Shown here: positions 1-64,000 of the stretch, piece after piece | How the letters are laid out: every line of letters starts with the position of its first letter | Position numbering within the stretch: the stretch's first letter is position 1 | NCBI GenBank assembly: GCA_030390025.1 | Contig: CM059432.1 | Span: forward strand, 5,332,001-5,396,000 | Direction: 5' to 3' | DNA from: Squalus acanthias | Lineage: Eukaryota | Length of the DNA stretch: 64,000 bases | Translations under genes and position numbers: made by a program | Notes under the pieces: model-generated | The model's input: the letters and a program-made list of their open reading frames with translations, nothing else | What the model was told of the DNA's origin: nothing | Database searches by the model: none

Positions 1-1087
1 GAAATTCCTCCTCATCTAAGTCTTAAATGGCCGACTCCTTAACTTGAGACTGTGCCCCCTAGTTCTAGGCTCTCCAGCCAGGGGAAACACCTCTCAGCAT
101 CTACCCAGTCAATCCCCTCTCAGTATCTGGTATGTTTCATAGTTGCTTATTTAAAATTGTTGAGTTGTGACTTCACTTTTTTTAATTTTAAAAGTAACAT
201 TTTGTAGGTTATAAGATTTTCAAGAATAAAATTGTACTTTTGGTTGACTGCTCAAAACAATCTGGGTCTGCATGAGTATTGCATAGTTTTTCCTGCGGGA
301 GAGAGGTGTGCCTTATATCAAATGGGGGGGGGGGGGGGGAACTGCTAAGAGTTAATCCTGAATCTGCCGTTCAACCTTTCTGCTGGATTCTGTCTGAAAA
401 TTCAAAGGGGTACAGTCCTAAAAGATGGTCAATTTCAAAATAATTTGTTCACAAATGCAGACCTTTTAATCAAGCGTTTCACACAGTATGCTGCTGTGTT
501 GTAGCAGAATCTAGCTTGTAACTTTGCACCACCGGTCCCTTCACCCTGCACAGTCTGAACAAAAGACCACTGTAACTACATGACTGCAAGCACTCTGTAG
601 GCAAGCTGAAGAAATGCTGATGGGAACCTTTTTAACTGGTGCGGTATAAAGCTGGATTTTGTGTTGCCGTTTCCTTCACTGGCACTGATTTTCGCTCACT
701 ATAACTGTTTATAAATAGAAAATCATGGTCAAAGCTATGGTATGGTGACCATCTCCACCTGTGAGGCATATAACTCAATTGTTTGCTTGATCAGTGTTGC
801 TTGTGGTGAGATTTGATGAGAGAATGGTCGTCTCTGCCACCCTCTCGTTCCATGAAAGTTTGACTTGTAAGAAAGAATAACATGTTGGGATTGAGAAAGG
901 CCGTTTGATCCATTGGAGCCCATCCTTTCAGTAGATTAACTCCTATCATCATTGTAATTTTTAATAACACAGGTGTTTTTTTCGCCAATAGATTGGTAGG
1001 TGGTTCCAATTATTTCTCATTCTCAGTAATTAATTAAGTTTTTCCTGATGTGCTCAAAATTTGCTTTCCACTCATCTGTGTGCCACA

Positions 1088-1550
1088 GTGTCAGCCGTGG
1101 CTCAGTGGGTAGCACCCTCGCCTCTGAGTCAGAAGGTTGTGGGTTCAAGTCCCACCCCAGAGACTTGAGCACAAAAATCTAGGCTGACACTCCAGTACAG
1201 TGCTGAGGGAGTGTTGCACTGTCGGAGGTGCCGTCTTTCGGATGAGACGTTAAACCGAGGCCCCGTCTGCCCCCTCAGGTGGACGTAAAAGATCCCACGG
1301 CCACTATTTCGAGCAGGGGGCGTTTTCCCTGGTGTTCTGGCCAATATTTATCCCTCAATCGACATCACTAAAACAGATTATCTGGTCATTATCATATTGC
1401 TGTTTGTAGGAGCTTGCTGTGTGCAAAATTGTCTGCTGTGTTTCCAACATTAAAACAGTGACTACACTTGAAAAAGTAGTTCATTGACTAAAGTGCCTTT
1501 GGGATATCCAGTGGTCGTGAAAGGCGCTATATAAAATGTCTTTCCTCTTT
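1088..1550 (+). mobile_element. Full-length Deu-domain SINE (SacSINE1/AmnSINE1-like)
   Basis: tRNA head (TGGCTCAGTGG; GGTTCAAGTCCC), Deu-like core ggatgagacgttaaaccgaggccccgtctgc...ggccaatatttatccctcaa, L2-like tail aaaggcgctatataaa. Confidence 0.85.
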
Positions 1551-1907
1551 CTATTCTGATCCTGTTTTCTTGATGCACTCTGAACTGTTGATCTGGGTTT
1601 ACTTGTCTACAACCATTGAATATTTTACACAATTTGAAATGGTTCATCCTTAACCATCAAAACTGTGAAACTTTAATCCCTCTAAACTTTCTTCATAATT
1701 CAACCTTTTATATTTGTTTTTTTGTATCCTTTCGAACTGTATCCTAATGACCATGACTGAGTGCCGTGTTCTCGGTTTGGGCTAACCAGAGTATTCCAGA
1801 GCTTAAGCATAACAGGTGTAGACTTGGACTCTAATGTTTTAGACCTATATCCTAGTATGCTATTGGTGTTTTATAGCATTGCCACACTGAAAGTTGAGTC
1901 TACTTTT

Positions 1908-2865
1908 ACATAAGAGTTTACAGCACAGAAACAGACCATTCGGCCCAACTGCTCTCTGTCGATGCTTATGCTCCACACGAGCCTCCTCCCACCCTACTTT
2001 GTCTAACCCCTTTTATTCCTTGCTTCCTCATGTACTTATCTAGCCTTCCCTTAGATGCATCTATACTATTCGCCTCAACTACTGCATGTGGTAGCAAGTT
2101 CCACATTCCAACCACACTCTGGGTAAAGTAGATTCTCCTGAATTCCCTACTGGATTTATTGGTGACTATCTTATACTTAGGGCCCCTAGTTTTGGTCTCC
2201 TCCACAAGTGAAAAGGTCCTCTCTACATCTACCCTATCAAACCCCTTCATAATTTTAACGACTTCTATCAGGTCATTTCAATTACAATTATGTGAACATA
2301 GTAATATCATAGAGTCATGGAATAGTGCAGCACAAAAGGCGACCATTCAGCCCATCGAGTCTGTGCGGCTCTTTCGTAGAGCAATTCAGTTAGTCCCACT
2401 AACCCCCCCCCCCCCCCCCCCATATCTCTGTAATTTTTTCTCCTTCCAGTATTTCTCCAATTCCCTTTTGAAGGCTACTATTGAATCTGTATCCACCTCC
2501 CTATCAGGCAGTGCATTCCAAATCCTAACCACTCGTTGCGTAAAAAAGTTGTTCCTCATGTCGCATCTGGCTCTTTTGACAATCACCTTAAATCTGTGCC
2601 CCCTCTGGTCATCGACCCTTCAGCCATTGGAAACAGTTTCTCTTTATTTACTCTATCTAAACCCTTCATGATTTTAAACACCTCTATCAAATCTCCTCTT
2701 GGCCTTCTCTGCTCCAAGGAAAACAACCCCAGCTTCTCCAGCCTATCCACATAACTGTATTCCCTCATCCCTGGAACCATTCTAGTAAATCTCTTCTGTG
2801 CCCTCTCCAAAGCCTTCATGTCCTTCCTAAAATGTGGAGAATTGGACACAATACTCCAGCTGTGG
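1908..2865 (-). mobile_element. Two tandem CR1 LINE 3' fragments
   Basis: ALERAQKRFTRMVPG...LFSLEQRR.RGDLIEVFKIMKG...FFTQRVVRIWNALP. Confidence 0.88.
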
Positions 2866-3499
2866 ATACAGTAAATCCCACGATAATGGTGTAATCATTG
2901 ATTTGTCAAATATGCTTTGTTGCATTTTGGACACGTTTTTAAAAAAAACTTAAATGTTCGTTCAACAGTTTTTTCGCATTTCTCATTACATATGGCAATT
3001 CAACTCCTAGCTGATCCTGAGTGAAATGAGTTTCTACAATTAGTTCCTGGGGGTGGGGTGAGCTAAATTAGCGGTCTCATTCTGGGCTCAAAATGGCTGG
3101 TATTAGAAATTGTCACATTCATTCAGTTGTAAGTCTCTTCTGAGGCTGGAGTTAAAGACCATTGTTGGGGTAAAATAGAAGGGATTTCTCTGAGTCAGAA
3201 GATTGTGGGTTCAAGTCCCACTCCAGAGATTTGAGCAGTATATTTTTTTTCAAAAGGGAGCACAAGAACATAAGAAATAGGAGCAGGAGTGGGCCGTACA
3301 GCCCCTCGAGCCTGCTCCGCCATTCAATAAGATCATGGCTGATCTACCTCAACTCCACTTTCCTGCCCGATCCCCATATCCCTTGATTCCCTTAGTGTCC
3401 AAAAATCTATAATGTAGCCTCATTCATTCATTTACTGCCCAATCCTACCTCTTCCCAGCCTGCTTCCAAGTCGGGTAAATTCAACAGAAAAGACAGCCG

Positions 3500-4045
3500 G
3501 TCTCGCCTCCTGACTCCCCAAAGCCTTTCCACCATCTACAAGGCACAAGTCAGGAGTGTGATGGAATACTCTCCACTTGTCTGGATTAGTGCAGCTCCAA
3601 CAACACTCAAAGCTCAGTGCCATCCAGGACAAAGCAGCCCGCTTGACTGGCATCCCATCCACCACCTTAAACATTCACTCCCTGCACCACTGGCGCACCG
3701 TGGCTGCAGTGTGTACCATCTACAAGATGCACTGCAGCAACTCGCCAAGGCTTCTTCAGCAGCACCTCCCAAACTCGCGACCTCAAGGGCAGCAGGCGAA
3801 TGGGAACACCATCACCTCCAAGTTCCCCACCATCCTGACTTGGAAATATATCAGCCGTTCCTTCATCATTGCTGGGTCAAAATCCTGGAACTCCCTCCCT
3901 AACAGCGCTGTGGGAGTACCTTCACCACACGGACTGCAGCGGTTCAAGAAGGCGGCTCACCACCACCTTCTCAAGGGCAACTAGGGATGGGCAATAAATG
4001 CTGGCCTTGCCAACGACACCCACATCCCAGGAATGGATTAAAAAA
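3500..4045 (+). mobile_element. LINE-B 5'-truncated copy (3' end)
   Basis: ORF end ...LQRFKKAAHHHLLKGN* and tail gggcaataaatgctggcc...cacatccc. Confidence 0.85.
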
Positions 4046-5344
4046 GTCTCATTGTCACATCTGTCATTATCCATGTTGCGAGAGGGCAATGTCATTGGGT
4101 AGTAGGTGGGCAGGAATGTGTGGCTACAGGCTTTATTCCCCATAATTGTGTACACAAAATGGCAACTAACTTATTGAAAAAAAGAAAAACTATTCCACTT
4201 GGTTTTTAAACTTTTTTTTCGACAGATTGGCAGCAAAAGATGACATTTGTTTCTAAAATACTAATATTTCAGTGTTCTATTCATCTCATTTTAATATTTT
4301 TATATATATATAAAATATCTGTTCACAGAAGGTTGGAGTATACGCTAGTTTATAAGGACAGTAGCATTCTAGCATGCAGCTACAATGTATTTTGTTAAAG
4401 AGCAACAGTGTATAACTTAGTGTGTCCTTTTAAGGGCAAGTGGTGTAAGTGTTGCTTCCTCAGTGATTAGATGCTGATTGCTGTTCGGAGATTCTTAGAT
4501 CGTTAAAGGTTGCACTAGATTTTTTTAATGGATACTTTAAAAAAAATAATGTATACTCTTTTTCTAAATGGACTCCAAAAGTCAATTGGAAGGTCCAGTT
4601 TGCCTTCCTTGGGTCGATTAGAGGCTACTTGCTGCTAATAGATCCTCAGTTCAATTCAAGATCAGACTGCAGCAGGAGGGTCGGTAACCACAAACACCGA
4701 TTTAAGGTCATTGGCAAAAGGACCAAAGGGGAGATAAAAGGAAAGAATCGTACTGCACAGAAGAGATCTTTCGGCCCATCATGCCTGCCGGCTCTTTGAA
4801 AGAGCTATCCAGTTAGTCCCACTCCCCTGCGCTTTCCTCAGATGAGAGTTTTTTTTAAGCAGTGGAATACGCTGCCTGAAAGGGTGGGGGGAGCAGATTC
4901 AAGAGTAACTTTCAAAAGGGGATTCGATACATACTTGAAAGGGGAAAAAATTGCAGGGTTCTGGGGAAAGAGCCGGGACGAATTGGAGAGCTTTTTCAAA
5001 GAGCCGGCACAGGCACGATGGGTTGAAAGTCCACCTTCTGTGCTGTAAGAACTCCAGTAACAGGCTGTGCAACAAAACCAGTTGATGTTTCAATCGTATT
5101 TCCCAGTAGAACACCACATCCCATGATGGTGGCGGCACAATGGGTGGAATTCCTGTTGCAGTTTTTTTGTACTTGACAATTTCAAAGTTGACAACTGTTG
5201 GTATCGTGGCACCAATATTTCATTAAATAAATGTTGAGGTTTTGCTATATTTAATCCAGTAATAAAATCAGCTACCCATTGTAATAGATACATTAAGGTT
5301 ATGCCTTACCTATCGGAAAGAAAGAAAGACTTGAATTTATACAG

Positions 5345-6812
5345 ATGCCCTAACTAATCTTCCAAAGTGTTCTCGAGTCAAGAACAGTTCCTTTAGATTA
5401 GAAAATTGCGCATGTCACTCTGCTATTTAAGAATGGTGAGAGAGGGAAACCAGGAAATTATAGACCAGTTAACCTAATATCTGTTGTCAGGAAGTTTACT
5501 AGAGTCTATAATTAAGGATAGGGTGACTGAACACCTTTAAAGTTTCAGCTGATCAGAGAGAGCAGGATGGATTTGTGAAAGGTCGGTCATGCTTGACGAA
5601 CCTGATTGAATTGTTTGAAGAGGTAACTAAAGTACTGGACAGGGGAATGTCTCTGCATGTTATTTATATGAATTTCCAGAAGGCATTTGATAAAGTCCCT
5701 CCTACGAGACTGTTAACTAAGGTTGAAGCCCGTGGAATTGAAGGCAAATTATCGACCTGGTTAGGAAATTGGCTGAGCGGCAGGAGACAGAGTCGGGATA
5801 ATGGGCAGGTACTCTAGTTGGCAGGGTGTGACTGGTGGTGTCCCGCAGGGATCTGTGTTGGGGCCTCAACTATTCACAGTATTTATTAACGACTTAGATG
5901 ATGGGATAGAAAGCCGCATAGCCAAATTTGCCGATGACACAAAGATAGGCAGCATTGTAGGCCGTGCAGATGAAAGCATAGAATTAGAAAAGGGATATTG
6001 ATAGATTAAGTGAATGTGCAAAACTGTGGCAAATGTGAGGTCATCCACTTTGGACCTAAAAAGGATAGAACAGGGTACTTTCTAAATGGTGCAAAGCTAA
6101 AAACAGTGTCGGTCCAAAGAGTCTTGGGGGTCCAGGTACATAGATCATTCAAATATCCTGAACAGGTATGGAAGATAATCAAAAAGGCTAATGGAATGCT
6201 GGCCTTTATATCTAGAGGACTAGAATACAAGGGGGTGGAAGTTAAGCTACAGCTGTACAAAGCCCTGGTTAGACCACACCTGGGGTACTGTGAGCAGTTC
6301 TGGGCACCACACCTCAGGAAGGATATATTGGCCTTGGAGGGAGTGCAGCGTAGGTTTACCAGACTGATACCCGGACTTCAAGGGTTAAATTACGAGGAAA
6401 GATTACACAAATTAGGGTTGTATTCCCTAGAATTTAGAAGGATAAGGGGTAATTTGATCCAAGTTTTCAAGACATTAAGGGGAACAGATAGGGTAGATAG
6501 AGAGAAACTATTTCCACTGGTTGGGAGTCAAGGACTGGGGGTGTAGTCGAAAAATTAGAGCCAGATCTTTCAGGAGTGAAATTAGGAAACACTTCTACAC
6601 AGGACGGTAGACGTTTGGAACTCTATTCCGCAAACCGCAATCGATGCTAGATCAATTGTTAATTTTAAATCTGAGTGATAGATTTTTGTTAACCAAAGGT
6701 ATTAAGGGATATGGGCCAAAGGCGGGTATATGGAGTTAGGTCGCAGATCAGCCTTGATTTCATTGAATGGCGGAACAGGCTTGAGGGGCTGAATGGCCTA
6801 CTGCTGTTCCTA
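5345..6812 (+). mobile_element. CR1/HER1-like LINE RT fragment with 3' tail
   Basis: [43 protein letters not shown]. Confidence 0.92.
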
Positions 6813-7254
6813 TAGAGCACCTTTCATGACCACCGGACGTCCCAAAGTGCTTTACAGCCAATGAAGTACTTTAGAAGTGTTGTCACTGTTGTAATGAGGG
6901 AAATGCGGCAGCCAATTTGTGCACAGCAAGCTCCCACAAACAGCAATGTGACAATGACCAGATAATCTGTTTTAGTGATGTTGATTGAGGGATAAATATT
7001 GGCCAGGACACTGGGGATAACTCCCTGCTCCTCTTCAAAATAGTGCCACGGTATCTCTTGCGTCCACCTGAGAGCAGACGGGGCCTCGGTTTAACGTCTC
7101 ATCCGAACGACAGCACCTCCGACAGTGCAGCACTCCCTCAGTACTGCACTGGAGTGTCAGCTTAGATTTTTGTGCTCAAGTCTCTGGAGTGGGACTTGAT
7201 CGCAACCTTCTGACTCCGAGGCGAGCGTGCTACCCACTGAGCCACGGCTGACAC
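6813..7254 (-). mobile_element. Deu-domain SINE; its tail at 5316-5344 is separated by a CR1 insertion
   Basis: Reverse complement of 1088-1550. Confidence 0.85.
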
Positions 7255-7949
7255 TTAAGTAAGCCTATAAGTGCTGTGATGAGTTAATCCTTTTAAAGTA
7301 AACTGTCCTGTAGGTAAATTACTGCAGATTAAGGATAAGAACCACTGTGGATAATCTCAATGCTGTCGAACAGTCACTCTTCAACCATACTTGTCACAAA
7401 TATAAAGCAAATATCTTGTGTTTCTTATCCAAGTTTTTGTGTGAAGTAAGGAAGTAAGTAAGGAACTGGTCCCCTCACAGAGAGGACGTGATTTTAATAT
7501 AGGCCTAGAGAGATTGTTGTCAGAATTAGCAGATGACGCCAAAATAGGAGATTTAGTTAATTCTGTAGAAGACCAAAGGAAGCTACAGAGGGGTATTGGT
7601 AAGGTGGGGGTGGGAGGGGTGGGGTGGTTTAAAAGAGTGGCAATAGTAATTATACTCTGAATGGAAGTAGGCTTGGTGCTGTGGAAGAGCAGCGGGATTT
7701 GGGAGTACAGTTTAATGGGACATTAAAGGTAGCCCCTCAGGTTGATACGGTCATTTTAATTAAAACCAAGCTAATGGAATCCTAGGTTTTATCACGAGGT
7801 ATAGAATAAAGGGGGTAATGAGGTTACATAAAACATTGCTAGGTCCTCAGTTAGAGTTATTTGTGCAATATTGGGCTTCACACTATAGGAAGGATATTGA
7901 GCTGTTAGAGAAGATACAATGTAGTTTCACTAAAACGCTGCCTGAAAGA

Positions 7950-8129
7950 GAGAATGATGCGGAGATGCCGGTGTTGGACTTGGGTGGACAAAAATGAGAA
8001 GTCGCACAACTGTGTAATCGATTCCCTCATTGTACCTTTACCTGACGAAGGGGCAACAGCTCCGAAAGCTCGTAATTTTAAATAAATCTGTTGGACTATA
8101 ACCTGGTGTTGTGCGACTTCTCATTTTTG
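7950..8129. mobile_element. Penelope-like pLTR fragment with an inverted segment
   Basis: caaaaatgagaagtcgcacaac (7989-8010) / gttgtgcgacttctcatttttg (8108-8129) inverted pair around a hammerhead. Confidence 0.7.
8038..8075 (+). ncRNA. Minimal type I hammerhead ribozyme (second Penelope-like family)
   Basis: TTAC-CTGACGA-A-GGGGC.AACA.GCTCC-GAAA-GC-TC^-GTAA. Confidence 0.75.
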
Positions 8130-8750
8130 AAAGAAAGAAAGACTTGGATTTCTGTGGCGCCTTTCATGACCTCGGGACGTCCCAAAGCACTTTAATGCTA
8201 ATGAAGTACTTTTGAAGTGTAGTCACTGTTGTAATGTAGGACATGTGGCTGCCAATTTGCGCACAGCAAGCTCCCACAAACACCAATGTGATAATGACTA
8301 GATAATCTCTCTTTTTTTATTTGTTCTGTTGATTGAGGGATCAATATTGGCCAGGACTCGAGGGGAACCAAGTTAGACTCGAGGGAATCAAAGGGAATCG
8401 GGTGGAAAAGTGGAGTTGAGGTCGAAAATCAGCCATGATCTTATTGAATGGCTCGAAGGGTCGTATGGTCTACTCCTGCTCAGAATTCTTGCGTATGCTC
8501 TTATATACACCGGGGATAACTTCCCTGCTCTTTTTCAAAATAGTGCCATGGAATCATTTACATCCACCCGAGAGGGCAGACGGGGCCTCGGTTTAACGTC
8601 TCATCCGAAAGGCGGCACCTCCGACAGTGCAGCACCCCCTCAGAACTGCACTGGAGTGTCAGCCTAGATTTTTGTACTCCAGTCTCTGGGGTGGGACTTG
8701 AACCACAACCTTCTGACTCTGGTGAGGGTGCTGCCCACTGAGCCATGGCT
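8130..8750 (-). mobile_element. Deu-domain SINE with a nested CR1/HER1 tail (~8360-8505)
   Basis: Same family, interrupted at ggccaggac...accggggataac. Confidence 0.8.
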
Positions 8751-10423
8751 GGTATGAGGAAATACAAATACAAAACAAACAAGTTGGGGTGAAATGGGGC
8801 TTTTTTTTTTGTTATAGTGATGCAGATTATGGAAGTAATGTGATAAGTGTTTGTTTAAAAATTCTGAAAGGAATTGAGAGGCTGGACAGAAGCCGAGTAT
8901 TTGCTGCAGTTGAAGTGTCAAGTATGTGGAGTCAGAGATTTAGGACAGAGAGCAAGAGAAATTTCTTTGTGCAGGGAGTTGTGAGGTTGTGTAATTCCAG
9001 GGTTAGTGGTTGAGGCAGAAACTGTTGCAACATTCAAGATTAAATTGGATAGGTGGGTGAAAGAAAATGGGATCTGTGAATAGGTTGGGTTAATGTGATT
9101 TGGACCGTTTATTCCAAGAGGAGGGCAAACACTACCATTGACATGGTTGGGCCGAATGGCCTGTTTGTGTGTTGGAACTTCGATGCAAGGCAAATTAAAC
9201 CTGCTGGCTATTTGATTTTTCTTCCTTTCTGGTTATAACAGTTCTTCGAAGGAAAATGGCTTATTGCGAATCGAAAATTTCCCAACCATTCCTTCATGTT
9301 CTCATTCTCGAACCCCTCAACAGAAGTGACATCATGGTAGTTTTATCTTTGCAATAGCTAAATTTATGTCAGTCGAGTAGACTTTCGGTAAAGGTCTAAT
9401 ACTGGTAATAAAATAGGCAAAGCACAGTAGATGTGACATGTTTTCCTCTTTGGTATTTTACATTATGACCTGTATTAAGTTTTGGTGAAATATATTTGGG
9501 TTTTGATCTAAATAAGTGATGTCATTCTAAATCAGTGTCAGCTGTGACTCAGTGGGCAGCACCCTTGCCTCGGAGTCAGAAGGTTGTGGGTTCAAGTCCC
9601 ACTCCAGAGACTTGAGCACACAAATCTAGGCTGACATTCCAGTGCAGTGCTGAGGGAGTGCTGCACTCTCGGAGGTGCCGGATTTTTCCCCGGTGTCCTG
9701 GCTGGCCAGGAGTGCGTTGGAATAGTTAAGTCTGGAGCTAACAAAGGCATGGATGAGGGTTTCAGCAGCAGATGAGCGGGGGTGGAGTCGGGCAATGTTA
9801 CGGAGGTGGAAATGGGCAGTCTTGGTGATGGCGCGGTTATGTGGTCAGAAGCTCATCTCGGGGTCAAATGTGACACCAAGGTTCCCAACAGTCTGGTTCA
9901 GCCTCATACAGTTTCCAGGGAGAGGGATGGAGTCGGTGTCTAGGGAACGAAGTTTGTGGCGGGGACCGAAGACAATGGCTTCAGTCTTTCACATACACTT
10001 TCCAGCACGAAACTGATCAGAAAGGAAGCCCTTGGTTTTTAACCCTCCCTCGCTAAGGGGCAATGAGGGCAATTCTAGCACCCCACCTGCTCTATTGACA
10101 AACTCAGCAGAGAGCAGGGATTGAACCTGAGCCCCTCTGGCTCGTGTGGGTTAGTTTGACGGTGGGTGCTGCCGTTACACCATAGACCGTTGGAGAGATC
10201 ATTTTGCCACTCCATATTGGAGTGTAACGAAATTGGCAAAGCACCTCTGTCCCTTGGACAGGTATTAGAAGATGTGTTGGTAATCCCAGTTCCGTTCTAA
10301 TTATAGCTTGGCTTGATGCAGTTGAAACGTCTGTATAAGTTATAGCCGCAGAGCATATTTTCTTCATGGGTTTGAATTCATTGTCTTTCCGTGAGAGTCC
10401 TGATTGTTTTGTGGAATTATTTA

Positions 10424-10718
10424 CCCCCCAAAACTCGCAACCTCTACCACCTAGAAGAACAAGGGCAGCAGGCGCATTGGAACACTGCCACCTCCAAGTT
10501 CCCCTCCAAGTCGCACACCATCCTGACTTGGAAATATATTGCTGTTCCTTCATAGTCGCTGGGTCAAAATCCTGGAACCCTCTCCCTAACAGCACTGTGG
10601 GAGCACCTTCACACGGACTGCAGCGGTTCAAGAAGGCGGCTCACCACCACCTTCTTGAGCAATTAGGGATGGGCAATAAATGCTGGCGCCCACATCCCAG
10701 GAATGAATTTAAAAAAAT
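10424..10718 (+). mobile_element. LINE-B 3' fragment
   Basis: Same tail and SFIVAGSKSWN peptide. Confidence 0.8.
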
Positions 10719-10952
10719 GTAAGTTGAATAATTTGATTGAGAAATACTTATCCCAGGAATATTCATAGTAAGTTGTGTCCTGGACAAGCAGTTACTATGG
10801 TTTTTGCCATTTTTAATTTTAGAGGGAGTGTTCTGTTTGAACTGTTTCTGCCACTTGTAGAGAAAGATTGAAAAGTAAACATTACTTGACTTGTATTAAC
10901 CTCCATGCAGAATCTAAATGCAATACGCTCATGTTTGGTTATTGATTTCCAG

Positions 10953-11054
10953 AAATCACAGCCGAATGGACGAGCAGGAACCGAACCATTGGAAGATGAG
11001 ATTCTTCAGTCATTTGTAAAGCAACAACTGGATGCTGAGAGGAAAACTGAAAAG
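10953..11054 (+). CDS. mtdh: Metadherin internal coding exon (equivalent to exon 2): KSQPNGRAGTEPLEDEILQSFVKQQLDAERKTEK
   Basis: ttccAG acceptor and AAG|GTTGGT donor, phase 0-0. Resembles human MTDH PNGRTVE...KQPPEIDKKNEK. An alternative in-frame acceptor would start the exon at 10962. Confidence 0.88.
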
Positions 11055-13517
11055 GTTGGTTTGTTTTGTGTGTGTGCCAGATAACTTTTGACTTTCAAGT
11101 ATAGTGTTTGTGTAAGCTCATACCAATCTTAAACGAGCTGTCTCAAATCTGCAACTGCTGATTAAAGTAATTGGTAGAAGGATTAGAGGGGAGTTGAGAG
11201 AATTTTTCACCCAAAAGCATGGTGGGGGTCTGGAACGCACTGCCTGAAAGGGTGGTAGAGGCAGAAACCCTCATCGCATTTAAAAAGTACTTGGATATGC
11301 ACTTGAAGTGCCGCAACCTACAGGGCTACGGACCAAGAGCTGGAAAGTGGGATTAGGCTGGATAGCTCTTTGTCGGCCGGCACAGACACTATGGGCCGAA
11401 TGGCCTCTTCCTGTACCATAAATTTCTGTGATTAGGTAGTTACTGCTATACGACAACAATTTGCATTTATGTTTTTTTTAAATTAAAAGGTCCCCAAGCG
11501 CTTCTGAGGTGGATTCAAAAAATGTACTATACAGGTGTGGATTAACCAGGATTAACTTCAGCTACATGAGGTATTTGTAAATAACAAAGATTGAGCGTGA
11601 AGGAGTCTTTCCATCCACACGAACCTCAGTGGTTCAAAAGGGTGGCCCACCACAATCTTCTTGGGGCAGCTAGGGAATGGGTAATAAATACCAGCCTTGC
11701 CAGTGATGCCCACAACACAAAAATGAATTAAAAAAAAAACTAACTGTACTTGCAAGTTGATATCCTTCATTAGATTTTGTTTAAATGTTGTTTCTGATTT
11801 TGTAAGACAAGTTCATGTGTACTTGTGTAATGTTTTAAAATGCACAATTAAATTCGAATACGCTATCATTCAAATCTGCTGGTATGGTACTGTTGAAGAC
11901 CTGAGATGGTACGTACTATTAATATGGTTGCAGAGTGTAGTGGTGGGGCATTATTGCATAAATTGTAGCCAGAACTAATATTTAGTTAAAGAAAGAAAGA
12001 CTTGCATTTAAATCGCACCTTTCATGACCTCCGGACGCCCCAAAGCGCTTTACGGCCAATACTTTTGAAGTGGAGTCACTGTTGTAATATAGGAAACACG
12101 GCAGTCAATTTGCGCACAGCAAGCTCCCACAAACAGCAATGTGATAATGACCAGATAATCTCTTTTTTTAATTGATGTTGATTGAAGGATAAATATTGGC
12201 ACCGGGGGTATAACTGCTACAGCTTAAGCAAGTGCAACTTTAACTTTTGTTTTCCTGATTATTTTTTGTTCCAACAACTTCCTCAAACATTGGACTCTGT
12301 AGTGGAGTGCGAAATCCACCTGTTACGGAGACATGGGGAAGACACGAGGAAGAAGCAGGCAGGCTGCAGCCACTTGGATGATAGCCAAATCTCACTGCTG
12401 TCTCCTGCACTCTTCCTGATGCCAAACCCAGCATTTACTTTCATTAGGGAGGGTGTAATTGCCTTTGGGCAAGAATCCAATTGTACAGAACTTCCTTGTA
12501 CCGCAAATGGATGACAAACCTGTATAGTTGGAAAAAGACTGCCGTTGGGGCCCGGAGGAAGATTCGATTTAGTTGAAGCAGGTGTTACATAAATGTATTA
12601 TTTTCATTAAAAGGTCTCGGGAGGGCGAGGCGACAGCGGTTCCTCCAGGTTGGCAATAGTTTCAGCTCTCAGCAGAGCGACTCCCAACCCTGCTGCCTCT
12701 CCCAGTGATGCTGCCTGTGTCCACCCATCTCCCAATGCTACAGCTGCACCTGCACCCGCACCCATCGATGGCTTATAGAGACATGCGGAAGACCGAGATA
12801 AAAAAAAATCAAGAATAAGGAAAGGAAAACTAAAAGCAAAGATCCAAGATTAGCGTAGCACTGACAGAGAGAAATGAACAGTGGTTGAAGCTGACCGCAT
12901 TGATGCATTTAAGGGAGGCTTGATACATACATGAGGGAGAAGGAAATAGAGGGATACAGGGGGCAGGGCGGGAAGAGGTACTTGGAGTGGGAGGAGGCTC
13001 GTGTGGAGCATAAACACCGACCAAGACCATTTGGGCTGAATGGCCTGTTTCTGTGCTGTAGATTCTGTGTAATAGAAGTAGAAGGGAAAGCAAGTGAGAA
13101 ATAAAGGTTGGTTGATCACCAAACGTCTGTCACTTCATAATTTTTACTATGACTTATTATTATGGCTAATACATGATTGTATCCAAAATTTACAACGACA
13201 AAGTTACAGATCTAATGTGCGAAGGAGAATGGGAACTAAATGTAACTGAGCAACTAGTTCACACTCAATGAACATACAGAGCAAACTGCCACCTCGCAAA
13301 GTGAATATGGGGTACGGTTGAAGAGCCTGAACAGAAATTGGATCGATCACTGATTCACTGAAGAGCAGAGGAGTGTGGCTTGGTGTGGGACTTAGGGTCA
13401 TGTATAGGTCAGAATGTTTAAGGAAGGCAGTGAGGAAACAGATAAAAGAAATAACTTGTATCGCATCTTATCGTGGCCTCGGGATTCTCAAGTACTTCAC
13501 AACCAGCTATTTTTACA

Positions 13518-15036
13518 TACGAATTGGGAGCAGGAGTAGGCCACTTGGCCCCTCAAGCCTGCTCCGCCATTCAATAAGATCATGGCTGATCTGATTACTC
13601 CACATTCCCGCCTACCCCCGATAACCTTTCACCCCCTTGCTTATCAAGAATCTATCTACTTCTGCCTTAAAAATATTCAAAGACTCTGCTTCCAGCGCCC
13701 TCTGAGGAAGAGAGTTCCAAAGACTCACGACCCTCTGAGAAAAAATTTCTCCTCATCTCTGTCTTAAATAGGTGACCCCTTATTTTTAAACAGTGACCCC
13801 TAGTTCTAGATTCTCCCACAAGAGGAAACATCCTCTCCACATTCACCCTGTCAAGACCCCTCGGGATCTTATATCACCTCTTACTCTTCTAAACTCCAGC
13901 AGATGCAAGCCTAGCCTGTCCAACCTTTCCTCATAAGACAACCCACCCATTCCAGGTATTAGTCTAGTAAACCTTCTCTGAACTGCTTCCAACGCATTTA
14001 CATCCTTCCTTAAATAAGGAGACCAATACTGTACACAGTACTCCAGATGTGGTCTCACCAATGCCCTGTATAACTAAAGCATAACCTCCCTACTTTTGTA
14101 TTCAATTCCCCTCGCAATAAACGATAACATTGTATTAGCTTTCCTAATTACTTGCCTACTAACCTTTTGCGATTCATGCACTAGGACACCCAGATCCCTC
14201 TGCATCTCAGAGCTCTGCAATCTCTCACCATTTAGATAATATGCTTTTTTATTCTTCCTGCCAAAATGGACAATTTCACATTTTCCTACATTATACTCCA
14301 TTTGCCAGATCTTTGCCCACTCACTTAACCTATCTATATCCCTTTGTAGCCTCCTTATGTCCTCTTCACAATTTACTTTCCTACCTATCTTTGTGTCATC
14401 AGCAAATTTAGCAACCATACCTTCATCCAAGTCATTTATATAAATTGTAAAAAGTTGAGGTCCCAACACTGATCCCTGTGGCACACCACTCGTTACATCT
14501 TGCCAATCAGAAAATGACCCATTTATACTTACTCTCTGTTTCCTGTTAGCTAGCCAATCTTCTATCCATGCCAATATGTTACCCCTACACCATGAGCTTT
14601 TATTTTCCGCAATAACCTTTGATGTGGCACCTTATCAAATGCCTACTGGAAATCTAAGTACAGTACATCCACCGGTTCCCCTTTATCCACAGCACATGTT
14701 ACTTCCTCAAAGAACTCCAATAAATTGGTTAAACATGATTTCCCCTGCCTGATTACCTTGAACTTTTCTATAATGCCCCTGCTATAACGTCTTTAATAAT
14801 AGCTTCTAACATCTTCCCTATGACAGATGTTAAGCTAACTGGTCTGTAGTTCCCTGCTTTCTGTCTCCCTCCCTTTTTGAATAAAGGAGTTACATTTGCT
14901 ATTTTCCAATCTAATGGAACTTTCCCCGAATCTAGGGAATTTTGGAAAATTAAAATCAACGCATCAACTATCTCACTAGCCACTTCTTTTAAGACCCTAG
15001 GATGAAGTCCATCAGGACCCGGGGACTTGTCAGCCC
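13518..15036 (-). mobile_element. CR1/HER1-like LINE RT fragment with tail
   Basis: [46 protein letters not shown]. Confidence 0.93.
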
Positions 15037-15231
15037 AGGAATGAATAAAGAAATGAGCTGAGGAAGGGGCGGAGTTGGGTGATGTTACGGAGGTGGAAGT
15101 AGGTGGCCTTAGTGATGGCGCAAGTTGTTGTTGTTGGTTCACTAATGCCCTTTAGGGAAAGAAATCTGCCTTCCTTAAACATTCTGGCCTATACATGACC
15201 CTAAGTCCCACACCAACTTGCTTGACTCCTA

Positions 15232-15385
15232 CAAAAGCAAAATACTGCGGATGCTGGAAATCTGAAATAAAAACAGAAAATGCTGGAAATACTCAGCAGG
15301 TCAGGCAGCATCTGTAGAGAGAGAAACAGAGTTAACGTTTCAGGTCGATGACTCTTCGTCAGAACTGGAAAAAGTTGGAGATGTC
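15232..15385 (-). mobile_element. Solo Penelope pLTR fragment with antisense hammerhead (15330-15366)
   Basis: Reverse complement of ~29375-29525. Confidence 0.8.
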
Positions 15386-15406
15386 TCATTGCTTGACTTA
15401 TTGCCA

Positions 15407-15841
15407 CAGGTCAGAGGCTAGGTATTCTGCAGTGAGTGTCTCACCGCCTGACTCCCCAAAGCCATTCCACCATCTACAAGGCACAAGTAAGGAGTGTGAT
15501 GGAATACTCTCCACTTGCCTGGATAAGTGCAGCTCCAACAACACTCGAAGCTCAAAACCATCCAGGACAAAGCAGCCTGCTTGATTGACACCCCATCCAC
15601 CACCTTAAACATTCACTCCCTCCACCACCGGCACACTGTGGCTGCAGTGTGTACCATCTACAAGATGCACCGCAGCAACTCGCCAAGGCTCCTTCGGCAG
15701 CACCTCCCAAACCCGTGACCTCTACCATCTAGAAGGACAAGGGCAGCAGGCGCATGGGAACTCCACCACCTCCAAGTTACACACTATCCTGACTTGGAAA
15801 TATATCGTCATTCCTTCATCGTCGCTGGGTCAAAGTCCTGG
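15407..15841 (+). repeat. Inverted duplicate arm of the LINE-B 3' region
   Basis: Reverse complement of 15959-16094 plus ~300 nt absent from that arm; shares private variants. Confidence 0.8.
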
Positions 15842-18800
15842 GATGTGGGCGTCGCTGACAAGGCCAGCATCCTTAATTGCCCATGAGAAAGTGGTGGTGA
15901 GCCGCCGCTGCAGTCGTTGTAGTGAAGGTACTCCCACAGTGCTATTAGGGAGGGAGTTCCAGGACTTTGACCCAGCGACGATGAAGGAACGGCGATATAT
16001 TTCCAAGTCAGGATAGTGTGTAACTTGGAGGTGGAATGGCTTTGGGGAGTCAGGCGGTGAGTCACTCACTGCAGAATACCTAGCCTCTGACCTGCTCTTA
16101 TTGCCACAGTATTTATGTGGCTGGCCCAGTTAAGTTTCTGGTCAATGGTGACCCCCAGGATGTTAATGGTGGGGGATTCATCGATGGTAATGCTGTTGAA
16201 TGTCAAGGGGCGGTGGTTAGACTCTCGTTTGTTGGAGATAGTCATTGCCTGGCGCGAATGTTACCTGCCACTTATCAACCCAAGCCTGAACGTCGTCCAG
16301 ATCTTGTTGCATGCGGGCATGGACTGCTTCATTATCTGAGGAGTTGTGAATGTCACTGAACACTGTGCAGTCATCAGCGAACATCCCCATTTTTGACCTT
16401 ATGTTGGAGGGAAAGTCATTGATGAAGCAGCTGAAGATGGTTGTGCCTAGGACACTGCCCTGAGGAACTCCTGCAGCGATGTCCTGGGGCTGTGATGATT
16501 GACCACCAACCACCACAACCATCTTCCTTTGTGCTAGGTATGGCTCCAGCCAGTGGAGTGTTTCCCCCCCCGATTCCCATTGACTTCAGTTTTACATGGG
16601 CTCCTTGATGCCACACTCGGTCAACTGCTGCCTTGATGTCAAAGGCAGTCACTCTCGCATCAACTCTGGAATTCAGCTCTTTTGTCCGTGTTTGGACCAA
16701 GGCTGTAATGCGGTCTGGAGCCGAGTGGTCTTGGCGGAACCCAAACTCTGCATCAGTGAACAGGTTATTGGTGAGTAATTGCTGCTTGATAGCACTGTCG
16801 ACGACACCTTCCATCACTTTGTTGATGATTGAGAGTAGATTGATGGGGTGGTAATTGGCCGGATTGGATTTGTCCTGCTTTTTATGGACAGGACATAACT
16901 GGGCAGTTTTCCACATTGTCAGGTAGATACCAGTGCTATAGCTGTACTGGAACAGCTTGGCTAGAGGCGCAGCTAGTTCTGGAGCACAAGTCTTCAGCAC
17001 GACAACCAGAATGTTGTCGGGGCCAATAGCCTTTGCAGTGCACTCAGCCATTTTTTGTTATCACGTAGAGTGAATCGAATTGGCTGAAGACTGGCTTCTG
17101 TGATGGTGGGGACCTCAGGAGGAGGCCACCATGCATCATCCACTCAACACATCTGGCTGAAGATGGTTGCAAACGCTTCAGCCTTGTCTTTTGCACTCAC
17201 ATGCTGGGCTCCACCATCATTGAGGATGGGGATATTCATGGAGCCGCCTCCTCCTCCCGTTAGTTGTTTAATGGTCCACCACCATTCACGACTGGATGTG
17301 GCAGGACTGCAGAGCTTTGATCTGATCTGTTGATTGTGGGATCGCTTAGCCCAGTCTATAGCATACTGCTTCCGCTTTTTAGCATACATGTAGTCCTGTG
17401 TTGCAGCTTCTCCAGGTTGGCACCTCCTTTTTAGGTGCGCCTGGTGCTGCTCCTGGCATGCTCTTCTACATTCCTTATTGAACCAGGGTTGGTTCCTTGG
17501 CTTGGTAATGGTAGAGTGAAGCATATGCCAGGCCATGAGTCATAACGGCACAGAAGGAGGCCATTCGGCCCATTGAGTCCGTGCCAGCTCTCTGCAGAGC
17601 AATCCAGTCAGTCCCATTCCCCCGCTCTATCCCTGTAGCCCTGCAAGTTTATTTCCCTCAAGTTCCAGTCTACCCTTCAAAACATTGAGTGTCTCCGCTT
17701 CCACCACTTCCGTCGGCAGCGAGTTCCAGGTCCTCACCACTATCTACGTAAAAAAGTTATTCCTCACATCCCCCCTGTATCTCTTGCCCAAAACTTTAAA
17801 TCTGTGTCCCCATGTCCTTGTACCATCAACTAGTGGGAACAGCCTTTCCCCGTCTAGCCTATCCAAACCAGTCATAATCTTGTACACCTCTATCAAATCA
17901 TCCCTCAATCTCTTTGCTCTAATGACAACAAATCCAGCTTCTCCAACCTGTCCTTGAGGTTACAGATTGTGGTGGAATACAATTCTGCTGCTGCTGATGG
18001 CCCACATCACCTCATCGATGCCCAGATTTGAGCTGCTAGATCTGTTCTGAATCTATCCCATTTAGCACGGTGGTAGTACCACACAACACGATGGAGGGTG
18101 TCCTCAGTCTGAAGACGGGACTTTGTCTCCACAATGACTGTACGGTGGTCACTGCTACCAATGCTGTCATGGACAGATGCATCTGCGACAGGTAGATTGG
18201 TGAGGATGAGGTCAAGTAGGTTCTTCCCCTCGTTGGTTCTCTCACCAGACTGGCAGCTATGTCCTTCATGACTCGGTCAGTAGTGGTGCTACCGAGTCAC
18301 TCTGGGTGGGTGACTTCAATGTCTATCACCAAGAGTGCATTCTGTGCCCTTGCTACACTCGGTGCTTCTTCCAAGTGGTGTTCAACATGGAGTACTGATT
18401 CATCAGCTGAGGGAGGGCGGTAGGTGGTAATCAGCAGGAGGTTTCCTTGCCCATTGCTTGACCTGAAGCCATGAGACTTCATGGGGTCCGGAGTCAATGT
18501 TGAGGACTCCCAGGGCCACGCCTTCCCAACTGTATACCACTGTGCTGCCACCCCTGGTGGGTCAGTCCTGTCGGTGGGCCCGGACATACCCAGGGGTGGT
18601 GATGGAGGAGTTTGGGACATTGGCTGAAAGGTATGATTCTGTGAGTATGACTATGTCAGGCTGTTGCTTCACGAGTCGGTGGGACAGCTCTCCCAATTTT
18701 GGCACAAGTCCCCAGATGTTGGTGAGGAGGACTTTGCAGGGTCGACTGGGCTGGATGTGCCGTTTCCGTAGCTGGTGCCGAGGTCCATGCCGGGTGGTCC

Positions 18801-19122
18801 GTCCAGTTTTATTATCATTGTTTCTCGTAGCGGTTTGTTACAACTGAGTGAGTGGCTTGCTCGGCCAGTTCAGAGGGCAGTTAAGAGTCAACCACATTGT
18901 TGTGGGTCTGGAGTCACACATAGGTCAGACCGGGTAAGGACGGCAGATTTCCTTCCCTAAAGGACATTAGTGAACCAGATGGGGTTTTACGACATTCCGA
19001 TAGTTTTATGGTCCCCATTACTGATACTAGCTTTTTATTCCAGATTTATTCAATTAACTGAATTTAAATTCCCCAGCTGCCGTGGTGGGATTTGAACTCC
19101 TGTCTCTGGATCATTAGTCCAG
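15836..19122 (-). mobile_element. Near full-length single-ORF non-LTR retrotransposon ('LINE-B', CR1/L2-group-like): tRNA-derived head + MER131-like body + decayed APE-RT ORF + short tail
   Basis: APE start KVLLTNIWGL...PDIVILTESYL at ~18735. RT motifs [38 protein letters not shown]-box GAGTTCAAATCC at 19088-19099 (minus). Frameshifted, with a CR1 insert at 17540-17955. Confidence 0.85.
17540..17955 (-). mobile_element. CR1 3' fragment nested in LINE-B
   Basis: CR1 tail; the LINE-B sequence resumes at 17956 with a TGAG duplication. Confidence 0.8.
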
Positions 19123-19464
19123 TCACTAGTGCATGAGGGCAAAAGGAATAGAAAGGTATGCTGATGGGGTGAGATGAAGTAGGGTGGGGGCCTGCTCATG
19201 TGGAGCATAAACACCGACCAGTTTGGCTGAATGGCCTGTTTCTGTGCTGTAAAAACGATGTAAAATTGGCTGTGTTTGTAGAACAGTACAGCTATTCATA
19301 CCATGCTGCCTTAGTAAACCATCTCTGAAAAGTTCACATCGCACTTTTATGCTTCATAAGCACGGTGCACAAATATGGATTGAGACCATCCATATTCAAC
19401 AGCTCTGTGCCATGAGTTGGCTGTTTATTAAAAAAAAATGGTCCTTGATTTTTTTTTTAAATAG

Positions 19465-19555
19465 ACAAAGAAAAACAAGAAGAAGCCAAAGGCAGAGATG
19501 AAACATCTGCAGGATGAGCCGCAGAATCGGGCTGAAGGCAAAGAAACTGATGAAG
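19465..19555 (+). CDS. mtdh: Metadherin coding exon: TKKNKKKPKAEMKHLQDEPQNRAEGKETDE(G)
   Basis: T-tract + atAG acceptor, G|GTGGGT donor, 91 nt, phase 0-1. Matches human SKKNKKKSKSDAK...GKEVDEG. Confidence 0.93.
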
Positions 19556-20419
19556 GTGGGTGATGCTAACACCATATACCGCTGTTAATTCAAAATCAGC
19601 TTTTGCTCATAAAATTCAAATTAATTCAGCAGTTCATATTAATCAATTTGAATAAAACGGCACAGGAGACTTTTTTAATACAATTTCAATTCAAATTACC
19701 AGATAATTTGAATGAAGATGAGTAGAATGTGCTTGTAATAATTCACAAAAGATGAACTTTATAACTGTTCTGAAGTTAAGTGTTGCATATCTCTTTTTAA
19801 AAACGTACTTTCCTTCCTTCCTTGCTTGTGGATGGAAAGAATCTCTGGAAAAATTGTAGTTCTAATAAGTGCCAGGTTACACTAGACGTGCAAGAATTTA
19901 ACTACAAACTAATAATCAAACATACAGGACCACAACGAATAAATATATCGGAACCCTCGAGTAAAGCAAATAGCTACTGGTCATTGGAAAAATAAAGTCA
20001 TGGGAAATAACGGATACAGTGTTCATATTCAAACCCACAGGATCATAATGATCTGAACCAAGTATGATTCCGTCAGGGTTTAGGACTGTTACTCAGCCAG
20101 ATCTTTCCTTGGCTGTTAAATCTTTTTGGTACATGCACCAGCATTTTCCTTCGATTGTGCCCAGTGTTGCTCAACTTATTTACGAAGGGTAAGCTGAAAG
20201 AATTTTTAAGAATGCAAGAAATAGGAGCAGGAGTAGGTCACTCGGCTCCTCATGGCTGATCTTCTACCTCAACTCCACTTTCCCACCCTATCTCCTTGAT
20301 TCCCTTAGTATCCAAAAATCTACCGATCTCCGTCTTAATTTGTTCAACTCCCAACTATTTGTATTGAATAGTTCATAATCTGCCTGTTTAGCGTCATGGA
20401 AGAAGGGTGTCTTTTATTT

Positions 20420-20750
20420 TTTTATTCATTCACGGGATGTGGGTGTCGCTGGCAAGGCCAGCATTTATTGCCCTTGAGAAGGTGGTGGTGAGCCGCCGCC
20501 TTGAACCGCTGAAGTCCGCGTGGTGAAGGTACTCCCACAGTGCTGTTAGGGATAGAGTTCCAGGATTTTGACTCGGCGACGATGATGGAACGGCCGATGT
20601 ATTTCCAAGTCAGAGCGGTGTGTGACTTGGGAGGGGAACTTGGAGGTGATGGTGCTCCCGTGCGCCTGCTGCCCTTGACCTTCTAGGTGGTGGAGGTTGC
20701 AGGTTTGGGAGGTGCTGTCGAAGAAGCCTTGGCGAGTTGCTGCAGTGGAG
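20420..20750 (-). mobile_element. LINE-B 3' fragment
   Basis: Reverse complement of the LINE-B tail and ORF end. Confidence 0.8.
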
Positions 20751-21103
20751 AGTTGGATGAGGTGCTATCTGCTGTTGCCGTTTGTGGAACCGTATTTTAG
20801 CAACAGCCACAAGAGAACTGGTTCAAAAGCTGACATTTCTTGTATGAAATATATTATTCTGGTTTGTGATTCCAGTTTAGCTAAGTGGAAAGGAATTTTG
20901 CTGTTTTTGGAAAGGGAAAGAAAAGAAGATCTGTATTGTACGAAGGAAATCTTTCAGTCCTTTTTTGCATTGCCATTTTCTTACTTTCTACCAGTTTCTC
21001 TTCCTCTCCTCCCCCAACTTCTGAAGGTCTTGACTCCATGCTGGAGAACAGTTCTGCAAGAGAGTCTGGTCCAGTACACCTCTCAAGTGACCATTCCTGA
21101 TAC

Positions 21104-21885
21104 AGTAACATTCGCACCACACAAGTGCCAGGCAATGACTATCTCCAACAAGCGAGAGTCTAGCCACCTCCCCTTGATATTCAACGGCATTACCATCGCC
21201 GAATCCCCCATCCTGGGGGGGTCACCATTGACCAGAAACTTAACTGGACCAGCCACATCTATATTGTGGTTACAAGAGCAGGCTGGGTATTCTGCAGCGA
21301 GTGAATCACCTCCTGACTCCCCAAAGCCTTTCCACCATCTACAAGGCACAAGTCAGGAGTGTGCTGGAATACTCTCCACTTGCCTGGATGAGTGCAGCTC
21401 CAACAACACTCAAGAAGCTCGACACCATCCAAGAAATAGCAGCATGCTTGACTGGCACCCCATCCACCACCTTAAACATTTACTCCCATCACCACCGGCA
21501 TACCGTGGCTGCAGTGTGTACCATCTACAGGATGCACTGCAGCAACTCACCAAGGCTTCTTCGGCAGCACCTCCCAAACCTGCGACCTCTACCACCGATA
21601 AGGACAAGGGCTTCTGGTGCATGGGAACACCATCACCTACAAGTTCCCCTCCAAGTCACACAGCATCCTGTCTTGGAAATATATCGGCCGTTCCTTCATC
21701 GTCGCTGGGTCAAAATCCTGGAACTCCCTCCCGAACAGCACTGTGGGAGCACCTTCATCACACGGACTGCAGCGGTTCAAGAAGGCGGCTCACCACCACC
21801 TTCTCGAGGGCAATTAGGGATGGGCAATAAATGCTGGCCTTGCCAGTGATGCCCACATCCCATAAACGAATTTAAAAAAAAAAAA
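21104..21885 (+). mobile_element. LINE-B 5'-truncated copy
   Basis: VTFAPHKCQAMTIS...YKAQVRSVLEYSPLAW...HHHLLEGN, tail and poly(A). Confidence 0.88.
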
Positions 21886-22719
21886 GCATTGAATTTGGAC
21901 CGGCTATTTCGACAGATTTCATAATCTGTTCCTCAGTTGATCTCCACACATACACTTCCAACAGGGGTTGCTAGATAGCAATCAGGCAGCAGGAATCTTG
22001 TCTGGCTTTCTGCTCCCAGGCATGGTGGTCCTGAAGCCAGTTGTAGCCCAGCAACAGCTGATTCGGGACAGATTAAATTGCAGTGGGTGCAAAAACAATA
22101 ACTGTCAAACTTGGGAGTTTTTATTTAGAAAGGACCGCATAATATTTTCAGTTGAGAAGAAAAATTTAGTGGGCAAATTGCTACATTTGCTGAAATATAT
22201 TTTCAAATTGAAGTCAGTGGAGTATTTTCTGCTAATTTTCTCATCGTTTCAAAATAGCTGATATTTATAAAAATGCATTTTGAAGGAATACTTCAGAATC
22301 CGCCAAAGCAGTATTTGTCCACAAGGACATTTGTCGTTGTCACAAAAGCCCTATAAGTGAAGATTTGAGGCGCACTACCCTGTCCAGTTGGAAAGCAGTT
22401 GAGAAGTGCTCAGCTGTGACATGCCCAGTTGAATCCTGGTTGATGGACTGGAGGGTCAGAGATGATGCAGTGATTTATAACAGCACCTGCTGTCCAGTGT
22501 TCACGCCAGTGAGTTGTTGAGGAAAAGGCAAAGGAATAGTGAAAGGTTGACCATATTGGGTGTCTTGAAGAGAGCCGCACTGTTGGGCATAAGAATTAGG
22601 AGCAGGAGTCAGCCATACGGCCCCTCGAGCCTGTTCTGCCATTCAATCAGATCATGGCTGATCTTCGACCCCAATTCCACTTTCCCGCCCGATCCCCATA
22701 TCCCTTAGCGGAAAGAACA

Positions 22720-23740
22720 AATCTGACTGAATTGGCGATATTATTTTGTCACAAAGCCTATTCACTAGTTTTGCTCCTGCATCTCAATGACAATGTGGAG
22801 AAGCTATGTTGCAGAGGACTGGCAACCGAGGGAGGGCACAATGGGCATGACACAAGGTGCATAGTAGAATGCAATTGACTATCCACCAGCTTCGTGTGCA
22901 GTGAGTGAGCCCACACAGGAGTGTAATATTCCGCAACTGAATAGCAGAGTGCAAGATAAGGTGAGCATAAAGTGGAGGTGTTTCCTCCCCAGGCAGAGCT
23001 GGCAAGTTTGGTGATTGGGTTATTTTGGGTTTTGACTTTCTCCGCCATTTTCAGTAGATAGTTTTTGTAGGTTACTGACCAGTTTGTTCCTCCCAAACCC
23101 GGGACCTCTACTACCTAGAAAGTACAAGGGCAGCAGGCGCATGGGAACACCATCACCTCCAAGTTACACACCATGCTGACGTGGAAATATATTGCCGTTC
23201 CTTCATCGTCACTGGGTCAAATTCCTGGCACTCCCTCCCTAATGGCACTGGGAAGAACCTTCACCGCGAAGGTGACTCACCACCACCTTCTCGAGGGCAG
23301 TTGGGGATGGGCAATAAATGCTGGCATTGCCAGCGACTCCCACATCCCTGGAATGAATTTAAAAGGGTGACGCCCAGGTAAACAGGGTGAGCTTCATGTT
23401 TAAGAAATTGACTATTTAGTATGCTAATGTGTTGACGAGAGGCACTAGCATTGAGGAAGTGAAGGACGGAGGACACAGTCTTTGTGGTACTTGGTTGAAG
23501 GCACCATTGTTTCATTTCATATTAGCAAATGGTTTCATACGAACGTACAAAATTGACGGGCAGGAAAAGACCAGCTGGTCCATCAAGCCTGCCCCAGAGT
23601 GAAGAAGTCACCAGCTTGAGTATCAACGGCACTGTCCTCGGCATAGATGAATTTCCCCCATCTGGTCACAGGCAGGTTGTTTACGTACGGATTAAAAAGG
23701 AGCGGTGCTGCGACTGATCCCTGAGGGACGCTGGTTGGGT
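22720..23740 (-). mobile_element. Vingi/Ingi-like (I-group) LINE RT fragment, decayed
   Basis: VPQGSVAAPLLFN, FIYAED, W.LQPSTTKTVSS, HPVYLGVTL, KTQNN.ITKLA.SAWG, LALCYSVAEY.TPVW. Confidence 0.75.
23088..23363 (+). mobile_element. LINE-B 3' fragment nested in the Vingi-like element
   Basis: LINE-B tail interrupting the minus-strand Vingi-like ORF. Confidence 0.8.
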
Positions 23741-24259
23741 TGGCCAAGTGTACTCTGAAACATCAGCCCCGCAGCAGTAATTCAACGGAGCAGGTGGCCC
23801 AAGATGCGGCACTGTCCTCCTCACGGGACCCACCTTGCGTTTAATAATTCTCTTTTGTAGAATACTTCACTGCCATCAGTTTCAAAATTTTCCTTTTTAT
23901 GGCTCTGATTGTGTTCTTAATTAATGAGGTCATCCCTCTTTTTTTCCTTCTCTTGTAGCCAGGAATATTTAGTTTCTGGTTCCACCTGACAGCAGCCAAG
24001 TTTCTGTCAAGGCTACATCATGATCCTCTATTGTAATTCGTGCTTCGAAGATTCCTGCTTTTATTTCTAATGATTTGAAAAAAAAGACCATTGGCCAGAC
24101 TCCATCATCCTCCTCAGTACCCTTTCCCTTCTAGTTTTTTTCTTTCCTTCACTACCCTGCTCCTATTTTCCCTGAGTTACATCTCTCCATTACCCCCTCT
24201 ATTATTTTCATCTACTTTGCCCATTAGCTTTACCAATTGTTGATACCTCTGAGGTTATT

Positions 24260-25025
24260 CACTTTGGTAGGAAGAATAGAAAAACAGAATATTTTTTAAA
24301 TGGTGAGGAGCTATTAAATGTTGGTGTTCAGAGAGATTTGGGTGACCTAGTACACGAAACACAGAGTTAACATGCAGCTACAGCAAGCAATTAGGAAGGC
24401 AAATGGCATGTTGGCCTTTACTGCCAGGGGGTTGGAGTACAAGAGTAAGGAAGTCTTGCTGCAATTGTACAGGGCTTTGGTGAGACCACACCTGGAGTAC
24501 TGTGCACAGTTTTGGACTCCTTATCTGAGGAAGGATATACTTGCCTTGGAGGTGGTGCAACAAAGGTTCACTAGATTGATTCCTGGGATGAGAGGGTTGT
24601 CCTATGAGGAGAGATTAGGTAGATTGGACCTATACTCTCTGTTGAGAAGAATGAGAGGTGATTTCATTGAAACATATAAGATTCTGAGGGGGATTGACGG
24701 GGTAGATGGCTGGAGAGTCTAGAACTAGGCCATAGTCTCAGGATAAGTGGTCGGCCATTTAGGACTGAGATGAGGAGGAATTTCTTCACTCAGGGTTGTG
24801 AATCTTTGGAATGCTCTACCCCAAAAGGGCTGTGATGCTGAATCATTGAGTATATTCAAGGCTGAGATCGATAGAGTTTTGGACTCTAGGGGTATCGAGG
24901 GATATGGAAATCAGGCGGGAAAGTGGAGTTGAGATCGAAGATCAGCCATGATCTTATTGAATGGCAGAGCAGGCTTGAGGGGCCGTGAGGCCGACTCCCG
25001 CTCCTAATTCTCAAGTTCTTATGTT
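24260..25025 (+). mobile_element. CR1/HER1-like 3' fragment
   Basis: RKANGMLAF...LVRPHLEYC...RRMRGDFIETYKIL plus tail. Confidence 0.9.
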
Positions 25026-27104
25026 CTCTCCAATATTCTCCGTTAAGTCTCTCCATCCCACCCGAGGTTACCAGTTTAACTTCACCTCCGCCACTTTATC
25101 TAGGTTCCAAGGCATTCTGCTCCTCTTCAACCAGCTCATGTTCCAAATATGGCCCCAGTGCCTCACTAACTTGAAACTCCCACCAAAAACCACTCTTCCA
25201 GCTGCTCACTCCGCTGTTTAATCTTTCTCTCTGCCTGTCAGGCTGATCACATGGCACAGGTTTGTTCCTGAGAATACTAACCTTGCAGTCTTGCTTCTTA
25301 CTAGCTCTCATTCATTGAATAAGATGCCTTTCTTGGTCCTACCAAAACCATTACTTCCCTCATAGACCACAACCACTGGCTTCTTGCCTAACCCTCCCAA
25401 AGCGTTGAGCAAGAAGCTTCAATTTCAATTGTAGCTTCTAGTTTGAATTGTAAGTTAAATTGTAAAAATCTCACCCTTCATTATGTTTGAGATGTCTGAA
25501 TGGGAATATGATTTCCTCGCCCCTCACCACTTAGCCTCGACTCCCAGTTACCATCTTGTGTTCAGTACCACAATAAGGGTAAGAATCAAGATTGAATGAA
25601 GACAACTAATTTCTGTGCCCAGCCTCAGACGTGATAGATTCCTTCCTCACTCAGGAGGTCAGTTCCGAGTGGCGTGTTTAAAAAGAACTCTGGTTCGAGG
25701 ACATGGGGGCATAGTCTAAAAATTAGAGCCAGACCTTTCAGGAGTGAAATTACACACACAGGGTGTAGAAGTTTGGAACTCTTACGCATACGGCAATTGA
25801 TGCTAGATCAATTGTTAATTTTAAATCAGAGATTGATAGATTTCTGTTAACCAATGGTATTAAAGGTTATGGGCCAAAGGATGGTATATGGAGTTAGGTC
25901 GCAGATCAGCCATGATCTCATTGAATGGTGGAACAGACTCGAGGGGCTGAATGGCCTACTGCCTGTTCCTGTATTCCTGTGTGCTGTTGTACGGAAAACA
26001 AATAGCCACTACTCTTCTAACTTAAGATTTGGTATCCTATTTTGTTTTGTTAGTCTCCGGCTGCTCAGTTAATGAATTTTTAATCCTAATTTATATACCA
26101 GCAGATGTCCTGTTTTTGATTCCTTTTTAAATATGTGCTGTGAAACATTTCCTTGCAATTTATATGCAAAATAAAGCCAGTGATCTGAGTAATTTGTAAT
26201 TCCCAAGAGAAAATATACTTGTTATTTTGAGTTGGATGTATTATTCACACTACATCCAATTATGTACCTGTGAAAGTAAATCTTTCTCTGCTGAAGTGTG
26301 ATAGCTTGTATAGCTGTTAATAATTCTCAATATTTTCATAAATCCAGTCATAATAGATTATTATTCAAAACTTTTAATAAGTTTGATTCGGATTGTCTGC
26401 ATTCAATGGCTCATCCGCTGCCATTTCTGTCACCTCCAACACAATCCAAACACATCTTTCCATTCCCCTCCCCTTTCACCATTCCAAAAGGACCATTCCC
26501 TCTGACACCCATCTGCTCCCCTCTGTCACCCCCCCAACAACTGCTCTCCTTCCTCCGGCACCGCCCCACGTGAGTGCAGGACCCCACAGCCCCATCCAGG
26601 GCCCCTAGCACTCTTTGTGGGCGAGACAGCCACTTAGAAGCTTAAAATGATACAGCACAAAAGGAGGCCATTCAGCCTATCGTGCCTGTGCCGACTCTTT
26701 GAAAGAGCTATCTAATTAGTCCCACTCCCCTGCTCTTTCCCCATAGCCCTGCAAAGTTTTCCTGTTCAAGTATCTATCCAATTCCCTTTTGAAAGTTACT
26801 ATTGAATCTGCTTCCACTGCCTTTTCAACCAGATCATACCAAATTGCTGCAGTTATTTAAAAAAAAATTTTTTTTAATTCTCCATCTCCCCTCTGGTTCT
26901 CTTGCTAATTATCTTAAACCTGTGTCCTCTGGTTATCAACCCTCCTGCCAGTAGAAACTGTTTCTCCCTATCTACTCCCATCAAAACCCCTCATAATTTT
27001 GAGCACCAATATTAAATCTCCCCTTAACCTTCTTTGCATTAAATTTCATCTGTCATGTGTCTGCCTATTTCACCAGTCTGTCTATGTCCTCCTGAAGTCT
27101 GCTA

Positions 27105-29525
27105 CTGAGCTCTTTTTCTGTCACCTTCGTCTCCGTGCCCACTTCTTTGGCCGGAGTCTTCCCCCCCGCACAGCTGACCCTTTCTCCTGTTTTCAGAATT
27201 CTCGTTCTACCTGGACCCCTCCCTCTGGCCTCTTAACCTCTCTAGATCTTTTCATTGTAAACTGCCGGTGTGACATCGACCGTCTCAATTTCTCTGTTAC
27301 CCTTACCCACTCCAACCTACCTCCCTCTGAACCTGCAGCACTTCATTCTCTCAGATCCAACCCCAACATTGTTATTAAACCTGCTGACAAGGGTGGCGCT
27401 GTTGTTGTTTGGCAAACCGACCTCTACCTAAAGGAGGCTGAATGCCAACTCTCCGACACATCCTCCTACCTTCCCCTGGACCATGACCACACTACCGAAC
27501 ATCAAGCCACCGTTTCCAAGACTGTCACTGACCTCATCTCCTCTGGAGATCTTCCCTCCACGGCCGCCAACCTCATAGTTCCCCAACCCCGCATAACCCA
27601 CTTCTACCTCCTTCCTAAGATCCACAAACAGGACTGCCCTGGTAGACCCATCGCTTCAGCCTGTTCTTGCCCCACGGAACTTATCTCTTCCTATCTTGAC
27701 TCTCTTTTCTCCCCTTGTCCAGTCTCTTCCCACCTACATCCGTGACTCTTCCGACGCCCTCCGCCACTTTAACAGTTTCCAGTTTCCTGGCCCCAACCGT
27801 CTCCTTTTCACTATGGACGTCCAATCCCGCGACACCTCCATCCCCCACCAGGGCGGCCTGAGGGCGCTCCGCTTCCTCCTTGAACAGAGGCCCAACCAGT
27901 CCCCTTCCACCACCACCACCCTCCTTCGCCTGACTGAACTTGTTCTCACATTGAACAACTTCTCCTTTGACTCCACTCACTTCCTCCAAATTAAAGGTGT
28001 TGCTATGGGAACCCGCATGGGTCCTAGCTATGCCTGCTTTTTCGTGGGATATGTGGGACATTCTTTGTTCTAGTCCTACTCCGGTCCCCTCCCTCACCTC
28101 CTCTTTTTCTGGTACATCGATGACTGTATCGGTGCCATTTCCTGCTCTCGCCCTGAACTAGAAAATTTCATTCACTTTGTTTCCAATTTCCACCCTTCCC
28201 TCACCTTCACATGGTCCATCTCTGTCTCTTCCCTTCCCTTCCTCGACTTCTCTGTCTCCATCTCTGGGGATAGGCTATTGACAAACATTCACTATAAGCC
28301 CACTGACTCCCACAGCTACATGGACTACACTATCTCCCACCCCGCTTCCTGTAAGGACTCTATTCCATTCTCCCAGTTTCTCCGTCTCCGTCACATCTGC
28401 TCTGACGATGCCACCTTCCATGCTAGTGCTTCCGACATGTCTTCGTTTTTCCTCAACCGAGGTTTCCCCTCGACCGTGTCCGTTCTATTTCCCGCACTTC
28501 TGCTCTCATCCCTTCCCCTCCCTCCCAGAACCACGATAGGGTTCCCCTTGTCCTCACCTTTCAACCCACCAGCCTCCACATTCAACGGATCATCCTCTGC
28601 CATTTCCGCCACCTCCAGCGTGATCCCACCACCAAACACATCTTCCCCTCACCTCCCCTTTCAGCATTCCGAAGGGACCGCTCCCTCCGCGACATCCTGG
28701 TCCACTCCTCTATCACCCTCAACACCCCTTCGCTCGGCACCTTCCTGTGCAAGCGCAGGAGATGCAACGCCTGCCCTTTTACCTCCTCCCTTCCCACTGT
28801 CCAGGGCCCCAAACACTCCTTCCAGGTGGAACAGCGATTTACTTGTTGTACTTGCAATTTAGTATACTGTATTCGCTGCTCAAGGGGAGACCAAACGAAG
28901 ATTGGGTGACTGCTTTGTGGAACACCTTCGTTCAGTCCGTAAGGGTGACCCTGAGCTTCCGGTCGCCTGTCACTTTAATTCTCTGCTCCACTCCCACTCT
29001 GACCTCTCCGTCCTCAGCCTCTTACACTGTTCCAATGAAGCTCAACGTAAGCTCGAGGAACAGCACCTCATCTTTCGATTGGGCACTTTACAGCCTTCTG
29101 GACTCAACATCGAGTTCAACAATTTCAGACCATAACCTCTGCCCCTATCTTTTTTTCTCTCTCCATGGCAGCTGTTGATCATCCTGCCATTGCCATTCAC
29201 ACCTCATCTAGCGTCATCTTTTGTTTCCTAACTTGTCCCATTACCATCTCCTTTTGCCTTGCACCATCATCCCTGTTGTCTCTTAATCTCTCCTGCCTTT
29301 CACCCTATCACAGACCTTCCCTTTTGTTCTTTCCTCACCTCCCTCCTCTCCCTGCACTTGCTTAAAAACCTGTTACATCTCCAACTTTTTCCAGTTCTGA
29401 CGAAGGGTCATCGACCTGAAACGTTAACTGTTTCTGTCTCTGCAGATGCTGCCTGACCTGCTGAGTATTTCCAGCATTTTCTGTTTTTATTTCAGATTTC
29501 CAGCATCTGCAGTATTTTGCTTTTG
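27105..29525 (+). mobile_element. Penelope-like element (RT + GIY-YIG endonuclease + pseudo-LTR), decayed
   Basis: KPADKGGAVVV, FYLLPKIHK..PGRPI, TMDV, GVAMGTRMGP, YIDD, YKPTDSHSY, SIPFSQFLRLR, GETKRRLGD.F.EH, VACHFN; 3' hammerhead motif. Confidence 0.92.
29392..29430 (+). ncRNA. Minimal type I hammerhead ribozyme (Penelope pLTR)
   Basis: CAGTT-CTGACGA-A-GGGTC.ATC.GACCT-GAAA-CG-TT^-AACTG: helix I CAGTT/AACTG, helix II, palindromic 2-nt helix III. Confidence 0.75.
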
Positions 29526-30342
29526 TAATATACTCCTTACTACATTTGCAAGTATTTGTGTCATCTGCAAACTTTGAAATTATGCCCCTATACCCAACTC
29601 TAGGTCATTAATATATATCAAAAAGAGCAGTGGTCCTAATACCGATCCTTGGGGAACACCACTGTATACTTCTCTCCAGTTTGAAAAGCAACCAGCACCT
29701 CTGACGGTGCAGCACTCCCTCAGTACTCCACTGGAGTGCCGTCGGCATTATGTACTCAAGTCCTGGGAGCGGCGGACACTTGTTCAGCTTAGTCACTCCT
29801 TGTTATCCTTAGCTGTGTCCTTACTGGATCTGGTTGGCAGGTGTGACACTTTCTCCCTCATCTCTTTCTAGCTCTCCTAAACTCACCATACAATCACTTC
29901 CTACATCCCAATTGTATTGAAATCAAGACTCTTCACTACAGTGACCTACTCCAACTTATTCTTGTTATAGTCTCTCTGACAAAACAGTTGCCAAATTGGC
30001 CACCTTGCCATAAGAACATAACATAAGAAATAGGAGCTGGAGTAGACCACTTGGCCCTTCGAGCCTGCTCTGCCATTCAACAAGATCATGGCTGATCTAC
30101 CTCAACTCCGCCTTCCCGCACTATCCCCATATCCCTTAGTTCCCAAACATGTATCGACCTCTGTCTTGAATATACTCAACGACTGAGCCTCCACAGCTCT
30201 GTGGGGTTGAGAATACCAGAGTTTGACAATCCTTTGAATGAAGAAATTTCTCCTCATCTCAGTCCTAAAAGGCCGACCCCTTATTCTGAGACTGTGACAC
30301 AAGCCATGAGCAGCACTTCGCGAGATTCGCTAGTTATTAATA

Positions 30343-30670
30343 GAAAGAAAAAGAAAGACTTGTATTTCTATAGCGCCTTTCACGACTACCTCGCGTCCCA
30401 AAGTGCTTTACAGCCAATGAAGTACTTTTTGAAGTGTAGTCACTGTTGTAATGTAGGAAACACGGCAGCCAATTTGCACACAGCAAGATCCCACAAACAG
30501 CAATGTGATAATGGCCAGATCATTTTTTATTAGTTATGTTGATTGAGGGATAAATATTGGCCAGGACACTGGGGATAACTCCCCCGCTCTTCAAAATAGT
30601 GCCCGTGGGATCTTTTGCGTCCACCTGAGAGAGCAGAGGGGGCCTCTGTTTAATGTCTCATCCGAAAGAG
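30343..30670 (-). mobile_element. Deu-domain SINE, 5'-truncated
   Basis: Same family. Confidence 0.8.
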
Positions 30671-31370
30671 GAGATAGGTTAAAAATATGTACTGAATTTT
30701 TATTTTTGGTCATATTGTACCAATTGAGTTGTTGCCGATACCTGGACAGGAAAAGTCGCAAGAAATTCAGAGAGAAGCTCTCTTATACTGTGCAGCACTT
30801 TAAGCTGACAAATCACCTGTCAAAACAAGGTAATTTAATCTAATATCTTCGACAGGAACACCCAGTTAAATGCTCGAAACAATGCAGCTATATGGTTGCG
30901 TCCAAACATATGATAAAGGAATGTTTCTGCTCTTTGATAGCTTAGATTTGAATGACTGGAGCTTGTCCACCTTTAGGCTTGCTGCATAAGAAGTATTGGG
31001 TAAAATATAACCTTCACAAATATTATCATGGTCAGTTTTACAGCACAGAAGGAGGTCCAATGCAACCTGTGCCACACCTTTGAAAGAGGCTGTCCACTTA
31101 TTCCCATTCCTTTGTTCTTTCCCCATTGAATCATAGAATGATGTAGCACAGAAGATGCCATTCGGTGCATCTTGCTGTGCCAGCTCTTCGAACGAGCTAT
31201 CCAATTAGTCCCACTCCCTGCCCTTTGCCTCATAGCCCTGCAAATTTTTCCCCTTCAAGTATTTATCCATTTCACTTTTAAAAGTTCTCTTTATAAAAAA
31301 AAATATATATATATATTTTTTTCAAATCTTTATCCAAATGTTATCTGGGCTTCCTTTGGTTCTTTTGCAG

Positions 31371-31559
31371 GTGCGTGGGAAACCAAAATCAGTAGCCGGG
31401 AAAAGCGACAACAACGCAGACGCGATAAAGGAATAAATGAAACTTCCTCCGTGGATTCCAGCCTTCCTGCCGTTGGATCTGAAGCGGTTCCAGCACAGCA
31501 ACAGACGTTGGCCTCAGCTGGGCTGGGTCCTCGGAAGAGCAAAGGAGTAGAAACTGCAG
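31371..31559 (+). CDS. mtdh: Metadherin coding exon: (G)AWETKISSREKRQQRRRDKG...GPRKSKGVETA
   Basis: ttttgcAG acceptor, CAG|GTTGGT donor, 189 nt, phase 1-1. GAWETKIS.REKRQQR.RDK is a hallmark MTDH motif. Confidence 0.95.
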
Positions 31560-32418
31560 GTTGGTTAGTAGAGGAATGACTTACTGATAATAAACACAAC
31601 ACTGGATTTTACTCTAGGAACCATAGACTGTGCGTGCAGGAAAATTATGGTAGAACCCAAGATGCCGTGCGATGAGGTAGAAGTATTGGACGCTAAGTTC
31701 AGCGCCATGTTGAGTTGTCGTAACATTTTATTGAGGGACTGTGGCCCACTCCCAGAAAGCAGTGCTTCTAGAACTTTCATCTTTTTTTTTTAAAGGCTAA
31801 ATTGTTGGTGGTTTCTAGATATTTTGGTCAGACTTACTCTGAATATTCTTCATAACCAAAGATCAGTAATTACAAATAACAAACACAAAAATAAGGGGCC
31901 GTATTTTGCGGCCCCTACGGGTGTGCATGCGCCCATCAGGGCCTCGCAAGTTCCGAGTTTAGGCATGCGCTAAAACCCAGAACTTGGGATGATCCGCATC
32001 CGCGGGCGGAGAGTTGGGCTATTTTGCCCAGCGAATGCCCGTGAAATTCTTACGCCTGGTAAAGGCAGACGTATGGGCCTGCTTTTACCAGCGTAAGAGT
32101 TTTAAAAAAACAGAAAATAAAATTTTATCAATAATTTATACATTTAAAAACCTGTGAAATAAGGTAAGTTTATTTTTGGCCTCCTTAAAACATGTAAATT
32201 CATTTTTCAAAATATTTTAAATAAATTTAATTAAATGCCATTTTAATTAATTTTAAATGTGATTTTTTTTTTAAGTGTAGAGGTATTTTTGGGGGTATTC
32301 TCATTCATACTTATGGGGTTTCGGTACATGGGGAATCCCGATAAGAATGAATGGGGATCCCCTTCTGTCATTCGTTGGGCCGGCCCACGTGATCCAGGGG
32401 CGCTCGTGAAATGTACGC

Positions 32419-32790
32419 AGTTGTAATGTAGAAACGCAGCAGCCAAATTGTGCACAGCAAGCTCCCACAAACAGCAATGTGATAATGACCAGATAATCTG
32501 TTTCATTGATGTTGATTGAGTGATAAATATTGGCCAGGACACCAAGGGAGAACTCCCCTGCTCTTATCAAAATAGTGCCATGGGATCTTTTGTGTCCACC
32601 TGAGAGAGCAGACGGGGGCCTCTGTTTAACAGCCTCATCCAAAAGACGGCACAGCAGACAGTGCAGCACTCCCTCAGCACTGCACTGGAGTGTCAGCCTA
32701 GACTTTTGTGCTCAAGTCTCTGGCGTGGGACTTGAACCCACAACCTTCTGGTGTGGAGGCGCGGGTGCTACCCACTGAGCTACAGCTGAC
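32419..32790 (-). mobile_element. Deu-domain SINE (head and core)
   Basis: Same family; ends ~42 nt before an exon acceptor. Confidence 0.85.
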
Positions 32791-32832
32791 GCACGCAATG
32801 CTGAATAAGGCTTGTTGATGTTTTCTTCAAAG

Positions 32833-33087
32833 TTGCTCCCGGATGGGGTGAACCGCTAACCGTGAATGGAGGAGGCTGGTGTGACATCCCGGTGAAGCTG
32901 CCCACTCAGATTAGCGCAACGAAGGATGATAAATGGCGGCAAATCCCAGTATTGGCAAATGCAAAAAGAAGCCCGGATCAGCCTGCTTGGGGCCAAGAAG
33001 GTGGTGATACCAATGCAGGGGCAAAAGATTGGAATGTACCCTTAGTCGACAAGACTTGGAGTGAGCATGCACTATTCCCTAGCATTG
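32833..33087 (+). CDS. mtdh: Metadherin coding exon: (V)APGWGEPLTVNGGGWCDIPVKL...KDWNVPLVDKTWSEHALFPSI
   Basis: ttcttcaaAG acceptor, G|GTGAGT donor, 255 nt, phase 1-1. LTVNGGGW, KDW and WS motifs as in human MTDH. Confidence 0.95.
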
Positions 33088-33735
33088 GTGAGTGTTCTTC
33101 AATTTGAGTCTTGCACCTCTCTTAATTAAAATTGCTTAATTTAGAAATAACATCAACAACTTGTGTTGAAATAGCGCCTTTAACGGAGTAAAGCATCCCA
33201 AGGCGCTTCACGGGAGCATAGTAAAAGAAGATTTGACACCAAGTGGGTATTAAATTTACGTATTTTTGCCCAGCAGGGCAAGTGAAGGTAAGTTGACGCG
33301 GGGGGCGGAAATTAAACTGACTCATTACTTCAGCGTGTTGTGACCAGGCAGAGATTTTCTGGCGCTGAAGATTGATTTTTATTTGCCTAATTCGAGTTGC
33401 TGCTGTTAGCAAAGCTTGGGGCACCATCCTCTGTAGTGTGATGCCTGGCATTATTTAATTGTTATAGTATGTATATGACTTCCAAAGTTATTCCTGTTCT
33501 TGTTTTTCACCTGTACCCCTCTCCTTTTTAAGACCCTCCTTAAAATCTACCTCTTTGACCAAGCTTTTGGTCACCTGTTCTAATATCTCTCTCCATGCTC
33601 GGTGTCACACTTTGCCGATATACCTATGAAGAGCATTGGGACGTTTTACTATGTTAAAGGCGCTATATAAATGCAAGTTGTTCTGTCTTTTCCAGAAAAA
33701 CTCAGTTGTTGTAAATACACATTTTGCTTTTTCAG

Positions 33736-33822
33736 GGGCTTGGGCAGGTGTCAATGAAAGGATGACTACCTCGGAGAAGAAACCTTCTTTCTCTGCTCTG
33801 GGGGCGAAAGCTGCAGTGGCCA
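33736..33822 (+). CDS. mtdh: Metadherin probable cassette exon: (G)AWAGVNERMTTSEKKPSFSALGAKAAVA
   Basis: ttttcAG acceptor, A|GTAAAT donor, 87 nt symmetric phase 1-1, open frame. Resembles an optional AW...TSE...SF..L segment I recall from long MTDH isoforms. Confidence 0.75.
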
Positions 33823-33966
33823 GTAAATATTGCTTTTGCATTTGATATTTAATCTGAAAACTGTTTTGAATCCACTCCTTTGCGACTGTAAGGTCAGAAA
33901 TTAGTCGTGTGTTTCATGTTGCTGATGAACCTGTTTCTTGTTACGCTGTTATTTCAATCATTGTTG

Positions 33967-34410
33967 TGTCAGCCGTGGCTCAGTGGGCAGCACTCTCGCC
34001 TCGGAGTCAGAAGGTTGTGGGTTCAAGTCCCACTCCAGAGACTTGAGCACAAAAATCTAGGCTGACACTCCCAGTGCAGTACTGAGGGAGCGCCGCACTG
34101 TCGGAGGTGCCGTCTTTTGGATGAGACGTTAAACCGAGGCCCCGTCTGCTCTCTCAGGTGGACATAAAAGATCCTATATTGAAAAAGAGCAGGGGAGTTC
34201 TCCCCGGTGTTCTGGCCAATACTTATTCCTCAATCACTAAAACAGATGATCTGGTCATTATCCCATTGCTGTTGGTGGGAGCTTGCTGCGAGCAAATTGG
34301 CTGCTGCGTTTCCTACATTACAACAGTGACGACATTTCAAAAGTACTTCAGTGGCTGTAAAGTGCTTCGGGACGTCCGGTGGTCGTGAAAGGTGCTATAG
34401 AAATGCAAGT
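33967..34410 (+). mobile_element. Full-length Deu-domain SINE
   Basis: Same family. Confidence 0.85.
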
Positions 34411-36082
34411 TTTTTTTTATTGTTCATTTGATCGATCAGATGTATAGGTGTTTGTCAGTATACCTTTTTACACGCGCTACAGCACTGCTAAAGTAAGTTT
34501 TTGATTTTTGTTTAAATTTAATGTTCCTGGTAGCAGAGGCCCCTTGTAATTTCGCACAAAAGAAGATTAAATTGCTAGTCATACTGAGGCTGAATGATGG
34601 CTATTGCAGCAAATTAAAAATTTCCATGCTGGTACAATGAGGAATGGTATTCTGATATTGAAAATAAGGCCGATTGTTGGGGCAGAATAAAGGGAACTTT
34701 GCTCTGTGTTTGGCCCTGGTTATATCTGCCCTGGAAGTTCTTGAATCTGAGATTATGTGATAAATGTGTCACTCCCTACTTAAATTCACCCATCTTGACT
34801 GCAGAAACTCCCAGGGAAAAAAGTATTGATTTTGAGGGTGCGTAATCCTGTACAATAAACTTGGATGTAAAGATGCAACATCCCTTTCCCTTCCTTTGCT
34901 GAATGGCTTTAGTTGCAAAGAAATGGAGCCATTTAAATTTATGAAGCGCCTTTCGTGTCCTTAAGGTGCCCTAAATGCTTTACAGCCAACAAATTACTTT
35001 TGAAGTGCAGTCACTGTTGTGATGTCGGCAAATGTGGCAGCCAATTTGTGCACAGGAAGGTCCCATAAATGGCAATGAGATAAATGACCAGATAAACTGT
35101 TTTAGTGATGGTTGAGGGATGAGTGTTAGACTGGACACTGAGAGCTTCCCTGCTCTTCTATGAATACTGCCAAGAGATATCGAGCGAAGCCAGGTAATTG
35201 GATCAGCCATGAGTTAATTGAATGGCAGAACAGGCTCGAGGGGCTGAACGGTCTACTCCTGTTCCTATGTTCCTGTATTCCTTTGGAATGGAGAAGGGGG
35301 AATTGAAAATGGGTTAAATTGTATTGTTTTGAAATGTAACAAAACAGAAAATGTTTCTATCTAGCTCTGGTTCCTTTTTAAAATGGATTCAAATTCTCAA
35401 TAGTGCAAGATGATAAGCCTGGGTCAAATCAAACTTGGCAATCTTGTGCACACCTTTAAAAAGCCGTTACATGTATTTTATAAATGGCACCCCAGAGCTT
35501 CGTGATGGCTGGGCCCTGTTGAGACCTGTGACTCAATGCCTGAGGCTGTTGTCTACATTTCATCCACAACAAGGCCCTTATTTTTGTTTATAAAGGAAAA
35601 CGCACAACTGTAGTTGAGAATGTCTTGTGCAATACATGAATAGCTCCTCAAATTCTTCATTTGCTAAGCTAAATAATTAATTAGCTAACATTCCAGTTGA
35701 ACATCATGGATTCTAGCAGTGCTGATAGACGGGGAATTCCGCTCGACTCCTGACAGTCAAGTCGAAGATAGCTTTTGAGTTTAAAATTGGTGATAACGAA
35801 CTGGTTATTTTTAAGTTGAATTTAATTTGATTCTTAAAATTGGACCCGACTATTATTATCTGAAGTCACCAGCCAAAATCTTTGTCCATTTCTCTTCGGC
35901 GAGGGGATGTTTTTTAAAGGAACTGTGGGATTAGAAGGCCCCGTCACAACCATTCCTTCCAACCAAGAGCATTCTCAACACTTCCGATTGTTTAGCATTC
36001 TGCTTGCGAGTCTTGAGTAACTACTAGTAACCATTTTAAAAAAAAATGTAGATGATTAGAATGTAATTAAGTTTTTGCCAAT

Positions 36083-36513
36083 AGAAAGAAAGTCTTGCAT
36101 TTCTATAGCGCCTTTCATGACCACTGGACGTCCCAAAGCGATTTACAGCCAATGAAGTACTTTTTGAAGTGCAGTCATTGTTGTAATGTAGGAAAAGCAA
36201 GCTCCCACAAACAGCAATGTGATAACCTGATGATCTGTTTCTAGTGATGTTAATTGAGGGATAAATATTGGCCAGGACACCGAGGATAACTCCCATGCTC
36301 TTCTTCGAAATAGTGCCTTGGGATCTTTTACAGAGAGCAGAAGGGGCCTCAGTTTAACGTCTCATCCAAAAGGCGGCACCTTCAACAGTGCAGCACTCCC
36401 TCAGCACTGCACTGGAGTGTCAGCCTGGATTTTTGTGCTCAAGTCTCTGGAGTGAGACTTAACGCCACAACCTTCTGACTCAGGTGAGGATGCTACCCAC
36501 TGAGCCACAGCTG
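36083..36513 (-). mobile_element. Full-length Deu-domain SINE
   Basis: Same family. Confidence 0.85.
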
Positions 36514-36685
36514 ATGGCAACAAAAGTTGGTTCATTTGACACTTCTTCTCGCCAAGAGTCCCCCATCAGTCAACCAACATCGAGAATCCAAATAGGTCAT
36601 CCCTGCCAATTTGAGTAGTTATGTTTGAAAGCTGTTATTTCATGTCGCTTTGATCGTGTATAATTTCCTCGTCTCCCTTTTTCAG

Positions 36686-36784
36686 CTACCACCAATGAGC
36701 CAGCCTCCCAGCCAAGCACCGCTGACCGTCAGTGGGACGCCACCCCGGCTCCCAGCTCCATTGACGACGCCTGGTCTGGAATAA
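36686..36784 (+). CDS. mtdh: Metadherin coding exon: (T)TTNEPASQPSTADRQWDATPAPSSIDDAWSGI(N)
   Basis: Strong pyrimidine tract + cAG, A|GTATGT donor, 99 nt, phase 1-1. Matches EPVSQSTTSDYQWD...IDDEWSGLN. Confidence 0.93.
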   Translation, partial: LPPMSQPPSQAPLTVSGTPPRLPAPLTTPGLE

Positions 36785-37307
36785 GTATGTGATTCCTGCC
36801 ATGTATGGTTTTAGTTGCAAGTAAATCCCGTGCTGAAGTTGGACAAAGTAAACTGGGTGTTTGTTGACCAGGGAGGGGGAAGGGGTTGTTAAATTGTCAC
36901 AACCTGCAATCTGTTGTCGCCGCCAGCTAATCAAAAAGTAGCACTGGGTGTATTAAATGACCTCATCTTGTTACCAAAATCTCTGATACAAACCATGTAG
37001 TTAAACTGCAAGCACTCGCACTGAGAATCTGTGTGCACTGCACTGGTACCGCCCTTTGAGTCAAATCACTAAATTGGAGGCTGGTTTTGCCGCCGAGAAC
37101 TGGCTTCAACCTGCGTGAAACTCAATTCAATTTGGCCCCCCCAAACCCCGGGTGGTTCCGCAAGTTAAGACCGTGAGTAACTTGGCCTCAGTGCCCTTGT
37201 TTAACATGGTTTAAAAATTGTCCGGGATTCCCAGCCGCTAACCAGAGACCTGTGTCGAAAGCGAATATTTGTGGGTGCCTGGCTCGAGTTCATAATGTGA
37301 ACTCCCC

Positions 37308-37441
37308 CAGTGTTCCCTGTAATTATTTTTGGGTGCGCGGTCCATTCAAATCTTCGTGCATACACGGTTATTCCAATTGAAAAGCCGCCTTCGCGGGAGT
37401 TGCAGACCGCTGCACGACTGCACAGTTTAAAGGGAACATTG
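37308..37441. mobile_element. hAT-like MITE, same family (opposite orientation)
   Basis: CAGTGTTCCCT...AGGGAACATTG. Confidence 0.65.
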
Positions 37442-39838
37442 ATTTCCCTCCCCCCCCCCCAATTGAATAGCTTGCCATATCTCACTGTCTAGACTCAAAA
37501 ATCAACAACGGCCACTTGGGAAAGGTATTGGAGGGCATGCCCCATCGAGGACTTGACACTCCAGAAGAGGAGGAAGGTGGAACGTTGGCAGGAGAAGGAG
37601 GAAGAAAGAAGTTACGATAAAGTCTTGCTGGCTAGTGGGTTTTTTTTTAAGGAAATTTCTCTTGATGGAGGAACTATTTCGATTCTAAAGTATTCCCCCC
37701 ACAAAAACTAGCGAAAGTAAATCATTTAAAATTGGTCGGGATTCATGATCACTAACCAGAGACCCATGTTGAAAGTGAATGTCGGCTTGTATTCCCTGGA
37801 ATATAGAGGGTTATGGGGTGATTTGATTTGAGGTTTGTAGGATTTTGAAAGGAATTGATAGGTTAGATAGAGAGAAACTTTTTCTGCTGGTGGGGGGAGT
37901 CTAGGACGAGGGGACATGGCCTTAAAATCAGAGCCAGGCCATTCAGGAGAGAAGTTAGGAAGCATTTCTTCACGCTAAGGGTGGTAGAAGTGTGAAACTG
38001 TCCCATAAAAAGCAGTAGATGCTAGCTAATAATTTTCAATCTGAGATCGATAGATTTTTGCTCGCCAAGGATATTAAGGGATATGGAGCCAAGATGGGTG
38101 GATAGAGTTGGAAAACAGATCAGCCATGATCTCATTGAATGGCGAAACAGGCTCGAGGGGCTGAATGGCCTCCTCTTCCTATGTTCCTATGTCAGGTAAG
38201 GACTTGCTCGAGCTTCTATGTAAAGTTTTCCACTTGTGCCTATTAAAAAAGAGCCTTGTGGAAGTGTACCTATTCAGGTTTTCCAGTTCACAAGTGATCA
38301 GTAGGTGGGGATGCCTTCGCCTAGCTGCTGTTGCAACACGTGAATTTATAATTCCTAGCCTAAATAATTATCCTAAGAACACAAGTCCAGGAGCAGAAAC
38401 GGCCACTCAGCACATCAAAGCTGATCCCTTGATCCTGAAGCAGATCAGGTTCAAACAAGATAAATATTGGAGAAAAAATTGCAGGGCTATGGGGAAAGAG
38501 TGGGGGGGAATGGGACTAACTGCATTGCTCTTCGAAAGAGCCGGCGCAGACTCGATGGGCCGAATGGCCTCCTCCTGTGCTGTACCATTCTATGATTGGC
38601 TGGTCCTTGGGGTTTCCAGTTAGCACTGAACTTTTTACTGATGCTATGTCAAGATCAGTGCCAAGTTTGGTATCCAATATTTGGATACTAATCCCCACTC
38701 CTTGTTATGATTTCACCAATCTCTCCTCAGTGGTCTTTTTCCTTCAACGCTCTTTGTTGAATTTACTCCTGGCCATCCGATGCCACTGTAGGGTTTCTCT
38801 GGCCTGATCGCATGTATGCATTCAATCACCTGAGGTGAAATAGCCCGCAATAACATTTGCGGAGGTGCCTTCGAACTGTAGATAATTGTGAAAGGCTAAG
38901 GCATATTTAACAGCTGCTGTTTTGAGGTACATCTAGAACTACGTACTTTACACTAGTGTATCCTTACATGGCTCTATTATGCAGCCATAGCAAGTTGCAG
39001 TTATAATTGCTGTTTTCCCCAGCGTGGTTCTAAACTGTGTTTACTAGTAATAGAATTCCCTCTAGGATTTATTTTAGGGATCTGTTCTCTATGTTGCTCT
39101 GCCAATATTAACTCCAAAACCAATGGGAGCTGAAAGCAAATGCAGTTTTTTTAAAATGTTCGAACTTGCATATCGCGAGTGTCTTGTTTTTTTTTCCCCC
39201 TTTCTTCCTGTTTGTCTTTCTACCTTTTCATTGTTTAATGTTCTGATTCCTTGTACATAAATGAAAGAATAAGAAATTTATACTCTGCCTTTATCACATA
39301 TCTTGAATTTGCAATTTGTTTCTGTCTGTTCTGCAGCTGACTTGATGTACTATAAGTTGATTCTTATCTGTGCCTTTGGCTATTTCCATCGTCTGATGGT
39401 AGTTTTTCTACGCTAACTTTTTTTCATTTGCTATGATCCATCTGTCTGAATCTGGCCCCCTAATTGGTGCTGTTTTTTTTAAAAAGCTGGATAAGATAAA
39501 GACAGATAGAGGGTATCACTAGAAATAGCAACAGTTTCATTCGTCTGTTATTCTCCCAGTAGTGGTTAACCCAAGAGTCGTGTGCCTGCCTTGGTAAATG
39601 TTAAGTACCAAGTTCAAATATTTAACATTTGAAATCGGAATAATTGCTACGTACCAGATTTTACCTCCGTTTTAAATATCTCTCATTTGAAGAACCTTAA
39701 AATAAAGCCCTTTAGAATTACTGTCCTTAAATCTTCACTGTGTATTTATATCATACAGACTTAACAGAAGTCAAAGCTGAATTGCCTCAACAGTTGTTCG
39801 GATTGATTTGATTTCCTATTTTGCCCGTCGTTCTCTAG

Positions 39839-39963
39839 ATGGAATTTCGACAGCTGACCCGAGCTCGGACTGGAACGCCCCGACAGAAGAGTGGGGAAAT
39901 TGGCAAGTGGAGGAAGCTGCTTCAACTGCGCAGCCTGAGGAGACTGTTGCAGAAGCTCAGAAG
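39839..39963 (+). CDS. mtdh: Metadherin coding exon carrying the SND1-binding peptide: (N)GISTADPSSDWNAPTEEWGNWQVEE...AEAQK
   Basis: ttctctAG acceptor, AAG|GTTAGT donor, 125 nt, phase 1-0. DWNAP.EEWGNW is near-identical to human MTDH. Confidence 0.96.
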
Positions 39964-40492
39964 GTTAGTCGCCCTGGCCACTGTGGCGGAGTTCTCCTCC
40001 TGCGACCTTCACTTCACACCACTGTGAAAGGTGACACGCTTGGCTCAACAGTGGGAATGCCTGTTGGCAAATGCTCATTGATGCGCATCTGTATTTTTGG
40101 CGTGAGTTCAAATAGCGATGAACTGCAACAAGGACCCTGTGGCCTTTGTGTCCTTTAGCATTTTACTTATGATTACATAGGATATACAGCACAGAAACAG
40201 GCCATTCGGCCCAACCAGACCATGCTGGCATTTATGCTCCACTCGAGCCTCCTCCCATCTTTCCTCATCTAACTCTATCAGCATAACCCTCTATTACTTT
40301 CTCCCTCGTGCTTATCTAACCTCCCCTTAAATGCATCTATACTATTTACCTCAACCACTCCCTGTGGTAGCGAGTTCCACATTCTCACCACTCTTTCGGT
40401 AAAGAAGTTTCTTTTGAATTCCCGATTTGATTTCTTGGTGACTATCATATTGATGGCCTCCAGCTTTGCTCTTCCTCCACAAGTGGAAACAC

Positions 40493-40687
40493 TCAGTAAT
40501 GGTGACCATGAAACTACCGGATTGTCATAAAGACCCATCTGGTTCACTAATGTCCTTTTAGGGAAGGAAATCTGCCGTCCTTACCTGGTCTTGGCTATAT
40601 GTGATTCCAGACTCACAGCAATGTGGTTGACTCTTAACTGCCCTCTGAAGTGGCCTAGCAAGCCACTCAGTTAAGGGCAGTTAGGGG
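40493..40687 (+). mobile_element. MER131-like SINE body fragment
   Basis: Same body, joined to aagggcagttaggg (LINE-B tail start). Confidence 0.75.
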
Positions 40688-42203
40688 TGAAGCAGATGGA
40701 ATATGGTATGGAGACAAAATGGGGGAAGGGACAAATAACAAACAGAAAATGCACACGAGAAGAAGAAAGTAAAGAAATGGAAGAGAGAAAAAAGTGAAAG
40801 GGCAAATATAATGCGAAACTGGTAGAGGAAAGATAAAGGATTGCAAAAACGAGATAAACAAATCAAAGCCCAAAGGAAAGACAAGTAATTACAGTAAATA
40901 AATAAGTAAAGATTATGAGAAGGAAGCAAATGAAAGAATGAGAGGAGAAAATTATTGAATTAGATAGATCTGATGATGTCTGCTTCTTTGACCCCTACCT
41001 GCCCCCGAGCCCCCACTCCAGAATCAAGGGTAAGCTGAAGAACTCCTCTCTCATTGGAAAACTACAGCCTGAATTTTGGCCAGATAACATCATTACTCTT
41101 TTCAACACGAGAAGCTCTCTGAACAGAGCCGAGCTGAAGTAGCAGGGCCGTCACATTTGCAGCTGTGCCATGTGTTACTGAGGAATTCCCAGCTGTGTTG
41201 AGCATTGGAGCACTTGAATTTTTTTGGTGGGGGGGCGGTGGGTGGATTGCTTCTCCCAAGAAACCACTCCGAGCATCTTTCAGTGCTTTGGCAGTGTGCT
41301 ATTCCGTGTCTCTCTAGCAGTTGGCTTAATTTTCAAATGGATTGGAGCCCGCGACACCGCTTAAACAGAACAAAATAAATTCATGGTGCTGAGAGCTCAC
41401 AATGAATATAATATTTACGTATAGATACTTGTAGTGTGCTTGTTCAGCCTGCACTAATGCAAGTGCATTTACGTAACAAATCGTGTTAGGAACGTGTTAA
41501 TTGTCTTGGGCATTGCCAATTCTGCAGCTACCTCTAGCACCAAAACACAATGTGAAAAAATAATTTAATCATGCTTGAATTATTTTTAGCAACAAGATTT
41601 TTCTTCTTGAATGTGAAAAGCTAGTAAGTGATGAAAATAGGATTAAAGGAGAACACGAGTGAAGGGGATTAGCAGTACTTTCAGTATTAAGCGCATCTCT
41701 TCAAACCCACCAAAAGTCTTGGTGTAGTCCTATCGCACAGATGTTTTGATATTTACAATATTTTGATTTCTCCCTGCCGCAGAGATTTGCTATTTTGGGT
41801 TCTTGTCGTCAGTGGGGAGCTGCACAGCTGTCATAAGCAACGAAGCCCGTCGGTGATGGCACCGCAGGAGTAATGTGAATTGGTGTCCTTAATGGCTCCA
41901 GATGGCATTGGGGAGCCATCTGAGTTGCAGACCTTTAGTAACTACTGATCTGAAGTGGCAGCCCTGTGCCCACCTCCCAACGGGCACCCGGGGCTAAAAA
42001 GGCATCAATTAGCATTGTTTCCCTTTGAGACGCTCAATGATGTCAGCTGAGCAGCTCCCTTCTGACTCTGGAAATATGAAAATAGCAGAGTTCTACAGAA
42101 GGGTAAATAACAATATAAAATATCTCCTACAAGATCGTTGTTAAATTTAGGCTAAATAAATAAATAATTGGCCAAAAAAAAAGGCCGGAGGGAGGGAGAT
42201 GAG

Positions 42204-42330
42204 CAATGTTCCCGCGCAGGCCGCTCAATGGCTTTAAAATTGATATAATCGGGCTTGCGCGGGAAATTGAATGGGCCGCGCAGCTCGTTAAAGGGGCCAT
42301 GCATCCAAAAAAGAATTAGCGGGAACATTG
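42204..42330. mobile_element. hAT-like MITE
   Basis: TIR CAATGTTCCC...GGGAACATTG; 8-bp TSD GAGATGAG/GAGATGAT. Confidence 0.75.
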
Positions 42331-42768
42331 GAGATGATGAGAAATGTTTTTACTCGGCGTCTCATGATGCTCTGGAATGCGCTGTCTGAAAGGGGAAGTA
42401 TTCAGGGCTATGGGGAAAGCGGGGGAGTGGGACTGATTGACAGCTCTTTCGAAGAGCCGACACAGGCGCAATGGGCCAAATGGCTGCCTCCTGTGCTGTA
42501 TGATTCTATACAAGATGATAAGTTGATAGTTTCAGAAGGGTGAATTTGAAGTTATGCATGCAGGATCAGAATCAATTTCTTCAATTGTATGTGTAAAGAA
42601 AGCTTTGATTCCAGGATGGAATGGAACTTTTTTTTTTCATTTCTATTTTGTGCTGCTTCAGTCCCGATCTGCAAATAAAATAGGCCTGCCCAGTAGCCTG
42701 AGGAAGAGGCTTACAATTTTGCGGAGGACTGAACTGTAGTGTGAGAGGAGATCCTATTGAAACATATA

Positions 42769-43135
42769 CAGGTTGAGCGTCCCAAATCCGGAGTTCCGGA
42801 ATGCTCCGGGCTCCGGGACGATTGGTGGCAGGGGTCCGGAATCCGGACGCCCTGAGGGAGGCTTACCAAAAACCGGAAATAGCGCAACCTGGGCCCAGGC
42901 ATTTCCGGACTCTGCACGTGTTTCTGATGTCCGAAGTCCAGAAATATCGCAACCTGGGCTCGGGCGTTTCCGGACTCGGCACGTGTTTCTGATGTCCGAA
43001 GTCCGGAAATATCGCAACCTGGGCTCGGGCGTTTCCGGACTTCGGACATCGGAAACACGTTCCGAAGTCGGGGGGAAGCCCAAAAACCGGCTCGGCCTCG
43101 GTCCCGAGGTTGCCGAATTCGGGACGTTCTATCTG
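42769..43135. mobile_element. Tc1/mariner-pogo-type MITE with 65-bp internal tandem repeats
   Basis: TA target duplication (42767-42768, 43136-43137) inside a CR1 tail. Imperfect TIRs CAGGTTGAGCGTCCCAAATCCGG / CAGATAGAACGTCCCGAATTCGG. Confidence 0.8.
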
Positions 43136-43545
43136 TAAGGTACTGAGGGGGCTCGACATGGTAGATGCAGAGAGAATGTTCCCCTCGTGGGGAAATCTAG
43201 AACTCGGGGGCATAGTTTCAGAATAAAGGGTCGCCTTTTTAGAACTGAGATGAGGAGGAATTTCTTCTCTCAGACGGTCGTAAATCTGTGGAATTCTCTG
43301 CCCCAGAGAGCCGTGGCGGCTGGGTCATTAAATACATTTAAGGTGGAGATAGATGGATTTTTGCAAGATAAGGGAGTGAAGGGTTATGGGGTGCAATGCG
43401 GGGAAGTGGCTTTGAGCCCAAGATCAGCCATTATCTTATTGAATGGCGGAGCAGGCTCGAGGGGCCAAGTGGCCTATTCATGCTCCTATTTCTTATGTTG
43501 ATGAAGTTACAGACTGTTTTAAAAGCAGATGTGTTCCATTTGCAG

Positions 43546-43662
43546 CTGTCAGATGAAGATAAAGAAAAGGCGGACTCTGGTTTGCAAGGTTCTGCAAGCA
43601 ACAAATCGAAAAAGAAGAAAAAGAAGAAGAAGAAGGGTGAAGATGTGACTACTCCTGCACAA
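43546..43662 (+). CDS. mtdh: Metadherin coding exon with poly-Lys NLS: LSDEDKEKADSGLQGSASNKSKKKKKKKKKGEDVTTPAQ
   Basis: tttgcAG acceptor, CAA|GTAAGC donor, 117 nt, phase 0-0. Matches VSDDDKEK...KSKKKKKKKKKQGED...AQ. Confidence 0.95.
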
Positions 43663-43806
43663 GTAAGCACGTGTGCTGTGTTCAGTGGAAATGTAAAAAA
43701 ACAGCCTACGGTCTCGTGTTTTAAAAGGGGGCTGTGGTAGAGACGGCAAGGGAGATACTCACTACAAAGAGAGAAGGTGGAAAGTTGAGAAAAAATTGAG
43801 GGCTTA

Positions 43807-44115
43807 TAGAATCATAGATTGGTTACAGCACAGAAGGAGGCCATTCGGCCCATCGAGCCCGTGTCGGCTCTCTGCAAGAGCGCTTCAGCTAGTCCCTTTC
43901 CCCGTAGCCCTGCAAATTTTTTTCCTTCAGGTACTTATCCAATTCCCTTTTGAAAGCCACGATTGAGTCTGTCTCCACCACCCTCGCGGGCAGTGCATTC
44001 CAGATCCTAACCACTCGCTGCGTAAACATTTTTTCCCTCATGTCGCCTTTGGTTCTTCTGCCAGTCACCTTAAATCTGTGTCCTCTGGTTCTCGACCCTT
44101 CTGCCAATGGGAACA

Positions 44116-44151
<36 letters not shown>

Positions 44152-44973
44152 TCCAGACCCCTCCTGATTTTGAACACCTCTATCAAATCTCCTCTCAACC
44201 TTCTCTGCTCTAAGGAGAACAACCCCAGCTTATCCAGCCTATCCACGTAACTGAAGTCCCTCATCCCTGGAATCATTCTCGTAAATCTTTTCTGCACCCT
44301 CTCTAAGGCCTTCACATCCTTCCTAAATTGCGGTGCCCAGAATGGGACACAATTCTCCAGTTAAGGCCGAACCAGTGTTTTATAAAAGTTCTTCATAACT
44401 TCCTTGCTTTTGTACTCTATGCCTCTATTTATGAAAGCCCAGGATCCCATATGCTTTTTTAACTGCTTTCTCAACCTGTCCTGCCGCCTTCAATGATTTC
44501 TGCACATATGCCCCCAGATCTCTGTTCATGCACCCACTTTAGGATTGTACCCTTTAGTTTATATTGCCCCTCCTTATTCTTCCCACAAAAATGTATCACT
44601 TCACACTTTTCTGCGTTTAAATTTCATCTGCCACGTGTCTGCCCATTCCACCAGCCTGTCTACGTCCTCTTGAAGTCCATCACTATCCTCCTCACTGTTC
44701 ACTATACTTCCAAGTTTTGTGTCATCTGCAAATTTTGAAATTGTGCCCTGTACTCCCAGGTCATTAAAATACATCAAGAAAAGCAGTGGTCCTTGAACCG
44801 ACCCCTGGGGAACACCACTGTATACCTTCCTCCAGTCTGAAAAACAACCGTTCGCCACTACTCTCTGTTTCCTGTCACTTAGCCAATTCCTGTATCCATG
44901 CTGCCACTGTCCTTTTTATTCCATGGGCTTCAACTTTGCTGGCAAGTCTATTATGTGGCACTTTATCAAAAGC
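43807..44973 (-). mobile_element. CR1 RT fragment with tail and an internal (CT)n microsatellite
   Basis: AFDKVPH, GVPQGS, FADD, ALERVQKRFTR. Confidence 0.9.
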
Positions 44974-46155
44974 CAGATAAATTTTGATCGAGTAGATAGG
45001 GAGAAACCGTTTCCAGTGGCAGGAGGGTTGGTAACCAGAGGACACCGATTTAAGGCAACTGGGAACTTTTTTCACGCAGCATGTCGTCATGATCTGGAAG
45101 GGTGGTGAAAGCAGATTCAACAGTAACTTTCAAAGGGGACTTGGATAAATACTTTTGAGGGGGTGGGGCGGGGGGGGGGAGGGAATTACAGGGCTATCGG
45201 GGAAAGAACAGTGGCAGTGGGACTAATTGGAGAGCTCTTTCAAAGAGCCGGCACAAGCAGTGGGCCGAATGGCCTCTGTGCTGTGTGATTCTATGAAATG
45301 GCTCCAGTGCTGATCGATCTGGTGGAGATGAGAGCTCACAGTGGCGCACTGGTTATGGTAGCGGCAGGTTGTGACAGAAGTTTTGTTGGTGCAGGTTGTA
45401 CAGATAGCAAAGCAGTGGAACAGGGATAAAGTCTTGAATGTGTGCAGAGTTGCCACCAAAGTATTTATGGTGGTGTGCAAGCTTCAGCGTGTCATCCAAA
45501 ACAGGCTGGAGACCCAGAAAGTATGTCGGCTTTGTAACTGGAAGCAGTAGTTTTTGTTACAAGTGGGAAAAAAGGGACTGGAAGGCGCTAGCTGGAATGT
45601 TCCTCCGTCGGATGAAAGGCCACAGGAAAATGGGGGTGTCTTCAGAATGAGGTGTGGATGCTCTAACCAGATCATCACGCTGAGATGTTATGGGAAAGTG
45701 TTGGGAGTGATAAATTATCTGGAGCTAGGATTCACAAGCCCAGTGGCTAAGTTTGCAGAAGATGCAAAGCTAATGGAGGTGGTAGGCTGCAAAGCTGAAC
45801 AGGATAAGCCACAATATACTTGGGAATTGGGAAGACAGGTGGCAGATGAAATTCAATACAGAGGAATGTAAATTACTTCACGTGGGGACAAAAACCCAGG
45901 AAGGGACTCTTACTTAAATGGAAAGAAAATAATGTGTATGGAAAATGAAAGCGATCTGAGGTATCCTGTGACAATAAAATGAAACTATCACATCAGTGCT
46001 CGATGAGTGAAGCAAATCAGATGTTGGGATACATTAAAAGTTCAATATTGAGCCAAAATCGTGTTGTAATCCTGCCACTTTATACATCATTGATGCAACT
46101 GCACTTGGAATAGTGTGTACACTTCTGCAGTATAAAAAGGATGCTGAAATGATGC

Positions 46156-46510
46156 AGAAAGACTTGCATTTCTATAGCGCCTTTCACGACTACTGGACGT
46201 CCCAAAGCGCTTTACGGCCAATGAAGTACTTTTTGAAGTGTAGTCACTGTTGTAATGTCGGAAACAGCGGCAGCCAATTTGTGCACAGCAAGCTCCCACA
46301 AACAGCAGTGTGATAACGAGCAGATAATCTGTTTTAGTGATGTTGATTGAGGGATAAACATTGGCCAAGGACACCGGGGCGAACTGCCCTGCTTTTCTTC
46401 GAAATGGTGCCATGGGATCTTTTACCCAAGAGAGCAGACGGGGATTCGGTTTCACGTCTCATCCAAAAGACGGCACCTCCGACAGAGCAGCGCTCCCTCA
46501 GTACTGCCCT
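46156..46510 (-). mobile_element. Deu-domain SINE within an older CR1 fragment
   Basis: Same family. Confidence 0.8.
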
Positions 46511-47060
46511 GGCGTGTTCTCACTGGAAAGCAGAAGGTTGAGCGCTGATATGATGGCTGTTTTTAGGATTCTGAAAGGACTCGGTAATGTAGACCATGGC
46601 CAGCTATTTCACCTTGCCCAGGACAGTAGAACCAGAGGGCACGGCCTGCGCTTGAAGTGGGGTAAATTCTAAATTAATTTGCGGAAATATTGTTTCGGTG
46701 AGCGAGTGGTAAATCTGTGAAACAGGCTCTCGAGGGAGACAGTGGAAGTAGATATTGATTCGTTCAAATGCAAATTAGATCGACTTGTTTCACAAACTGT
46801 GAGTAATTTGAGACATGGCATATAGTAAGTGTAGCATGCGTGGGAGGAACGGGTGTCGTGGTTCCCACTGGGGATTTTCCTCGCCTCATATCAGGATCTG
46901 TTGTAGACTAATTGATAGAGATTGATTTGCCATGCTTAGTCAACAACTCCATTATTGTTGTAGGACGTGACTATCTGGATGGTAGAAGGCGAACTCGATT
47001 GGGCCTTGGTCTTTTTTCATCGAGCAATTCCCGAGTGTAAAACTCGAGTGTGGAGACGTG

Positions 47061-47199
47061 CAATGTTCCCTCTTTTTTTGGGGTGCGCGGCCCCTTCAAA
47101 TTTTTGCGCGTGTATGGTTTCTGCCATATAAAAGCTGGTGAGCGGCCCGCGCGGGACCTCCAGACTGCCGTGCCGCCGCGCAGCTTAGCGGGAACGTTG
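47061..47199. mobile_element. hAT-like MITE, same family
   Basis: CAATGTTCCCT...GGGAACGTTG; internal similarity to the 37308 copy. Confidence 0.65.
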
Positions 47200-47879
47200 A
47201 TGGTAGGTCGTTTTAACCTGACTCGCCGGCAGGAACCCCACAGGATCGGGTGGAACGGCGGTTTTGCACCCCGCCCAATATCGCTCTACACTGACTTCAA
47301 CAGAGAGTGAAATTGGGCAGGGAGTAAAACCAGCGTCGCACCCGATCCCGTCAGCCTCCCGACGGGCGAGTTAAGATTAAAATTGCCCCCCATGGTGCCT
47401 GGGCGCAACTTGAAAGACGACTTGGCTACTAAAGCAGATAATTGAGAGAATAAAGACTTGTATCGTGATTGAAGGGAAAAAGATTTGAAGTGAAGACCGA
47501 AGTCTTTCAAGACTGCATCTCATCACCCACCTTGTGCAGTATTGTAATGAACCAGGGAGTGGGAACTAAACAGTGAATGTGAATGAGCCTGAAGGTTAAG
47601 GACAGCCCAGAGCCTCGTAACGGACTGGCTACTCTCACTCGGACCTTGGTGTCATAAGTCAGCTGGCTACTGAATGAAAGAAAGAAGTGCGGGGGGGACT
47701 CGCAATCAGCTTCCAAAAGAAAGCAAATCTAGGTTGTGCCCGTAGGAGGGAGAGCAGAGAAGGATGAGGACTGAAGAAAGGAGACGTTGATGGTGTGGGG
47801 GTGGATGTGATGGAGAAGCTGGTACACCTGGCAATTAGTATGCCAGGCAGAGAGAGCTGAAAGCGAGAGTTGCCGAGAC

Positions 47880-48480
47880 ACATTGCTTCAGCTCCCTGTG
47901 CTGTTGACAGGCTGTGGAGGAGCAAAGACGTATTGTGACATGTGCAACAGAGAATGTATTGGAGGCTAGTGTGCAGTGGATGTCTCTACAGTTTTGAGAG
48001 CTGGATTCTGACGCAAGCACAGATGATGATTCTGGATGCTTTTGAAATGCCTTTTTTTATACATTCACGGGATGTGGGCGTCGCTGGCAAGACCAGCATT
48101 TATTGCCCATCCCTAGTTGCCCTTGAGAAGGTGGTGGTGAGCTGCTGCCTTGAACCACTGCAGCCCATGTGGTGAAGGTGCTCCCACAGTGCTGTTCGGG
48201 AGGGAGTTCCAGGATTTTGACCCAGCGACGATGAAAGATCGGCAATATATTTCCAAGTCAGGATGAAGTGTGATTTGGAGGGGAACTTGGAGGTGGTGGT
48301 GTTCCCATGTGCCTGCTGCCCTTCTCCTTCTAGGTGGTGGAGGTCGCAGGTTTGGGAGGTGCTGTCAAAAATTTGCCTGGTACAAAATAACTAGCACTAG
48401 TGTTATGAGAAGGGGGGACTTGCATGCAGTTGCCGTGAGAAGATTTAGAAGGGCAATATATGTGGGCCATGGTTTGAGTG
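47880..48480 (+). mobile_element. Highly decayed RTE-like LINE fragment split by LINE-B
   Basis: YWRLVCSGCLYSFESWILT...LDAFEM then W.KITSTSVMRR...YVGH, resembling RTE LLYGCESWTL...LDAFEM...W.DKITNEEVLRR...YLGH. Confidence 0.5.
48052..48367 (-). mobile_element. LINE-B 3' fragment
   Basis: Reverse complement of the tail and ORF end. Confidence 0.8.
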
Positions 48481-49077
48481 ATGCCCTCCAAATGTAATGG
48501 AATGGCTTTGCATGGGGAAAAGACCATGTGGAAAACCAGAGCAAACAGTGCGCAACAACTTGTATTTGTATAGCACCGATAACTTAGGAAAATGTCCCAA
48601 GGCACTTCATAGAAGCATTAACAAACAAAATTTGACACTGAGCCACATGAGATATTAGGGCAGAAAGAGGTAGGTTTTAAGGAGGGAGGAGAGGCAGAGA
48701 GATTAGGGAGATAATTCCAGAGCTTAGGGCCTTGGCAGCTGAAGGTTATGTGATGTGCTGCATGGTGAAGCTGTCTTGTATAAATGGCCCACGGCCAAGT
48801 TTTTTTTTAAACCTATTGCATTGTGTAGTCATGGTACAATATGTGGCTGTACTAGTTTGGATCGGCCCTTTTGGGTTTTCAATTGGGTTAAATTGGTCAC
48901 AGAAATTTAATTACTATTTAAACATCATCATGATGTGTTTTGTCTTGTAGCTTTTATTGGAAAACATTAGTTTTATTAACTGCTGCATTTACTGGAATCC
49001 TCGTGGTTTGCATACAGTAGCTCCTGGCTTGGCCATAGTACATTCCCGATCACAGTAAGTGATGTGATTCCATCCCT

Positions 49078-49551
49078 AGAAAGCAAGAAAGACTTGCATT
49101 TCTATAGCGCCTTTCACGACCTCGGGACGTCCCAAAGCGCTTTACAGCCAATGAAGTACTTTTTGAAGTGTAGTCACTGTTGTAATGTAGGAAACGCGGC
49201 AGCCAATTTGCGCACAGCAAGATCCCACAAACAGCAATGTGATAATGAGCAGATAATCTGTTTTTAGTGATGTTGATTGAGGGATGAATATTGGCCATGA
49301 CACTGGGGAGAACTCTCCTGCTCTTCTTCGATATAGTGGCCGTGGGATCTTTTACATCCACCTGAGAGCAGACGGGGCCTCGGTTTATCGTCTCACCTGA
49401 AAGACGGCACCTCCGACAGTGCAACACTCCCTCAGTACTGGCACTGGAGTGTCAGCCTAGATTTTTGTGCTCAAGTCCCTGGCGTGGGACTTGAACCCAC
49501 AACCTTCTGACTCCGAGGCAAGAGTGCTGCCCACTGAGCCACAGCTGACAC
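49078..49551 (-). mobile_element. Full-length Deu-domain SINE
   Basis: Same family. Further partial copies at ~9533-9700, 11990-12215, 34935-35175, 51213-51425 and 59188-59395. Confidence 0.85.
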
Positions 49552-49774
49552 TAGAGGAGGGAAGATAAATGGGGGGTTGGTGGGAGAGAAAGGGAGTGAG
49601 GCAAAACTGATTCTAAAGGGACAATCCTCAGTTACATGCAGGGATTAGAATGCCAAAATATTAATTAAGCAATTTTCTGTTTCGTTAACTTTTATTCCCT
49701 TCAGACTATTTTTGAAAATTAAGAAATTCTCACCTGCTTTTAAGTGTTTAAAATGTTTACTGAATTTATGAAAG

Positions 49775-49897
49775 GAGGCGGAGGAGCAAGACAAGGAGCC
49801 CATTAGTGGAGACCAGGAGCAGCTTGTTGTACCAGCACAGCCTGAAAAGGAGACTGCTCCACCCGTTGAAACCATATGCACTAGTGAACCAGCTGAG
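49775..49897 (+). CDS. mtdh: Metadherin coding exon: EAEEQDKEPISGDQEQLVVPAQPEKETAPPVETICTSEPAE
   Basis: GAG|GTAAGA strong donor; weak aaAG acceptor. 123 nt, phase 0-0. Ends TICTSEPAE like human TISTSDPAE. Confidence 0.85.
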
Positions 49898-50279
49898 GTA
49901 AGAATTAGCACGTCAGAGCGTGTGAATTTTTAATAAACGGCAGACTTAAAAGTTGGATTTGACGTGTGAAATCTTGCTGATTCCAGAGACGCGGGATTTA
50001 AATTGATGTGCGAGACCGAGCTGCTCTGCCGAGTTCAAAATTTCGCACCTCATTTGGTTCTTTTGCTGTGTCTCATCCTCCACCTTCAGTTAATGACAGC
50101 TAATCCCAAACTCTGCTCTCTCTATCCTATCACGCAACACGTCCTCCTCATGCATCACCCCTGCCCTTGGTGACCTACGTTGGCTCCCGGTCCCTCAATG
50201 CCCCAAATTTAAAATTCTTGTGCAAGTCCCTCCATGGCTTTGTGCCTTTTTATCTCTGTAACCAACTGCAATGATCTAA

Positions 50280-50710
50280 CACGGTGGCATAGTGGTTAGC
50301 ACTGGTGCCTCACAGCGCCAGAGACTCGGGTTCGAATCTGACCTCGGGTGACTGTCTGTGTGGAGTTTGCACATTCTCCCCGTGTCTGCGTGGGTTTCCT
50401 CCGGGTGCTCCGGTTTCCTCCCACAGTCCAAAAATGTGTGGGTTAGGTTGATTTGGCTATGATAAATTGACCCTTAGTGTTAGGGGGGATTAAATATGTG
50501 GGGTTATGGGGATAGGATGGGATATGTTAGGGGGAATTAAATACGTGGGGTTACGGGGGTAGGGTGGGATATGTGTACTGTGGGGATTAAAGCAGGGACA
50601 GGGTACTGGATTTGGATGATCAGCCATGATCGTATTGAATGGCGGAGCAGGCTCGACGGGCCGAATGGCCTACTCCTGCTCCTAGATTCTATGTTTCTAT
50701 GTTTCTATGT
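50280..50710 (+). mobile_element. V-SINE (HE1-like) with CR1/HER1-type tail, inserted in an L2 fragment
   Basis: tRNA head TGGCATAGTGG / GGTTCGAATC; V-domain tgtggagtttgcacattctccccgtgtctgcgtgggtttcctccgggtgctccggtttcctcccac; tail gatcagccatgat...ggcctactcctgctcct and (ttctatgt)n. Confidence 0.88.
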
Positions 50711-51475
50711 TAATTTACCACCCCCGCCCACTCCATCTCTCTGACTCTGGCCTCCAGTGCATTCTCACCCCTCCCTCTTTACATGGCCTCCAGCACTTGG
50801 ATGTCTCTGTTTCATCTCTGAGAAATGTATGCAGCACTATACAATTTGGTCCCAGGTTCTTCTGACTTAATTCTACTCTTTTGACTATACAGTTCAACGT
50901 CTATTTGCCGTTGTTGACTGCCTTGCATTGGTTGGATACGCTGAGCATTGAGTTTACAAAAACACATGGGTCTCTTTCTGTTTCATAACTAGTTCAACAG
51001 CGTTCATGGAATGCGTGTGTTCCTTATTCTTTTTGCTGTGTGCAGCTCCTAACTGCAGACAGAAACTCTTTCTGCCAGTTGGGGAGTCTAGGACATGGGG
51101 ACATAGCCTGAAAGTTAGAGCAGAACTTTCAGGAGTGAAGTTAGGAAACATTTCTACACGCAAAGGGTAGTTGACGTTTGGAACTCTCTTCCGCAAACAG
51201 CAATTGATGCTAGAAAGAAGACTTGTATTTTTTATACAGCGCCTTTCACGACCACCAGACGTCTCAAAGCGCTTTACAGCCAATGAAGTACTTCTTGAAG
51301 TGTAGTCGCTGTTGTAATGTGGTAAATGCGGCAGCCAATTTGCGCACAGCAAGCTCCCACAAACAGCAATGTGATAATGACCAAATAATCTGTTTTTGTT
51401 ATGTTGGTTGAGGGATAAATATTGACTAGGTCAATTGTTAATTTTAAATCTGAGATTGGTGGATTTTTGTTACAA

Positions 51476-52752
51476 AGCTAGGTGGGAAAGTAAGCTGTGA
51501 GGAGGACAGAGTCTGCAAAGGGATTTGGACAGGTTAAGTGAGTAGTCAAGGAGGTGGCAGATGGAGTATAATGTAGGAAAGTGAGGTTATTCACTTTGGT
51601 AGGAAGAATAGAAAAACAGAATTTTTTAAATGGTGAGAAACTATTAAATGTTGGTGTTCAGAGAGATTTGGGTGTCCTTCTACACGAAACACAAAGTTAG
51701 CAAGCAATTAGGAAGGCAAATGGTATGTTGGCCTTTATTGCAAGGGGGTTGGAGTGCAAGAGTAAGGAAATTTTTTTATATTCATTCACGGGATGTGGGC
51801 GTCGCTGGCAAGGCCAGCATTTATTGCCCTTGAAGATGGTGGTGGTGAGCTGCCCTCTTGACAACTGAGTGACTTGCTCGGCCATTTCAGAGGGCAGTTA
51901 AGAGTCAACCACATTGCTGTGGGTCTGGACTCACGTATAGGCCAGACCAGGTAAGGACGGCAGGTTTCCTTCCCTAAAGGACATTAGTGAACCAGATGGG
52001 TTGTTACGACAATCCAGTAGTTTCATGCTCACCATTACTGATACTAGTTTATTATGCCAGATTTATTTAATTAACTGAATTTAAATTCCCCAGCTGCCGT
52101 GGTGGGATTTGAACTCTTGTCTCCAGATCATTAGTCCAGGCCTCTGGATTGCTAGTCTAGTAAAGTAACCACTATGCTGCATTTGTACAGGGCTTTGGTG
52201 AAGCCACACATGGAGTACTCTACAGTTTTGCTCTCCATACCTAAGGAAGGATATTCTTGCCTTAGAGGGGGTGCAACAAAGGTTCACTAGATTGATTCCT
52301 GGATGAGAGGATTGTCCTATGAGGAGAGATTGAGTAGAATGGGCCTATACTCTCTGGAGTTTAGAAGAATGTGAGGTGATCTCATTGAAACAAGTAAAAT
52401 TTTGAGAGGGTTTGACAGGGTAGATGCTGAGAGACTATTTCCCCTGGCTGGAGAATCTAGAACTAGGGGGCATAGTCTCAGGATAAGAGGTCGGCCATTT
52501 AAGACTGAGATGAGGAATTTCTGCGCTCAAAGGGTTGTGAATCATTGGAATTCTCTGCCCCAAAAGGGATGTAGAGTTGAGTATATTCAAGGCTGAGGTA
52601 GATAGATTTTTGGACACTAAGGGAATCAAGGGATATGGGGATAGGGCTGGAAAGTGGAGTTGAGGTAGAAGATCAGCCATGATCTTATTGAATGGCGGAG
52701 CAGGCTCGAGGGGCCGAATGGCGTACTCCTGCTCCTAATTCCTGTGTTATGT
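51476..52752 (+). mobile_element. CR1/HER1-like 3' fragment interrupted by a MER131-like SINE
   Basis: Parallels 24260-25025. Confidence 0.85.
51781..52180 (-). mobile_element. tRNA-headed MER131-like SINE with LINE-B tail, nested in CR1
   Basis: A-box-like AGCATAGTGG and B-box (52105-52116); same body and tail. Confidence 0.85.
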
Positions 52753-52899
52753 TAACCAAAGGTATTAATGGATATGGGGCAAAGGCAGATCAGCCCTGAT
52801 CTCATTGAAGAGGCAGAACAGGCTCGAGGGGCTCAATGGCCTACTCCTGTTCCTATGTTACACTCACTGTACCTTTACCTAGATTCCCTCACTGTACCT

Positions 52900-52936
52900 T
52901 TACCTGAAGAAGGAACGGAGCTCCGAAAGCTCGTAA
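52900..52936 (+). ncRNA. Minimal hammerhead ribozyme, same family as 8038
   Basis: TTAC-CTGAAGA-A-GGAAC.GGA.GCTCC-GAAA-GC-TC^-GTAA, one mismatch in helix II. Confidence 0.65.
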
Positions 52937-53874
52937 TTTTAAATAAAACTGTTGGACTATAACCTGGTGTTGTGCGACTTCTCATATGTTACACTTGACT
53001 ATTAAATTACATCAGCCATTGCTCTGCTCAGTTACATATTCTGTAATTCCTGAGCTGCTTCCTCCGTGTCCACTGCCCCACTGGTATCGTTTGCAAATTT
53101 GACCTCTTTGCGTTGAGTTTCTGAATCTGGGTCATTTATGTAAATTACAAACAGCAGCGGTCTCAACACCAAGCCCTTAGGTATGCCACTCAATACTTAC
53201 CCTCATACCCCGACGTACCTCATCTACCCTTCCACCTATTTTTTTTATCCATTCCCATGGATCCCTGCAGCTTTGAGGGGGTCATAGATACAGGATTAAA
53301 TGTAAGAGTTTTACAAGAGTGGAGGAGAACGTTGGTGTGAGGTGGTGGAAGTCACTCCAGGGTTAGTGGTTGAGGCAGAAAACTACGTCGGCATTCAAGG
53401 TTAGATTGGAGAGGTGGAGGAAGGAAAAGTGGTTGAAAGGATATGGGAATAGAATAGGTAAATGTGATTAGAACGATTTGCTCGCATTTTGGCCCCATGT
53501 AAGATTTTTGAAGTTGGGAACATGAAATGTACAGGATAATGGAATCCTATTTTACGATAGGCCTGTGGAAATGTAGGATTGGGAAAAGCCCATCCCTATG
53601 AAGGCAGATCGAGTGCCTCCCATTAAAGGTTTTAAGGAGGGCTAGTCAACAAAATTAACAATTTAATTAAAGCGATTAAGACAAACAAAATGTTCCACGC
53701 AGTGCTCACTGGTCACAGAGAGCATCCAGTGGACACCGTGTGATGGTATTAAAGGGTCACTTGAGTGCAAACTGCAGTTTTAAACATGGACAAGAAGTCA
53801 CAGGCGATTCCAGGCATCCTGGACCTGTGGATGGTTGACTTTGCTGGGCCCAGGAGCAAGCCGGCCGGGAGACT

Positions 53875-54348
53875 TGACTATTCCAGTACTCACCTGGCCG
53901 CCCTCCATCAACTTCACCTCATCCAAAACTCTGCTGCCTGTATTCTATCCCGTACCAAGTTGCGCTCGTCCATCAGCCTGTGCTCGATGGCTTGTATTGG
54001 CTTCTGCTCCCTCAATGCCTCAAATTTAAAATTCTCCTCATCGTGTTTAAATCTCTCCATGGCTTCGCTGTTCCCCATCTCTAACTTTCTTCAGCCTTAC
54101 GCCCCTCAAGAACTCTGTGTTTCTCTAACTTTGGCCTCTTGTGCATTCTCCACTCTCTTCACCTGCCATTGGTAGCTATGCCTTCAGCTGTCTAGGCCCT
54201 ACACTCGGTAATTCCCTCCCTAAAACCAACAACTTTGACCAAACATTGGGCCCCCCCCCAATCTTCTCCTCTTGGACTCCGCATCTTTAAACCTCAAGTG
54301 CCAAGGGAAGTTTTTCGACATTAAATTTGCTATACAAATGCAAGTTGT
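53875..54348 (+). mobile_element. L2 LINE 3' fragment
   Basis: RLDYSS..LA...LHLIQNSAA.IL and tail gctatacaaatgcaagttgtt. Other L2 bits at 9700-9990(-), 33520-33683(+), 48550-48745(-), 50070-50790(+). Confidence 0.75.
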
Positions 54349-54486
54349 TGAAAGAGAAAGATGGGTTAACGTTTCAGGTGGGATCCTTCACCCGTACATG
54401 TCGAGCATTTCCTCCTTTTCGTTAGCAGAATTGTGTTTTCTTTTTAAAATCTCCTAAACTTTTTTTAATTTGTCATTTCCTTCCAG

Positions 54487-54640
54487 GTTGAAGAGGCACA
54501 GCCAGTAGTCATCACCCAAGAACCAGCTGTAATTGTGGAAAGTTCTTCCCAGGATATCACTTCCCAAGTGCCAGACACACTATCAGAGTCGGAACCATCC
54601 GCTTCTGCCACTAAACAGAACAGCCTGCCTCCTTCACAAG
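54487..54640 (+). CDS. mtdh: Metadherin coding exon: VEEAQPVVITQEPAVIVESSSQDITSQVP...TKQNSLPPSQ(A)
   Basis: tccttccAG acceptor, AAG|GTCAGT donor, 154 nt, phase 0-1. SQVP and TKQNS.PPSQ motifs. Confidence 0.94.
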
Positions 54641-54717
54641 GTCAGTGTTTGAAATCTCTCTAAATGTGGCCAGGGTTGTATGTAAATATGTAATGAAGAT
54701 CAGACTATTTTTTAAAA

Positions 54718-55130
54718 TTAATTTATGGGATGTGGGCGTCGCTGGCAAGACAAGCATTTATTGCCCATCCCTAATTACCCTCGAGGAGGTGGTGGTGGTG
54801 AGCCACCGCCTTATACAACTGAGTGTCTCGCTAGGCCATTTCAGAGGGGCAGTTAAGAGTCGACCACATTGCTGTGGGCCTGGAGTCACATATAGGCCAG
54901 ACCGGGTAAGGACGGCAGATTTCCTTCCCTAAAGGACATTAGTGAACCAGGTGGGTTGTTAAGACAATCCGGTAGTTTCATGGTCACCATTACTGATACT
55001 AGCTTTTTATTCCAGATTTATTTAATTAATTGAATTTAAATTCCCAGCTGCTGTGGTGGGATTTGAACTCACGTCTCCGGATCATTAGTCCAGGCCTCTG
55101 GATTACTGGGCCAGTGACATGGGTTACCAT
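54718..55130 (-). mobile_element. tRNA-headed MER131-like SINE with LINE-B tail
   Basis: B-box GAGTTCAAATCC; body ggttcactaatgtcctttagggaaggaaatctgcc...cactcagttg joined to the LINE-B 3' end. Confidence 0.85.
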
Positions 55131-56024
55131 AAATGTGTGTATATGTAATGTAATGAAGATCAGACAAATTCTACGTATGGCCGCCTGCTCCTATTATGTC
55201 CTTAATGCCACCTGGAAGGCAAGTCTGCGCGAATGTCAAGTGAGAAGCAAATTAATGACTCCACAGTTGAATCGCCTGCTGGTGTCCATTGGTAGGGTTA
55301 CGACTGAAGAAAGGTCTCTTGGGTACGGTACCAGAGGCCCGCTGATGGCCGTACAAGTGTACTCTACCACGATTCTCTCCTCACTGAAGAGAGTGGAGGA
55401 GGGAGAGAAATAGCTTCATTACCATAAATGTAGACCTACAAATTGGACTCCCAAGATAAAATGTTTCTGCGGTAAATCGGTTCAAGAAGGCAGCTCACCA
55501 CCACCACCTCCTCGAGGGCAATTAGGGATGGGCAATAAATGCTGGCCTTGCCAGCGACACCCACATCCCATGAATGAATTTTTTTTTAAAACCTTTGTGC
55601 AGGGTTCATAGTTATGTTTTCAGATGGAATAATTCCTATTTGTTTTAATTTCAGTCCACATGGTCCCTTCCTGAATTGACAAATAACTCAAAAGATCTGC
55701 ATTCTTTGATATTTACTGAATTTAGTTTTTCTTCAGTAAGAGACCTTTCTCACTATGTTGTGAAGACCAGTCACTCTTGTACCATCTAAGTGTTGGTTAT
55801 GGAAAAGATGTGATGTTTATGCAATGCAACAAGGAGTTACATTGAAGTTGGGACAGAGTTGATGAGCACCTATGCCACAGAAAAAGCAGTAATTAACTAC
55901 CTTTTTTCTTTTTGCGGTTCTCCTCCTAATTTTATGTTGGATTGTTGTGCTCTTCAAGGAGAATGCACCGCTAATAATATTGAATTTATATAGCATCTTT
56001 CACGGCAAAATGTGTCTAAGCAAT

Positions 56025-56522
56025 CATCCACTTGCCTGGATGAGTGCAGCTGCAACAACACTCAAGAAGCTCGACACCATCCAGGACAAAGCAGCCCACT
56101 TGATTGGCACCCCATCCACCACCTTAAACATTCCCTCCCTCCACCGTGGCTGCAGTGTGTACCATCTACAAGATGCACTGCAGCAACTCGCCAAAGCTGC
56201 TTCGACAGCACCTCCCAAACCCGCGACCTCTACCACCTAGAAGGACAAGGGCAGCAGCAGGCGCATAGGAACACCACCACCTGCAAGTTCCCCTCCCAAT
56301 TTATACACCATCCTGACTCTGAAATATATCGTCGTTCCTTCATCGTTGCTGGGTAAAAATCCTGGAACTCCCTCCCTAACAGCACTGTTGGGAGCACCTT
56401 CACCACACGGACTGCAGCGGTTTAAGGAGGCGGCTCACCACCACCTTCTCGAGGGCAATTAGGGATGGGCAATAAATGCCGACCTTGCCAGCAACGCCCA
56501 CATCCCAGGAACGAATAAAAAC
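56025..56522 (+). mobile_element. LINE-B 3' fragment
   Basis: PLAWMSAAATTLKKLDTIQDKAA... plus tail. Confidence 0.85.
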
Positions 56523-57427
56523 AAATATAGCATCTTTCACACCAAAACGTCGCTAAGCAATGTACACCATGAATTACTCAAAGTGCAGTGACAGTTGTCC
56601 AGACAAACTCAGCAGTCATTCTGCATTAACAACATCCCATGGGATGAATGATCGATCAAACTGTGTGGTTGAGGGAGGAATGTTCTCTTCTTCAAATAGT
56701 GCCATAGAACCTTTAATATCCACTTGAATCACAAAAACAGGCAAAGGAAACCTCTCTCCCAAATGGTGGTGCCTCCAATAATGCAGCATTCCACTCAGTT
56801 CCGTACTGGAGTGGCAGTGTAAAGCATCATTAGGCTGCAAATGATGCAACCAGAATTGGAGTAAAGCTCTTTCTACTCTTTAGCAATTTGCCTTTCCCCC
56901 AACCTCAGAAAAGTACCCATGCTGTTTCGGCATTTCCCATTTCTCTCATCCCTGTGGTCTGACTGAATGACATTGCATATTTAATCATTTTGAGCAATAA
57001 ATCTATTGAGCTGAGCTGGGATGGGATTGCTCAAACTTGTTTCAGCAACAAAGTGAGAGACTTTCATTCCCTCAGCCTGGGATGGATATAAAACAAGGCC
57101 CCAGTGCCAAAAGAACACTACTTTTACCCCACTCCACTACCTCAGCTTCCATACTTATTCTGTACATGGTATATACAGCTTATGTACGCACCAGTAAATG
57201 GCAGTCAATATGGATCTGGACCAAACTCTTCAGCTTCAAGGAAGTGACGACCCAAATGGACTATAGAAAGTCCGACAGTGTGGTGCACTTTGACTTCCAA
57301 AGGCAATTAACAATGTACCACATAATAGGCTGTTTGTTAAACTCGAAGCTGCAGTAATTGAGGGTAAACTCTGGGAATGGATAAGAAATCGGCTAAAGGG
57401 TAGAAAACAATAAATGCTCATTTGAGG

Positions 57428-58850
57428 CGTTGCATCTTCAACGGCAGCTCCCAAACCCGCCACCTCCACCATCTTGAAGGACAAGGGCAGCAGGGGCATG
57501 GGAACACCACCACCTCCAAGTTGCACATCATCCTGACTTGGAAATATATCGCTGTTCCTTCATCGTCGCTGGGTCAGTATCCTGGCACTCCCTCCCTAAC
57601 AGCACTGTGGGAGCACCTTCACCACACGGACTGCAGCGGTTCAAGAAGGCGACTCACCACCACCTTCTCGAGGGCAATTAAGGATGGGCAATAAATGCTG
57701 GCTTTGCCAGCGGCGCCCACATCATAGAATCATAGAATGGTTACAGCACGGAAGAAGGCCATTCGGCCCGTCGAGCCCGTGCTGGCGCTCTGCAAGAGCA
57801 CTTCAGCTAGTCCCACTCCCCCGCCCTTTCCCCGTAGCCCTGCAAATGTTTTTCTTTCAGGTACTTATCCAACTCCCTTTTGAAAGCTGTGATTGAGTCT
57901 GCCTTCACCACCCTTTCAGGCAATGCATTCCAGATCCTAACCACTCGCTGAGTTTATAAAAAAAAAAAAAGTTTTTTCTTGCATCGCCTCTGGTTCTTTT
58001 GCCAATCACCTTAAATCTGTGTCCTCTGGTTCTCGACCCTTCTGTCAATGGCAAAGTGGCAAGTTGGATCCATAATTGGCTCAGAGGCAGGAAACAAAGG
58101 GTAATGGTCGAAGGGTGTTTTTGTGACTGGAAGGCTATTTCCAGTGAGGTTCCGCAGGGCTCAGTACTGGGTCCTTTGCTTTTTGTGGTATATATCAATG
58201 ATTTGGACTTGAATGTAGGAAGTATGATTAAGAAGTTTGCAGATGATACAAAAATTGGCCGTGTGGTTGATGATGAAGAAGAAAGCTGTAGACTGCAGGC
58301 AGATATGCTATGAGGAAAGATTGGATAGGCTGCGGTTGTTTTCTTTGGAACACAGGAGGTTGAGGGGGAGACCTAATTGAGGTGTATAAAATTATGAGGG
58401 GCCTAGATAGAGTGGATAGGAAGGACCTATTTCCCTTAGCAGAGGGGTCGATAACCAGGGGGCATAGATTTAAAGTAATTGGTAGGAGGTTTAGAGGGGA
58501 TTTGAGGAGAAATGTTTTCACCGAGGGTGGTGGGGGTCTGGAACTCACTGCCTGAAAGGGTGGTAGAGGCAGAAATCCTCATCACATTAAAAAAGTACTT
58601 GGATGTGCACTTGAAGTGCCATAACCAACAAGGCTACGGACCAAGAGCTGGAAAGTGGGATTAGGCTGGATAGCTCTGTCGGTCGGCACGGACAAGATGG
58701 GCCTAATGGCGGCCTCCTGTGCTGTAAATTTCTATGATTCTATGAATGGGAACAGTTTCTCTCTATCTACTCTGTCCAGATTGATTTTGAACACATCTTA
58801 TCAAATCTCCTCTCAATCTTCTCTGCTCATCCCAGGAACGAATAAAAAAA
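57428..58850 (+). mobile_element. LINE-B 3' fragment split by nested CR1 copies
   Basis: Tail gcccacatc at 57723 resumes as catcccaggaacgaataaaa at 58828; flanking TTGAGG duplication. Confidence 0.75.
58046..58744 (+). mobile_element. CR1 fragment with internal deletion, nested in a minus-strand CR1
   Basis: [14 protein letters not shown] and tail. Confidence 0.85.
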
Positions 58851-59854
58851 ATTGAGGTGGAAAGGGAAGTACTGAGTAGGGTGCCCAATACTCAATGTTG
58901 AGACCACTGCTGTTTCTGGTTTACCTAAATGTCCTAATTCCGAAACTTGATTCAAGTGATCAAATTTGCAGCTGATACGAGACTTAGGATGCCAGTGGAA
59001 TCAAGAGGTAGCTTAGAAATCGCAGAATAGTTTGGATAAAATGTACAAGTGAGCAGAACGATGGCAGATGGAGCTTAATGTAGACAAGTCTAAAGTACTT
59101 TACAAAGAAAGATTAAAAAAATAAGTGGACATGTACTCCATGAATAGTGTTGAAATAGCTAAAGATGAAGCTCATAGAGGCCTAGGAACAGGGGAGTTCT
59201 CCTGGTGTCCTGGCCAATATTTATCCCTCAAACAGATTATCTGGTCATTATCTCATTGCTGTTTGTGGGAGCTTGCTGTGTGCTAATTGGCTGCTGTGTT
59301 TCCTACATTACAACAGTGACTACACTTCAAAAAGTACTTCATTGGCTATAAAGTGCTTTGGTACGTCCTGAGGTCGTGAACGGTGCTGTAGAAATAGAAG
59401 GAAACCAGTTCAATTTTAAAGGCACAGATTATGCAATTTTAAGAGCAGCACATTTTGGAATTGCTGTAAAGCTGTTGTGATGCTTCAGTGGTATTTTTTA
59501 ATTGAACTAGAATATCTTTAATGGTCCTGAGGTGGCGGCTGCTTACCTTCCGAAGATCACTCCTTGTCCAACACAATCTGTTAAATTTTATTTGGCTACG
59601 ATAGCATTTTAAGTGGCAGACAAGTGCCGTGCCTAGAAATGATGAAACGCACGCTCACTCTGCGCAGCCTGGCTGGAATCCGCTTGAGGGAGGGGGAAGG
59701 ACCGAACAGAGAATTTTCAAGTAGGCAGTAGACGTTTACCAGACACAGGCAAGGCAGAATCACACATTAGACATGTGTAGTAATAGTTCCACGCCCACAT
59801 TCTTGACAGTGCCAGATGCATCCCGAAAGGGCTCAGCAGCTCGTTTAACACAAA

Positions 59855-60270
59855 ACACTGGAGTTTAGAAGGATGAGAGGTGAGCTCGTTGAAATATGTA
59901 AAATTCTTTAGAGGGCTTGACAGGGTAGATGCTTGAGAGTCTGTTTTCCCCTGGCTGGTGAGTCTAGAACTAAGGGTCACAGTCTCAGGATAAGGGGTCG
60001 GCCATTTTGGACTGAGGTGAGGAGAAATTTCTTCTGAGGGGGTGGTGAATCTTTGGAATTCTCTACCCCAGGGGGCTGTGGATGCTGAATCGTTGAGTAT
60101 ATTCAAGGCTGAGATCGATAGATTTTGGGGGCACTAAAAAAAAAAACAAGGGATTTGGGGGATCGGGCAGGAAAGTGGAGTTGAGGTCGATGATCAGCCA
60201 CGATCTTAGTGAATGGCGGAGCAGGCTCGAGGGGCTGTATGGCCTACTCCTGCTCCTATTTCTTATGTTC
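59855..60270 (+). mobile_element. CR1/HER1-like 3' fragment
   Basis: Typical 3' end. Many more short tails occur, e.g. 3265-3410, 11160-11432, 30010-30300, 37790-38190, 43136-43498. Confidence 0.85.
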
Positions 60271-60578
60271 ATATATACGAATGGGCCCGGCCACGCGTCT
60301 ATGAAGTGACCACCTCTCGAGACAAAGAGAAAATAGTTTGAAGTGGCCAGCACGGATTGCAAAAGGGACAATCCCTGTTGTCTTCGGCAGAGGCAACGCG
60401 TCGTATAAAGAAAGAGCTCAATGCACTAACTTTAAAATCACTCTGACTTTAAAGACAGGTGTTTCTTGATTGCGTGTGTGTTCATATAGCTTTTAAAAAT
60501 GATTCGAATCTGTGAATAATGTGGCTTTCTCCGATGCTTGTCTCCTCAGTCAACGGGAAATGAAACAGTACTGCCCTG

Positions 60579-60720
60579 CAATGTTCCTGTTGAGCTGCAC
60601 GGCTGCGCAGGCCAGATTTTCAATCGAAATAACCGCGCATGCGCAGACGTTTCAATGGGCGGCGCAGCCCGTTAAAGGGGCCGCACACCCGGAAGAAAAA
60701 AAATTAATGAACATTTATTG
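60579..60720. mobile_element. hAT-like MITE, same family
   Basis: CAATGTTCC start; TSD CTGCCCTG/CTGCTCTG; shared core gcgcagc.cgttaaaggggcc. Confidence 0.7.
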
Positions 60721-60894
60721 CTGCTCTGTTAACATGGCTTGCGGTTAAATATTCAGAAGGCGATTTAATGTGGAGTTGCTGCTTTTCCTGCTGCAATGCT
60801 GTCAATTTACAGCAGTCGTACCTTTTGATCAAAGGTACGCATTATCGTGACTAATAGTGCCCGTTGTCCCAATCCTGTATTCTCTTCGTTTCAG

Positions 60895-60965
60895 CGAAAT
60901 CGGAAGATAGCTGGGAGTCGCCGAAGCAGATCAAGAAGAAGAAGCGAGCAAGAAGGGAAACATGA
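60895..60965 (+). CDS. mtdh: Metadherin last coding exon: (A)KSEDSWESPKQIKKKKRARRET*
   Basis: tttcAG acceptor, phase 1, TGA at 60963-60965. Near-identical to the human C-terminus KSETSWESPKQIKKKKKARRET. Confidence 0.97.
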
Positions 60966-62915
60966 GTTGTGTTTTTTTTTGTATTCAGTGGTCAGTTGTT
61001 ATGCAAAATGATCTTGAAGAAAAAAAATCTGTTTATGCAATAATTTGTGAAAATGTACAGAATTTTATAGAAGAAAATTTGACTAATTTTTATTAAAACC
61101 TATTGTGATGCGCATGAGCAACTTGATTTGGTACAATGTAACAAACTTCAAGTGAAACACACTGATGCTGTCTACAGCCACCTTTATGCTGGGTCTAAGT
61201 TTGTTGACACTAGGAAACGTGTGATTTTTTTTTTTGTCTTTTTCTTTAATTTTTTTTTAAGGTATTAGGAAAAATCTGTGCAGAACCAAATCATATATTA
61301 TGACCATTAGCTCCACACTAGAAATTTACAGCTGAAAGTCGACTTTCAAATTCAGAAACTGGGCCATATGAGGAGTAATTTGCGGCGAGATTTCGCTTTT
61401 CGATTTCTGCCCTCGCAGCCCTCTCCTCCTCCCCCCTCACCCCTTCCCCAAACTCGGGTTTCATTTCAACGGCGTGAAGGCTGCAAGTTGTTTCCGGGCG
61501 GGAGCGGGAGAGAGTCTGCGCTGCAGTGAGCACATCACTTTTAGCAAACCACAGTTAATTGTAGATCACATGGTGTTGAGACGGTATAGGGTTGAGCGCA
61601 AAGCAGAAGGAAAAAGGGAAGAAAACACTTAGATAGCTTTAATATCTGTGGACAGAATTTCAATTTATATCAGGAATGACATTTTACTGCCTTAACCTGT
61701 AGTGTGTAGAGAGAAATGTGTTTAGATAACCTAAAGGGAAATGACAGTTTTCTAAGAATCATTAAATGCTGATTCATAACAGCGGGAGGATGGGTGGGGA
61801 GAAATTAGCAGTTGCATATGGTGGGGTGGTGTTTAGCGTCAATTAACATTGGACAGGCACTACAAAATATCCAGCTGTTTAGACAGATATTTTCTTTAAA
61901 AAAAAAATCAATCTCAAGATGCCATCCCGCTGATGATTAAAGTGGGATTGTCTAACCTGCAATTTGGTTCTGCTGAAAATTTGCACCCCTCCTCTTCGCC
62001 CCCCCCCCCCCCACCCACCCGCTCCCAAAAGACTCGTGGGTGTTGACACCGTTCAATGGTCAGTCACTAGACTTCGGCAAACAGCATAAATCAAACGGAT
62101 ACCGATCATTCGCAGCCGACGGAGCTGCTGTTGGTCAGAGGGCCTCGTTACTAGTGCTTTCAAACAGTTGAGAAAGCCGGAGAGGGAGAGGGGAAACAAT
62201 TTAATTGGTTAAGAACAAATGGAAATACTTGAAATAAAAGGTTTTAAAACTAGAGGTCAGAGTTTAAAGCACAGATATTAGAGAAAAATACAAAATATTA
62301 AACTTAAATAGTCTGGTTAGAACCTAAACCATAACCCTGCTGCAGGTTTAAAAAAAAAATTCCAGTTTCGACTTTGCAGTGTTGGCATCTGAGTATTGTT
62401 AAGAGATGACTCGTGCATGCAAAGCCATGTGCATTGTTTAATAACTTTACCAAATGTACATTCTCTCGATAAGGACCATGGTATTTTACACCACCTACTT
62501 GAGTTAACCTGATCATCGTAAGCCATGATTATTGTTTTTGAATGGGTGTAAGATGTTCGTGCTGCACAGCGAAAGAAAATGGAGCATAAGTTTAAAACGA
62601 GCGGATACTAATGGTTCCTCGTCCACTAATCTACTGTCTCATGACTGTTACTTAGTTTGGTGGCAACCAGATTCCTACGGTTTTGCAAAGTTTAAATAAT
62701 GAGTGTCATTATGCTCCCAGTAACCTGCCTTAATTGGTTATGACGTGGTATTTGTTGTGCTTTTGTAATTACCTTGATTACTAAAGTTAAACAAATGTAT
62801 TTATACCTGTTCCAGAAACATAGCAAGTATGTTTACATGTTCTAAAGTTTGTTAAAATGCAATGAATTTCTAAGTTGATTTGTTCAAATAAATTTAGCAA
62901 ATTAATATGTATGCA
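60966..62915 (+). other. mtdh: mtdh 3' UTR (probable extent)
   Basis: Follows the stop codon; mostly AT-rich and free of recognisable transposons. AATAAA at 62233-62238 and 62887-62892. Confidence 0.65.
62887..62892 (+). terminator. Probable distal polyadenylation signal AATAAA
   Basis: AATAAA followed by a GU/U-rich tract (atgtatgcattgtatatttttt); base composition shifts afterwards. Confidence 0.6.
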
Positions 62916-64000
62916 TTGTATATTTTTTCCCCGCCCTCGCAAGATTCCCTGTGGCATCGCGTACAGGTGTTTGAGACCAATTTGGATTTTTCAGCTCACG
63001 CAGGGTTAGAGGGTGTGGAATACCAAGGTGGGGTGGGAGAAAGGGAATTGAAGAGGAGGCAAATCCGGGTGTGAGGCAAGAGCAGAGATGTGACAAGTCG
63101 GGGGAGGGAGAGAGGGAAGGAAAAGGACAGTGGAAGAGGAGCGAGGAAGGGCGTACTGAGGAAGTGAAATTCAGTGCAGTGGAGGTAAGGGGTTTGAGGC
63201 ATAAAACAGCCAGCCATTGGGGGGGAAGAAGAAATGCAGTCAGTCGAGGTGATACTGTGGAGGGGAAATGCAGTTAGAGGGGAGGAGGGGCGATTACTGT
63301 AAAGGAGGAATTGAAGTGGGGTAGGGGGTAATCGGAGAGAGACGACTGCACCCAGTGGGAGGGGGGGGGGAGCAGCTGGGAGGAAGCGGGGGGATTGGCA
63401 GCCAGTGCATGGGTTGAGATGGGAAATGTAGCCAACAGAAGTAGAGTTTGAAATCTTGTTCATTAATGGGGGCGGGGGGGGGGGTTGCAAAATAATGTTC
63501 TTCAGGGGAGAAATGGGGCCAAATTTTTGCTCAGTAGATTTGCAGGGTTGTTGGGCTGTAAACATGCTCAGTGGTGGGGTGCAGTGTTTTTACAACTAGC
63601 CAGGGCCCTATTCTGATTATGTTTTAGTCTGCTTTGGGGGGGGGGGGGGGGGGGGCGACTGTCCTCTCCTTTTTATACATTATGAAAATTTGGGAGAGTG
63701 GCATTTTTCAGTCCTGGCTGCGCTTTCAGTCGAGCTGTTGCGAGGGTGAGGATGGCATTTCCCAGTTGTGTTTGGAAATGGGCCGCAGTAGTTCCTGCAA
63801 GGTGCAGCTTGCTGAAGCTGTCCAAACGCTGCTTCGGGCAGAAGCGGACAGCGGGAAGGTGAGTTCATTATTTTTTTTATGGGCGGGGGGTTGTCACCCG
63901 TCTAAAGACTTGAGTACTTCAAAATTGTTTGGGAAAACTGAGAGCGAGATGGGGGTGTTGCTTCAAAAAGGGACGAAAATAACCACAATGGCCGGGCTAT

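What the first reader, a model, noticed from the sequence alone, without database searches (positions are those of the whole stretch)
15836..19122. Candidate Pol III-driven, ORF1-less LINE whose 5' UTR is a tRNA-derived SINE head and body
Seen: on the minus strand a tRNA-type B-box (GAGTTCAAATCC, 19088-19099) and a ~280-nt MER131-like SINE body end at ...cactcagttgta (18839). About 100 nt later the APE endonuclease starts (KVLLTNIWGL...PDIVILTESYL, ~18735), followed by RT and a short tail. The SINE's own 3' tail is absent at this junction, so it does not look like a complete SINE simply inserted upstream, and there is no room for an ORF1. Established: LINEs are normally Pol II transcripts, CR1/L2 elements usually carry ORF1, and tRNA A/B-box heads define non-coding SINEs. 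Inference: an autonomous APE-RT element that has a SINE Pol III promoter as its own 5' end. I cannot exclude that the family is already catalogued.
Basis: partly seen in the sequence, partly recalled or inferred. Interest (0 to 1): 0.92.

Follow-up and report, generated by a model that had tools for sequence, protein, structure and literature searches.

The report
LINE family wearing a SINE head

Summary
On the minus strand, 19122-15839 is one decayed copy of a ~3.3-kb single-ORF (endonuclease plus reverse transcriptase) LINE. Its first ~280 nt are the B-box half of a tRNA-like head plus a SINE body.

The body-to-ORF junction is not local. A 26-mer across it (up to 3 mismatches) occurs 12,189 times in the 3.7-Gb genome, and the reversed control occurs 0 times.

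The window copy lacks 47 nt at its 5' end. Of 29 junction-bearing copies sampled, 17 carry an A-box-bearing head start next to unrelated flanks.

A majority consensus has one open 973-codon frame. It has no room for an ORF1 and no run of four or more T.

Stand-alone SINE copies have the same first ~327 nt joined directly to the LINE's last ~105 nt.

Two linked-variant subfamilies both keep the head.

Pol III transcription is plausible, because LINE and SINE copies share the same 5' end, the A and B boxes fit their consensus, and no terminator is present. It is unproven: the lack of T runs is not significant, and no RNA data were usable.

Absence of ORF1 is ordinary for L2-type LINEs. I could not check Repbase or Dfam.

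The parts
19078..19122 (-). 3' part of the tRNA-like head (family nt 48 to about 92), with the B box GAGTTCAAATCC at 19099-19088. The first 47 nt of the family head, which hold the A box, are missing from this copy.
   Evidence: Sister copies continue upstream with GG(G)AACGGTAGCGTAGTGG... next to unrelated flanks.
18840..19077 (-). SINE-type body (family nt about 93-327), ending ...cactcagttgta. The same sequence is present in stand-alone SINE copies.
17952..18837 (-). Start of the single long ORF. The frame opens after the TAA at 18840-18838. The endonuclease domain begins at KVLLTNIWGL (18735). This copy is broken by stops and frameshifts.
   Evidence: (PF14529/PF03372 on the sister frame P0001).
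17540..17951 (-). Nested 412-bp insertion of the 3' end of a different LINE family. Sister copies skip this stretch.
16031..17539 (-). Continuation of the ORF (family nt 1216-2744), with the reverse-transcriptase domain at about 16880-16250.
   Evidence: PF00078 on window frames 16416-17057 and 16217-16585.
15839..16036 (-). 3' terminal block (family nt 3053-3270), ending ...cccacatccc. It is only 80% identical to the reference copy. Family nt 2745-3052 are missing before it.
15407..15841 (+). Inverted partial copy of the same LINE (family nt 2681-3129), abutting the 3' end tail-to-tail. This is a local rearrangement or a second insertion.
51775..52180 (-). Stand-alone SINE copy: the same head and body joined directly to the last ~100 nt of the LINE 3' end and an A-rich tail.
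54725..55120 (-). Second stand-alone SINE copy, flanked by an 18-bp direct repeat (55165-55148 and 54705-54688).
40493..40672 (+). Partial SINE body copy (family nt 146-324).

Best explanation
The stretch is a dead, 5'-truncated copy of a high-copy LINE family, about 3.3 kb long. The family encodes one 973-codon ORF with an endonuclease, a reverse transcriptase and a C-terminal domain.

The family's own 5' end is a SINE-type module. It consists of a tRNA-like head with A and B boxes (nt 1 to about 92) and a ~235-nt body. The ORF frame opens immediately after this module.

A SINE with the same first ~327 nt and the LINE's last ~105 nt coexists with it. The two elements differ only by the coding insert. 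Either could be the parent: the SINE could be an internal deletion of the LINE, or the LINE could have arisen by template switching from a LINE RNA onto a SINE RNA.

Shown here: the architecture, its copy number, the common 5' terminus, the open consensus ORF, and subfamily succession with the head retained.

Inferred: the RNA that is copied starts at the head's first nucleotide because RNA polymerase III initiates from the A and B boxes, as for the SINE, and reads through 3.3 kb that hold no T4 terminator. The ORF would then be translated by a non-canonical route, since there are nine upstream ATGs and no in-frame ATG before the endonuclease.
For: Junction shared across the family:
- All 40 matches scored, out of 5901 first-look candidates, cover the 301-nt junction query. 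One of them is the window copy itself. The other 39 are 89-91% identical.
- The junction 26-mer (up to 3 mismatches) occurs at 12,189 places, the reversed control at 0.
- The exact junction 22-mer occurs at 2063 places.

Five-prime ends of the 29 loci L002-L030:
- 15 start within head nt 1-20.
- 2 more have a variant head that still carries an A box.
- 1 starts at nt 37.
- 11 start at nt 69-207.
- Flanks upstream of the head are unrelated.
- Copy L038 sits cleanly inside another repeat, with its boundaries at the head start and the A-rich tail.

Promoter motifs and start site:
- The A box TAGCGTAGTGG fits TRGCNNAGTGG, and the B box core GTTCAAATCC fits GTTCRANNCC. The A box begins about 8 nt from the copies' 5' end.
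- Stand-alone SINE copies start at the same nucleotides (GGNACGGTAGC...) in 5 of 16 (L048, L049, L052, L055, L058). A sixth, W52, starts about 6 nt in. The rest are 5'-truncated or start later in the head.

Coding capacity:
- The consensus of 49 aligned rows has one open 973-codon frame, nt 329-3247.
- Pfam finds endonuclease and RT domains.
- The sense strand has 0 runs of T>=4, against 13 of A, 11 of C and 9 of G.
- Shared non-CpG variants are enriched for synonymous changes: 29 S to 32 N, against 329 S to 784 N for private variants (OR 2.16, P=0.004, 45 rows).

Persistence of the architecture:
- Two linked-variant subfamilies, at 2.8-3.6% and 3.4-5.7% divergence, both include head-bearing copies.
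- 0 of 14 endonuclease-side samples show another 5' UTR or an ORF1.
- There are nine ATGs upstream of the frame, and none is in frame before nt 1187.
Against: - The absence of T runs is not significant. The expected count is 1.5 under dinucleotide shuffling (P(0)=0.21) and 1.78 under synonymous-codon shuffling (P(0)=0.14).
- With only the 28 junction-bearing rows, the synonymous enrichment weakens. OR is 1.74 with P=0.039 at >=3 copies, and it is not significant at >=4 (P=0.24) or >=5 (P=0.13).
- The head is only weakly tRNA-like. ARAGORN calls it in 1 of 15 heads at default settings and 4 of 15 when relaxed. Rfam finds no tRNA match at E<=1 in 5 loci.
- No full-length copy with clear target-site duplications was found (0 of 10).
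- All 14 near-full-length copies examined are broken.
- Published opinion holds that LINEs are Pol II transcripts and that Pol III processivity limits element length (PMC10886601, passages). A 3.3-kb uncapped transcript would be poorly translated.
- AATAAA motifs lie near the 3' end.
Confidence: 0.5

Rival explanations
1. The architecture is the same, but the LINE RNA is an ordinary Pol II transcript. The SINE-derived 5' region acts as an internal Pol II promoter that happens to start at the head's first nucleotide. The A and B boxes matter only for the short SINE.
For: - All characterised LINEs are described as Pol II transcripts, and Pol III is regarded as too weakly processive for long elements (PMC10886601, passages).
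- The element is 3.3 kb and must be translated.
- AATAAA lies about 45 nt before the 3' end.
- The absence of T4 runs is within chance.
Against: - LINE and SINE copies share the same 5' terminus, at the distance from the A box expected for a type-2 Pol III promoter.
- The advantage of a cap is undercut by nine upstream ATGs and no in-frame ATG.
- No Pol II promoter feature was identified, though none was specifically tested.
Confidence: 0.3
2. The element is effectively a giant SINE. A SINE captured a LINE coding region once, and the chimera was amplified in trans by protein from other LINEs that recognise the shared 3' tail. Its own ORF is not needed.
For: - There is no in-frame ATG.
- Head, body and tail are exactly those of the SINE, which is mobilised in trans.
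- All near-full-length copies examined are broken.
- The signal of selection is modest when restricted to junction-bearing rows.
Against: - The consensus ORF is open for 973 codons.
- Shared variants lean synonymous.
- None of the non-CpG shared variants is a stop.
- Two successive subfamilies keep both the head and the open frame.
Confidence: 0.12
3. The junction arose by chance or by repeated independent events. Either a SINE was inserted next to a LINE at this locus, or one-off template-switch chimeras formed like U6/L1 or tRNA/L1 insertions.
For: Small-RNA/L1 chimeras do exist as isolated insertions, for example 21 tRNA/L1 loci in human (PMC13174262, passages).
Against: - The identical junction occurs at 12,189 places.
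- All 39 scored sister copies cover the junction.
- The SINE tail is absent at the junction.
- Linked subfamily variants run across the element.
Confidence: 0.01

Closest known systems
Stringent-type, ORF1-less L2-clade LINEs and their SINEs (ZfL2-2; UnaL2/UnaSINE1)
   Same: They have a single endonuclease-RT ORF and no ORF1p, and the partner SINE shares the LINE's 3' tail. PMC3880073 (passages) states that ZfL2-2 lacks ORF1p. The UnaL2/UnaSINE1 pairing is recalled. The compact size matches the nearest protein relatives, which are 930-960 aa on 3.2-4.0-kb contigs.
   Different: Here the SINE and the LINE also share the whole 5' ~327 nt, including the A/B-box head. Clade membership was not tested, because no reference RT set is on hand.
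RTE/Vingi LINEs whose 5' UTR and 3' UTR form SINE bodies (Kojima 2018, PMC5786205)
   Same: The SINE consists of a head, a stretch shared with the LINE's 5' part, and the LINE's 3' tail. This is the bipartite relation.
   Different: In that model the small-RNA head is added to a deleted, non-autonomous LINE, and the autonomous LINE has no head (passages read). Here the coding LINE itself carries the head. The family has a long C-terminal domain and tail unlike the very short RTE 3' UTR; this comparison is recalled, not tested.
HE1 SINE / HER1 LINE of elasmobranchs (Ogiwara et al. 1999)
   Same: This is a tRNA-derived SINE of sharks and rays that shares its 3' tail with a CR1-like LINE. It is listed in PMC3747384 (table passage). 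It may be this very family.
   Different: The original papers are not held and no sequence is available, so identity could not be tested. Nothing I could read describes a head on HER1.
TRIMp3 elements (Cassandra, Helenus, Ajax; Kojima 2024, PMC10886601)
   Same: They are retrotransposons that carry a small-RNA-derived Pol III promoter as their own promoter.
   Different: Those are short (up to 1.3 kb), non-coding LTR elements. The paper argues that their autonomous partners must use Pol II (passages). Here the promoter-like head sits on a 3.3-kb coding element.
U6/L1 and tRNA/L1 chimeric insertions (PMC13174262)
   Same: A small RNA is fused 5' of LINE sequence, plausibly by template switching. 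This is a likely way for the fusion to have arisen.
   Different: Those are isolated dead insertions, and the tRNA ones are mostly antisense half-tRNAs (passages). Here one fusion became a propagating lineage.

Membership tests
Non-LTR retrotransposon (LINE) with endonuclease and RT | Apurinic-type endonuclease domain followed by a reverse-transcriptase domain in one ORF | tested here: met
   PF14529/PF03372 match P0001 (E 1e-13 and 2e-11). PF00078 matches the window frames and L043/L044 (E down to 5e-39). The consensus frame is 973 codons.
Non-LTR retrotransposon (LINE) with endonuclease and RT | Many 5'-truncated copies sharing a common 3' end | tested here: met
   The window holds eight 3' fragments beside the long copy. 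Sister copies start at nt 37-207. All share the common 3' end ...CCCACATCCC followed by an A-rich tail.
tRNA-derived SINE head (SINE2-type Pol III promoter) | A box and B box matching consensus at tRNA-like spacing, at the element's 5' end | tested here: met
   TAGCGTAGTGG lies at nt 8-18 and GAGTTCAAATCC at about nt 69-80 of the consensus and of natural copies. The consensus motifs themselves are recalled.
tRNA-derived SINE head (SINE2-type Pol III promoter) | Recognisable tRNA cloverleaf or similarity to a tRNA model | tested here: inconclusive
   ARAGORN of 15 heads at default settings (L039, Thr-AGT-like, 92 nt) and 4 of 15 at relaxed thresholds. Rfam gives no match at E<=1 in 5 loci.
tRNA-derived SINE head (SINE2-type Pol III promoter) | Transcription by RNA polymerase III | not testable with these tools
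   No run is on record as RNA. The contigs laid cannot show transcript starts.
CR1/L2 group of LINEs | RT groups with CR1 or L2 reference elements in a phylogeny | not tested
   No reference LINE set is held. Protein searches returned unnamed relatives at 46% identity or less.
CR1/L2 group of LINEs | An ORF1 upstream of the endonuclease-RT ORF (typical of CR1, variable in L2) | tested here: not met
   The 328 nt before the frame are all head and body. The only upstream frame is a 48-codon overlapping ORF, whose ATG is present in 20 of the 34 copies that cover it.
Bipartite LINE-derived SINE (Kojima 2018 model) | The SINE's middle matches the LINE's 5' part and the SINE's tail matches the LINE's 3' end | tested here: met
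   SINE copies share nt 1 to about 327 and the last ~105 nt with the LINE. The SINE junction pattern occurs at 1262 exact places.
Bipartite LINE-derived SINE (Kojima 2018 model) | The autonomous LINE lacks the small-RNA head | tested here: not met
   17 of 29 junction-bearing LINE copies carry the A-box head.
One-off small-RNA/LINE chimeric insertion | A junction unique to one or a few loci | tested here: not met
   The junction occurs at 12,189 places.
HE1/HER1 or MER131 | Sequence identity to the published or Repbase consensus | not testable with these tools
   No Repbase or Dfam library is held, and the original papers are not held. MER131 is listed only as an unclassified SINE in PMC5753468 (passages).

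The most novel reading that the evidence does not exclude
This would be a protein-coding, autonomous LINE whose retrotransposition template is a ~3.3-kb RNA polymerase III transcript, initiated from a SINE-type A/B-box head and translated without a cap or an AUG in frame. Its partner SINE would simply be its internal-deletion form. That would erase the rule that Pol II makes LINEs and Pol III makes SINEs.
Probability: 0.45. Interest if true: 0.9.

Novelty: new variant of a known kind. Interest (0 to 1): 0.72.

Why it matters
Textbook and current specialist accounts separate autonomous LINEs (Pol II, coding) from SINEs (Pol III, short, parasitic). They treat Pol III processivity as a limit on element length (PMC10886601, passages).

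A LINE lineage with about 12,000 junction-bearing copies that begins at a SINE's first nucleotide gives a natural test case for several questions:
- whether Pol III can produce a translatable, kilobase-scale retrotransposon RNA;
- how SINEs are born, since here one deletion converts LINE to SINE;
- why conserved SINE bodies persist.

Even if Pol II proves to be the polymerase, a SINE module serving as a LINE's 5' UTR and promoter is not described in the open literature I could search.

Tried and rejected
- **RNA evidence.** The look-up of sequencing runs listed no holder on record as RNA. The four runs laid (X1, X4, X9, X10, contigs only, kind guessed) cover all 30 bins. SINE-type joints at 2633 to 5464/5465 appear in X1 and X4 and at 2630 to 5464 in X10. 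Contigs cannot show transcript starts, strand or level, and no begin/end pile-ups were reported.\n- **Target-site duplications.** None was convincing in 10 full-length copies.\n- **Programmed frameshift.** There is no X_XXY_YYZ slippery site in the overlap between the short ORF and the long ORF.\n- **Clade naming.** Two protein searches returned unnamed relatives at 46% identity or less. Pfam gave only the generic endonuclease and RT families.\n- **Rfam.** It found nothing for the head or body.\n- **Earlier notes of this scan.** There were none by place, by sequence or by words.\n- **Relative age of SINE and LINE.** SINE copies are 2.7-12% from their consensus and LINE copies 1.9-5.7%. The LINE sample was the top-scoring, and so youngest, hits, so I draw no polarity from this. 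CpG-type differences between the SINE consensus and the LINE 5' consensus point both ways.\n- **Literature.** Searches found no paper describing a LINE with a SINE or tRNA head. Ogiwara 1999 and 2002 are not held.\n- **Supplements.** None were read.
Full report
**What is in the window**

Read on the minus strand, 19122-15839 is one copy of a LINE.
- the B-box-like GAGTTCAAATCC lies at 19099-19088;
- the SINE-like body ends ...cactcagttgta at 18839;
- a TAA follows at 18840-18838, and the long frame opens right after it;
- KVLLTNIWGL begins at 18735.

Pfam finds reverse transcriptase (PF00078) in window frames 16416-17057 and 16217-16585. It finds the endonuclease families PF14529 and PF03372 in the equivalent frame of a sister copy.

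The copy is dead, with many stops and frameshifts. Comparison with sister copies shows four further defects:
- it lacks the first 47 nt of the family;
- it holds a 412-bp nested insertion of another LINE's 3' end at 17951-17540;
- it lacks family nt 2745-3052;
- it ends in a block (16036-15839) that is only 80% identical to the reference, abutted by an inverted partial copy at 15407-15841.

**The junction belongs to the family, not the locus**

A 301-nt query across the body-to-ORF junction gave 5901 first-look candidates. All 40 that were scored cover it. One is the window copy itself and the other 39 are 89-91% identical.

The 26-mer spanning the junction, with up to 3 mismatches, occurs at 6094 + 6095 = 12,189 places in the 3.71-Gb assembly. 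The reversed pattern occurs at 0. The exact 22-mer occurs 2063 times.

To ask whether other members have a different 5' UTR or an ORF1, I counted a 22-mer at the endonuclease start. It occurs at 4198 exact places. I then fetched the upstream 250 nt of the first 14 of these places that had no exact junction match:
- 11 align contiguously across the junction, at least 65 nt into the SINE-type body;
- 1 has the body, with an internal deletion that removes the junction;
- 1 starts 13 nt before the junction;
- 1 starts at the junction;
- none has another 5' sequence.

**Where full-length copies begin**

Among the 29 loci found with the junction query (L002-L030), the starts are distributed as follows:
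- 15 start within the first 20 nt of a head that the window copy lacks, GG(G)AACGGTAGCGTAGTGG...;
- 2 more have a shorter variant head that still carries the A box;
- 1 starts at nt 37;
- 11 start at nt 69-207.

Upstream flanks are unrelated between loci.

The A box TAGCGTAGTGG fits the recalled type-2 consensus TRGCNNAGTGG. The B-box core fits GTTCRANNCC. The A box lies about 8 nt from the copies' 5' end.

One copy (L038) sits inside the 3' tail of another repeat, whose sequence resumes after the A-rich tail. This fixes both boundaries of the inserted unit. Otherwise no target-site duplications were seen (0 of 10 copies).

The head is only weakly tRNA-like by structure:
- ARAGORN of 15 heads at default settings and 4 of 15 when relaxed;
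- Rfam gives no match at E<=1 in 5 loci.

**The family consensus**

I aligned 49 natural rows, 12 near-full-length and 37 partial. I took a majority consensus inside the script. It is 3295 nt long and has a single open frame of 973 codons (nt 329-3247).

The 328 nt before the frame are all head and body, so there is no room for an ORF1.

There is no in-frame ATG before nt 1187. Nine ATGs lie upstream. The one at nt 357 opens a 48-codon frame that overlaps the long ORF. That codon is ATG in 20 and ATA in 12 of the 34 copies that cover it. No slippery heptamer lies in the overlap. How the ORF is initiated is therefore unresolved.

None of the 14 near-full-length natural copies examined has an intact ORF. 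Copies lie 1.9-5.7% from the consensus, and the window copy lies at 5.7%.

**Relation to the SINE**

Three stand-alone SINE copies in the window and 14 fetched by a body-to-tail pattern show the SINE's structure. It has the same head and body up to ...CACTCAGTTGTA, joined directly to the LINE's last ~105 nt and an A-rich tail. The junction comes in three forms that differ by small deletions (1262 exact places).

Five of the 16 aligned SINE copies (L048, L049, L052, L055, L058) begin GGNACGGTAGC, which is the same start as the LINE. A sixth, W52, begins about 6 nt in. The rest are 5'-truncated or start later in the head.

So the SINE and the LINE differ only by the ~2.8-kb coding insert.

I cannot say which came first. 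SINE copies look older (2.7-12% from their consensus). However, my LINE sample was the best-scoring hits and so is biased towards young copies. CpG-type differences point both ways.

**Is it an evolving, coding lineage?**

Shared non-CpG variants in the ORF are 29 synonymous to 32 non-synonymous. Private variants are 329 to 784. The odds ratio is 2.16 with P=0.004, from 45 rows after dropping 4 misaligned rows that were more than 10% diverged.

Restricted to the 28 rows that demonstrably carry the junction, the effect keeps its direction but weakens:
- OR 1.74, P=0.039 at a threshold of >=3 copies;
- P=0.24 at >=4 copies;
- P=0.13 at >=5 copies.

Linked variants at nt 344, 359, 929, 1661 and 1927 define an older and a younger subfamily. 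Both include head-bearing copies. The window copy belongs to the older one.

Together with the open consensus frame, this favours a LINE lineage that kept both its coding capacity and its SINE-type 5' end through subfamily turnover.

**Pol III or not**

In favour of Pol III:
- The A and B boxes sit at the canonical distance from the 5' end.
- LINE and SINE copies share the same 5' terminus.
- The 3295-nt sense consensus holds no run of four or more T, against 13 such runs of A, 11 of C and 9 of G.
- The uATG-laden leader with no in-frame AUG means a cap would give little help to canonical scanning.

Against Pol III:
- The T-run result is within chance. The expected count is 1.5-1.8 with P(0) of 0.14-0.21.
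- Specialist opinion holds that LINEs use Pol II and that Pol III is too weakly processive for long elements (PMC10886601, passages).
- An uncapped 3.3-kb RNA would be poorly translated.

No usable RNA data were found (see Tried and rejected).

I put Pol III initiation at about even odds. A Pol II promoter within the SINE module gets about 0.3. A trans-mobilised 'giant SINE' whose ORF is not used gets about 0.1.

**Comparison with what is known**

- *ORF1-less LINEs.* Compact LINEs without ORF1 are known. ZfL2-2 lacks ORF1p and is active (PMC3880073, passages). The nearest protein relatives here are at most 46% identical, 930-960 aa long, and sit on 3.2-4.0-kb contigs.
- *SINEs built from LINE ends.* SINEs built from a LINE's 5' and 3' parts are known for RTE and Vingi (PMC5786205, passages). 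In that model the autonomous LINE has no head.
- *Pol III promoters on retrotransposons.* These are known only for short non-coding LTR elements (PMC10886601).
- *tRNA/L1 chimeras.* These are isolated dead insertions (PMC13174262, passages).
- *HE1/HER1.* This elasmobranch pair (listed in PMC3747384) may be this family. The original papers are not held, and I could not compare sequences.
- *MER131.* The likeness could not be tested either. PMC5753468 lists MER131 only as an unclassified SINE.
- *Literature searches.* Seven full-text searches found no description of a LINE carrying a SINE or tRNA head. Repbase and Dfam could not be consulted, so the consensus may already be catalogued without comment.

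**Verdict**

The structural interpretation is supported. The Pol III mechanism is plausible but unproven. I rate the finding a new variant of a known kind, with high interest if the polymerase question resolves in favour of Pol III.

Noticed in passing
window 17540-17951 (-): A nested 412-bp fragment of another LINE family's 3' end. It encodes ...RLRDDLIEVYKIMTGLDRLD..., and the same family flanks copy L038. It was inserted into the LINE copy after that copy arrived.
   Followed up: partly
window 15407-16036: A tail-to-tail arrangement. The LINE's last 218 nt (80% identical, minus strand) are followed by an inverted copy of family nt 2681-3129 (plus strand), while nt 2745-3052 are missing from the main copy. 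The inverted arms of about 70 nt could form a hairpin. The origin is unresolved: it could be a second insertion or a rearrangement.
   Followed up: partly
window 55165-55148 and 54705-54688: An 18-bp direct repeat, GTCTGATCTTCATTACAT, flanks the SINE copy at 55120-54725. About 27 extra or degenerate nucleotides lie between the 5' repeat and the recognisable head. So this retrotransposition machinery can make long target-site duplications, although none was seen for 10 full-length LINE copies.
   Followed up: partly
window 3500-4029, 10423-10687, 20434-20747, 21105-21862, 23089-23348, 48069-48364, 56027-56507, 57432-57723: Eight 5'-truncated 3' fragments of the same LINE family lie within 64 kb, showing how densely the family populates this genome.
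   Followed up: partly
window 15135-15231: A 97-nt stretch is 78% identical to the SINE body (family nt 193-288), in the opposite orientation. It is probably an older relative of the SINE.
   Followed up: no
window 14768-15151 (-): An open 127-codon frame carries reverse-transcriptase motifs of a different LINE family.
   Followed up: no
family nt 357-503 (window frame 18669-18869, -): A short ORF of 48 codons in the consensus overlaps the start of the long ORF in another frame. Its ATG is polymorphic between subfamilies (ATG in 20 copies, ATA in 12). The layout recalls, from memory, the small overlapping first ORF of RTE elements.
   Followed up: partly
L003:1979 and L018:1978 (head region): Two LINE copies have a shorter head that lacks about 23 nt between two near-identical segments (CTGGGCTAGTAATCCAGAGGC and CTGGACTAATGATCCAGAGAC). 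This suggests slippage between an internal direct repeat of the head.
   Followed up: no

Follow-up and report, generated by a model that had tools for sequence, protein, structure and literature searches.

The ancestral sense strand of LINE-B, an extinct and extremely abundant non-LTR retrotransposon of Squalus acanthias, was free of runs of four or more T (T4+) from its first nucleotide up to the terminal T run. In vertebrates, a run of four or more T is the stop signal of RNA polymerase III (Pol III). A tRNA-like promoter followed by 3.2 kb without T4+ fits, but does not prove, copying of the element by this polymerase. Judged from sequence, transcription of LINE-B by Pol III is the best single reading, held tentatively and with a confidence a little short of even. 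The stronger evidence for it lies in the structure of the element rather than in the statistics of T runs.

The LINE-B element and its copies

The window, which is the whole stretch of 64,000 nucleotides that was analysed (contig CM059432.1, positions 5,332,001 to 5,396,000), contains LINE-B sequences, copies of a partner SINE and a CR1-type LINE fragment (Table 1). At full length LINE-B is about 3.2-3.3 kb long and has one ORF, about 965 codons in length, for a putative endonuclease and a reverse transcriptase (RT). Pieces of this ORF in the window match Pfam RVT_1 with E values of 3e-9 and 1.7e-12, and the 30 loci taken from the genome for their top RVT_1 scores all belong to LINE-B. The degraded window pieces gave no Pfam match to an endonuclease domain at E<=0.01. 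In tblastn, the N-terminus of LINE-B aligns with the N-terminal domain of co-resident CR1 elements at 22-29% identity (E 1e-10 to 6e-13). Amino-acid identity to the co-resident CR1 ORFs is 27-31% over about 570-600 residues, and LINE-B does not have the close RT similarity that would place it in the CR1 clade; it may belong to L2, to a CR1-like clade or to another. A loose first-look search of the genome returned candidate LINE-B sites on the order of 10^5, a figure that is not a copy number.

The window copy is incomplete. It lacks approximately the first 30-47 nt, including the A box, and a further 300 nt or so near 16033. In other LINE-B copies position 17956 joins 17539 directly, with no insert. 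The 5'-truncated copies, both in the window and among the 30 RT loci, keep a common 3' tail. No intact ORF was seen, and the longest candidate open frames, at hits of the LINE-B alignment pattern, cover about 815 of the 965 or so residues. An in-frame AUG is not conserved in the endonuclease domain or ahead of it (16 of 20 copies). An apparently intact frame of 971 residues (locus L060, also L059) is LINE-B truncated at about 2676 and read through into the 5' region of a CR1 element; its T4 runs are located in the CR1 part.

Table 1. Repeat-derived features of the window discussed in the text
Feature	Position	Strand	Remarks
LINE-B 5' part	17956..19122	-	5'-truncated tRNA-like head, SINE-shared body, putative endonuclease region; 0 sense T4+
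B box GAGTTCAAATCC of the window LINE-B	~19100-19088	-	SINE-shared body reaches ~18840
Nested unrelated repeat (CR1 in the preliminary description)	17540..17955		Interrupts LINE-B; 3 A4+ on + strand
LINE-B RT (Pfam RVT_1), C-terminal region and 3' tail	15841..17539	-	Frameshifted; ~300 nt deleted near 16033; 0 sense T4+
LINE-B 3' fragment, inverted, 5'-truncated	15407..15840	+	Abuts main copy; has its missing ~300-nt segment; 0 T4+
LINE-B 3' fragment, 5'-truncated	3500..4040	+	0 T4+
LINE-B 3' fragment, 5'-truncated	21104..21870	+	0 T4+; ends GAATTT then A run
Partner SINE copy	51791..52139	-	tRNA-like head + LINE-B positions 1-283 + LINE-B tail
Partner SINE, second copy	54728..55093	-	3' end TTTT then A run
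CR1-type LINE fragment, comparator (RVT_1)	13518..15036	-	7 sense T4+ in 1.5 kb

Runs of T in LINE-B and in co-resident elements

All the T4 counts of the preliminary description were reproduced. By direct count, sense TTTT is absent from the 2,866 nt of the main LINE-B copy, that is, there is no AAAA on the + strand in 15841-17539 (1,699 nt) or in 17956-19122 (1,167 nt). The same two segments have nine and five sense A4+ runs, 14 altogether, visible as TTTT on the + strand, and the sense T fraction is 0.21. The nested 416-nt insert has three A4+ runs, as claimed, and the CR1 fragment, which had been credited with at least six runs, has seven on recount. Each of the three + strand LINE-B fragments is free of T4+ as well, but they come from the same region of the family and are not independent samples.

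The family gives the same picture. A set of 51 copies was assembled from the window copy, 20 copies picked by 5'-end similarity and 30 picked by Pfam RVT_1 score. Its 126,907 aligned nucleotides contain seven internal T4+ runs, located at five reference positions, and 44 of the 51 copies have no internal run. No position has a run in more than two copies, and therefore the LINE-B ancestor had none. Thus T4+ is absent from the family as a shared ancestral feature, as it is from the window copy.

Co-resident LINEs are at or above expectation, unlike LINE-B. The three CR1 ORFs have 9, 12 and 10 T4+ runs, compared to 7.4, 10.6 and 9.5 expected, and an L1-like ORF2 (T = 0.208, Phe TTT 19%) has 9 compared to 6.35; these two families are the only ones that provided full-ORF comparators. 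Sixteen other RT-like fragments together have 34 runs, with 28.4 expected for independent, identically distributed (i.i.d.) nucleotides. In LINE-B, the ratios of observed to expected runs under a synonymous-codon null are 1.03 for T2, 0.69 for T3 and 0.15 for T4+, whereas runs of four or more A, C or G have ratios of 1.08, 0.99 and 0.94, respectively. The shortage of runs is peculiar to T, and it is peculiar to the LINE-B family.

The earlier proposal that the ORF has been 'purged' presupposes an ancestor with terminators. A head-less or diverged relative of LINE-B was found neither by tblastn nor by genome searches. The tblastn search with the LINE-B protein against the DNA collected for the analysis returned only frameshifted LINE-B pieces or matches to other families at <=45% identity, and the best 150 candidates in the genome searches all belong to the LINE-B family.

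The tRNA-like head and the partner SINE

A tRNA-like head with A and B boxes is found at the start of 16 of the 20 full-length LINE-B copies. The element starts exactly at the first nucleotide of the head, and unrelated flanks lie directly upstream of GGGAAY. In a Pol III type-2 unit, the A box follows the consensus TRGCNNAGTGG and lies some 8-20 nt past the start, with a B box of the kind GGTTCGANNCC a further 30-60 nt on. The A box of LINE-B, TAGCGTAGTGG, occupies nt 9-19 in most of the 16 copies with a head, and the B box, GAGTTCAAATCC, which the window copy retains, is at nt 73-83, 53 nt past the A box. By sequence, the LINE-B head has both boxes of a type-2 unit, each at the distance expected. 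The Rfam tRNA model gives the head 21 bits (E 0.09), which is under the gathering score, and ARAGORN calls one of 13 heads a tRNA-Ile. Neither Rfam, at the gathering score, nor ARAGORN found anything across the window; the window copy is without most of the head.

A LINE-specific haplotype of the head is present in 8-9 of the 16 LINE heads and in none of 20 SINE heads, and intermediate forms exist. The head has therefore been inherited with the LINE body and was not borrowed repeatedly. An automated scan of the junctions of 13 head-bearing copies detected no target-site duplication with an exact match of at least 6 nt. Reading of the flanks suggested plausible, short duplications enclosing both head and tail in two of the 13 (L016 and L025).

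The partner is a SINE of about 430 nt that corresponds to LINE-B minus the ORF. The two have a common 5' terminus, the head, a body of about 280-330 nt and the 3' tail. The partner is a standard tRNA-derived SINE (SINE2), short and non-coding, whereas LINE-B, with about 3.25 kb and an ORF of about 965 codons, is neither. Both end in GAAT(T)n(A)n. In LINE-B and SINE tails pooled, T4+ directly precedes the A run in 9 of 44, the others having one to three T; among the fetched SINE tails the number is 5 of 18. The AATAAA at the 3' end arises only at the junction of GAAT and the A run. Past the A run the downstream flanks are unrelated between copies, and the LINE-B ORF extends into the SINE-shared tail; both observations argue against simple nesting.

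Chance, selection and nesting as alternatives

There is a considerable, if lesser, possibility that LINE-B was an ordinary Pol II LINE, with a 5' UTR captured from a SINE or serving as the source of one, and that the lack of T4+ is due to chance and composition. Low T content, C-ending codons and scarce TTT would bring the expected number of T4 runs down to about 1-3, and zero would then be a matter of luck. The head would then have been carried along as a passenger, or it would serve as a Pol II element, a chromatin-opening element or an RNase P-type 5' processing site for read-through transcripts, for which last role the HDV-like ribozyme of R2 offers an analogy.

The significance of the zero count depends on the null model, and the statistics are modest because the 51 copies sample a single ancestral sequence, with zero runs observed versus about three expected. 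The four to five runs initially expected by chance agree with the i.i.d. model, which gives 4.4 and P(0)=0.010 for the window copy, within an i.i.d. range of 0.003-0.015, but with protein and codon usage fixed only about three are expected. Synonymous-codon shuffles of the ORF reach zero with a probability of 0.024-0.083. That zero is uncommon thus holds for these shuffles, but not for a second-order Markov (trinucleotide) model, under which P(0) is 0.33-0.52 and zero is common; a first-order (dinucleotide) model gives 0.10-0.15. These Markov values speak for chance. So does the number of features inspected, which makes a nominal p near 0.05 unremarkable. T3 runs are low too, and therefore there is no sharp cut-off at four. 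Codon choice at Phe, which had been put forward as a further check, is in line with this alternative: TTT accounts for 23% of Phe codons, compared to 26% and 28% for the comparable choice at Tyr and His, so that the preference for TTC is no stronger than the C-ending bias at the other two. Furthermore, in Kojima 2018 (PMC5786205) LINE 5' UTRs are a source of SINE bodies, and no Pol III LINE is invoked.

Four observations stand against chance. Comparators of equal T content or codon bias show no depletion, and the depletion in LINE-B is confined to T runs. LINE-B and a Pol III SINE have their 5' terminus at the same point. Finally, the head has a LINE-linked haplotype, and masters were therefore transcribed from its first base over many generations.

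Selection against T runs that had nothing to do with Pol III termination is unlikely. Such selection could have kept a Pol II transcript clear of U-rich destabilising signals or of splice/polypyrimidine signals, or could have acted on internal U tracts, which would interfere with target-primed reverse transcription by pairing with the 3' A tail. The depletion is indeed graded between T3 and T4+, with no step at four, and internal U tracts could sequester the A run in which the element ends. However, the CR1 elements and the L1-like LINE tolerate T4+ at or above expectation in the same genome. Largely refuted already, and most improbable, is a nesting artefact, in which the head would be foreign, LINE-B having inserted site-specifically into SINEs or SINEs having landed at LINE 5' ends, and the T4 count would have no bearing on Pol III: clear target-site duplications in only 2 of 13 copies would agree with it, but the position of the junction is identical in all head-bearing copies, no SINE tail or A run lies between body and ORF, the unrelated sequences past the 3' A run leave no SINE remainder, the 5'-truncated window copies have no SINE 5' part upstream, the ORF reaches into the shared tail, and the head haplotype is LINE-specific.

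Proposed transcription of LINE-B by Pol III

The Pol III model requires a T4-free body, and LINE-B therefore has one property that the model cannot do without. The preliminary description saw in the missing T runs an independent support for a Pol III LINE. What stands of this is that the ancestor was T4-free, that the lack is T- and family-specific and that a promoter-like head is located at the exact 5' end. The support is nevertheless weaker than stated, in that there is no sharp threshold at four, Phe codon choice is unremarkable and the window copy itself has no A box.

On the Pol III reading, the template for retrotransposition would have been made by Pol III from the internal promoter, as for a SINE. 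Masters that gained an internal T4+ run would have yielded no more full-length RNA and would have been lost, and their loss would have left a T-specific and family-specific scarcity of T runs. More speculatively, unconventional initiation on this uncapped RNA may have yielded the protein as well, or Pol II transcripts arising now and then by read-through may have supplied it in trans.

In nature Pol III makes uncapped transcripts of a few hundred nucleotides, and a translated Pol III transcript of 3.2 kb has no known precedent. Only about one fifth of the 3' ends carry T4+, which also speaks against transcription by Pol III. Contigs from four runs, none of which is on record as RNA, are short and assignable to the family level, and have a 3'-biased depth; same-family contigs from these runs contain SINE-type joints that skip about 2.8-2.9 kb of LINE-B. 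These contigs are uninformative as to starts, strand and polymerase. In Kojima 2018 (PMC5786205), LINEs and their deletion derivatives are taken as Pol II units. With somewhat more reserve than for Pol III transcription as such, LINE-B could be considered the first described LINE family amplified as a Pol III unit, an ORF-carrying 'giant SINE' with a tRNA-type promoter inside its 5' end, 3.2 kb maintained without T4 and a T run at the close, whose internal deletion would directly have given one of the major SINEs of the genome.

Comparison with known systems

Certain tRNA-derived SINEs (SINE2) pair with a LINE of the stringent type via a common 3' tail, the HE1 SINE and the HER1 LINE of elasmobranchs being an example. 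SacSINE1 and L2-2 are a further tail-sharing pair, according to PMC5499810. The pair described here is similar to these in its tRNA-like head with A and B boxes, its LINE-identical tail and its lack of internal T4. It is different in that LINE-B, too, starts with the head, so that only the ORF sets it apart from its SINE.

According to Borodulina and Kramerov, SINEs of the T+ class, such as rodent B2, reportedly have an A tail behind a Pol III terminator. The tails with a T run directly before the A run (9 of 44 pooled, 5 of 18 SINE) are similar, whereas most LINE-B and SINE copies have only one to three T, and form AATAAA only through the junction of GAAT with the A run. R2 is a Pol I co-transcript that an HDV-like ribozyme sets free, and its uncapped RNA is translated by unconventional initiation. 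LINE-B may resemble R2 as a LINE without reliance on a Pol II promoter of its own, and it has no conserved AUG. The two differ in polymerase, 5' structure and insertion behaviour, LINE-B being dispersed at about 10^5 candidate sites.

In Kojima 2018 (PMC5786205), SINE bodies are formed from bipartite non-autonomous LINEs joined to a small-RNA head. There, as here, the SINE consists of a head, a LINE 5' region and a LINE 3' region. The 5' regions in that survey come only from the RTE and Vingi clades and the LINEs are head-less, whereas the region shared here includes the tRNA-derived part and is present on a full-length LINE. The preprint of Law and Burns 2025 (10.1101/2025.02.02.635956) describes LINE-1 chimeras, each a one-off, with U6, tRNA or Alu RNAs, in which the LINE likewise has a small Pol III RNA at its 5' end. 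By analogy, the head of LINE-B could plausibly have been fused to the LINE in this way. The chimeras of that preprint are dead-on-arrival singles, unlike the LINE-B fusion, which served as the amplifying master and has a head haplotype of its own. In the literature searched, which takes in few subscription journals and no Repbase reports, no LINE headed by a tRNA or another Pol III sequence is described.

Significance

LINEs are Pol II elements or, like R2, Pol I co-transcripts; SINEs are Pol III elements that borrow only the tail of a LINE. If LINE-B is a Pol III-type element, a T4-free LINE of 3.2 kb with the promoter head of its SINE would blur this division and would provide a simple, one-step deletion route from LINE to SINE. 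Pol III would then be capable of making kilobase-long retrotransposition templates in vivo, which would widen the length range of its products. How an uncapped RNA without an evident AUG is translated, or whether the protein is supplied in trans, would become a question. Even without Pol III, a family with a tRNA-derived SINE as its 5' UTR is a useful case for the renewal of LINE 5' ends.

Absence of T runs from LINE-B

The + strand of the LINE-B copy in the window (2,866 nt in two segments) contains no AAAA, as the preliminary description had claimed, and has 14 TTTT, 8 CCCC and 11 GGGG. On the sense (-) strand of this dead non-LTR retrotransposon there are no runs of four or more T (T4+; TTTT is the Pol III terminator), 14 of A, 8 of G and 11 of C, at a T fraction of 0.21. 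The related claims were also borne out. The nested 416-nt insert has exactly three A4+ runs on the + strand, the CR1 piece has seven (at least six had been reported), and each of three + strand LINE-B fragments lacks T4+. The earlier chance estimate of 4-5 runs agrees with an i.i.d. model (4.4 expected; probability of zero runs, P(0), 0.010).

T4+ absence is a property of the LINE-B family. The runs were located copy by copy against one reference copy, without a consensus. The 126,907 aligned nt of 51 copies contain seven internal runs at five positions, each in at most 2 of ~48 copies, and 44 of the 51 have none. Because the copies represent one ancestral sample, the comparison is between zero observed runs and an expectation set by the choice of null model.

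Expected T4+ runs and probability of none under five null models
Null model	Expected T4+	P(0)
i.i.d.	4.1-5.0	0.003-0.015
First-order Markov	1.7-2.2	0.10-0.15
Second-order Markov	0.6-1.2	0.33-0.52
Synonymous-codon shuffle (50 ORFs of >=250 codons, 59.8 kb)	2.96 per 2.9 kb	~0.05
Five composites, each tiling the ORF once	2.1-2.9	0.024-0.083

Part of the signal is taken up by the second-order model itself, TTT being scarce in LINE-B. The decayed copies carry 0.44 T4+ per 2.9 kb, every run being private. Relative to the synonymous null the depletion is T-specific and graded, with ratios of 1.03 for T2, 0.69 for T3 and 0.15 for T4+, and of 1.08, 0.99 and 0.94 for 4+ runs of A, C and G, respectively. 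The statistical support for the depletion is modest, the copies being one ancestral sample. Phe codon usage, suggested earlier as a check, is not special: TTT makes up 23%, close to Tyr TAT (26%) and His CAT (28%), so that the signal sits in codon context and not in Phe codon choice.

Other LINEs of the same genome are at or above expectation. Three CR1 ORFs (T ~0.25) have 9, 12 and 10 T4+ (synonymous-null expectations 7.4, 10.6 and 9.5), and a further 16 RT-like fragments, 8.9 kb in all, have 34 (28.4 expected, i.i.d.). An apparently intact L1-like ORF2 of 1,306 aa (T = 0.208, Phe TTT 19%) has 9 (6.35 expected), and its second copy has 8 (6.32 expected). Zero T4+ is therefore atypical of co-resident LINEs, including one of equal T content and codon bias.

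This GC-rich L1-like LINE (loci L064, L065 and others) also has an open ORF1 of 395 aa. Several of its copies occur in pairs 7.17 kb apart (e.g. C4:122058965/122066134, C11:65379635/65386806 and C4:50968271/50975461), a hint of tandem arrays or of a repeated target.

Structure of LINE-B and its partner SINE

Coordinates of features in the window
Feature	Position	Strand	Remark
CR1 piece	13518-15036	 	 
LINE-B copy	15841-17539, 17956-19122	-	 
Missing LINE-B segment	near 16033	 	~300 nt
39-nt coding stretch	18299-18337	-	LINE-B query nt 786-824
Region lacking in-frame ATG	~18840-18700	-	LINE-B nt ~300-480
LYRIC open frame	31142-31576	+	E 1.9e-12
LYRIC open frame	39781-40155	+	E 3.2e-11
SINE-like head	50283	+	GGTGGCATAGTGGTTAGCAC...GGGTTCGAATC

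The family is huge: first-look candidates in the 3.7 Gb assembly number 13,929 for the 5' kb and 298,661 for the RT fragment, and all of the best 30 RVT_1 loci are LINE-B. Frameshifts break the coding sequence of the window copy into pieces of a reverse transcriptase (Pfam RVT_1) and of an endonuclease-like domain. Compared with 20 near-full copies (loci L009-L028), it lacks an internal segment and the first 30-47 nt. Complete copies are 3.2-3.3 kb long. Their single long reading frame, assembled from overlapping open frames (250-685 codons) of different copies, opens near nt 334 and closes ~60 nt short of the 3' end; no fetched copy has an intact ORF. A 971-aa open frame in locus L060 is misleading, being the product of a LINE-B/CR1 fusion. 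L059 and L060 (G000 C53 and C3445) share this structure: downstream of a ~27-nt tandem satellite, LINE-B is truncated near nt 2676 and continues in frame into the 5' region of a CR1.

Between the upstream stop and the endonuclease start, 16 of the 20 copies have no in-frame ATG. The endonuclease domain is joined by two different upstream frames, depending on the copy, with an ATG in the third; one long N-terminal frame has its first Met only downstream of the domain. In 34 of the matches listed, the 39-nt stretch also aligns in opposite orientation at almost the same location (90-97% identity). Its ancestral form resembles an almost perfect hairpin or palindrome, which has decayed in the window copy. 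A TGA within one 213-aa RT stretch, found in most copies among the genome-wide matches listed, fits an old family whose CGA codons have undergone CpG decay.

Judged by its sequence, the start of LINE-B is a tRNA-derived head. The terminus GGGAAY GG TAGCGTAGTGG... is present in 16 of 20 copies, with unrelated flanks upstream, and is followed by an A box (nt 9-19), a duplicated anticodon arm and a B box, GAGTTCAAATCC (nt 73-83). With the Rfam tRNA model the head reaches 21 bits (E 0.09), short of the gathering score of 29, and ARAGORN accepted a tRNA in 1 of 13 heads.

In a SINE of ~410-435 nt, the initial ~280-330 nt of LINE-B are joined to its final ~65-150 nt. Two copies lie in the window, and 20 more were fetched by similarity to one of these. 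Full-length fetched copies also start with GGGAAY, and those with a readable tail end in GAAT(T)n(A)n. Of 16 LINE heads, 8-9 carry a four-site haplotype that is absent from the 20 SINE heads, themselves chosen by similarity to one copy; intermediates exist. On this evidence the head of LINE copies was not repeatedly borrowed from SINE RNA. The further tRNA-derived SINE-like head in the window resembles this SINE in its tRNA part only.

LINE-B copies terminate in ...CCCATAAACGAA, T(1-11) and an A run. The T tract reaches four or more in 9 of 44 tails of LINE-B and SINE together, and in 5 of 18 fetched SINE tails. The 3' end resembles a Pol III terminator with an A tail, although in most copies the Ts are too few to terminate.

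Contigs from four differently coded organisms (runs X1, X2, X9 and X10) cover LINE-B copy L020 at 88% likeness or more; these contigs also contain a SINE-type joint skipping ~2.8-2.9 kb of LINE-B. The LINE/SINE pair is probably common to several related species.

Judging by the two open frames that match Pfam LYRIC (MTDH/LYRIC family), exons and introns of an MTDH-like gene probably lie within the window.

Transcription of LINE-B

Kojima (2018, PMC5786205) describes SINEs made of a head and LINE 5' and 3' parts for RTE and Vingi only, with head-less, presumably Pol II, LINEs. One-off small-RNA/L1 chimeras are described by Law and Burns (2025, 10.1101/2025.02.02.635956), and shark SINEs carrying L2 tails by Luchetti et al. 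(2017, PMC5499810). No description of a LINE with a Pol III head was found in the literature searched, Repbase and many journals being outside its scope. Comparison systems for LINE-B are HE1/HER1, B2/T+ and R2.

The main rival to Pol III transcription, and quite possible, takes LINE-B for a normal Pol II LINE whose 5' UTR derives from a SINE, its lack of T4+ being due to luck and low TTT. A tblastn search with the LINE-B protein found no head-less relative, so that the purging of terminators proposed in the preliminary description stays a conjecture. Selection against U tracts for reasons other than Pol III is improbable. That the tRNA-headed LINE-B is an artefact of nested insertion is very improbable, since the body/ORF junction has no SINE tail or A run, sequences beyond the 3' A run are unrelated between copies, truncated copies have no SINE part upstream and the ORF enters the shared tail, although plausible target-site duplications were seen in just 2 of 13 copies.

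Pol III could read through LINE-B only if its body were free of T4+; LINE-B has such a body, which is unusual in the S. acanthias genome. Because this body is combined with a promoter-type head that starts precisely at the 5' terminus and is common to the SINE, the reading ranked first, and held tentatively, is that the retrotransposition template of LINE-B may have been transcribed by Pol III.

Follow-up and report, generated by a model that had tools for sequence, protein, structure and literature searches.

Three short elements in a 64,000-nt stretch of the Squalus acanthias genome (contig CM059432.1; hereafter the window) share both of their ends with a LINE of the same stretch (LINE-B), which raises the question of whether they were cut out of the LINE or the LINE was built on an older SINE, and how often such an event took place. 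The initial annotation described the short elements as bipartite (5' plus 3') forms of LINE-B with junctions at about 54812 (minus strand), 51861 (minus strand) and 40672 (plus strand). The three junction strings are found at these places, and both ends of the LINE align with the short elements while its middle is absent from them. The reading preferred here, with a probability of roughly three in four, is that all three derive from elasmobranch Zenon by internal deletion and are non-autonomous (SIDEs). LINE-B contains the following features.

15841..19131, minus strand: LINE-B (19131->15841), a decayed near full-length copy of elasmobranch Zenon with head and body, a single APE+RT frame and a short tail
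18841..19131, minus strand: 5' segment of LINE-B common to the short elements, with a B-box-like word, GAGTTCAAATCCC, at 19099-19087
18013..18738, minus strand: APE endonuclease region, frameshifted, with the first residues CKVLLTNIWGL
17536..17954, plus strand: CR1-type 3' fragment of 419 nt, an insertion confined to the LINE-B copy
16250..17036, minus strand: reverse transcriptase region (Pfam RVT_1, E 3e-09)

Zenon in this genome is about 3.3 kb long and contains one APE+RT frame, and its own 5' end is formed by a tRNA-like head and a body of about 260 nt. The first ~45 nt of the head are missing from LINE-B; the missing letters are supplied by contig loose ends at 19122, which are present in at least 745 contigs of run X2 and at least 1013 of run X13. 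The contig runs (X1, X2, X13 and X17, the last possibly of RNA) represent four organisms, and joint counts are lower bounds in three of them. The common 5' segment has its 3' limit at CACTCAGTTG and carries a private 4-nt duplication. The APE region was detected by tblastn (queries P0005 and P0006), and its atlas matches are exo/endonuclease/phosphatase clusters with scores of 0.92-0.95. It starts only about 100 nt past the shared 5' segment, so that no space is left for an ORF1. A joint free of the CR1-type fragment (17535->17955) was found in at least 8, 18 and 21 contigs of X1, X2 and X13 and in at least 5 of X17.

Judged by its sequence, LINE-B is an elasmobranch Zenon of the CR1 group that lacks ORF1. 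Its 5' 400 nt, including head and body, match the published elasmobranch Zenon consensuses when compared by eye, and SquAca_Zenon-1 is the closest. Within the first 400 letters of the rows of Table S2 of Stuart et al. 2026, a 15-nt body motif matches five Zenon rows and no other row, and all seven elasmobranch Zenon rows displayed (five species, sharks and one ray) open, by eye, with the head and body and continue as LINE. Scans for body motifs found nothing in collections of metagenome, prokaryote and viral sequences or in phages. In a quick RT tree, built from sequences other than clade-labelled references, LINE-B shared a group (SH-aLRT 88) with ORFs of Branchiostoma and of unnamed invertebrates; it fell neither within the RNase-H-bearing set (100) nor with the vertebrate CR1 of the window. 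The RT carries the motifs GVPQGSVLG and terminal WNSLP and is without a C-terminal knuckle, a combination that presumably argues against an RTE or Vingi parent. A PDB search retrieved no RTs other than those of L1, R2 and group II introns.

The short elements and the other Zenon copies used for comparison are listed below.

54707..55130, minus strand: S55, with tRNA-like head, body, junction J1a, long-type LINE tail and A-rich end
55148..55165, minus strand: 5' copy of the target-site duplication (18 bp) flanking S55
54688..54705, minus strand: 3' copy of the same duplication
51770..52175, minus strand: S52, with head, body, junction J1b, short-type LINE tail and A-rich end
40493..40686, plus strand: S40, cut at both ends, with the 3' 180 nt of the body, junction J2 and a 14-nt tail
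20417..20747, minus strand: 5'-truncated Zenon copy with a short-type tail (13-14-nt deletion as in S52)
21105..21880, plus strand: 5'-truncated Zenon copy with an intact long-type tail, the reference for junction positions
55478..55582, plus strand: tail-only Zenon copy, with an extra CAC and adjacent variants in common with the S55 tail

S55 and S52 are short (406-424 nt), non-coding and share their tail with the partner LINE. To the left of the junctions, the short elements agree with the 5' part of LINE-B at 90-92% of positions (pairwise; 172 columns); to the right, S55 and S52 hold the entire LINE tail and the A-rich end. The short forms thus consist of the 5' end of the LINE and its last 55-95 nt (ORF end, 3' UTR hairpin and A tail) and lack ~2.9 kb of its middle. 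The intact-tail copy displays the ORF end (..WNSLP..FKKAAHHHLLEGN*) and the tail hairpin, whose z-scores are only -1.4 to -1.8, and the LINE tails likewise have A-rich ends. The B box of S55 lies at 55070-55058 and its junction J1a at 54813|54812 (minus strand), and ~18 nt of other sequence separate the 5' duplication copy from the head. In S52, an A-box-like TAGTGGT lies at 52174-52168, the B box at 52116-52104 and J1b at 51862|51861 (minus strand); the element interrupts a CR1 copy, the two parts of which flank it, ~4 nt being lost and no duplication present. The 18-bp duplication of S55 and the position of S52 within CR1 indicate that both were inserted as whole short units. S40 begins in mid-body at 40493, has J2 at 40672|40673 (plus strand) and is followed by unrelated sequence after its tail; a target duplication was searched for around S40 and not found. 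Its tail matches the LINE at 12 of 14 nt, and an equally good match was obtained for 59 of 5000 random 14-mers from the window, so that from the window alone J2 is weak.

The contig runs supply further copies of the J2 position. The joint 18849->21807, which leads from the body end to the identical tail position, occurs in at least 12, 26 and 26 distinct contigs of the three DNA runs X1, X2 and X13 and in at least 3 of X17, matched by position on both sides and not by the intervening letters, and ranks among the best-supported joints. J1 is absent among the best 15 of 10,362 joints and is known from the two window copies. Other head-to-tail joints were recorded once each, 20493->18869 in X2 and 20550->18765 in X1. 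J1a and J1b lie 2-3 nt apart on both sides of the junction, J2 enters the tail ~27 nt farther downstream than either, and the left break agrees within 4 nt among all three. The recurrence of the J2 position in all four organisms implies at least two classes of junction, and the three elements probably belong to two or more such classes of Zenon deletion derivatives. The initial observation of more than one junction is upheld, and single and repeated deletion events are both compatible with it. As for J1a and J1b, which had been proposed as variants of one event, their closeness is confirmed; between S55 and S52, however, two indels fall at the junction, against a single gap column over 270 nt of head plus body, and the two elements resemble different types of LINE tail. 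The short tail type is a weak marker, as slippage between two GGGCAA words could produce it anew.

The initial reading would have failed if one junction had explained all copies and the body had nowhere else been linked to APE; such linkage is found elsewhere, so that this refutation does not apply. It is present in the Zenon consensuses, and four of six protein hits begin in the body-encoded peptide, all of them whale-shark gene models that run from the body into the endonuclease. The X13 loose-end consensus at 18849 (at least 614 contigs; agreement 0.53) likewise extends into LINE sequence. Contig depth drops from the body to the coding bins that follow, but is no measure of copy number and is left out of the argument.

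A derivation of the short forms from the LINE is favoured, since their head is the version found on the LINE in this lineage. By eye, S55 and S52 have the head version seen in the window LINE and the Squalus consensuses, not the one in the white-shark, catshark and whale-shark consensuses. Gene conversion or repeated exchange of heads between SINE and LINE could also yield such similar heads. The four window copies are related in a star-like manner, with 4-8 private changes each and three informative columns that each support a different split, so that the short forms and the LINE do not represent separate lineages of long standing. Coincidence of the body end with the ORF start codon was considered as evidence of direction and dropped, as a stop is present at codon 3 in six readable consensuses. 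The (A)TG at 18868 of LINE-B is in frame with APE after the 4-nt duplication is discounted, and two whale-shark models start at its equivalent; by eye, the frame of the consensuses to APE varies with an A-rich tract.

Because the LINE already has a tRNA-like head, one deletion is enough to give a SINE-like structure. The Zenon RT would copy the tail and then switch to the 3' limit of the 5' segment where a few letters are shared; candidates for such microhomology are GTT and CAA/TCAA, present both where that segment ends and, twice, in the tail. The product would retain an internal promoter and a tail recognized by the enzyme, which would allow transcription, probably by Pol III, and copying in trans in the manner of a SINE. 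The deletion may have been repeated, or a single event may have been modified later by a secondary deletion of 27 nt and by exchange of tails. Splicing was rejected as a cause, as a GT follows the left break of J2, yet no AG precedes either tail entry.

The B box is present in S55, S52 and LINE-B, and A- and B-box-like words are clear in the published Zenon consensuses. S55 matches the Rfam tRNA model at 55113-55056 with 19.5 bits, below the gathering score of 29; S52 gave no match to this model, and ARAGORN misses the shark heads too. TTTT is absent from 2872 nt of LINE-B, as it is from 62 of 500 shuffles (not significant), and from 3651 nt of the other copies, as it is from 10 of 300 shuffles (a modest signal). 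Pol III transcription of the short forms is probable from these motifs. The coelacanth and hagfish Zenon consensuses shown, whose ends are of low confidence, do not open with the head, and Stuart et al. 2026 (PMC13343379) find vertebrate Zenons not to be monophyletic. Among relatives at 80 metagenome loci (RT identity to LINE-B 32-41% for the best 30), no similarity to the head or body was seen, and no B box was found in the 14 of these 30 that had upstream sequence. No tRNA was found in 20 of their upstream regions, which is uninformative because ARAGORN also misses the shark heads. We infer that the head joined an ancestral Zenon before the shark/ray split. It was probably added long ago and the short forms cut out later, in which case the LINE-first and SINE-first directions are probably not exclusive.

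Of the other explanations, the most plausible is that a single J1 deletion founded all copies, J1a and J1b being later indels and J2 a secondary 27-nt deletion between CAAG words. This is possible, though not favoured, and is a variant of internal deletion and not an alternative to it. The spacing of J1a and J1b, the common left break and the CAAG-like words at both tail entry points agree with it, but it has to accommodate the indels concentrated within 5 nt at the junction, the different tail types and the joints with other left breaks (18869 and 18765). An ancestral SINE (tRNA head, body and Zenon tail, possibly of the MER131 lineage) that gave Zenon its 5' end by template switch is unlikely. 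The short elements would then descend from that SINE, and the junction differences would reflect tail exchange with Zenon subfamilies. Tail exchange is common in SINEs, the presence of J2 in four organisms means that it may be old, and the head is probably an addition, as it is lacking from the start of the coelacanth and hagfish Zenon consensuses shown and from Lepidoptera Persaeus/Zenon. The short copies, however, carry the local LINE head and are no farther from the LINE than from each other, and the presence of the head on Zenon in sharks and a ray would require continuing exchange. Less likely still, the elements are one-off products, full Zenon insertions that lost their middle at a hot spot fixing the ends, none of them copied further. 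A hot spot is needed in any case, thousands of rare joints exist and each window junction is slightly different, but the recurrence of the J2 position in at least 12-26 distinct contigs of each of three DNA runs, and the precedent of high-copy Zenon SIDEs, speak for copying. Internal deletion of Zenon remains the preferred reading.

A broader proposal, which is speculative and rather doubtful as a whole, is that elasmobranch Zenon is an autonomous LINE transcribed by Pol III from a captured tRNA head, which repeatedly yields SINE families by single deletions at one hot spot. MER131 is an unclassified SINE ending in polyA (Repbase; PMC5753468, PMC6904449, passages compared); if the proposal is true and the resemblance to MER131 holds, tetrapod MER131 would be a fossil of the same system, the partner of which survives only in sharks and rays. 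The current model of SINE bodies involves two steps (internal deletion, then acquisition of a small-RNA head) and RTE or Vingi sources; with a CR1-group parent that is already headed and coexists abundantly with its derivatives, one step would suffice. Junction classes shared or unshared among sharks and rays would allow the number and age of the origins to be counted from public assemblies. Repeat annotation is affected as well: masking would label one and the same 5' sequence either SINE or LINE, and shark gene models contain parts of the element. That Zenon repeatedly yields deletion derivatives has already been published for butterflies and moths, which limits the surprise.

Elasmobranch Zenon elements (SquAca_Zenon-1 to -3 and the Zenon-1 elements of CarCar, RhiTyp, ScyCan and HypSab; PMC13343379) resemble LINE-B in head, body, coding start, length (~3.3 kb), absence of ORF1 and A tail. 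The passages compared from this paper describe neither the head nor short derivatives of Zenon; neither tRNA nor polymerase III nor internal deletion is mentioned in the main text, and 'SINE' appears only in a reference. In Lepidoptera, Zenon gave rise to Persaeus, a deletion derivative of 260-390 nt with at least four origins and without a tRNA head, for which a template jump has been proposed (Wang et al. 2019, PMC6740152, passages compared). Persaeus shares with the shark forms the Zenon parent, the combination of 5' end, ORF end, 3' UTR and polyA, and microhomology at the break. It differs in its variable middle and in lacking both a Pol III promoter and homology to tRNA, 5S or 7SL, whereas the shark forms have a direct join and a tRNA-like head inherited from the LINE, with a B box and a weak tRNA match. 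The bipartite SINEs of Kojima (Bov-tA/Bov-A/BovB and SINE2-1_ACar/Vingi-2_ACar; PMC5786205, PMC4494074) also combine a tRNA head with 5' and 3' parts of a LINE; in the passages compared, however, the head was added after the deletion and the parents belong to RTE or Vingi, while in the shark forms the head was already on an autonomous CR1-group parent. The initial statement that bipartite derivatives are described mainly for RTE and Vingi is true of Kojima 2018, but does not extend to this parent, which matches the consensus of Zenon, the known source of Persaeus (PMC6740152), and lies outside those clades. The tRNA-headed shark and ray SINEs HE1 (V-SINE, HER1 partner) and SacSINE1 (Deu, L2 tail) have just the tail in common with their LINE (PMC3747384, PMC5499810, passages compared), and are set apart here by their descriptions, not by sequences. 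Squam2, considered as a name for the SINE, received no support from the passages compared or from three supplement files. Searches of the freely accessible literature found neither a tRNA-headed Zenon nor this SINE described, subscription papers and Repbase/Dfam entries lying outside them. Repeated Zenon deletion derivatives were thus known before; what appears to be new is the tRNA-like head on Zenon, by which the products of deletion are SINE-like at once.

Three short elements (S55, S52 and S40), in which the 5' segment of a LINE (a tRNA-like head followed by a body) is joined to the LINE 3' tail, were identified in the window alongside LINE-B, a decayed near full-length LINE copy (15841..19131, minus strand). 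The three junction positions proposed in the initial annotation were borne out.

Junctions of the short elements and corresponding parts of LINE-B
54813/54812, minus strand: junction of S55 (J1a), sequence read in the window
51862/51861, minus strand: junction of S52 (J1b), sequence read in the window
40672/40673, plus strand: junction of S40 (J2), sequence read in the window
19131 to 18841, minus strand: fourth copy of the 5' segment, in LINE-B, running into the endonuclease frame and not into the tail
18738, minus strand: start of the LINE-B endonuclease frame, downstream of the 5' segment
15905-15841, minus strand: LINE-B tail, the same as that of the short elements by alignment

Over 172 body columns, the four copies of the 5' segment share 90-92% identity; each carries 4-8 private changes, and the three informative columns each give a different split. 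S55 (55130 to 54707) and S52 (52175 to 51770) integrated as whole short units, because S55 has an 18-bp duplication on both flanks and S52 lies within a CR1 copy that is present on either side of it, minus about 4 nt. S40 is truncated at both ends and retains 14 nt of tail, of which 12 match, a score equalled by 59 of 5000 random 14-mers. Short shared words are present at the breaks. A tail-only copy (55478-55582, plus strand) lies 700 nt from the S55 tail (54707-54812, minus strand) in opposite orientation. Among 13 aligned tails, only these two have an extra CAC with adjacent variants, and they may represent either one subfamily or local conversion.

Judged by its sequence, LINE-B belongs to the elasmobranch Zenon elements, and the so-called "SINE body" forms the Zenon 5' end, because motif, head and body match published Zenon consensuses. 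Zenon elements, which lack ORF1 and have poly-A tails, have been reported in five elasmobranchs, the coelacanth and the hagfish (Stuart et al. 2026, PMC13343379), and CR1-Zenon-like LINEs are counted in a whale-shark preprint. Within the first 400 letters of each consensus in Table S2 of PMC13343379, a 15-nt body motif matches five Zenon rows and no other row, and a tRNA-like head and body lead into the LINE in all seven elasmobranch Zenon rows viewed. By eye, the head version of the window agrees with SquAca_Zenon-1. Among named proteins, those that best match the reverse transcriptase are Heptranchias, Mobula, Pristiophorus and Heterodontus gene models, followed by Branchiostoma; of the short protein matches examined, 9/10 are whale-shark models and 1/10 is from Heptranchias. 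These matches mark the window as elasmobranch DNA. In a quick reverse-transcriptase tree built without labelled references, LINE-B groups with Branchiostoma and unnamed invertebrate ORFs (SH-aLRT 88), apart from RNase-H-bearing elements and the window's vertebrate CR1. Zenon-derived peptide also occurs in public gene models of sharks and rays (anoctamin-7-like, SLC15A1-like, an Sp4 isoform and others; P0001, P0002, P0010, P0032, P0033, P0036, P0037, P0041 and P0220-P0224), probably as annotation artefacts or exonisation.

After the LINE-B endonuclease come a CR1 insert of 419 nt, a reverse transcriptase recognised as Pfam RVT_1, and the tail, for which folding predicted a hairpin in each of the four copies examined (z -1.4 to -1.8). 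An inverted Zenon piece (15407-15841, plus strand; compared with 16094-15959, minus strand) adjoins the LINE-B 3' end. It contains the stretch absent from LINE-B (a gap of about 295 nt), has ends 98% and 97% identical to the flanks of that gap, and looks like a local inversion-duplication, not a separate insertion. An ATG in good context lies close to where the 5' segment ends (LINE-B 18868-18840, minus strand; 54839 in S55; 51885 in S52; 40650 in S40). In S55 and in the published consensuses codon 3 is a stop, S52 and LINE-B have GAG in its place, and S40 has GTG and then a stop; no further in-frame ATG was found upstream of APE in the window's LINE-B copy. This start codon was dropped as an argument for direction, having failed on the published consensuses. 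Other repeats include a more abundant second SINE family of about 460 nt (1087-1553, 6811-7255, 33966-34417, 36080-36514, 49077-49552 and others), which may be SacSINE1-like, and a tandem repeat at 42876-43041 (65-bp unit, 2.6 copies, 94% matches, G+C-rich). A decayed reverse-transcriptase element at 26400-29178 (plus strand), presumably Penelope-like by its motifs, gave no Pfam family in the two frames scanned.

Four of the six protein matches at the APE start, all whale-shark models, begin in the body-encoded peptide. Public contig runs from four organisms (X1, X2, X13 and X17) were aligned to window positions 15830-21900 at 80% likeness; the X13 loose-end consensus at the body end (614 contigs) carries on as the LINE does, with an agreement of 0.53. 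Whale-shark models, X13 contigs and Zenon consensuses therefore link the body to APE elsewhere, and one junction does not serve all copies, in line with the initial annotation.

Among the 15 joints listed of 10,362 (counts being lower bounds in three runs), joint 18849 to 21807, matched by the position of its two sides (the shorter 39-56 letters), leads from the end of the body into the tail at the position used by S40 and recurs in at least 12, 26, 26 and 3 contigs of the four runs. Because of this recurrence, J2 is, as judged by joint position, a multicopy class common to several organisms. J1 is not among these 15 joints and rests on S55 and S52. Two head-to-tail joints with other left breaks, 20493 to 18869 (X2) and 20550 to 18765 (X1), occurred once each among the joints listed. 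The J2 tail entry lies about 27 nt beyond that of J1, with a CAAG-like word at both. J2 may therefore be the product of a secondary deletion, and all junctions could descend from one founding event, a history we consider possible but less likely than not. Over 270 nt of head and body a single gap column separates S55 from S52, but a common junction requires two indels; the S52 tail is of the short type, as in the copy at 20417, and the S55 tail of the extra-CAC type, as in the copy at 55478. Separate events for these two junctions are given slightly better than even odds. At least two junction classes exist among the short forms.

The 3' tail is what LINE proteins recognise, and RNAs bearing it are mobilised by them. 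The Zenon enzyme would first copy 55-95 nt of the tail and then jump to where the 5' segment ends, which would yield an element of 400 nt that has both promoter and tail. Template jumps at microhomologies have been proposed for Persaeus, a non-autonomous internal-deletion derivative (SIDE) of lepidopteran Zenon (PMC6740152). Use of polymerase III by Zenon and the short forms is suggested by a B box in S55, S52 and LINE-B, by words resembling A and B boxes in published Zenon consensuses, a weak Rfam tRNA match for S55 (19.5 bits against a threshold of 29; none for S52) and the absence of TTTT. This word is missing from 2872 nt of LINE-B (as in 62/500 shuffles) and from 3651 nt of other copies (as in 10/300), whereas 4306 nt of CR1 contain it 15 times and each ORF of 14 distant, mostly T-richer metagenome relatives 3-25 times. 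Neither tRNA nor polymerase III nor internal deletion comes up in the main text of PMC13343379.

The short copies carry the local head version and are as close to the LINE as to one another, a pattern also used to derive Persaeus from its lineage's own Zenon (Wang et al. 2019, PMC6740152). Within the first 400 letters of published consensuses, the head is present on Zenon of sharks and one ray and absent from the coelacanth and hagfish rows viewed (low-confidence ends); Persaeus also lacks it (PMC6740152). These absences make it probable that this Zenon lineage gained its head long ago. The two directions posed as alternatives in the initial annotation, SINE from LINE and LINE by way of a SINE, would then not be exclusive and could both hold, one after the other. 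By eye, the head in this lineage seems to contain two similar hairpin words resembling anticodon arms, one after the other (52160-52120 and 55113-55075, minus strand), and the second arm differs in white-shark, catshark and whale-shark consensuses. A more diverged 97-nt body fragment (15135-15231, plus strand; 75-80%) in a CR1 region, adjoining a different repeat (15230-15384, 96% identical to 29375-29527), is perhaps an older body subfamily, and a diverged Zenon-type tail at 11616-11739 (plus strand; 74-81% to other tails) possibly belongs to an older lineage.

The SINE-body sources named by Kojima 2018 (PMC5786205) are RTE and Vingi, as the initial annotation held; ORF-less bipartite forms derive there from RTE, Ingi, Vingi and R2, with the head gained in a second step. 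That view does not extend to the present parent, which is a Zenon: Wang et al. 2019 (PMC6740152) added this clade as a source through Persaeus, with at least four origins, and Zenon is also one donor of tails to bivalve SINEs. MER131, to which the initial annotation likened the SINE, is a conjectural relative; two papers that name it (PMC5753468 and PMC6904449) give no sequence. The finding is real and ordinary in kind, as Zenon SIDEs with repeated origins are already known. In the open papers and supplements searched, no description of the tRNA-like head or these short forms was found beyond the consensus table. Persaeus and the shark short forms are both Zenon SIDEs, whereas a tRNA-like head is found in the shark forms only. 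The new element is a vertebrate parent LINE that already bears a tRNA-like head, so that its deletion derivatives, which fall into at least two junction classes, are built like SINEs from the start.
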